From contig JAOUFI010000047.1 of assembly GCA_029858305.1 (NCBI GenBank), positions 1 through 17,924 on the forward strand: a stretch of DNA of 17,924 nt. Reading direction: 5' to 3'. Each line of letters starts with the position of its first letter. Within the stretch, counting starts at the first letter, position 1. This DNA comes from Candidatus Thorarchaeota archaeon (GTDB lineage: Archaea; Asgardarchaeota; Thorarchaeia; Thorarchaeales; Thorarchaeaceae). The notes under the pieces were generated by a model. The model made no database searches. It had not been told where the DNA came from and saw nothing but the letters and a program-made list of their open reading frames with translations. This document shows positions 1-17,924 of the stretch, piece by piece. Position numbers and translations under genes: made by a program.

Positions 1-147
1 TCATGTTACTCAGAGCACATTCTCTTGTTAATAATAACAATGTAGTTCAACGCAAGAAATATGATGATAGAAAAGTTCAATCTGTGGTCTTACAAGTAAT
101 CGATAGTTTATACGAATGCAAAAGTTAATTCTCGCTTCTACAATAAA

Positions 148-1236
148 GTGAGTATGCTCTGCCCAGACCACACGAAAGCCGAGAAACTGGCATCTGCAGT
201 ACTAGGTTATTGTGGATCATGCCTTGCAGAGAAAGGAGAATTAGTTTCAAGCATTTTGGTTAAACACGAAGATCTGAGAAAAACTTCTGGCCTTGTCGGT
301 TCAGTACCAAGAGATGGTATAGTTGTGTGCGTTGAATGTGGTAACCAATGCAGGCTTGATGAGAGCGAAACTGGATTTTGTGGTCTTAGATATGCATCAG
401 ACTCAAAAGTACTAGAGAATTTTCCTGACCGAGCAATTGTTTCATGGTACTTTGATCCTATTCCGACCAACTGCACTGCAGATTGGGTGTGTTCAGTGAG
501 TCAGGAGAGAAAGCCGCATAAGCTTGGTGCAAAATTGAACAATCTTGCAGTGTTCTACGGTTCTTGCAACTCCGATTGTTTCTTTTGCCAGAATGCTAGC
601 CACAAACAGATGACTGTTGCTGGACGACCATTGATGTCCCCATTGGAATTAGCGGATGCAGTCGATAGCAAAACGGCGTGTGTTTGTTACTTTGGTGGAG
701 ACCCTGGGTGCAATTCAAAACACTCTCTAGCTTCATCAGCACACATTCGTGACAAATGGAATATACCAATCTGCTATGAGACCAATGGCAATATCTCTCG
801 TAAGTATCTAGATAGAATTGCTGAGATTGTTCTGCAGAGTCATGGTACGCTCAAGTTCGATCTGAAAGCAGTCAGCCCGAACCTGTATCGAGCGCTCACA
901 GGAGTATCCAATGAGACTGTCATGCGCAACTTCAGACACCTAGCGAAGGCTGGAAGGAATAGAGACCATGAGTTCTTGGTGGCAAGCATACTACTAGTTC
1001 CGGGCTATGTTGGGATTTCTGAAACAGAGCGTTTGTGTAAATTTATTGCAGAGTGTGATGTTACTATTCCTACAGTGCTTCTCGGTTTTTATCCTCACAA
1101 CTATATGCGCGATCTACCAAGAACGAGCCGGCGTCATGCGTATGAAAGTAAAAAAGCAGCAGAAACCGCTGGTTTGACGAATGTTAGGATTGGCAACATA
1201 AACCTTCTATCTGAGGTACAATACAACATCGAATAA
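148..1236 (+). CDS. Radical SAM protein, PFL-activating-enzyme-like (PflA/COG1180-type) with Cys-rich N-terminus
   Basis: CxxxCxxC motif (CNSDCFFC), YFGGDP and YETNG motifs, KFDLKA, and extra N-terminal Cys clusters (CGSC, CVECGNQC, GFCG). GTG start. Confidence 0.85.
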   Translation: MSMLCPDHTKAEKLASAVLGYCGSCLAEKGELVSSILVKHEDLRKTSGLVGSVPRDGIVVCVECGNQCRLDESETGFCGLRYASDSKVLENFPDRAIVSWYFDPIPTNCTADWVCSVSQERKPHKLGAKLNNLAVFYGSCNSDCFFCQNASHKQMTVAGRPLMSPLELADAVDSKTACVCYFGGDPGCNSKHSLASSAHIRDKWNIPICYETNGNISRKYLDRIAEIVLQSHGTLKFDLKAVSPNLYRALTGVSNETVMRNFRHLAKAGRNRDHEFLVASILLVPGYVGISETERLCKFIAECDVTIPTVLLGFYPHNYMRDLPRTSRRHAYESKKAAETAGLTNVRIGNINLLSEVQYNIE

Positions 1237-1435
1237 CGAGGAAAGCTGCTCTCATACTCATTTAGAACCAAAAATCCTTCCCTTGTCAGATATTTACGAT
1301 TCTCGTTGTTTTTCTATGGTCTGCTTCTCTTGTTATTGATTGGCTAGATGAGTCCACCCTTCTATGGGTGATGAGAACCTTTATTCGTTTGAGATGAACG
1401 CGAGCTGATTGAGGTGCATTCCTATATTCATAGAG

Positions 1436-2533
1436 ATGAAGAAACAGGCTTTCGAAAATGCTAGGCTTCTGTTCAGAGGTTTCGATTATCAGGTTATTGT
1501 GAGAGCAGTAATCGATGGAACTTCACCTGGAAAGATCTGGGTCAATGATGTCAATCATCCTGAATGCGGATTCATGGCAACAACTGAAGGCTGGTTTTTA
1601 GCTGGCGGTCCTGAAAAAGATGAGTTTAATCATGGCTTGAGGAAACTAGTGCATGACATGGTACTAAGAGGTGACTACTACTCACCAGTTAATCCTGAGT
1701 TTCTTAGTGAGCTCTTCTTCCACATAGATACTGAGAGATGGATATCTAAATTCGATTTCATTTTTGATATCCGTCCACCATTGCCATCACACAGGATTCA
1801 TTTCACATGTAATCAGGTCGCCTTTGATTGGCGAGAAAAGATACCAGAGGGCTATAGATTACTTTCAGTTGATTCTACACTGGATGTTGATGCTCTCGAG
1901 TTTCCTAAAGATATCAAAAAGTGGATGGAATATAATCTGGAGGACCAAAAAAAGAGAGGATTTGGCAAGTGCCTTGTTCATGGGAACAAAGTAGTTGTAT
2001 GGATCAATGCTGATTGTGCGAGTGGTGATGAGTGTGAGATTGGTATCATTACCACTGAAGACTATAGAAGGAGGGGTCTTGGAGCTCTGACAGCTGCGGC
2101 AGCAGTCGAGGGATGTTTCTCCAGAGGATATTCTCTAGTTGGATGGCATAGTGATGATATAAATTCTGGGTCAATTGGCACGGCTCAGAAAGTGGGATTT
2201 ACGAAGGAACGTGACTATATCCATTATATTTGCATGTTCAGTGAGGCTGAGCACTTCGCAGAGTCAGGTCTGAGACATTTCTATAACAATCAATTCAAGG
2301 ATGCACTATCAGATTTCGAAGAAGCGTTTCGAATTGGTGAGGTTTCGACATGGGCTTATGTTTTGGCTGGTCGTTCATGTACTGCGCTAGGTGATACGAA
2401 AGAGGCTTCAAAATACTTCATTAGTGCGAAATTAGAAGGTTGGAGTAATTGGGACTGGCTATTCAAGAATGAAGAGATGAAATCCAGATTTGGAGCCAAA
2501 GAATGGCAAGAACTTGTCGCTCAACTAGAATAG
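1436..2533 (+). CDS. GNAT-family acetyltransferase with C-terminal TPR-like region
   Basis: Acetyl-CoA motif EIGIITTEDYRRRGLG and NSGSIGTAQKVGF. C-terminal helical TPR-like segment (GLRHFYNNQFKDALSDFEEAF...AYVLAGRSCTALGDTKEA). The start is uncertain (TTG 1409 or ATG 1436). Confidence 0.8.
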   Translation: MKKQAFENARLLFRGFDYQVIVRAVIDGTSPGKIWVNDVNHPECGFMATTEGWFLAGGPEKDEFNHGLRKLVHDMVLRGDYYSPVNPEFLSELFFHIDTERWISKFDFIFDIRPPLPSHRIHFTCNQVAFDWREKIPEGYRLLSVDSTLDVDALEFPKDIKKWMEYNLEDQKKRGFGKCLVHGNKVVVWINADCASGDECEIGIITTEDYRRRGLGALTAAAAVEGCFSRGYSLVGWHSDDINSGSIGTAQKVGFTKERDYIHYICMFSEAEHFAESGLRHFYNNQFKDALSDFEEAFRIGEVSTWAYVLAGRSCTALGDTKEASKYFISAKLEGWSNWDWLFKNEEMKSRFGAKEWQELVAQLE

Positions 2534-2651
2534 TTGAGCTGGGTATGTGCGAATATTGCTAGGATTCCATTGTAGCTAAAAAACCAGCAACAATGATACT
2601 TAATAGCCCCTTCAATTCAGAATTTTCGTTGCGTTAGATGGAGGAGATACC

Positions 2652-3989
2652 GTGCTTACGCGTGTTCAGAAAATTTACTATGGAATGGCTCGTCTTGGTC
2701 CAAGCATAATGCTTGATATGCTGGACTTGGCAAGCGCTCTGTTCTATTTCTCAATCCAAGCGCTACCAGCAATTTACACCGGTTCTGCGATAGCTTTGAG
2801 TTATCTCTCAATTATGTTGTCAGAGTTGATATTTGGAAATATGAGTGATAGAACAGCCACAAAAAGGTGGGGACGACGAAAACCGTATGTTATGGTTGGA
2901 GCTCCACTCATGGCTATGTCGTTCTTATTGGTTTTCAATCCGCACTTGTTCCTAGCGCAGGGCAATGTGATAGGTCTCTTCTTCTACGCCGCAATTACAA
3001 TGAGTCTGTTCAAAGTATTTTATGGTATGACAATGACTCCGTTCCAAGCCTGGATGCCTGAACTCACTGAACCTGATGAGCGTCCTGCGGTTTCTTCATG
3101 GCAGAATGTTGCTAATTTCACTGGATTTGTTATTGGCACATTTGGAACCAGTTTTCTGGCTATTGAGGCTGTAGGATGGGGTCTCCCAAGCACAATTCTC
3201 TACATGATCTTAGGCTTTGTTGCCATCCAGCTTCTAGGCTTCGCTCCATCACTAATAGGTCTCCACAGGGAAGGTAAGTTCATACCACAGCCTGATATCT
3301 TCAAGGATCTTGGCGATGCATTAACTGATAGAGACTATGTTGGTTGGCTTTTTGCTCAAGGACTCCTTTCGGTCGGCATCGCCACTATTGTTAGAACCAC
3401 ATTTCCGTACATCAATGACTATCTGTTGTTTGGTATGACCGAACTCATTATCTTTGGAGTGGAACTCCTCTCGGTTGTCTTTGTATTTTTCATTATTTTC
3501 CAATTTAGCATCCGAAAGAAAGGCAAACGTTTCACACTGCAGCTTTCTATGATGTTGGCTGTGGTTTCGCTTCCCTTCACCCTGATAATCACAACTTCAT
3601 CTGCTGCCTTTATTCTCCTAGCATTTGTTGGTGCTGGCGTTGCTGGATACTACCTGATGCCATACATTATTTACGCGGATTTCGCCCATAAGAATGAGAT
3701 ATTGACTGGAGAGGGCAAGGCAGGACTCTACACCAGCTTTCCATCAATTCCACTGAATGGTATGCAGGCTTTCTCAGCTATTCTATGGGGCTTCATTTTT
3801 TCGCTACCAGAAGTTGTCCCTGTTCCAGGCCAAGCTACCTTCGTCACACAGGGGTATCTGTTTTGGGGACCAATAGCAGCGTTGTTTCTCTTCCTCTCTG
3901 TGTTAGTACTCTTCAAAGTTAATATTGACCCGCACTTTGAGAAACTGAAGGAGGAATCTCCTTCCTCTGGGCTTGAAATCAATCCATAA
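2652..3989 (+). CDS. MFS transporter, GPH/MelB-like (MFS_2) glycoside:cation symporter family
   Basis: About 12 hydrophobic segments, FGNMSDRT..RWGRRKPY loop motif, PELTEPDERP and a D-x8-GEGKAGLY motif. GGAGGAG Shine-Dalgarno before the GTG start. Confidence 0.88.
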   Translation: MLTRVQKIYYGMARLGPSIMLDMLDLASALFYFSIQALPAIYTGSAIALSYLSIMLSELIFGNMSDRTATKRWGRRKPYVMVGAPLMAMSFLLVFNPHLFLAQGNVIGLFFYAAITMSLFKVFYGMTMTPFQAWMPELTEPDERPAVSSWQNVANFTGFVIGTFGTSFLAIEAVGWGLPSTILYMILGFVAIQLLGFAPSLIGLHREGKFIPQPDIFKDLGDALTDRDYVGWLFAQGLLSVGIATIVRTTFPYINDYLLFGMTELIIFGVELLSVVFVFFIIFQFSIRKKGKRFTLQLSMMLAVVSLPFTLIITTSSAAFILLAFVGAGVAGYYLMPYIIYADFAHKNEILTGEGKAGLYTSFPSIPLNGMQAFSAILWGFIFSLPEVVPVPGQATFVTQGYLFWGPIAALFLFLSVLVLFKVNIDPHFEKLKEESPSSGLEINP

Positions 3990-4018
3990 TACAATGTGGC
4001 TTTGGATTGCTTGGGCTT

Positions 4019-6844
4019 TTACACATTGAAGCTACACATCTTAATCTCTCTTGCTCCAAAAGTGAGCATTATGCTATGAGTTGAGAGTTGGAGTTTCTTG
4101 ATGATAGACCCATCTATTCTCACCTCTGATGCAGTCTTAATACGCTCTGCAAGTTCCAGTTGGACATCAATATCTCTATTTTCAATGTTATAGAGTGTTG
4201 TCAGAACGGAATTCCCGCGAATTCTTAATGAGGATATTCTCACTGCTGGATTCTTAAATTGGATAATAGGATCAAAGAGGCTCTGCGGAGGTTCAGCATG
4301 ATCCAACACAATCGCCAATGGTCGATTTTGAAATATGTCTGATTGCTCTGCACTCATCGCCAGTTGCTCCTTACGAGAGTGAACAAGAAATCCATAATGA
4401 AACTCGTACTCCTTGTTCATTTCTTGAGCGCCTGGTGTCTCCTCTGCTGGCCCTGCATGCATAGGTCTCTCGGGGAAATCTGAACGCGACAACCATCCAA
4501 CACAACGAAGCATTGTCACAGCTATTCGATATCCATCAACGAGCTCTACTTCAGGTAGTCCATTGTTGAGAACTGTAATAGCATCAGTTCCTTTTTCATC
4601 CTCAACTCGTATGAATCCTTTCTGAGGCTGGATGCCTGACGGTTTCTCAGGATAGTCTGCCATTGTTCTCTCTAATTCTTCCGCGTCGGGTATTGATTCT
4701 GCATTTGATGAACGTCTAACTGTCCCAAAATGGGTTGCTGTCAAAGTAGAACTCGATTTGAACGGAAGATCAAAGCATATTCGAAGGCGGTGGTCTTTCG
4801 CAGTATTTGTGAGTTTGGTCGTCACTTCAATCCTTGGAGTATCACGATAGAATCTAAACGATGAAAACACCGATATTTCCGCTTTCCCAATTCGCTTCTC
4901 TCTGGCGGGGTCAAGAGAATCATAGACTTCTAGTATAAGCGTTTGATGGATCTCTGCCAAGATAGGACCTGAGCTTATAACAGACCGCTTGACATCCTTC
5001 ACTCTAACTTTTTCTGGCTCAAGTCTACCAAAACTATATTCATCGCCACGATCGCCGTAGTCCTCGAAGACATGAAGTTTCGGATATTGCACTCCACTTT
5101 CTTTATTGATGAGAGTCAGGGTTCCATCTTTGTTAAATGACACAGAGTAGAACTTGTTTTCGACACGATTCTCATTTGCTTCGAAACGATTTTCGGTTAG
5201 AGATTCTGGCAGCTCCGCCACTATTTTGAGCTTTGAGAAAGTCCATGGTTTTAAGGTGACGACTGCCGCATATACATTCTGAGTAGGACGAGCAGCAACA
5301 AGGTGAATCTTCTTGTATTTCTTGTTGCCCAGTATCTCATTAGCCTCGTGTTTTAGGCTCTCCATATCGAAGTCGCCCACAGGATGCCTGTCTGCAATGA
5401 ACCTTAGTTCTAGTAGACCTGGCTCATCTCCATCAAAATATTCTACGCCATTAATATAGAAGTCCATCAACTTCCTGCCAGGAAGTAATCTCATTCCCAT
5501 TTTAGCAGCTGTCATGCCTAGGGTGGTATCCAAGAAGATGTCCTCTCTGGATTTTAGTTGTTGTGCATCGAATATTCTTCCATCCTCTGTACGGAGCCCC
5601 TTTACAGTTGCACCTCTTGGATATGAGAATTCGAAATAGACTGGTGTCGATGAGCTGCCCCCCGAGTTGAAGACAACAACAGATGATTCGTCACATGGTT
5701 CAGCAATCCTGTGGATACTCTTTTCTGCCTCCTTAAGTGCTCCTTCGCAGATTGACTCAGCCCATGAGAACCGAGCCTTCATCTCTTCATGTGTCTGATC
5801 CACCGAGCAGCCGCATATCGAATCATGAGGTTGATTCTGTAGGAGCCATTTCCATGATGTCTTCAAGAATCCATTTGGATATTCAAATTTCAGAGTGGAT
5901 GACAAGTAGGCCCAGATTGGCTCAACTTTTCGTGTCAGTATGTCCTCTATTTTCTGGTTCCACTGCTTAATCCACATTCGAGCCGAGTAGGTGTCCTGAA
6001 GGAGATGTGCTCTTGCAGGAGATCTAAACTCACCTCCGTAGACAGGACGTTCACCTCCTGATTCTGAAACCTGAGTGTCGAGTTCCTCGATGAACGCCTT
6101 TAGCGTAGATACAGAAATGTCAAGGTCTTTTGTTGCCATTCGTTTTGCATATTCCTTGGCAAATGGCTGTGGAAAGCGATGGTCAGAGCCATTCATGAGA
6201 AGGTAGACTTGTACAGGAGAGAATGGTTCCAGTTCTGCTATCTTCTCATTGACTGACTTGGTGAACTCCTCATAATCTTCTGGAAGCATAGATGCATTGC
6301 CATAGCCATGTGGGAGATAGACTCCCTTGACAGATGTTTTAGAACTCTCATGAGATTTCCAGATAAACGGAACCGATGTGATGCTTGGTGGTACACCTCG
6401 CCAGAGTGCAACAGTTTCAAGAGTGGTTAGGTCACCAAGAAGCTGAGGCATCCCACTTGTGTGCCCAAACTGATCGGGAAGGTAGGCGATATCCATGAGA
6501 GGTATTTTGAATTCTTTCCCAAGATCATGACCAAACTCAAGGTTGCGGATAAGACTCTCACCCCCGACCAGCCACTCATCAGGAAGAAGATACCAAGGTC
6601 CTACTGATACTTTGCCCTGCCTAATTCGTTGCAGTAATTCCTCCTTTTTTTCTGGGCGTATTTCCATGTAGTCCTCCAGAACTATTGTCTGCCCGTCTAG
6701 CATAAACACGTAGTCTTGACCTTCCAATATCTTGAGAAGCTCATCGATTAGTTGGACGAGATTGTATCTAAACCTCTGGAATGGGAGGTACCACTCTCGA
6801 TCCCAATGTGTGTGTGGTACGATGAAAACCCTCTTGGATACCAT
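4019..6844 (-). CDS. Glycoside hydrolase family 38 alpha-mannosidase (MngB/mannosylglycerate hydrolase-like)
   Basis: VPHTHWDREWY Zn-binding motif, LDGQT, GPWY..PDE, catalytic PDQFGH, NGSDH, NQPHDSICGCSVD, and C-terminal KDHRLR and TMLRCVGWLSR. Confidence 0.93.
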   Translation of the reverse strand: MVSKRVFIVPHTHWDREWYLPFQRFRYNLVQLIDELLKILEGQDYVFMLDGQTIVLEDYMEIRPEKKEELLQRIRQGKVSVGPWYLLPDEWLVGGESLIRNLEFGHDLGKEFKIPLMDIAYLPDQFGHTSGMPQLLGDLTTLETVALWRGVPPSITSVPFIWKSHESSKTSVKGVYLPHGYGNASMLPEDYEEFTKSVNEKIAELEPFSPVQVYLLMNGSDHRFPQPFAKEYAKRMATKDLDISVSTLKAFIEELDTQVSESGGERPVYGGEFRSPARAHLLQDTYSARMWIKQWNQKIEDILTRKVEPIWAYLSSTLKFEYPNGFLKTSWKWLLQNQPHDSICGCSVDQTHEEMKARFSWAESICEGALKEAEKSIHRIAEPCDESSVVVFNSGGSSSTPVYFEFSYPRGATVKGLRTEDGRIFDAQQLKSREDIFLDTTLGMTAAKMGMRLLPGRKLMDFYINGVEYFDGDEPGLLELRFIADRHPVGDFDMESLKHEANEILGNKKYKKIHLVAARPTQNVYAAVVTLKPWTFSKLKIVAELPESLTENRFEANENRVENKFYSVSFNKDGTLTLINKESGVQYPKLHVFEDYGDRGDEYSFGRLEPEKVRVKDVKRSVISSGPILAEIHQTLILEVYDSLDPAREKRIGKAEISVFSSFRFYRDTPRIEVTTKLTNTAKDHRLRICFDLPFKSSSTLTATHFGTVRRSSNAESIPDAEELERTMADYPEKPSGIQPQKGFIRVEDEKGTDAITVLNNGLPEVELVDGYRIAVTMLRCVGWLSRSDFPERPMHAGPAEETPGAQEMNKEYEFHYGFLVHSRKEQLAMSAEQSDIFQNRPLAIVLDHAEPPQSLFDPIIQFKNPAVRISSLRIRGNSVLTTLYNIENRDIDVQLELAERIKTASEVRIDGSIIKKLQLSTHSIMLTFGAREIKMCSFNV

Positions 6845-7149
6845 GTCATCACTCAGCTATGATTGAACATTATCGGTGCAAGTGGCAAAACGTTCAGAAA
6901 AGGATTGTGTGAAAGAATGACAATCGTTCACTTCATTAAAGTGTGAATCAATTCGAAGCAAAAAGATTTCATAATCGTGATAAGTAAACCTGAGCTGTTG
7001 CAGATCTATCTCTTCATATCTAATTACAGCGAAAACTCCAATTTACAGCGGACCTACTTAAGAATTGGATAGAATCATTGACTGCCTATTCAGTCGCAAC
7101 AGGATGAGTTGTAAGTCTTCTCATACTGCTTACCTTATTCCCTGCATTC

Positions 7150-8145
7150 TCAGCGAGGTTTGACTGTTCCTCCCCATTCAACAATATCTTTGACAGTGGA
7201 TATAAGATCCCATTTTGGTGTATAACCAATCTCCTCTTTTGCTTTTGATATATCAATCAGATACTTGGTTCCAAATAGTTTCACTCTAAATGCTGTTAAT
7301 AGCGGAGCATTCTTTCGATTGAAAGCTTTGTATAATCCACTCATCATTGAACCAAGACATACAGAAACAGTATATGGAAAATTTCTGTAATTCTTTTCAG
7401 CCCCCAATTCATCAGCTAAGGCATCTAGAAATTCTTTGAATGTGCAGTCAAATGAAGCTACATTGTAAGCATTATCAGCTGCTTTGTCCATATTTTCAGC
7501 GCAAAGGACAAGACAACGTGCGAAATCTTCTCCATGACAATAGCTCTGAGGATTTTCACCTCTCCTAAAGGTTACCATTCTTCCTCCTTTTAGAAATTCG
7601 ATCATCTGTGGTCCAGTATACATGTCTCCTCTCCCAAGAACTGTTGGGGCTCGAACCATAGCCGCCTTCATTCCTTGATCTCTGATATATTGTCTTACAA
7701 GTTTCTCGGATTCTGCTTTGGATTTCTGATAATTGTTCATAGGTTTCCATTCATCATTTTCATTCAGTGGTGTTCTCTTATTTGGGAATCCGTATACTGC
7801 AGTTGAAGATGTGAAAATGAGATTTGGTATTTCCTTCAGTCTAGCTATTTCGAGAATATTTCTGGTTCCTTCCACATTCACTGAAAAGAATCTCTTCTTG
7901 CTTCCCCATTCTGCCATTATTGCAGCATTATGAAATAACCATTCAGTATCATCAGGAATTCCCTGTTTAAGACTCTCCATGTTCGTGACATCACCTGTCA
8001 CAACGCTATAATTCATTCCTTCCAATAGATTAAAACTAGAACTGTTACGAGCTAGAATTGAGACATCATGATCTCGTATATTTAGTTGATTGACAATATG
8101 TGAACCAACGAAACCAGTAGCACCAGTAATAAAGCATCTAACCAT
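7150..8145 (-). CDS. Extended SDR, NAD-dependent epimerase/dehydratase (3-beta-HSD-like)
   Basis: TGATGFVG Rossmann motif, HNAA, NVEGTRN, TSS and YQKSK (YxxxK). Confidence 0.9.
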   Translation of the reverse strand: MVRCFITGATGFVGSHIVNQLNIRDHDVSILARNSSSFNLLEGMNYSVVTGDVTNMESLKQGIPDDTEWLFHNAAIMAEWGSKKRFFSVNVEGTRNILEIARLKEIPNLIFTSSTAVYGFPNKRTPLNENDEWKPMNNYQKSKAESEKLVRQYIRDQGMKAAMVRAPTVLGRGDMYTGPQMIEFLKGGRMVTFRRGENPQSYCHGEDFARCLVLCAENMDKAADNAYNVASFDCTFKEFLDALADELGAEKNYRNFPYTVSVCLGSMMSGLYKAFNRKNAPLLTAFRVKLFGTKYLIDISKAKEEIGYTPKWDLISTVKDIVEWGGTVKPR

Positions 8146-8226
8146 CGCTATTCTCTTTGTTATCTATTTTACTTCTTCTTGAACATTGTTGCTGAACTTT
8201 ATATTTCTACGAACACAATTGCACAT

Positions 8227-8565
8227 ATGTCAGAAGGAATTTTAGTAGTTACACTTCCACATCTTCCAGGCTATCGGATTATTCGTGTACTGGGGACAGT
8301 TCATGGACTTACAGTTAGGACGAGAGGTGTGGGGGGAAAGATTTCTGCAGGAATAAGTGGAATTTTTGGTGGCGAAGTACACTCCTATACAGAAGAATGT
8401 GAAAGATCAAAAGCTGAAGCACTAGTAAGATTAAGAGAAAATGCACAACAGATGGGTGCAAACGCAGTCATAGGTGCTGATTTTGAAACTAGTGATATTC
8501 TTGCGGGAACAGCCACGGTCTTTTCAGCATATGGGACTGCAGTTATTGTAGAAGCAGAATATTAG
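8227..8565 (+). CDS. ybjQ: YbjQ/UPF0145 family putative heavy-metal-binding protein
   Basis: VVTLPHLPGYRI..VLGTVHG, GGEVHSY, MGANAVIG and AYGTAV are characteristic of UPF0145. ATG 8227 is preferred over TTG 8179. Confidence 0.9.
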   Translation: MSEGILVVTLPHLPGYRIIRVLGTVHGLTVRTRGVGGKISAGISGIFGGEVHSYTEECERSKAEALVRLRENAQQMGANAVIGADFETSDILAGTATVFSAYGTAVIVEAEY

Positions 8566-8757
8566 TTACTCTTAGGAAGCTCTCATAGGAGCAAGTTTGT
8601 ATGAGTATTAATCCCATCGTTATCATAGTTTTCATAGAGAATGCCACTGATCCTCGCAGAGATAATCTATCGCCTACTTGACACATTTGGATGGAAAAAT
8701 CAAGTACGCTTTATACTATTAGCACTTATTAGAGAGATTAAGTATATTCCAAATGTT

Positions 8758-9030
8758 ATGAAAGTCACTCGGGTCGCTGTTGCAGAGCGTAATTACCTGA
8801 GGGGCATACTCAGGACTTATCTGCTCGGCAAGAAGAATCAGAACTATGTTATTGGTTGTTTCAGAAATGTTCCTATCAAGGTCTTTGATGAGGTTGCCAA
8901 AGAACTTGTGGAATATGCACAGCTACCCAGATTTCAGGAGCTTTATACGATTAGAAAACTCTTGGAGGAGGCTCTAAATAAAAGCGAGTCGAGGACAAAG
9001 TGGAGTCCTTGGGTTATTAGCCAATACTAG
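8758..9030 (+). CDS. Small hypothetical protein (~90 aa)
   Basis: Fills the gap between ybjQ and the phosphoesterase with a natural-looking composition from MKVTRVAVAER. Its stop overlaps the convergent gene's stop (CTAG 9027-9030). No family recognised. The start could be 8641. Confidence 0.6.
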   Translation: MKVTRVAVAERNYLRGILRTYLLGKKNQNYVIGCFRNVPIKVFDEVAKELVEYAQLPRFQELYTIRKLLEEALNKSESRTKWSPWVISQY

Positions 9031-9695
9031 ATTGTCTTTCCCAATTCAATCTCTGTTATTTTTCTTGTAGCTGGGAATGCTACGTTCATAATTCTAGTAG
9101 GACCAATCTGTATCTCGGGATTGGTCGCGTAGTGAATGTGACCATGAACTATCCAATTTGGGGGAGTATTTTCAAGTGCCTCTGAAATCCACCAGATTAA
9201 AGATTCAGGATAGCTATCTGTGGAGAGTGGACTATAGTGCATCAAGAGAACTGTCCAATCACACTTCGTAAGTAATTCAAGGACTTCATCATGCATGGTC
9301 TTTATTCTCTTATCCATGATATCTTGAATCGTACTTTTCTCATTATTCTTTGCAGCATCGAACATAGGTACGCCAAAGATACCCAGACTCTCACTAAGTC
9401 CGTGTATCTCACAGCTATCTCCATCGAGGAATCGTATCCTATCTTTTACGACTTTACGAATACTTTGTTTGTCGGTGCCTTGTTCATCATTTCCAAAACA
9501 AGCAACAATAGAAATTTGTGAACCGAAGCGGTCGTTTATCGCTTCGGCAATCTGCTGGTATTCATGGAATCGACCTGCCTCAATCATGTCACCTGCAAGC
9601 AAGAACACATCTGGCTTCTTTATTCTCTTTAATTCTGTAATGAATTCAATGAGGTATCTTGGACAATGGATATCCGCGACTGCAGCTATTCTCAA
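9027..9695 (-). CDS. Calcineurin-like metallophosphoesterase (Icc-like)
   Basis: Motifs ADIH, LAGD, GNDE (variant of GNHD/E), LMHY and HGHIH. TTG start. Confidence 0.88.
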   Translation of the reverse strand: MRIAAVADIHCPRYLIEFITELKRIKKPDVFLLAGDMIEAGRFHEYQQIAEAINDRFGSQISIVACFGNDEQGTDKQSIRKVVKDRIRFLDGDSCEIHGLSESLGIFGVPMFDAAKNNEKSTIQDIMDKRIKTMHDEVLELLTKCDWTVLLMHYSPLSTDSYPESLIWWISEALENTPPNWIVHGHIHYATNPEIQIGPTRIMNVAFPATRKITEIELGKTI

Positions 9696-9775
9696 TTCAT
9701 CATCTCATTGCAATATGTCTAATTTAAAATCTTATCATGAGATGGATTGTCCACTTATGAACTATTATTAGATTC

Positions 9776-9813
9776 AAAAAGAGAATGACGTGGAGTCTCA
9801 GCGAGAGGCTCCA
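9776..9813 (-). terminator. Putative terminator (9-bp stem, 5-nt loop, pyrimidine/T tract) after the hgcAB-like operon
   Basis: Stem-loop 9791-9813 followed on the minus strand by CGTCATTCTCTTTTT. Confidence 0.6.
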
Positions 9814-9857
9814 TCAATGACTGTGAACTACTCGATGAGTTCAAAGTCTTCTTTTGC
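9776..9857 (-). repeat. Copy 3 (diverged) of rubredoxin 3' end + terminator, att-like remnant
   Basis: The minus strand reads GCAAAAGAAGACTTTGAACTCATCGAGTAG (AKEDFELIE*), then hairpin TGGAGCCTC-TCGCT-GAGACTCCA and TCATTCTCTTTTT. The 17-bp core 9841-9857 is identical to the other two copies. T-tract-to-core spacing is 65 nt versus 64 nt in the others. Confidence 0.85.
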
Positions 9858-9903
9858 CCATTGGGTTAAAGAAGAGTATTAAATGGAATCAGTGACTGCA
9901 AAC

Positions 9904-10233
9904 TCAACCGCAACAGGATGAACTGCCAGTACAGCAGCTATCTGTCTCGCTATCTGGGCCAATTAACTTGTCCTGTTGTTGCCCTCGTCGTCGAGCTGAC
10001 TCATTCCAAATACATCCGCAGCCAATGTTCAATACAGAGATGGCGTATCCTAGGCAGTTTTGAGCGCATGCGGTACAGTTTGTGCAGTCTTGTGGTCGTG
10101 CTAGTACTGCGGGCCCATGATCTGGAAAATCCCAGACGTTGAAAGGGCAGACCTCAATGCACATTCCACATCGATTACAGTTTGATGGATTATATGAAAT
10201 ATCAAGTTTAGATTTTTCCAATACGAGTGTCAT
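9904..10233 (-). CDS. hgcB: HgcB-like 2[4Fe-4S] ferredoxin with Cys-rich C-terminal tail
   Basis: Two cluster motifs (CNRCGMCIEVCP and CTNCTACAQNC), then AISV..IGCGC (HgcB AI.V..GVGC equivalent) and tail SCCTGSSSCCG (vicinal Cys pairs typical of HgcB). Starts 3 bp after the hgcA-like stop. Confidence 0.78.
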   Translation of the reverse strand: MTLVLEKSKLDISYNPSNCNRCGMCIEVCPFNVWDFPDHGPAVLARPQDCTNCTACAQNCLGYAISVLNIGCGCIWNESARRRGQQQDKLIGPDSETDSCCTGSSSCCG

Positions 10234-10236
10234 GTT

Positions 10237-11991
10237 CTACCACCATCCTAAGATAATTGCCAAGAGATTGAAGGTTATTATCAGAGCACCACTAACTTTC
10301 AGCATCGTCACCATATATGGATATTCTCTTCTTATCACCTTTGGATCACTGACAGACGTCATTCCTGACCAGTCCATTGTCAGTGAGGTCGCCATAGCAA
10401 ACTGAAGTATCATCCATGTAACAATGACCGTCCAGTGAGATTGAAGTCCATACATTATTAGTGCCGCGAAAGGAAGAGTTCCTAAACCAAGTGCAACACC
10501 TCTCCTCCAGAAGGAGTTCCCTTTTGCGGGCAATACAGGGAAGAATACTCCCAATATGAAGGCGTTTCCAAACAGCGCTATGTTAAACTCCGCTATGAGA
10601 ATAATGATATTGAGTACTGCTGAAAGAATCTCTTGGTAAAAGACTGGGAGAATAACAAGGAGTCCTAACCCACCAAAGAGTGATATTGCCAGGATTGCCA
10701 GTATTGGCTTTGCAAGGATTGCTGCATACAAGAATGGAATATGCGCAACTGTTTGCTCCATTCTCTCACGCAAATTAAAAGTGACAATTGCCATCTTTCT
10801 AGGTTTGGGTCGGGGTTTTCCAAGGTTCAACCATTTACCTAAATCATGAATTCTAACAGGGCCATAACGGGCTCTGAATCCTGTACGTTCACGTATCTCA
10901 GTTGGATTCATTCCAGCTGCGGCAAGCTGTGGCAATAGAATCTCTCTGTGAGTAACAAACTCAGACAATCTTGTTATCCTGATCATCTGAATCACATCTT
11001 CTGTTTTGAAGTGAATTCCCCGGGCCGCACACCAGACATTAATTCCAGCTGTGTCGCACACAAGCACCCATGCATCCAAATTGTCTTTGGATAGAGCTCT
11101 CATGACAGTATAATACGTCAGCTCATAGTTTGCAGTAACAATTACAGGGCTATCTTGATTTGGATTCCCGGCTCTGTACAATCCCGGATTGATGGGTATC
11201 CCTCTCCATCCTCCAGTAACGTGATTGTACCAAATCCTGGCTCGTGCTTTTATTCCATGGTAAACCAGTTTTCTATTCTGATACTGATTGGATATGACTT
11301 CACTACCCCTCTTTCCAATTATGAGCGAGATTTCATGACCATACTGTTCTACTGTATCGATTTCTAGACCCATCTCTTTTGCTAGGGATGGAAGGTCTTC
11401 AATAGGATACGGCAGCCGCTTCTTGGCCTCCTTCTCTGCCAGGGAGCGGTTTTTCCAAAACTGATTCAGCTGTGACTTATCCTGAGGAATGACTTCAGAG
11501 GCAATCGCGAATGTACCATCATCTTTCAAAAGACTCTGTACAATATGCATGAAAAGATGCCTTTGATGTGGCTTCAGCTCTGATAAGAGAAAGGTGCTCA
11601 CAATAAGGTCGTATTCTCCCTTTGGCAGTGCTTTTGGATCAAAATCAGCCTTTCTTCGCGCCTCTGCGGTTTCAGAGTCAGTGTATTCCTCCAGTTGCAG
11701 AATATTCTCGGAGATGAAATTCGGGGGAGTTTCCAAAAGAGAAGCTCTTTTTCTCGCAATCGATATCATTTGATCGTTCGCATCAATCCCAACAACTTGA
11801 GCTCCTTTCCTTGATGCCTCGATTGCAAGAAGGCCGGGGCCACACCCAAGGTCAAGAACGCTCATTCCGGGTTTTACTAAGTCCAGAATCCTGCTTCTAA
11901 TCCTGCTGGCTCGCCCTTCAAGTACTTCATCAAACTCGTTGTCGTAACTCTCAGGAGTCTTCTCCAATGCAGCCATGAATGCAACAGCCAT
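10237..11991 (-). CDS. hgcA: Fusion: N-terminal class I SAM methyltransferase + HgcA-like (CdhD/CFeSP-type) corrinoid domain + C-terminal transmembrane domain
   Basis: Methyltransferase motif I VLDLGCGPG, VGID and YDLIVS. HgcA-like blocks PGLY..G.P...SPVIVTANY.LT, WVLVCDTAGINVWCAARG (11017-11040, Cys321), LLPQLAAAG, TGF...YGPVR..DL and VTF...ER. About 5 TM helices follow, ending in MDWSGMTSVS. Symbol means hgcA-like; activity is unproven. Confidence 0.8.
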   Translation of the reverse strand: MAVAFMAALEKTPESYDNEFDEVLEGRASRIRSRILDLVKPGMSVLDLGCGPGLLAIEASRKGAQVVGIDANDQMISIARKRASLLETPPNFISENILQLEEYTDSETAEARRKADFDPKALPKGEYDLIVSTFLLSELKPHQRHLFMHIVQSLLKDDGTFAIASEVIPQDKSQLNQFWKNRSLAEKEAKKRLPYPIEDLPSLAKEMGLEIDTVEQYGHEISLIIGKRGSEVISNQYQNRKLVYHGIKARARIWYNHVTGGWRGIPINPGLYRAGNPNQDSPVIVTANYELTYYTVMRALSKDNLDAWVLVCDTAGINVWCAARGIHFKTEDVIQMIRITRLSEFVTHREILLPQLAAAGMNPTEIRERTGFRARYGPVRIHDLGKWLNLGKPRPKPRKMAIVTFNLRERMEQTVAHIPFLYAAILAKPILAILAISLFGGLGLLVILPVFYQEILSAVLNIIILIAEFNIALFGNAFILGVFFPVLPAKGNSFWRRGVALGLGTLPFAALIMYGLQSHWTVIVTWMILQFAMATSLTMDWSGMTSVSDPKVIRREYPYMVTMLKVSGALIITFNLLAIILGWW

Positions 11992-11996
11992 AATAG

Positions 11997-12386
11997 TTAC
12001 TCTCCAAGAAAATCAATCAATTGAAGCATGGATTCTCTCTTGTTGTCATCGAGACCGTAGTATGTCCAACGGCCACGCCTTTCGCTCTTGAGCCATCCGG
12101 CCTCATGCATTTTTCTAAGATGATGCGACATAAGTGGTTGCCTTGGTTCATTCAAAGCATATTGAAACTCGCATACACAAGCATCCTCAATTTTGAGAAG
12201 CAACATAACAATGCCAGTTCTCAAAGTGGCTGTGAAGATTTCCGGACTCACTGATGAGAAGGCCTGTCTGAATCCCTCGATTGTTGCTCTTCTTTTGTCA
12301 TAAGGTTCACAGTATGGCGCTTTATCCGGAACTGTTTTACAATATTTTTCGAGGTTCTCAATTCGTTCAATATGCTCTTTATGCAT
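11997..12386 (-). CDS. arsR: ArsR/SmtB-family metalloregulator with CVC motif
   Basis: ACVCEF (alpha3 metal-binding motif), QPLMSHHLRKMHEAGW helix-turn-helix, ERRGRWTYY wing, and extra N-terminal Cys16 and Cys26. Stop lies 5 bp before the fusion gene start. Confidence 0.9.
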   Translation of the reverse strand: MHKEHIERIENLEKYCKTVPDKAPYCEPYDKRRATIEGFRQAFSSVSPEIFTATLRTGIVMLLLKIEDACVCEFQYALNEPRQPLMSHHLRKMHEAGWLKSERRGRWTYYGLDDNKRESMLQLIDFLGE

Positions 12387-12395
12387 GTAGTTTGT

Positions 12396-12425
12396 ATCAA
12401 TCTAGTTTATATAAATCTGATGAAT
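12396..12425 (-). promoter_or_regulatory. TATA box of leaderless arsR transcript overlapped by putative ArsR operator
   Basis: Palindromic TTTATATAAA at 12406-12415, about 25 nt upstream of the arsR ATG, with no Shine-Dalgarno. It sits within two tandem imperfect 15-mers, ATTCATCAGATTTAT and ATAAACTAGATTGAT (10/15 identical). Confidence 0.55.
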
Positions 12426-12608
12426 ATAGTAAGAGTCGTGTTTGAGATGAAGTACTACAACAGGTATTCCGGTATCGATAGAAACATGGAGAGATGAAAA
12501 TCTACCGTATGATTATCTTAACTACAGAATAAACTCAAATTTATCGATCCGGATTAGAGCTGGATCAAGGCGGACTCTACTGTAATCTACTCGATTGCCA
12601 TACCGAGT

Positions 12609-12694
12609 AAAAAGAGAATGAACAGGAGCCCCGAACCGAGACTCCTATTGACCTTCGATGGTCTAAATGGGCTCAAAGTCTTCTTTTGCTGCTC
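12609..12694 (-). repeat. Copy 2 of rubredoxin 3' end + terminator (86 bp, 79/86 identical to 14476-14561)
   Basis: Ungapped alignment shows 7 mismatches, 4 of them in the hairpin loop, and the last 37 bp are identical. Encodes (G)AAKEDFEPI*. The repeat begins at the G of the LRR gene's TAG stop. Confidence 0.95.
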
Positions 12695-14391
12695 TAGTCC
12701 TTTATCTTCCACCATGGAATATTCCTATTTTGAACTATCCACCATATGGTTTGTTTCAGCTTGTCACTCATCCTCACGTCTGAAGTTGAGGTTTTACCAG
12801 TTCTTAATTTGAATCCTAACTCTGAGAGAGTCTTTTTGACTAGTTTTAAGTCTTCATGGTTGGCAGTCGGGGGTATTCCAAGAGTGGTTAAGATGTTATA
12901 GCCATAGGCAGTTAGATACAGCTCTCTCAGGTCAACTTCCGTTTTACTCGCTCCAACAATTACCTGTCGCATTTCCTTCTCTCGAAGCTCGACAATCTGA
13001 TGCATTCTTTTTGCAATCTCACTATGTTGACCGCTAAGCCCCATAATGTTTAGACCCGTGGTTGCTCGCTCCTGATTTATAGCTTCAATGATTTCAATTA
13101 CTATTCTATCTATGACCTGCTCGCGAGCCAATTCGAAAGGAATGTCTTCAGGGATGGAGAGAAAGAGGTCAGCTAAATCACAGTCGATAAAACCGTAGTC
13201 CTTCAATCCCATCGCACACAAGATGTCTTGCTGCACCCGACAGTCCGCCTTAAAGTGTTCTGCAACTCTGTGCAGGAAGGGCCAAGGGTAGGAAGTTGTA
13301 GGTCGTTTATACACGCCCTCTCTTTTCTTAAGCCATGAATATTTCGCATGGATACCCTTGAACCGGGTTGCATCCAGCCAGAGCCTTCGCAACTTTGTAC
13401 AAAGAGCGAGGGGAGTCAGATCAATAGATTTGAGCTGATTGCCAGATAGCCCACATGATTGCAGGTTGGAGCAGGTTGCGAGAGGTGTCAGGTCGATGCT
13501 CTGTAGCTGGTTATTATCCAGAGGAAGTGCTTGCAGGTTGGCGCAGAATGCGAGAGGCGTTAGGTCGATGCTCTGTAGCTGGTTATCGAACAGATCGAGT
13601 TCCTGTAGGTTGATGCAAGCAGCAAGAGGTGCAAGGTCGATGGACTGAAGCTGGTTCTCTCTTAGTTGTAGTATGCGCAGGTTTGTACATTCCCTGAGTG
13701 GTGCCAGATCGATGGACTGGAGCTGGTTCGTTCTTAGTCCTAGTGTTTGCAAGTTAGTACATTGGCTGAGTGGTGCCAAGTCGATGGACCGGATATAGTT
13801 GTGAAAAAGACTGAGTTCTTGGAGTTCCGTACATGTGGCGAGAGGTCTGAGATCGATGCTCTGGAGCTCATTTTCTCCTAGCTCGATTTTTCGCAGGTCG
13901 ATACAGGTAGCAAGGCTGCCTAGATTGATGGACTGAAGTTTGTTATGATACAGATGGAGTTTTTGTAGGTATGTGCAGTTAGCAATACTGGTCAGATTGA
14001 TAGACTGAAATTGGTTCCCACTCAGATTAAGCTCTAGCAGATAGGAACAAGCGGCAAGGGGTGTTAAATCGATGGACTGGAGCTTAGCTTCCAGAAAAAG
14101 ATACTCCAGCTTGCTACAAGAGCTGAGAGGTTTTAGATCTATTGTCTGAAGATTGTTACGAGTAAGTGCAAGCCATCTTAGGCTGGTGCAAGTTGCAAGA
14201 GGCGTCAAGTCGATAGTCTGGAGTTCGTTATCAGTCAGCTTTAGTGTTTGGAGGCTGGTGCAGGCAGTAAGAGGAAATAAGTCGACATTTGCTATTTTCC
14301 GGTAGGAGAGGTTAATCTCGACGGCATCATCTGCAAACTCAGCCCGTTCCTCCACGCCATTCTCTGTCGTATATCTCAGTGCAATCGTCAT
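12694..14391 (-). CDS. Leucine-rich repeat protein (24-aa Cys-containing LRRs) with unknown C-terminal domain
   Basis: About 13 repeats of LxxLxLxxNQLQSIDLxPLAxCxx followed by a ~220-aa non-repetitive C-terminus. No signal peptide or TM segment seen. Confidence 0.92.
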   Translation of the reverse strand: MTIALRYTTENGVEERAEFADDAVEINLSYRKIANVDLFPLTACTSLQTLKLTDNELQTIDLTPLATCTSLRWLALTRNNLQTIDLKPLSSCSKLEYLFLEAKLQSIDLTPLAACSYLLELNLSGNQFQSINLTSIANCTYLQKLHLYHNKLQSINLGSLATCIDLRKIELGENELQSIDLRPLATCTELQELSLFHNYIRSIDLAPLSQCTNLQTLGLRTNQLQSIDLAPLRECTNLRILQLRENQLQSIDLAPLAACINLQELDLFDNQLQSIDLTPLAFCANLQALPLDNNQLQSIDLTPLATCSNLQSCGLSGNQLKSIDLTPLALCTKLRRLWLDATRFKGIHAKYSWLKKREGVYKRPTTSYPWPFLHRVAEHFKADCRVQQDILCAMGLKDYGFIDCDLADLFLSIPEDIPFELAREQVIDRIVIEIIEAINQERATTGLNIMGLSGQHSEIAKRMHQIVELREKEMRQVIVGASKTEVDLRELYLTAYGYNILTTLGIPPTANHEDLKLVKKTLSELGFKLRTGKTSTSDVRMSDKLKQTIWWIVQNRNIPWWKIKD

Positions 14392-14539
14392 ACTACTCGT
14401 ACCTTTGCCTAACTCTGCCAGGATGAATGTTCAAAAAAGGATTGCGTGGGATACTACTAGACTCTCATATAATGCAAAAAGAGAATGAACAGGAGTCCCG
14501 CTATGAGACTCCTATCGACCTTCAATGGTCTAAATGGGC
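12695..14539 (-). mobile_element. Putative integrated module A (LRR gene) bounded by rubredoxin-3' repeats
   Basis: Flanked by 86-bp direct repeats (1867 bp period). No recombinase is encoded, so mobility is inferred. Confidence 0.55.
13366..14325 (-). repeat. Intragenic degenerate 72-bp tandem repeat (LRR units)
   Basis: Recurring GTCGATG(G/C)(A/T)CTG..GCTGGTT blocks at ~72-bp period. One unit is 69 bp and lacks the Asn. Confidence 0.85.
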
Positions 14540-14561
14540 TCAAAGTCTTCTTTTGCTGCTC
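14476..14561 (-). repeat. Copy 1 of rubredoxin 3' end + terminator (belongs to the intact gene)
   Basis: The minus strand reads GAGCAGCAAAAGAAGACTTTGAGCCCATTTAG, then hairpin AGGAGTCTC-ATAGC-GGGACTCCT and GTTCATTCTCTTTTT. Confidence 0.95.
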
Positions 14562-14688
14562 CACACATAGGGCAGACCCAGTCGTCGGGTAAATCATCAA
14601 ACTTGGTGCCTGCAACAATACCACTATCAGGGTCTCCAAGGTCTTCATCATAGATCCATCCACAAACCATGCATTCATACTTTGCCAT
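14530..14688 (-). CDS. rub: Rubredoxin, 52 aa (absent from the ORF track)
   Basis: Manual translation: [52 protein letters not shown]. Canonical CxxCG...WxCPxCG motifs, with a GGAG Shine-Dalgarno upstream. Confidence 0.97.
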
Positions 14689-14820
14689 TTTAGTATCTCC
14701 GCACATGTTCTATCAATTGGGGTACAGTTGAAAACGTACCGCTAATTCACAGAAACTAGCCAATATTCGTTAAAAGCCTTCGCTTATAATCCCCGAGAGG
14801 GAGAGAGTGAATAAAACATC

Positions 14821-16083
14821 CTACTCGTCCCACAACTCGGACTCTGGCTCATCGGGTTCCTCACTTTCATCGTCAAAGCTTTCCTCTGAGCTTGGAATAT
14901 CCTCAGCGAGAGTTCCATCTTCAACGTCGACAGACGGTTGAGGTATCTCAGACACCTCATCCTCAGGTTCTGCTTCTTCAACAGTTGGGAGTGGTACCTC
15001 CTCAGGAGCGGGGACAGCCTCTGCTTCCTTCCTCGACCTTCTGATGAATAGCAGCTCCATGACTAGCGCAACAAATGGGAATACGAATAACTTGATGACA
15101 TCCGGTATCCGTTCACCTATCAGACCGCCTGATAGTGTTCCAAATAGTGCTTGCACGACTAAATATCCAGAAGCAAAGAAGAAAGTAATTGTAGCCGCTA
15201 GTTCACTAGATATTTTCAATCTCGTGTCCAAATGCGCTCGGCTTGCTAACGTGAGACCAACAGAGCTCATAGCATAGAGAATGAAGAAGATTGACATACC
15301 TGCATCAATTAGGAGTGAGAACAAGTCAATAGAGGCACTTGCAGGCTTGAGGATATTATACAGAAAGTAGGCGGCATATGACGCAATGAATAAGCCAAGC
15401 AAGGCGAGATTATCCGTTGTAACTTTCTTGCGTTCTCTAATCATGATGAATCCATTTAGAAAGTTGAATCCGACCGCCAACGCTGTCCCTAGCCCAGCCG
15501 CTAAGACTAATGCCCAATCCATCTCCAACCAGGGCGTATTAGCAGCATACCAGATATATAGGAAGATGAATGATCCTATCACAATCACATAGCTGAGGAT
15601 GTGGAGGGTACCAAATACGAAGGCGACCACGCGGGACCTGCTCTCGATTTGGACACTCTCAGCGTATCGCAGTGCCGACCTTGATGACAGATATGCCTGA
15701 AATCCTATCCAGCCTAGGAACGCAATTCCAACCATTATCCAGAATACAAGTCCAGTTAACCATAACATGAGATACACAAAGGCGCTGATGACGATCCAGA
15801 TTATAAAGTAGGCAAAGGATTTTGAGTATGATTCCTCACTCGCAACAAATCGTTGGAGTCCAAAGAGCGATAGAAATGCAGTGATCATGAAGAATGTCGG
15901 AAAAATTCCGCCGATGATGGCAATGAATCCCCCTGCAAATATTGGCAAGAAATTACCTAGTTCTCTAAACAAAAGTGTAACCACAGCAGAGAGAATGAAA
16001 ATAAAGAAAAACCATCTCAATCTCTTTGATTCAAAGAACAGCTTGAGACCATTTACGAAGCGAGTAAGAACCGGAATATCCAA
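14821..16083 (-). CDS. Hypothetical polytopic membrane protein with acidic disordered C-terminal tail
   Basis: About 10 hydrophobic segments and a ~65-aa E/D/P-rich tail. GGAGG Shine-Dalgarno before the TTG start. Family not recognised. Confidence 0.85.
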   Translation of the reverse strand: MDIPVLTRFVNGLKLFFESKRLRWFFFIFILSAVVTLLFRELGNFLPIFAGGFIAIIGGIFPTFFMITAFLSLFGLQRFVASEESYSKSFAYFIIWIVISAFVYLMLWLTGLVFWIMVGIAFLGWIGFQAYLSSRSALRYAESVQIESRSRVVAFVFGTLHILSYVIVIGSFIFLYIWYAANTPWLEMDWALVLAAGLGTALAVGFNFLNGFIMIRERKKVTTDNLALLGLFIASYAAYFLYNILKPASASIDLFSLLIDAGMSIFFILYAMSSVGLTLASRAHLDTRLKISSELAATITFFFASGYLVVQALFGTLSGGLIGERIPDVIKLFVFPFVALVMELLFIRRSRKEAEAVPAPEEVPLPTVEEAEPEDEVSEIPQPSVDVEDGTLAEDIPSSEESFDDESEEPDEPESELWDE

Positions 16084-16125
16084 TTTTTCTACCTCCTAAG
16101 ACGATTATGATGATTAATGCCTTAG

Positions 16126-16593
16126 CTATTTATGTTTGAGCACATGAACTATCTCTTCTTCTAGAGTATCTTTTACGGTCGGTTTCTCGATGAGCGTGCC
16201 AACTTTTTTTCCTTCTGCGTCAAAGAAGACAAACCAGGGTATTGCAGTAGCACCCCACTCGTTGATTTCTGGAGGTGAAGGCGGAACTCTCCATTTGGCA
16301 GCTTTGTTCAGTGGATCTGTCTTGATATCGCCAAACACCATGATATCAAGATCAGTTTTCTCTTCAATATGAAGCATGACCGGCATAGCTCTCTTGCAGT
16401 CACCGCACCAAGCGGCACTGAAAATGACAACCTTCAGTCCCTTCACCAATCTCTTTAGTTCCTTCAAAGCTTCCGCATTAAGACGGTATTCCTTGTATGC
16501 CTCCATTACGATATCTTTGTCTTTCTCGGATAAGGCAGCAATGTATCCTCTTACATTCGTCGACCTTTTCCTGATGTCATTGAAATCTATCAT
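16126..16593 (-). CDS. Thioredoxin-family protein (WCGDC)
   Basis: FSAAWCGDC active site, cis-Pro motif AIPWF and IEKP. ATG 16593 is preferred over 16683. Confidence 0.88.
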   Translation of the reverse strand: MIDFNDIRKRSTNVRGYIAALSEKDKDIVMEAYKEYRLNAEALKELKRLVKGLKVVIFSAAWCGDCKRAMPVMLHIEEKTDLDIMVFGDIKTDPLNKAAKWRVPPSPPEINEWGATAIPWFVFFDAEGKKVGTLIEKPTVKDTLEEEIVHVLKHK

Positions 16594-16716
16594 TAGTCTA
16601 AAAAATGGAAATGGGCATTCTAAAACCCTTCGATTTGTATTCTTCAAAAGCATGAGTAATGCTGATAAGTGACATACGAGCATCTCTCTATAGGGACTAG
16701 CAAACTGGTGGAATAG

Positions 16717-17250
16717 TTGGTAGCAGAGCTTTACAAGGCAATCATTGTGGGAGCGCCTAGTGTCGGGAAATCAAGCCTTGTCAGACGCTACCAGACAAAC
16801 GAGTTCAGAGAGGATCACACCGCTACTGTGGCTGCTGACCTTAGTGCGATTGCATTTGATTTTCCTGAAGGAAAAGTTGTGCTAACAGTCGTTGATGTCG
16901 GCGGTCAAGAGACCTTTGCAGGACTTCGAAACAGATTCTATGAAGGAGCACATCACCTAATCATGGTATATGATATGACCAATAAAGAGACCTTCAAGCG
17001 AATCACTCCTCTTCATGAAGCTCTCACAGACAAGATTTGCATTCAACGTGACAAATTCTTGGGTGGCTCTCTAGTAGCTAATAAGTGCGACTTGAAGAAC
17101 GAAGCAGTGATTACCGAACAAGAAGGTCGTTTACTAGCAGATCTACTTCAGCTTGATTATATTGAGACCTCAGCAAGAACTGGGCATAATGTGCCTGAAA
17201 TGTTCTTACATGCAGCTACGGAGTCTCGACGATTACGCCATAATATCTAA
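16717..17250 (+). CDS. Ras-superfamily (Rab-like) small GTPase
   Basis: G1 GAPSVGKS, G2 T (HTATV), G3 DVGGQE, G4 NKCD and G5 ETSAR, plus RFYEGA and VYDMT. No C-terminal prenylation Cys. Confidence 0.93.
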   Translation: MVAELYKAIIVGAPSVGKSSLVRRYQTNEFREDHTATVAADLSAIAFDFPEGKVVLTVVDVGGQETFAGLRNRFYEGAHHLIMVYDMTNKETFKRITPLHEALTDKICIQRDKFLGGSLVANKCDLKNEAVITEQEGRLLADLLQLDYIETSARTGHNVPEMFLHAATESRRLRHNI

Positions 17251-17258
17251 TGAACTCA

Positions 17259-17924
17259 TTATTGCGTAGCAGCTGTCATTCTGCAATCACGTATTCTCAT
17301 AGTAGGTATGAATGTCGGCGTTCTCACTTCCCACCAAAACACCTGCGTCCGGTCTTTTCCAAGAGCGTCGATATTGGCCATCATTCTCATTGTGTTATCA
17401 CTAATGCGCATGTTCTTTATCGGTGTCATCTCGCCCTTCTTCACAATAAACATGGCATCTCTTGGAATTGTTGAGAAATCACCAACTTGATAGTTCTGGA
17501 ACCTTGAATACCAGTTGCAAGTTACATAGATAGTTGGTCGAGTAACATCTGCAAGCTCATCGAAATTTTGGTCTCCATTCTCGAAGATGATATTTGATGG
17601 GCCAGGTAAAAGCATCTTCATCCCCATGAACATTCTTGCAAGTCTAGAACTCCCGGTGCTTTCAGTGTCAAACATTCTGGCCGTTGTCGTATTGTGCACA
17701 AGGGTCTTCAGTATCCCATTTTCGATGACAGTAATCGTTTTGCTTGGAGTTCCTTCCCAATCAAATGAGGTGCTACCAAGACCTCCTTCAAACAGGGGGT
17801 CTTCATAGGCTGTAACAAAATCGGGGGCGATTTGCTCACCAATACGATCTTTCAGGGGGGACATCCCCATCATGATCAGGAATGGATTTGCTTGTGTTGG
17901 TATTTGACCGCTAACATCAGCTGC
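17259..17924 (-). CDS. TldD/PmbA family protein, C-terminal part (5' end outside window)
   Basis: SFDWEGTP, IENGIL..LVHN..TA, ESTG and GDFS...G...PIKNMRISDN. The frame stays open to the window edge. Confidence 0.88.
   Translation of the reverse strand, partial: AADVSGQIPTQANPFLIMMGMSPLKDRIGEQIAPDFVTAYEDPLFEGGLGSTSFDWEGTPSKTITVIENGILKTLVHNTTTARMFDTESTGSSRLARMFMGMKMLLPGPSNIIFENGDQNFDELADVTRPTIYVTCNWYSRFQNYQVGDFSTIPRDAMFIVKKGEMTPIKNMRISDNTMRMMANIDALGKDRTQVFWWEVRTPTFIPTMRIRDCRMTAATQ

Follow-up and report, generated by a model that had tools for sequence, protein, structure and literature searches.

Organization of the Rubredoxin Locus

The window analysed in this study is the whole of a 17,924-nt stretch of contig JAOUFI010000047.1 (positions 1-17,924, forward strand), which belongs to a metagenome-assembled genome (MAG) of Candidatus Thorarchaeota archaeon (GCA_029858305.1, here G000), a 3.04-Mb assembly that is 88.9% complete. 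The comparison set comprised 28 genomes of the genus and 59 genomes from 16 other genera of the class, and sequencing runs were compared as assembled contigs, among them X1, the probable source run, and X2 and X4, from other studies. The features of the locus, in transcription order from the rubredoxin side, are the following.

14821-16683, minus strand: upstream flank with orf420 and a thioredoxin-like gene, conserved in relatives
14530-14688, minus strand: intact rubredoxin gene, 52 aa (Pfam PF00301, E 6e-25), whose 3' end is repeat copy 1
14476-14561, minus strand: repeat copy 1 (core 14540-14556, tail EPI plus stop codon, hairpin 14492-14512, T-rich box 14476-14487)
14392-14475, minus strand: leader of the LRR gene, with the motif AATCCTTTTNTGAAC at 14429-14443
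12694-14391, minus strand: cargo 1, LRR protein gene, 565 aa (Pfam LRR_8/LRR_4)
12609-12694, minus strand: repeat copy 2, a displaced rubredoxin 3' end
12451-12608, no strand assigned: native-looking DNA behind copy 2 (74% DNA match to genome G007 over 12451-12692)
9904-12450, minus strand: cargo 2, arsR/methyltransferase-hgcA/hgcB block (Pfam)
11997-12386, minus strand: arsR, ArsR-family regulator (Pfam)
10237-11991, minus strand: methyltransferase-HgcA fusion (Pfam)
9904-10233, minus strand: hgcB, HgcB-like ferredoxin (Pfam)
9776-9860, minus strand: repeat copy 3 (core, tail ELIE plus stop codon, hairpin 9792-9812, T-rich box)
7150-9695, no single strand: cargo 3, four genes (Pfam), with a lower GC of 0.37-0.41
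9027-9695, minus strand: metallophosphoesterase (MPE) gene (Pfam)
8641-9030, plus strand: orf129
8179-8565, plus strand: YbjQ-family gene (Pfam)
7150-8145, minus strand: NAD-dependent epimerase gene (Pfam)
7074-7121, minus strand: possible repeat copy 4, a decayed rubredoxin 3' end immediately behind the epimerase stop codon
6887-6966, minus strand: T-tract remnant and GH38 leader, far end of the array
4019-6844, minus strand: GH38 alpha-mannosidase gene, the downstream anchor

The rubredoxin gene is single in the assembly (one genome match by tblastn), and it was full-length in all 18 loci of relatives, each with one rubredoxin match by tblastn, lying behind orf420 in 17 of them. The orf420 gene encodes a multi-pass membrane protein that has no Pfam match and ends in an acidic tail.

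Repeat Copies in the Window

The 17-nt core GCAAAAGAAGACTTTGA has exactly three matches in the window, all on the minus strand (9841-9857, 12673-12689, and 14540-14556), a number reached by none of 200 dinucleotide shuffles, and the three identical cores claimed by an earlier sequence-only reading are thereby borne out. Behind each core come a stop codon, a hairpin, and a T-rich box, and successive copies start 1867 and 2832/2833 nt apart. Of 86 positions, 79 agree between copies 1 and 2, while copy 3 has the 17-nt core and the box CATTCTCTTTTT in common with them, shows paired changes in its hairpin, and finds its nearest likes in a displaced copy of genome G003 (83%) and the intact tail of G005 (79%). 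Rubredoxin similarity in copies 2 and 3 ends 3-8 nt upstream of the core, in agreement with the sharp loss of similarity described earlier at this edge. As for folding, only a short apical hairpin with a stem of 7-9 bp is robust, the whole-site z-scores ranging from -3.0 to +1.0.

In a search of the whole 3.04-Mb assembly, the core (at most one mismatch) and the 160-nt repeat regions were confined to the window contig, and the three copies were the sole matches of a covariance model of the repeat in G000. More than one match per genome was found in five of the 28 genus genomes (G000, G003, G020, G023, and G024; a weak second match in G013, E 0.09, was left out of this count) and in none of the 59 genomes from the 16 other genera. 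A dispersed intergenic repeat, such as a REP/MITE-like terminator element, was considered and rejected, as the copies lie on one contig in G000 and multiple matches occur only at rubredoxin arrays; occurrence at many unrelated gene ends had been named by the sequence-only reading as evidence against its own proposal, and it was not observed.

Cargo and the Far End of the Array

The stop codon of the LRR gene abuts copy 2, and the gene is not truncated, since its paralogues align up to residues 560-565. The leader motif AATCCTTTTNTGAAC has only two occurrences in the 3.04-Mb genome, both on the window contig, the other being upstream of GH38; it aligns with the rubredoxin-to-GH38 spacer of G015 and with the region downstream of rubredoxin in G004. 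Behind copy 2, positions 12451-12531 (plus strand) correspond to the last 27 residues of a convergent gene (24/27 identical by tblastn, E 3e-12), which is intact (202 aa) behind rubredoxin in G007, a genome that lacks the LRR gene and represents a shorter state. The second module is thus not bounded directly by copy 2, as had been proposed: approximately 160 nt of native-looking DNA intervene, and the arsR-hgcAB block starts at 12449/50, an edge at which the X2 and X4 contigs end or turn unlike (12447-12449). Because this block starts inside a gene remnant and not at a repeat, at least one junction of the array is an ordinary illegitimate one. Homologues of the hgcAB block in five relatives lie on other contigs, are approximately 57% identical, and have no adjoining repeat, and those of cargo 3 likewise lie on contigs different from that of rubredoxin.

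The candidate fourth copy aligns locally with copy 3 with a score of 32, reached by 6 of 500 dinucleotide shuffles, and, copies 1-3 aside, nothing else on the contig matches better. Beyond it, 6887-6966 is homologous to the spacer directly behind the rubredoxin terminator of G015 (score 44, 0/300 shuffles). The GH38 gene adjoins rubredoxin in G015, is 3.7 kb away in G023, lies 4.2 kb from the displaced copy in G003, and is separated from rubredoxin by 7.7 kb in the window. The array probably extends through this decayed copy as far as the GH38 promoter region; of the three-copy array described earlier, the copies are real but the array is longer and less tidy.

Arrays, Displaced Tails, and Empty Sites in Relatives

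Arrays behind the conserved block of thioredoxin-like gene, orf420, and rubredoxin were found in six of the 28 genus genomes and on one metagenome contig (L090). These seven assemblies hold 12 displaced copies with a visible 5' edge (three each in G020 and G023, two in G000, and one each in G017, G003, G024, and L090). In all 12, the edge lies 2-10 nt upstream of AAAGAAGAC and none retains more of rubredoxin; the edges do not fall on a single base but spread over approximately 9 nt (-10 to -2 relative to AAAGAAGAC), and two deep clades of the genus have their edges in this one 10-nt stretch. The cargo is unlike in every array, including LRR and hgcAB genes, an OYE flavin oxidoreductase, TPR, a HepT-MNT pair, and secreted proteins, and the cargo-to-core junctions differ in every module. 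Module size ranges from 0.5 to 5.5 kb; some modules are single genes (LRR, OYE), and others comprise three to five genes or opposite-strand genes. Cargo is not always co-oriented, contrary to the earlier description, with exceptions in G017, G024, L090, and the orf129/YbjQ genes of the window.

The interval downstream of rubredoxin, proposed earlier as the place to look for empty or differently filled sites, does hold such sites behind the same gene. Three sister species, G015, G017, and G020, form one group in the orf420 tree (identity is 95% in orf420 between G017 and G020 and 93% in rubredoxin nt 1-126 between G015 and G020), and their sequences are unrelated from the point inside rubredoxin at which the displaced copies begin. 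In G015, GH38 stands directly behind rubredoxin, an empty state; the repeat of this genome looks as if two repeat types had been fused by an illegitimate deletion. In G017, it is the displaced tail and not the intact one that resembles the intact tails of G015, G022, G021, and G002 (70-71%), and behind this displaced tail there is still the ABC operon found downstream of rubredoxin in G002 and G022. The three displaced tails of G020 are like the intact tail of its sister G017 (74-79%), and the DNA behind its terminator is also common to G001, G003, G013, G016, G023, and G024. The comparison of G017 and G020 with G015 supports the earlier idea of a replacement end on the intact gene, with the old end left further downstream.

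Strain Polymorphism and Assembly

One contig of X4, a run that covers rubredoxin and hgcAB, skips exactly from 12629 to 14497 (1867 nt), so that a contig from another study lacks precisely the LRR module for which an excision check had been suggested. This joint could equally be explained by deletion between the 86-bp repeats. In X1, the depth of the LRR piece was 7.4 against 11.1-12.8 in the flanks. An exact 37-nt stretch common to copies 1 and 2 breaks the source-run Logan contigs at that spot, and an X2 contig spans hgcB, copy 3, and the MPE gene.

Search for a Recombinase and Mobile Forms

No tyrosine or serine recombinase was found in or near any array, and the modules are integrase-less throughout, as had been predicted. 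Matches to PF00589 were present in nine of the 28 genus genomes, with none in G000 (88.9% complete) or on any array contig; PF00239 also matched in nine of the 28, with none in G000, G003, G017, or G020, nor on any array contig. These negatives rest on MAGs that are 71-99% complete, and absence is thus not proof. A repeat-like site was found at 0 of 15 fetched integrase loci (best E 2.9), and pattern scans, in which the runs were covered as assembled contigs, detected no attP-bearing or circular element. The suggestion that the core would occur beside recombinases or on circular elements therefore found no match in these searches, and mobilisation by a recombinase acting in trans, which the sequence-only reading had put forward, is left unsupported by an enzyme, an attP, or a circle. 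Nor was a nuclease candidate for breaks at the rubredoxin 3' end identified.

Interpretation and Alternative Explanations

Repeats with a common 5' edge, differing cargo, replaced tails, empty states, and presence or absence of the LRR module in close strains are the observations to be explained. The reading to which we give roughly an even chance is an attB in rubredoxin codons 43-49 at which integrase-less modules accrete site-specifically. The attachment site would be the last ~7 codons of the single rubredoxin gene, with a crossover zone in the ~10 nt just upstream of AAAGAAGAC (codons 43-45), into which segments of 0.5-5.5 kb would insert. Each incoming segment would carry its own gene end (remaining codons, stop codon, hairpin, and T-rich box), and rubredoxin would therefore stay intact, while the previous end, from the crossover zone onward, would be shifted downstream and persist there as a direct repeat that codes for nothing. 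A tandem array would arise as further insertions followed, whether at the gene or at one of the displaced copies, and recombination between copies would lead to module loss. The window would then be read as the LRR module with copy 2, the convergent-gene remnant and arsR/methyltransferase-hgcA/hgcB block with copy 3, and the metallophosphoesterase-to-epimerase segment with the decayed copy 4, so that the array would occupy the entire 7.7 kb from rubredoxin to the GH38 leader. Joining may be carried out by a site-specific recombinase supplied in trans, either a host enzyme or one of an unbinned element; the arrays would then be comparable to the integrase-less islands stacked at the ends of tRNA, tmRNA, or protein genes in bacteria. 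Against this reading stand the negative searches for a recombinase, for a repeat-like site at integrase loci, and for an attP or circle, the scatter of the 5' edges, the illegitimate start of the hgcAB block, and the alternative origin of the X4 joint by deletion. The inserted segments, moreover, start with DNA resembling the native rubredoxin-downstream region of another lineage, and copying from a donor chromosome therefore fits as well as a dedicated element.

The main alternative, possible though doubtful in our judgement, is capture driven by breaks or homology at the rubredoxin 3' end with no dedicated recombinase. Within conserved rubredoxin sequence, a broken end would invade the chromosome of a related donor or a circle that homologous recombination between two copies had excised; the donor tail and variable downstream DNA would be copied or carried and joined to an end starting at the break, and later gain and loss would follow from ordinary homologous recombination between the 70-90-nt repeats. 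The lack of a recombinase in or near any array, and of one found in G000, is in its favour, as is the succession from new tail to donor-native-looking DNA to an arbitrary end, exemplified by the GH38-leader motif before the LRR gene, the G020 stretch common to six genomes, and the convergent-gene remnant behind copy 2. It would also accommodate the ~9-nt scatter of 5' edges, as after end processing, the apparent fusion of two repeat types in G015, and the 92% likeness of copies 1 and 2 over exactly 86 nt, as a Campbell-type insertion leaves. However, it leaves unexplained the return of breaks to one 10-nt stretch in two deep clades, it has no nuclease candidate, and homologous recombination alone cannot make new cargo-to-core junctions, which are unlike in every module. 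Relics of tandem rubredoxin duplications, with their 5' parts deleted or overwritten, would account for the in-register stop codon and for the derivation of the copies from rubredoxin coding sequence, but this origin is hardly credible given that 0 of 12 relics keep more than ~10 nt upstream of the core, that displaced tails match the intact tails of other lineages and not that of the neighbouring intact gene, and that sister species differ in cargo and copy number.

Integron attC sites conform to a consensus of an inverse core RYYYAAC and a core GTTRRRY with a long imperfect stem, and most cassettes consist of one ORF without a promoter, all in the same orientation. Genuine cassette arrays (attC clusters without an integrase, the repeats being the attC sites) were weighed in view of the variable modules divided by 70-100-nt structured repeats and of cassette-typical cargo such as the HepT-MNT pair; they are nevertheless very unlikely here, as the RYYYAAC...GTTRRRY pair occurs in 0 of 12 copies on either strand, no part of the fold other than a short apical hairpin is robust, the repeats plainly derive from the end of a coding sequence, stop codon included, modules of up to 5.5 kb carry several genes and genes on both strands, and no IntI stands beside any array, where rubredoxin, the membrane protein, and the thioredoxin-like gene lie upstream. 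That archaeal integrons are reported as enriched in Asgard genomes (PMC9668308) speaks for this possibility. Joining of strain variants at a shared repeat during assembly or binning is scarcely conceivable: in its favour, the source-run contigs break exactly at the 37-nt identity of copies 1 and 2, and no short words would distinguish the assembled layout from an LRR circle together with an empty site, but the same array design is found in seven assemblies, from different isolates where records are titled, and the X2 contig of another study crosses copy 3 from hgcB to MPE. Copies 1 and 2 are not one collapsed repeat, because they differ at 7 of 86 positions.

Comparison with Known Systems and Significance

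Some integrative elements insert into tRNA or protein genes at the 3' end, which they restore, and integrase-less, cis-mobilisable elements form by accretion. The rubredoxin arrays resemble such elements in the replacement end, the displaced old end, the tandem stacking, and the empty sites in relatives, whereas they differ in that no integrase, excisionase, or attP was found, in modules that go down to single genes, and in left parts that resemble native rubredoxin-downstream DNA of other lineages. Xer-dependent IMEX, such as the CTX phage, are also integrase-less and insert, often in tandem, at one site via a host enzyme; here, in contrast, the site is not dif, and tyrosine recombinases were detected in nine of the 28 genus genomes only. 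The tandem ssrA islands of Dehalococcoides (PMC3146451) are many kb long and bounded by a 20-bp repeat of the 3' end of an RNA gene; 16 of them have a serine-recombinase integration module, and some, without integration genes, are thought to persist by accretion. The two systems share a single-copy conserved target gene, tandem islands downstream with direct repeats of its 3' end, and strain-specific content that includes respiratory or metal-related cargo; the rubredoxin arrays differ in their archaeal protein-coding target, in a repeat with stop codon and terminator, and in modules of 0.5-5.5 kb with no linked recombinase in the modules and genomes examined. Archaeal integrons (PMC9668308) have structured repeats of ~60-140 nt, and most reported arrays are without an integrase on the contig. 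The integrase-less attC clusters there share the variable gene modules between structured repeats, but the present repeats differ in their homology to the insertion site on the chromosome, the 3' end of a coding sequence, in having neither the attC box consensus nor a long imperfect stem, in multi-gene modules on either strand, and in an anchor that is a housekeeping gene and not intI/attI.

More tentatively, this genus may have an undescribed cassette-capture system. The rubredoxin coding end and terminator would both receive cassettes on the chromosome and travel with each cassette as its attachment site; the enzyme would belong to a recombinase or nuclease family not yet recognised, if a dedicated enzyme is involved at all, and ecologically important genes, for example an hgcAB-like mercury-methylation pair, would be moved between species. 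With arrays, replacement ends, and population polymorphism but no known recombinase, this locus is a promising place to search for a new recombination enzyme or for cassette exchange that needs no recombinase. Genes are gained and lost here at a precise, recurrent site; gene flow in Asgard archaea is of wide interest, and little is known of their mobile elements. The locus also reports recent gene traffic, because sisters with 95% identical neighbouring genes hold wholly different modules. If the arsR/methyltransferase-hgcA/hgcB set is functional, mercury-methylation capacity would reside on exchangeable DNA in this lineage. The rubredoxin 3' end also provides a natural docking site for later genetic work on these organisms.

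Repeats of the Rubredoxin 3′ End in the Window

The 17-nt core GCAAAAGAAGACTTTGA occurs three times in the window, always on the minus strand, with spacings of 1867 and 2832/2833 nt. A sequence search placed the three copies where the sequence-only reading had put them, and three matches were reached in 0 of 200 shuffles. Each core belongs to a longer repeat of the rubredoxin end (core, stop codon, hairpin, and T-rich box), and the Pfam names of the genes in the window agree with those proposed earlier.

Repeat copies in the window

14476–14561, minus: copy 1, end of the intact 52-aa rubredoxin, then a GC-rich hairpin, then the box CATTCTCTTTTT
12609–12694, minus: copy 2, starting at the last base of the LRR stop codon; identity to copy 1, 79/86
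9776–9860, minus: copy 3, 47 nt past hgcB; core and T-rich box as in the others, a different tail (..ELIE*), and a hairpin whose changes are paired

The source MAG (G000) comprises 3.04 Mb and is 88.9% complete, the window being one entire contig. In a whole-assembly search, matches to the core, the 160-nt repeat regions, and the repeat covariance model were confined to this contig, which contradicts a dispersed repeat, a reading that would have refuted the proposal; rubredoxin is single-copy in G000. Rfam and tRNA scans gave no match in the window or in three arrays. The apical hairpin is the only part of the repeat that folds robustly; a long attC-like hairpin, with the core pairing with the T-box, was discarded, as it appeared in some minimum-energy folds at low ensemble frequency (z-scores −3.0 to +1.0).

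The Logan contigs of X1, the probable source run, show every junction of the window. An assembly artefact is contradicted by arrays of like design in seven assemblies and by a contig of X2, a run from another study, which spans hgcB, copy 3, and the phosphoesterase. The depth of the LRR piece (12665–14554) in X1 was 7.4, compared with 11.1–12.8 in its neighbors. X4, also from another study, has one contig of depth 3.5 in which 12629 is connected directly to 14497; the LRR bins of this run are near empty, with rubredoxin and hgcAB covered. Since this contig skips exactly 1867 nt, close strains differ by exactly the LRR module, a difference that, judged from contigs, may reflect insertion, excision, or deletion between repeats. 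Apart from the X4 joint, window stretches without cover in X2, X4, and the further run X3 were not counted as evidence. At 12449 and 14475, X2 contigs have loose ends without a match among the sequences compared; the end at 14475 may belong to any repeat copy. At 13409–14285, the LRR gene is built of 72-nt (24-aa) tandem units, inside which X1 and X4 contigs have loose ends and joints that go back, suggesting repeat-number variants or paralogues in the communities.

Past copy 2, approximately 160 nt match the sequence found behind rubredoxin in G007, another genome of the genus; their plus strand encodes the C-terminal 27 residues (24/27 identical) of a convergent gene whose intact form in G007 has 202 aa. 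Because this remnant follows copy 2, the arsR-hgcAB block begins not at the repeat but at 12449/50, inside the gene remnant; copy 2 is not the boundary of the second module as drawn earlier. Contigs of two other runs stop or become unlike at 12447–12449. The LRR leader contains AATCCTTTTNTGAAC, which occurs twice in the genome, the other occurrence being upstream of GH38, the downstream alpha-mannosidase gene. In G015, GH38 follows rubredoxin after approximately 150 nt, and this spacer aligns with window positions 6887–6966 (0/300 shuffles). A match to copy 3 directly after the epimerase stop is weak, yet the best on the contig (6/500 shuffles). Together, the G007-like DNA, the AATCCTTTTNTGAAC pair, the G015 spacer, and the post-epimerase match suggest that the entire 7.7-kb interval separating rubredoxin from the GH38 leader arose by insertion, in no fewer than three layers.

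GH38 was rejected as a universal downstream anchor, being linked to rubredoxin or a displaced copy only in G000, G003, G015, and G023; in G002 and G006, it lies on a different contig although the rubredoxin contig runs at least 50 kb downstream. Its identity to the protein of the window (G015, 76%; G001, 75%; G003, 68%; G017, 60%) follows an order that disagrees with the orf420 tree, a mismatch that suggests paralogy or exchange. The G015 repeat (locus L025, 356–475 oriented) resembles a fusion, in which a complete GGGGGC-type hairpin precedes the 3′ half of one of the GGAGYC type with its CATTCTCTTTTT box; this "empty" site may thus mark where a deletion joined two copies.

Displaced Rubredoxin Ends in Related Genomes

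Relatives recovered through orf420, the neighboring membrane-protein gene, are titled Candidatus Thorarchaeota MAGs. Of the 18 same-genus loci holding rubredoxin, 17 have orf420 immediately before it (the 18th reaches the end of its contig), and orf420 is itself preceded by a thioredoxin-like gene, while the gene content 3′ of rubredoxin varies genome by genome. The comparison of this interval among relatives, proposed earlier as a check, revealed empty or differently filled sites; in G015, GH38 comes next after rubredoxin. In the window, orf420 occupies 14821–16083 on the minus strand; its product is a multi-pass membrane protein that ends in a long acidic tail and has no Pfam match. Most other Thorarchaeota loci likewise have a relative of orf420 upstream of rubredoxin. 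Divergent beside the thioredoxin-like gene of the window is a Ras-family small GTPase gene (16717–17250, plus; Pfam Ras, E 1e-37), of a kind typical of Asgard genomes.

Displaced ends, that is, non-coding rubredoxin 3′ ends downstream of the intact gene and on its strand, were located by scanning oriented loci for the core. Arrays occur in 6 of the 28 genomes of the genus, G000 included, and in the orf420 tree, array-bearing genomes are distributed over both deep clades. Among the 59 genomes from the 16 other genera of the class, none gave more than one match to the type I repeat model. A degenerate 20-mer was unusable for counting within the genus, as its matches were no more numerous than those of a reversed control.

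Displaced rubredoxin ends outside the window

G020: three
G023: three
G017: one
G003: one, at a contig end
G024: one complete, one cut by the contig end, and one without core, on broken contigs
Metagenome contig L090: one

In all 12 displaced copies with a visible 5′ edge, similarity to rubredoxin starts 2–10 nt upstream of AAAGAAGAC, with a longer remnant in none, although copy 3 may retain an extra CCCAATG with a short internal deletion. A breakpoint lies at this position inside the intact rubredoxin genes of the sister species G015, G017, and G020 as well: G017 and G020 share 95% identity in orf420, and G015 and G020 share 93% over rubredoxin nt 1–126, whereas from ...ATGTGTGG(N)GC onward the three sequences are unrelated.

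Tails were compared with the core left out. The displaced tail of G017 resembles the intact tails of G022, G021, G015, and G002 (70–71%) and still lies upstream of an ABC-transporter operon that is found 3′ of rubredoxin in G002 and G022. G020 has three displaced tails like the intact one of its sister G017 (74–79%); the tail of its intact rubredoxin belongs to a different type (81% to G005), with the stretch behind the terminator common to G001, G003, G013, G016, G023, and G024. Copy 3 of the window is closest to the displaced copy of G003 (83%). This pattern is as expected if incoming DNA begins at the crossover zone with a new tail and the old tail is displaced downstream.

Cargo of the Arrays

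The cargo differs throughout, comprising a TPR protein and an Old-Yellow-Enzyme-type oxidoreductase in G020, a HepT-MNT pair in G023, a 5.5-kb four-gene module in G024, and a secreted protein in G017; the last is encoded on the opposite strand, so that the co-orientation ascribed to the cargo does not hold throughout. No close copy of the G020 cassettes was found in the 27 other genomes. In the third G020 module, a segment of approximately 160 nt (locus L028, approximately 4750–4920) shares 77–83% identity with parts of unrelated contigs in G021, G022, G005, and G002 and has no Rfam or tRNA match. The LRR gene of the window belongs to a paralogue family, beside whose loci no repeat was found; truncation at the junction was rejected, as the gene is complete.

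Five relatives encode homologues of the methyltransferase-HgcA fusion and of HgcB, on contigs other than that of rubredoxin and without arsR or the repeat alongside. Identity is approximately 57% in near (G004) and far relatives alike. In the window, HgcA (10237–11991, minus, 584 aa) carries a fused N-terminal SAM-methyltransferase domain, the architecture conserved at approximately 57% identity in the five other genomes of the genus; its cap-helix region, NVWCAARG, differs from the canonical motif N(V/I)WCA(A/G)GK.

Search for a Recombinase and Mobile Forms

In a Pfam profile search, PF00589 was detected in 9 of the 28 genomes of the genus, with none in G000 and none on an array contig, compared with 14 of 14 reference genomes, four archaea among them; these MAGs thus give no evidence of a universal XerA-type enzyme. 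PF00239 was likewise present in 9 of the 28 genomes, with no match in G000, G003, G017, or G020. A G020 contig (C116, locus L209, 2.7 kb) has three tyrosine-recombinase genes in tandem, with no rubredoxin-type site beside them. As a multi-pass membrane protein, orf420 was rejected as a hidden recombinase.

A metagenome scan with the 17-mer returned 117 stretches, two of which (L090 and L160) are rubredoxin 3′ ends by translation and context; L090 is the only Thorarchaeota-type end, and the remainder are chance AKEDF(D/E) codings. The earlier suggestion to look for the core in metagenomes and next to recombinases yielded one further end of this type, and a repeat-like site was absent at all 15 integrase loci examined. 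Viral contigs gave no matches for each of three patterns.

Possible Mechanisms and Comparison with Known Systems

The reading that we prefer, to which we would give an even chance, is site-specific recombination at an attB in rubredoxin codons 43–49 by an enzyme acting in trans. Incoming DNA would start at the crossover zone and bring a replacement tail, and the old tail would be displaced downstream. This reading is favored by the edge shared among independent junctions whose cargo is unrelated, and by the replacement-end logic together with tandem stacking and polymorphism. Alternatively, a rather unlikely route would involve no dedicated recombinase, but a recurrent break at this point, copy repair from a related donor, and later homologous recombination between repeats. 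In its favor are the failure to find an enzyme, the left part of each insert, which looks like donor chromosome, the scatter of the 5′ edges over 9 nt, and illegitimate junctions within the array (at 12449/50 and in the G015 fused repeat).

Relic tandem gene duplicates are contradicted, as displaced copies keep no more of rubredoxin than those 2–10 nt 5′ of AAAGAAGAC. A true integron is contradicted as well, since boxes of the general attC consensus, used as the test pattern, were found in 0 of 12 repeats. The original reading of the locus as an insertion hot spot at the rubredoxin 3′ end, filled by small integrase-less modules, is retained, with its module boundary and cargo orientation revised.

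Among the literature examined, the nearest described case is the tandem ssrA genomic islands of Dehalococcoides, which are stacked behind a conserved gene with 3′-end direct repeats (PMC3146451). The stacking logic is the same as in the rubredoxin arrays; however, the Dehalococcoides islands are larger, come with a serine-recombinase module, and have an RNA gene as their target (PMC3146451). Archaeal integrons and integrase-less attC clusters have been reported as enriched in Asgard genomes (PMC9668308), with no mention of rubredoxin or Thorarchaeota in the main text. No description of rubredoxin as an attachment site, or of such arrays, was found in full-text literature searches, including passages of PMC3146451, PMC10083202, and PMC11529989. 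We file the locus, which has no recognizable recombinase, as tandem site-specific accretion, or a cassette array, at the end of a protein gene in Asgard archaea.

What the first reader, a model, noticed from the sequence alone, without database searches (positions are those of the whole stretch)
10237..11991. SAM methyltransferase fused to an HgcA-like corrinoid membrane protein
Seen in sequence: one uninterrupted 584-aa ORF with a class I SAM methyltransferase (~residues 1-230), an HgcA-type corrinoid domain retaining the cap-helix Cys, and the TM anchor. Established: canonical HgcA (~330-340 aa) has only the corrinoid and TM domains, the methyl-loading step was long unresolved, and SAM has been reported as methyl donor. 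Inference: the fusion supplies a dedicated SAM-to-Co(I) methyl loader, making a self-contained methylation machine. From memory the N-terminus resembles corrinoid-protein-associated methyltransferases found beside hgcAB-like genes, but this needs an HMM check.
Basis: partly seen in the sequence, partly recalled or inferred. Interest (0 to 1): 0.88.

Follow-up and report, generated by a model that had tools for sequence, protein, structure and literature searches.

The report
SAM methyltransferase fused to HgcA-like protein
An Asgard (Thor-type) archaeon encodes one protein that joins a SAM methyltransferase to a membrane-anchored vitamin-B12 protein related to, but distinct from, the mercury-methylating enzyme HgcA, and this pairing turns out to be the rule for a whole untested sister family of HgcA.

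Summary
Window 10237-11991, on the minus strand, is one 584-aa ORF. It has an N-terminal class I SAM methyltransferase, an HgcA-type corrinoid domain with the cap-helix Cys321 (NVWCAARG), and five C-terminal helices.

It is not canonical HgcA. It scores below the NCBIfam cut-offs for HgcA (192.7 vs 275) and for HgcAB-like (208.5 vs 285). It lacks the published high-stringency cap motifs. It lies outside the canonical HgcA clade.

Its N-domain is best matched, over its full length, by NCBIfam CpaM ("corrinoid protein-associated methyltransferase"; 128.5 bits, cut-off 180).

CpaM-type genes sit next to or inside 77 of 80 HgcAB-like loci. They occur at 0 of 29 canonical hgcA loci.

The same layout, MT::HgcA-like followed by a separate HgcB-like ferredoxin, holds in 28 of 29 other Asgard loci. 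In the Thor lineage an ArsR-type regulator with a CVC motif often precedes it.

My best reading: a SAM → Co(I)-corrinoid → soft metal(loid) methylation module of the HgcAB-like paralogue family. The acceptor is unknown and mercury is unlikely but not excluded.

The family pair is already named in NCBIfam. I found this fused Asgard form in no held paper. I rate it a new variant of a known kind, with moderately high interest.

The parts
10237..11991 (-). Fused gene, 584 aa: CpaM-type SAM methyltransferase, then HgcA-like corrinoid-binding domain, then 5-helix membrane domain (stop codon 10237-10239).
11296..11991 (-). Methyltransferase domain, residues 1-232. It includes the family-invariant N-terminal positions L9, E10, P13 and Y16, and also D70, E138 and E166.
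   Evidence: Pfam and NCBIfam hits. Invariant columns in the 116-row alignment A3. Own HMM scores 263 bits over positions 1-214.
11833..11859 (-). SAM-binding motif I, VLDLGCGPG, residues 45-53. G49, G51 and G53 are invariant.
10792..11208 (-). Corrinoid-binding (CFeSP/HgcA-type) domain, residues ~262-400.
   Evidence: Aligns to the CFeSP large subunit 2h9a/4c1n, residues 309-431, E 8e-12. NF043039 and NF040863 hits. Foldseek top hit 9a0b_A.
11029..11031 (-). Codon TGT of Cys321, the cap-helix cysteine in N318-V-W-C-A-A323. All six positions are invariant in 116 homologues.
10243..10773 (-). Membrane domain, residues 407-583, five long helices.
   Evidence: AlphaFold2 secondary structure. Hydropathy.
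9904..10233 (-). HgcB-like 2x[4Fe-4S] ferredoxin, 109 aa. Its ATG lies 3 nt after the stop of the fused gene. It has two CX2CX2CX3C motifs, a GCGCIWN motif and a C-terminal SCC...SCCG tail.
   Evidence: Pfam Fer4_7. NF043039 C-terminal part 50.8 bits and NF040864 HgcB 46.3 bits (cut-off 99). Junction sequence. Present directly downstream in 28 of 29 other Asgard loci.
11997..12386 (-). ArsR/SmtB-type regulator, 129 aa, with an A-C-V-C-E-F (CVC) motif. Its stop lies 5 nt before the ATG of the fused gene.
   Evidence: PF01022 and NF033788 (50.8 bits, cut-off 55). Junction sequence. Orthologue directly upstream in 9 Thor-group loci.
12408..12415 (-). TTTATATA, a TATA-box-like octamer 29 nt upstream of the arsR ATG. 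It is a possible archaeal promoter for arsR, the fused gene and the hgcB-like gene. This is inference only.
   Evidence: Read from the sequence printed. Not tested.

Best explanation
The gene encodes a natural fusion of a CpaM-type class I SAM methyltransferase with an HgcA-like, membrane-anchored corrinoid protein. It belongs to the 'HgcAB-like' paralogue lineage, not to canonical HgcA.

Proposed cycle:
1. The HgcB-like ferredoxin, encoded 3 nt downstream, reduces the Cys321-ligated corrinoid to Co(I).
2. The fused methyltransferase domain binds SAM and hands its methyl group to Co(I), giving CH3-Co(III).
3. The methyl group leaves to a thiophilic metal or metalloid. That acceptor is presented by the vicinal cysteines of the ferredoxin (GCGC motif and C-terminal CC tail) at the membrane domain.

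In the Thor lineage the three genes form an operon with an ArsR-type sensor that carries a CVC motif.

Shown here: the domain identities, the fusion, the gene order, the near-obligate CpaM/HgcAB-like linkage, and the conservation of the SAM motif and the cap Cys.

Inferred: the SAM-to-cobalt transfer by this domain, the electron path, and the nature of the acceptor. The acceptor is unknown, and Hg(II) is the less likely candidate.
For: 1. Domain identity. CpaM NF043040 is the best family for residues 4-218: 128.5 bits, aligned over profile positions 3-205 of 216. The next methyltransferase in the same genome scores 70.2 bits.

2. Linkage. I built an HMM of the MT domain; generic methyltransferases of the own genome score at most 64 bits against it. 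With that HMM I examined 80 species-representative loci that encode ferredoxin-fused HgcAB-like proteins.
- 68 have a CpaM-type gene (at least 100 bits) immediately upstream on the same strand.
- 9 have it in the same open frame.
- 2 score weakly (94.7 bits; 68 bits, cut by the contig end).
- 1 has none, because the contig ends there.
At 29 loci with the canonical WCAAGK motif, 0 have such a gene within 3 kb. Two carry unrelated 32-bit methyltransferases.

3. Layout in Asgard archaea. In 29 other Asgard loci, MT and A share one frame in 28, and a separate HgcB-like ORF follows directly in 28.

4. Repeated fusion. The MT-fusion state changes at least 6 times on the 86-row tree, as does fusion to the ferredoxin. 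Repeated independent fusion of the same partners is the classic sign of a physical and functional partnership.

5. Conservation. SAM motif I (G49, G51, G53), D70, and N318-V-W-C321-A-A are invariant in 116 full-length homologues.

6. The ferredoxin. It keeps the GxGC motif and the C-terminal CC tail seen in 18 canonical HgcB sequences. HgcB C73, C94 and C95 are reported as crucial for activity (PMC11588087, passage).

7. Precedent for the chemistry. SAM methylates Co(I) in purified canonical HgcAB (PMC11588087, abstract and Discussion).

8. The regulator. The ArsR-type protein has a CVC motif that is conserved in its orthologues. ArsR-like regulators beside hgcAB are in print (PMC7438021, passage).

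9. Not a direct metalloid methylase. The MT domain has a single Cys (C50, inside motif I), so it lacks a thiol site of its own.

10. Corrinoid use. The genome also encodes CdhD and CdhE, so it uses corrinoids.

11. Structure. The full-chain AlphaFold2 model has pLDDT 90.2 and pTM 0.85, and the linker is confidently modelled.
Against: - No biochemical or expression data exist for any member of this group.
- Every curated NCBIfam score is below its cut-off: CpaM 128.5 vs 180, HgcAB_like 208.5 vs 285, HgcA 192.7 vs 275, HgcB 46.3 vs 99.
- Purified canonical HgcAB takes the methyl group from SAM without any CpaM (PMC11588087). A separate loader is therefore not chemically necessary, and the MT domain might do something else.
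- The deep branching order is unresolved. The canonical clade is one side of a branch at SH-aLRT 100. However, a tree that holds the Thor group together with the canonical clade is not rejected (p-AU 0.399, log-likelihood difference 3.2).
- No model coordinates were available, so I could not measure the distance between the SAM pocket and the corrinoid face.
- The metal(loid) acceptor rests only on cysteine motifs and on the regulator type. ArsR was found in 9 of the 16 Thor-group loci with enough upstream sequence, and beside 0 of 9 Loki-group loci.
Confidence: 0.6

Rival explanations
1. It is a true mercury methylase: an HgcA orthologue with a built-in SAM loader that makes methylmercury in Asgard archaea.
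For: - It has the cap-helix Cys with the invariant NVWCAA core, an HgcA-like membrane domain, and an adjacent HgcB-like ferredoxin with a CC tail.
- It has an ArsR-type regulator, as reported beside canonical hgcAB (PMC7438021).
- SAM is the methyl donor of HgcAB (PMC11588087).
- A tree that joins the Thor group to the canonical clade is not rejected (p-AU 0.399).
- Podar et al. note that the lack of MeHg in P. furiosus need not mean the fused enzyme cannot methylate (PMC4646819, passage).
Against: - NF040863 scores 192.7 bits, below the 275 cut-off. Two canonical representatives score 385 and 389.
- The cap motif NVWCAARG is not among the six high-stringency motifs of Capo et al. (10.1101/2022.03.14.484253, passage).
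- It lies outside the canonical clade, which has support of 100.
- Its hallmark, CpaM, is found at 0 of 29 canonical loci.
- All tested organisms with fused HgcAB-like genes made no MeHg (PMC4646819; Capo et al.; passages).
Confidence: 0.15
2. The SAM domain is only a repair module, like the activation domain of methionine synthase (this comparison is recalled, not tested). It would re-methylate oxidised Co(II) with SAM and ferredoxin electrons, while the turnover methyl donor is something else, such as a methyl-pterin or a methylated substrate.
For: The parts list matches reductive reactivation: a SAM binder, a corrinoid protein and a low-potential ferredoxin. The genome has a Wood-Ljungdahl CdhD/E corrinoid system.
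Against: - No TIM-barrel MeTr/MtrH-type or MT1/MT2-type gene is conserved beside the module.
- Outside arsR, MT::A and B, none of the four window neighbours I tested recurs in the 30 other Asgard-locus records (L174-L202 and L012, which duplicates L175), each with about 1.5 kb of flank.
- In canonical HgcAB, SAM is the turnover donor (PMC11588087).
Confidence: 0.1
3. The corrinoid part works as a Co(I) reductive dehalogenase or halomethane-processing enzyme, or runs some other non-methylating Co(I) chemistry. The methyltransferase domain would have an accessory or unrelated role.
For: A 2026 preprint reports that heterologous HgcAB dechlorinates CCl4 as well as methylating Hg (10.64898/2026.04.26.720869; abstract only read).
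Against: It does not explain why a SAM methyltransferase is attached or adjacent in 77 of 80 paralogue loci. It also does not explain why the SAM motif is invariant. The preprint concerns canonical HgcAB.
Confidence: 0.08
4. The N-domain is a self-standing small-molecule or metalloid methyltransferase (ArsM- or UbiE-like). It would methylate its substrate directly, and the fusion to the corrinoid protein would be incidental or regulatory.
For: Sources annotate homologues as UbiE, cyclopropane-fatty-acid-synthase-like or UbiG. Weak hits to arsenite methyltransferase structures appear in the PDB search (E 0.005-0.007). Villar et al. called the Nitrospina neighbour 'UbiE' (10.1101/648329, passage).
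Against: - The domain has one Cys only, so there is no ArsM-type cysteine set.
- The specific family match is CpaM.
- Linkage to the corrinoid protein is near-obligate and fusion has recurred.
Confidence: 0.05

Closest known systems
NCBIfam pair: CpaM (NF043040, corrinoid protein-associated methyltransferase) plus HgcAB-like fusion protein (NF043039; e.g. Pyrococcus furiosus fused HgcAB)
   Same: The same three modules are present: a CpaM-type SAM methyltransferase, an HgcA-like corrinoid/membrane protein with a non-GK cap motif, and a 2x[4Fe-4S] ferredoxin. They occur in the same order, MT-A-B. HgcAB_like is the best corrinoid-part model. One Hodarchaeales fused homologue (P0075) is named CpaM by NCBI and scores 223.6 bits, above the 180 cut-off.
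   Different: The break point has moved. Here MT is fused to A and B is a separate gene. In the described pair MT is separate and A is fused to B. All three scores for the window's proteins fall below the curated cut-offs. The Thor/Loki MT-A group forms its own clade (support 98).
Canonical HgcA/HgcB of mercury methylators (NF040863 / NF040864; Pseudodesulfovibrio mercurii ND132)
   Same: It shares the CFeSP-type corrinoid domain with a cap-helix Cys (NVWC), the 5-helix membrane domain, and a partner ferredoxin with a GxGC motif and a C-terminal CC tail. An ArsR-type regulator lies nearby. SAM is the likely methyl source. The top structural match is the HgcAB model 9a0b (30% identity, 315 columns).
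   Different: It carries an extra 232-aa SAM methyltransferase domain, which was never seen at the 29 canonical loci. Its cap motif is AARG instead of AAGK. It scores below both cut-offs and lies outside the canonical clade.
Corrinoid iron-sulfur protein CFeSP (AcsC/AcsD, CdhE/CdhD) with its methyltransferase MeTr
   Same: It has a homologous corrinoid-binding domain (2h9a/4c1n, E 8e-12, residues 256-380). It is also a corrinoid protein loaded by a dedicated methyltransferase and reduced through Fe-S clusters.
   Different: The loader here is a Rossmann-fold SAM enzyme, not a TIM-barrel methyl-pterin enzyme. A Cys stands where CFeSP has Thr in the cap helix (alignment). The protein is membrane-anchored. 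The CdhE model NF003195 gives only 97 bits against a 306 cut-off. The genome has genuine CdhD and CdhE elsewhere.
Activation (reactivation) domain of cobalamin-dependent methionine synthase MetH (recalled, not tested here)
   Same: In both, a SAM-binding domain is fused in one chain to a cobalamin-binding domain, methylates cobalt with SAM, and is coupled to a low-potential electron donor.
   Different: The fold is unrelated: MetH's domain is not a class I Rossmann methyltransferase. In MetH, SAM serves repair only. No sequence similarity was seen in any search here.

Membership tests
HgcA, mercury methylation corrinoid protein (NF040863) | Score at or above the curated cut-off (275 bits) | tested here: not met
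   192.7 bits. The canonical controls P0134 and P0142 score 389.4 and 385.1.
HgcA, mercury methylation corrinoid protein (NF040863) | [quoted passage not shown] | tested here: not met
   The window has NVWCAARG. The list was taken from 10.1101/2022.03.14.484253 (passage).
HgcA, mercury methylation corrinoid protein (NF040863) | Conserved cap-helix cysteine (Cys93 of ND132) | tested here: met
   Cys321 is invariant in 116 homologues.
HgcA, mercury methylation corrinoid protein (NF040863) | C-terminal multi-helix membrane domain | tested here: met
   Five helices at 407-583 in the AlphaFold2 model. The NF040863 alignment runs to residue 572.
HgcA, mercury methylation corrinoid protein (NF040863) | Placement inside the canonical HgcA clade | tested here: not met
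   The canonical clade (31 rows, 12 rows) is one side of a branch with SH-aLRT 100 and excludes the window's protein. A sister relation is not excluded (p-AU 0.399).
HgcA, mercury methylation corrinoid protein (NF040863) | Methylates Hg(II) | not testable with these tools
   This needs an assay.
HgcAB-like fusion protein (NF043039) | Score at or above the curated cut-off (285 bits) | tested here: not met
   208.5 bits over profile positions 11-282 of 350; the ferredoxin tail of the profile is unmatched. The controls P0198, P0186 and P0175 score 396, 371.4 and 328.3.
HgcAB-like fusion protein (NF043039) | Ferredoxin fused to the C-terminus of the corrinoid/membrane protein | tested here: not met
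   A stop codon at 10237-10239 ends the gene. The ferredoxin is a separate ORF that starts 3 nt later. That ORF matches profile positions 289-349 at 50.8 bits.
HgcAB-like fusion protein (NF043039) | Accompanied by a CpaM-type methyltransferase | tested here: met
   It is fused at the N-terminus here. It is adjacent or fused at 77 of 80 HgcAB-like loci.
CpaM, corrinoid protein-associated methyltransferase (NF043040) | Score at or above the curated cut-off (180 bits) | tested here: not met
   128.5 bits, aligned over profile positions 3-205 of 216. Fused relatives P0075, P0175, P0216 and P0230 pass at 218-283 bits. P0071 and P0058 fail at 140.5 and 144.4 bits.
CpaM, corrinoid protein-associated methyltransferase (NF043040) | Class I SAM-binding motif I and acidic post-I residue | tested here: met
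   VLDLGCGPG at residues 45-53, and D70; both invariant.
CpaM, corrinoid protein-associated methyltransferase (NF043040) | Genomic association with an HgcA-like corrinoid protein | tested here: met
   It is in the same polypeptide.
CdhE/CdhD (CFeSP of acetyl-CoA synthase; NF003195, PF03599) | Equivalog score (306 bits), an N-terminal [4Fe-4S] domain and a TIM-barrel domain | tested here: not met
   NF003195 scores 97 bits. Only the corrinoid domain aligns. The superfamily model PF03599 does pass, at 82.8 bits against 24.8. The true CdhE and CdhD lie on contig C108.
ArsM-type arsenite methyltransferase | Set of conserved As(III)-binding cysteines in the methyltransferase (this feature is recalled) | tested here: not met
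   The MT domain has a single Cys, C50, inside motif I. NF008823 gives 25.3 bits against a 263 cut-off.

The most novel reading that the evidence does not exclude
CpaM plus HgcA-like modules, whether split, MT::A, A::B or MT::A::B, would be a distinct and very widespread family of membrane-bound SAM/corrinoid methyltransferases. Their natural acceptor would be a soft metal or metalloid other than mercury, or mercury only in some lineages such as the marine Nitrospina type. That type also has a CpaM gene directly upstream (locus L122).

In this family CpaM would be the obligatory SAM-to-Co(I) loader. Canonical HgcAB, which never has CpaM, would be the derived branch that came to bind SAM on its own. 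Sediment Asgard archaea would then be regulated (ArsR-CVC) producers of a methylated metal(loid).
Probability: 0.3. Interest if true: 0.8.

Novelty: new variant of a known kind. Interest (0 to 1): 0.6.

Why it matters
**Context.** HgcAB-like paralogues are routinely found in metagenomes and then set aside. They are used as outgroups or 'treated with caution' because tested carriers make no methylmercury, and their function is unknown.

**What the fusion adds.**
- The fusion, and the 77-of-80 versus 0-of-29 linkage contrast behind it, gives that family a defining third component, a SAM methyltransferase.
- It offers genomic, Rosetta-stone-type support for SAM as the methyl source of HgcA-type corrinoid proteins. 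That is independent of the 2024 in-vitro result.
- A one-chain MT::corrinoid protein is a convenient object for testing how SAM reaches the cobalt.

**Practical consequences.**
- It gives a marker, presence of CpaM plus a non-GK cap motif, for separating paralogues from true hgcA in environmental surveys. That includes the debated Nitrospina sequences.
- It shows that the 'fused-HgcAB' Asgard sequences in published trees are a different architecture.

Tried and rejected
**Complex prediction.** I submitted the MT domain (residues 1-235) against the HgcA-like part (240-584), with SAM riding along. The scores were 0.23 and 0.07, under the 0.32 mark. The controls were not run and the tool gave no verdict. 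I do not use this either way.

**AU test on the 86-row set.** It did not finish within the time limit and I abandoned it. A 34-row set under LG+G4 replaced it.

**The search for related loci.**
- With P0001 alone it found only one locus.
- With alignment A1 it was swamped by the generic motif I pattern. Only 170 of 600 stretches were relatives, and most of the 80 kept were canonical hgcA or unrelated methyltransferases. I reused the canonical ones as a contrast set. I obtained the Asgard loci with the genome search instead.

**RNA evidence.** No RNA holder was listed, so nothing can be said on expression.

**Read laying.** One joint in run X2 skips 460 nt, with a shorter side of 24 letters in a single contig. 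I judged it to be another organism or an assembly effect. Parts of the gene lack cover in X3 and X4.

**In-frame TGA codons reported by the genome search in Asgard paralogues.** I tested these as possible selenocysteine at the cap helix and rejected that idea. In the four loci I looked at, the TGA lies between the MT and A parts, so it is the stop codon of a separate cpaM gene.

**Literature.**
- One search was flooded by unrelated 'CPAM' papers.
- Exact-phrase searches for 'corrinoid protein-associated methyltransferase', 'HgcAB-like fusion' and 'hgcA-like methyltransferase' found 0 papers.
- Searches for hgcA with methyltransferase, fusion and corrinoid, for hgcA with Thorarchaeota, and for fused hgcAB with methyltransferase and upstream gave no paper that describes an MT::HgcA-like fusion in the passages I read.
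- Haft's J Bacteriol 2023 paper (PMC9879109), which may describe these NCBIfam families, is not held.
- I did not open any supplements. The supplementary trees of Lin et al. 2023 may show these sequences.


Full report
**1. What is there**

The window is a whole 17,924-nt contig (C26) of a 3.04-Mb, 88.9%-complete genome. Its closest named relatives are Candidatus Thorarchaeota.

The finding's coordinates hold one ORF on the minus strand: 10237..11991, ATG start, 584 aa, no internal stop.

- Pfam places class I methyltransferase models on residues ~25-213. CdhD/PF03599 scores 82.8 bits against a 24.8 cut-off.
- NCBIfam resolves this further. Residues 4-218 match CpaM, 'corrinoid protein-associated methyltransferase' (NF043040; 128.5 bits, E 2.3e-37, profile positions 3-205 of 216). 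Residues 262-551 match the 'HgcAB-like fusion protein' (NF043039; 208.5 bits). Residues 267-572 match HgcA (NF040863; 192.7 bits). The CdhE model gives only 97 bits. All of these are below their curated cut-offs (180, 285, 275 and 306).
The protein has only three cysteines.
- An AlphaFold2 model built on 116 homologues is confident: mean pLDDT 90.2, pTM 0.85, no stretch under 50. It ends in five long helices at 407-583.
- Its best match among solved and deposited structures is the integrative HgcAB model 9a0b (E 7e-12, 30% identity, 315 columns). Ordinary class I SAM methyltransferases follow for the N-domain: CysG of Kitasatospora, MM_2633, ChlM, PH0226 and 6mro.
- By sequence, the corrinoid domain aligns to the C-terminal domain of the CFeSP large subunit (2h9a/4c1n, E 8e-12). 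The Cys stands where CFeSP has Thr.

**2. The gene is real and whole**

- Of the 120 best homologues listed, 115 carry both methyltransferase Pfams and PF03599. They have similar length, 540-590 aa.
- In 29 other Asgard loci fetched from whole genomes, the MT and HgcA-like parts lie in one open frame in 28. The 29th is cut by its contig end.
- Public contigs from four runs show no insertions or deletions over the operon.
- A contig from a run that is not the possible source (X3, record 20, window 10798-11424) bridges the domain junction without gaps.
- Of the 23 listed variant sites within the gene, 15 are synonymous, 8 are missense and none is a stop.

**3. The neighbourhood**

- Three nucleotides after the stop, a 109-aa ORF (9904..10233, minus strand) encodes a 2x[4Fe-4S] ferredoxin. 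Its best NCBIfam matches are the ferredoxin tail of NF043039 (50.8 bits) and HgcB NF040864 (46.3 bits, cut-off 99).
- Five nucleotides upstream of the ATG ends a 129-aa ArsR/SmtB regulator (11997..12386) with an A-C-V-C-E-F motif.
- The three genes look like one operon. A TTTATATA box lies 29 nt before the arsR ATG (inference only).
- The ferredoxin follows directly in 28 of the 29 other Asgard loci.
- The ArsR-type gene precedes the fused gene in 9 of the 16 Thor-group loci that have enough upstream sequence, and in none of the 9 Loki-group loci.
- No other window neighbour recurs. Of the four I tested (metallophosphoesterase, ORF 8641-9030, YbjQ-like, LRR protein), the first, second and fourth match only the window's own record, and the YbjQ-like protein matches nothing, among the 31 Asgard-locus records.
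- The HgcB-like proteins share a G-C-G-C-I-W-N motif after the second cluster and a C-terminal CC(G) tail.
- Eighteen canonical HgcB sequences taken from canonical loci show G-V-G-C-A at the same place, and in most cases also a Cys-rich C-terminal tail. The placement of the motifs against each other is by eye.
- HgcB C73, C94 and C95 are reported as crucial for mercury methylation (PMC11588087, passage).

**4. Which HgcA-like protein is it?**

I searched 1.84 billion representatives with residues 236-584. This gave 1089 relatives at E <= 1e-3 and 90 at E <= 1e-30.

Architecture of the best 150:

| Architecture | Count |
|---|---|
| N-terminal methyltransferase (MT-A) | 10 |
| Methyltransferase plus C-terminal ferredoxin (MT-A-B) | 4 |
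| Ferredoxin fusion only (A-B) | 18 |
| Neither | 118 |

- The cap motif sorts them. The plain proteins have NVWCAAGK or close variants. Every MT-fused or ferredoxin-fused protein has another ending: AARG, AAGG, SAAG, ASRG, AACG or AASE.
- NCBIfam scoring of ten anchors agrees. Two WCAAGK proteins pass HgcA at 385 and 389 bits. Three ferredoxin-fused ones pass HgcAB_like at 328-396 bits. The MT-A proteins score higher on HgcAB_like (176-235) than on HgcA (162-199) and pass neither.
- Capo et al. list six cap motifs as the high-stringency criterion for true hgcA (passage). NVWCAARG is not among them.
- In an 86-row tree (IQ-TREE, LG+C20+F+G4, quick search; rows were chosen, fragments were dropped, and 28 of 85 canonical rows were kept at random), the canonical proteins form a clade of 31 rows with SH-aLRT 100.
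- In the same tree the Thor group (7 rows, support 100) joins a Loki/Hermod/Odin group (14 rows, support 100) at support 98. The ferredoxin-fused proteins form a looser group (27 rows, support 80).
- The outgroup placement (own CdhD and CdhE) is unreliable because the branches are long.
- A 34-row reanalysis gives the same four groups: canonical 100, A-B 95, Thor 100. But it does not reject a tree in which the Thor group and the canonical clade are held together (p-AU 0.399).
- The protein is therefore outside canonical HgcA. Which of the other groups is nearest to it remains open.
It is HgcA-like in the wide sense.
- The genome has genuine CdhE and CdhD on another contig and no other PF03599 protein.

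**5. The methyltransferase is the signature of the paralogue family**

I built an HMM from the MT part of 22 fused proteins. Generic methyltransferases of the own genome score at most 64 bits against it over part of its length, while cognates score 240-263 bits.

Results at 80 species-representative loci encoding ferredoxin-fused HgcAB-like proteins. The loci come from Dehalococcoidia, Anaerolineae, Deltaproteobacteria, Bathyarchaeia, Thermococcaceae, Methanococcoides, Heimdall- and Baldrarchaeota and others.

| CpaM-type gene | Loci |
|---|---|
| At least 100 bits, immediately upstream on the same strand | 68 |
| In the same open frame | 9 |
| Weak score (one of the two cut by a contig end) | 2 |
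| None (contig ends there) | 1 |

- At 29 loci with the canonical motif, none has such a gene within 3 kb.
- Three further non-canonical loci in that set have it. One is a Nitrospina locus (L122), where a 210-aa CpaM-type gene (180.5 bits) directly precedes an HgcA-like gene with the motif NVWCAAAEG.
- Villar et al. had drawn a 'UbiE methyltransferase' beside the Nitrospina hgcA-like genes (passage).
- On the tree, the MT-fusion state changes at least 6 times, and so does fusion to the ferredoxin.
- Close relatives of the window's organism also carry a second paralogue that is a full MT-A-B triple fusion (L207, L208).
- The same three modules are thus joined and split in every possible way. 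This is strong evidence that they work together.

**6. How it most likely works**

Shown: a SAM-binding Rossmann domain with invariant motif I (G49, G51, G53), D70, E138 and E166, and a family-specific N-terminal helix (L9, E10, P13, Y16). It is tethered by a short, confidently modelled linker to a corrinoid domain with the invariant N-V-W-C321-A-A.

Established elsewhere: in purified canonical HgcAB, Co(I) is methylated by SAM, the Cys thiolate ligates methyl-Co(III), and HgcB supplies the electrons (PMC11588087; abstract and Discussion). That paper names no SAM-binding site.

Inference: in the paralogue family, the CpaM domain is the SAM site and loads Co(I). The HgcB-like ferredoxin reduces the corrinoid, and its vicinal cysteines present a thiophilic acceptor. 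The ArsR-CVC regulator ties expression to a soft metal or metalloid.

The MT domain has no thiol site of its own, with one Cys inside motif I. A direct ArsM-like role is therefore unlikely.

I put the identity of the parts at about 0.9. The loader role is about 0.6. A metal(loid) acceptor is about 0.4, and mercury as that acceptor about 0.15. Organisms with fused HgcAB-like genes that were tested made no methylmercury (Podar 2015; Capo 2022; passages).

**7. Distribution**

In 301 genomes sampled from the phylum, 141 have a match at E <= 1e-20. This count includes matches to paralogues and includes the window's genome. Among high-quality genomes the figure is 46 of 90, and in the window's genus 9 of 24.

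Sources name carriers as Thor-, Sif-, Prometh-, Odin-, Loki-, Hod- and Hermodarchaeota.

DNA nearly identical to the operon occurs in 20 public runs from 9 studies. These are labelled sediment, estuary, soil and sludge metagenomes, and most hold only small shares.

**8. What is known and what is new**

- NCBIfam already names both families. NCBI's pipeline labels one Hodarchaeales fused protein 'CpaM'.
- Podar et al. 2015 described the ferredoxin-fused HgcAB.
- Lin et al. 2023 placed Thor- and Lokiarchaeota sequences in a 'fused-hgcAB' clade and removed the first 327 poorly aligned alignment columns. The passages I read do not mention a methyltransferase.
- I found no held paper that describes the MT::HgcA-like architecture or the CpaM linkage.
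- Haft's 2023 paper is not held, and I did not open any supplements.
- I therefore rate this a new variant of a known kind. The window's own arrangement is MT::A plus a separate B, not 'fused HgcAB'.

**9. Verdict**

- The feature is a well-conserved, probably functional member of the untested HgcAB-like/CpaM system in a rearranged form.
- It matters mainly as a Rosetta-stone link between a SAM methyltransferase and HgcA-type corrinoid proteins, and as a practical discriminator between paralogues and true mercury methylation genes.

Noticed in passing
L122 (uncultured Nitrospina sp. contig), 3001-3630 and 3627-4496: The marine Nitrospina-type HgcA-like gene (cap motif NVWCAAAEG) is directly preceded by a 210-aa CpaM-type methyltransferase (180.5 bits on my HMM). 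By this marker, the debated Nitrospina 'hgcA' belongs with the CpaM-linked paralogues.
   Followed up: partly
L207 (G167:C37) and L208 (G087:C39, same genus as the window): Relatives carry a second paralogue in which methyltransferase, HgcA-like part and ferredoxin lie in one open frame (a triple fusion; frames of 685 and 713 aa). The cap motifs are NVWCASEAGK and NVWCASCGKN. The window's genome, 88.9% complete, shows no such copy.
   Followed up: partly
L203-L206 (G242, G260, G263, G244): In four Asgard paralogue loci a single in-frame TGA sits exactly between the CpaM part and the HgcA-like part. It is most simply the stop codon of a separate cpaM gene, and the search only reports in-frame cases. 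One base change would convert between the split and fused forms. Read-through was not examined.
   Followed up: partly
window 16717-17250 (+): A 177-aa Ras-family small GTPase (PF00071, E 1.4e-37), of the kind known as a eukaryote-like signature protein of Asgard archaea (that context is recalled).
   Followed up: no
window 12694-14391 (-): A 565-aa protein with a long run of leucine-rich repeats (LRR_8, E 2.3e-33) and a non-repeat C-terminal half without any family match.
   Followed up: no
window 8179-8565 (+): A YbjQ-family protein ('putative heavy-metal-binding', PF01906, E 2.7e-31) lies 1.3 kb downstream of the operon on the other strand. It is not found in the 30 other Asgard-locus records (each with about 1.5 kb of flank).
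   Followed up: partly
window 148-1236 (+), 4019-6844 (-), 16126-16683 (-): Other genes on the contig: a radical SAM protein, a GH38 alpha-mannosidase-like protein (941 aa) and a Thioredoxin_9 protein. I saw no link to the operon.
   Followed up: no
PMC10083202 (Lin et al. 2023), Methods: The published HgcA alignment had its first 327 'poorly aligned' columns removed by hand. Those columns would be where N-terminal methyltransferase domains of Asgard and other fused sequences fall, which may explain why the fusion went unremarked.
   Followed up: no
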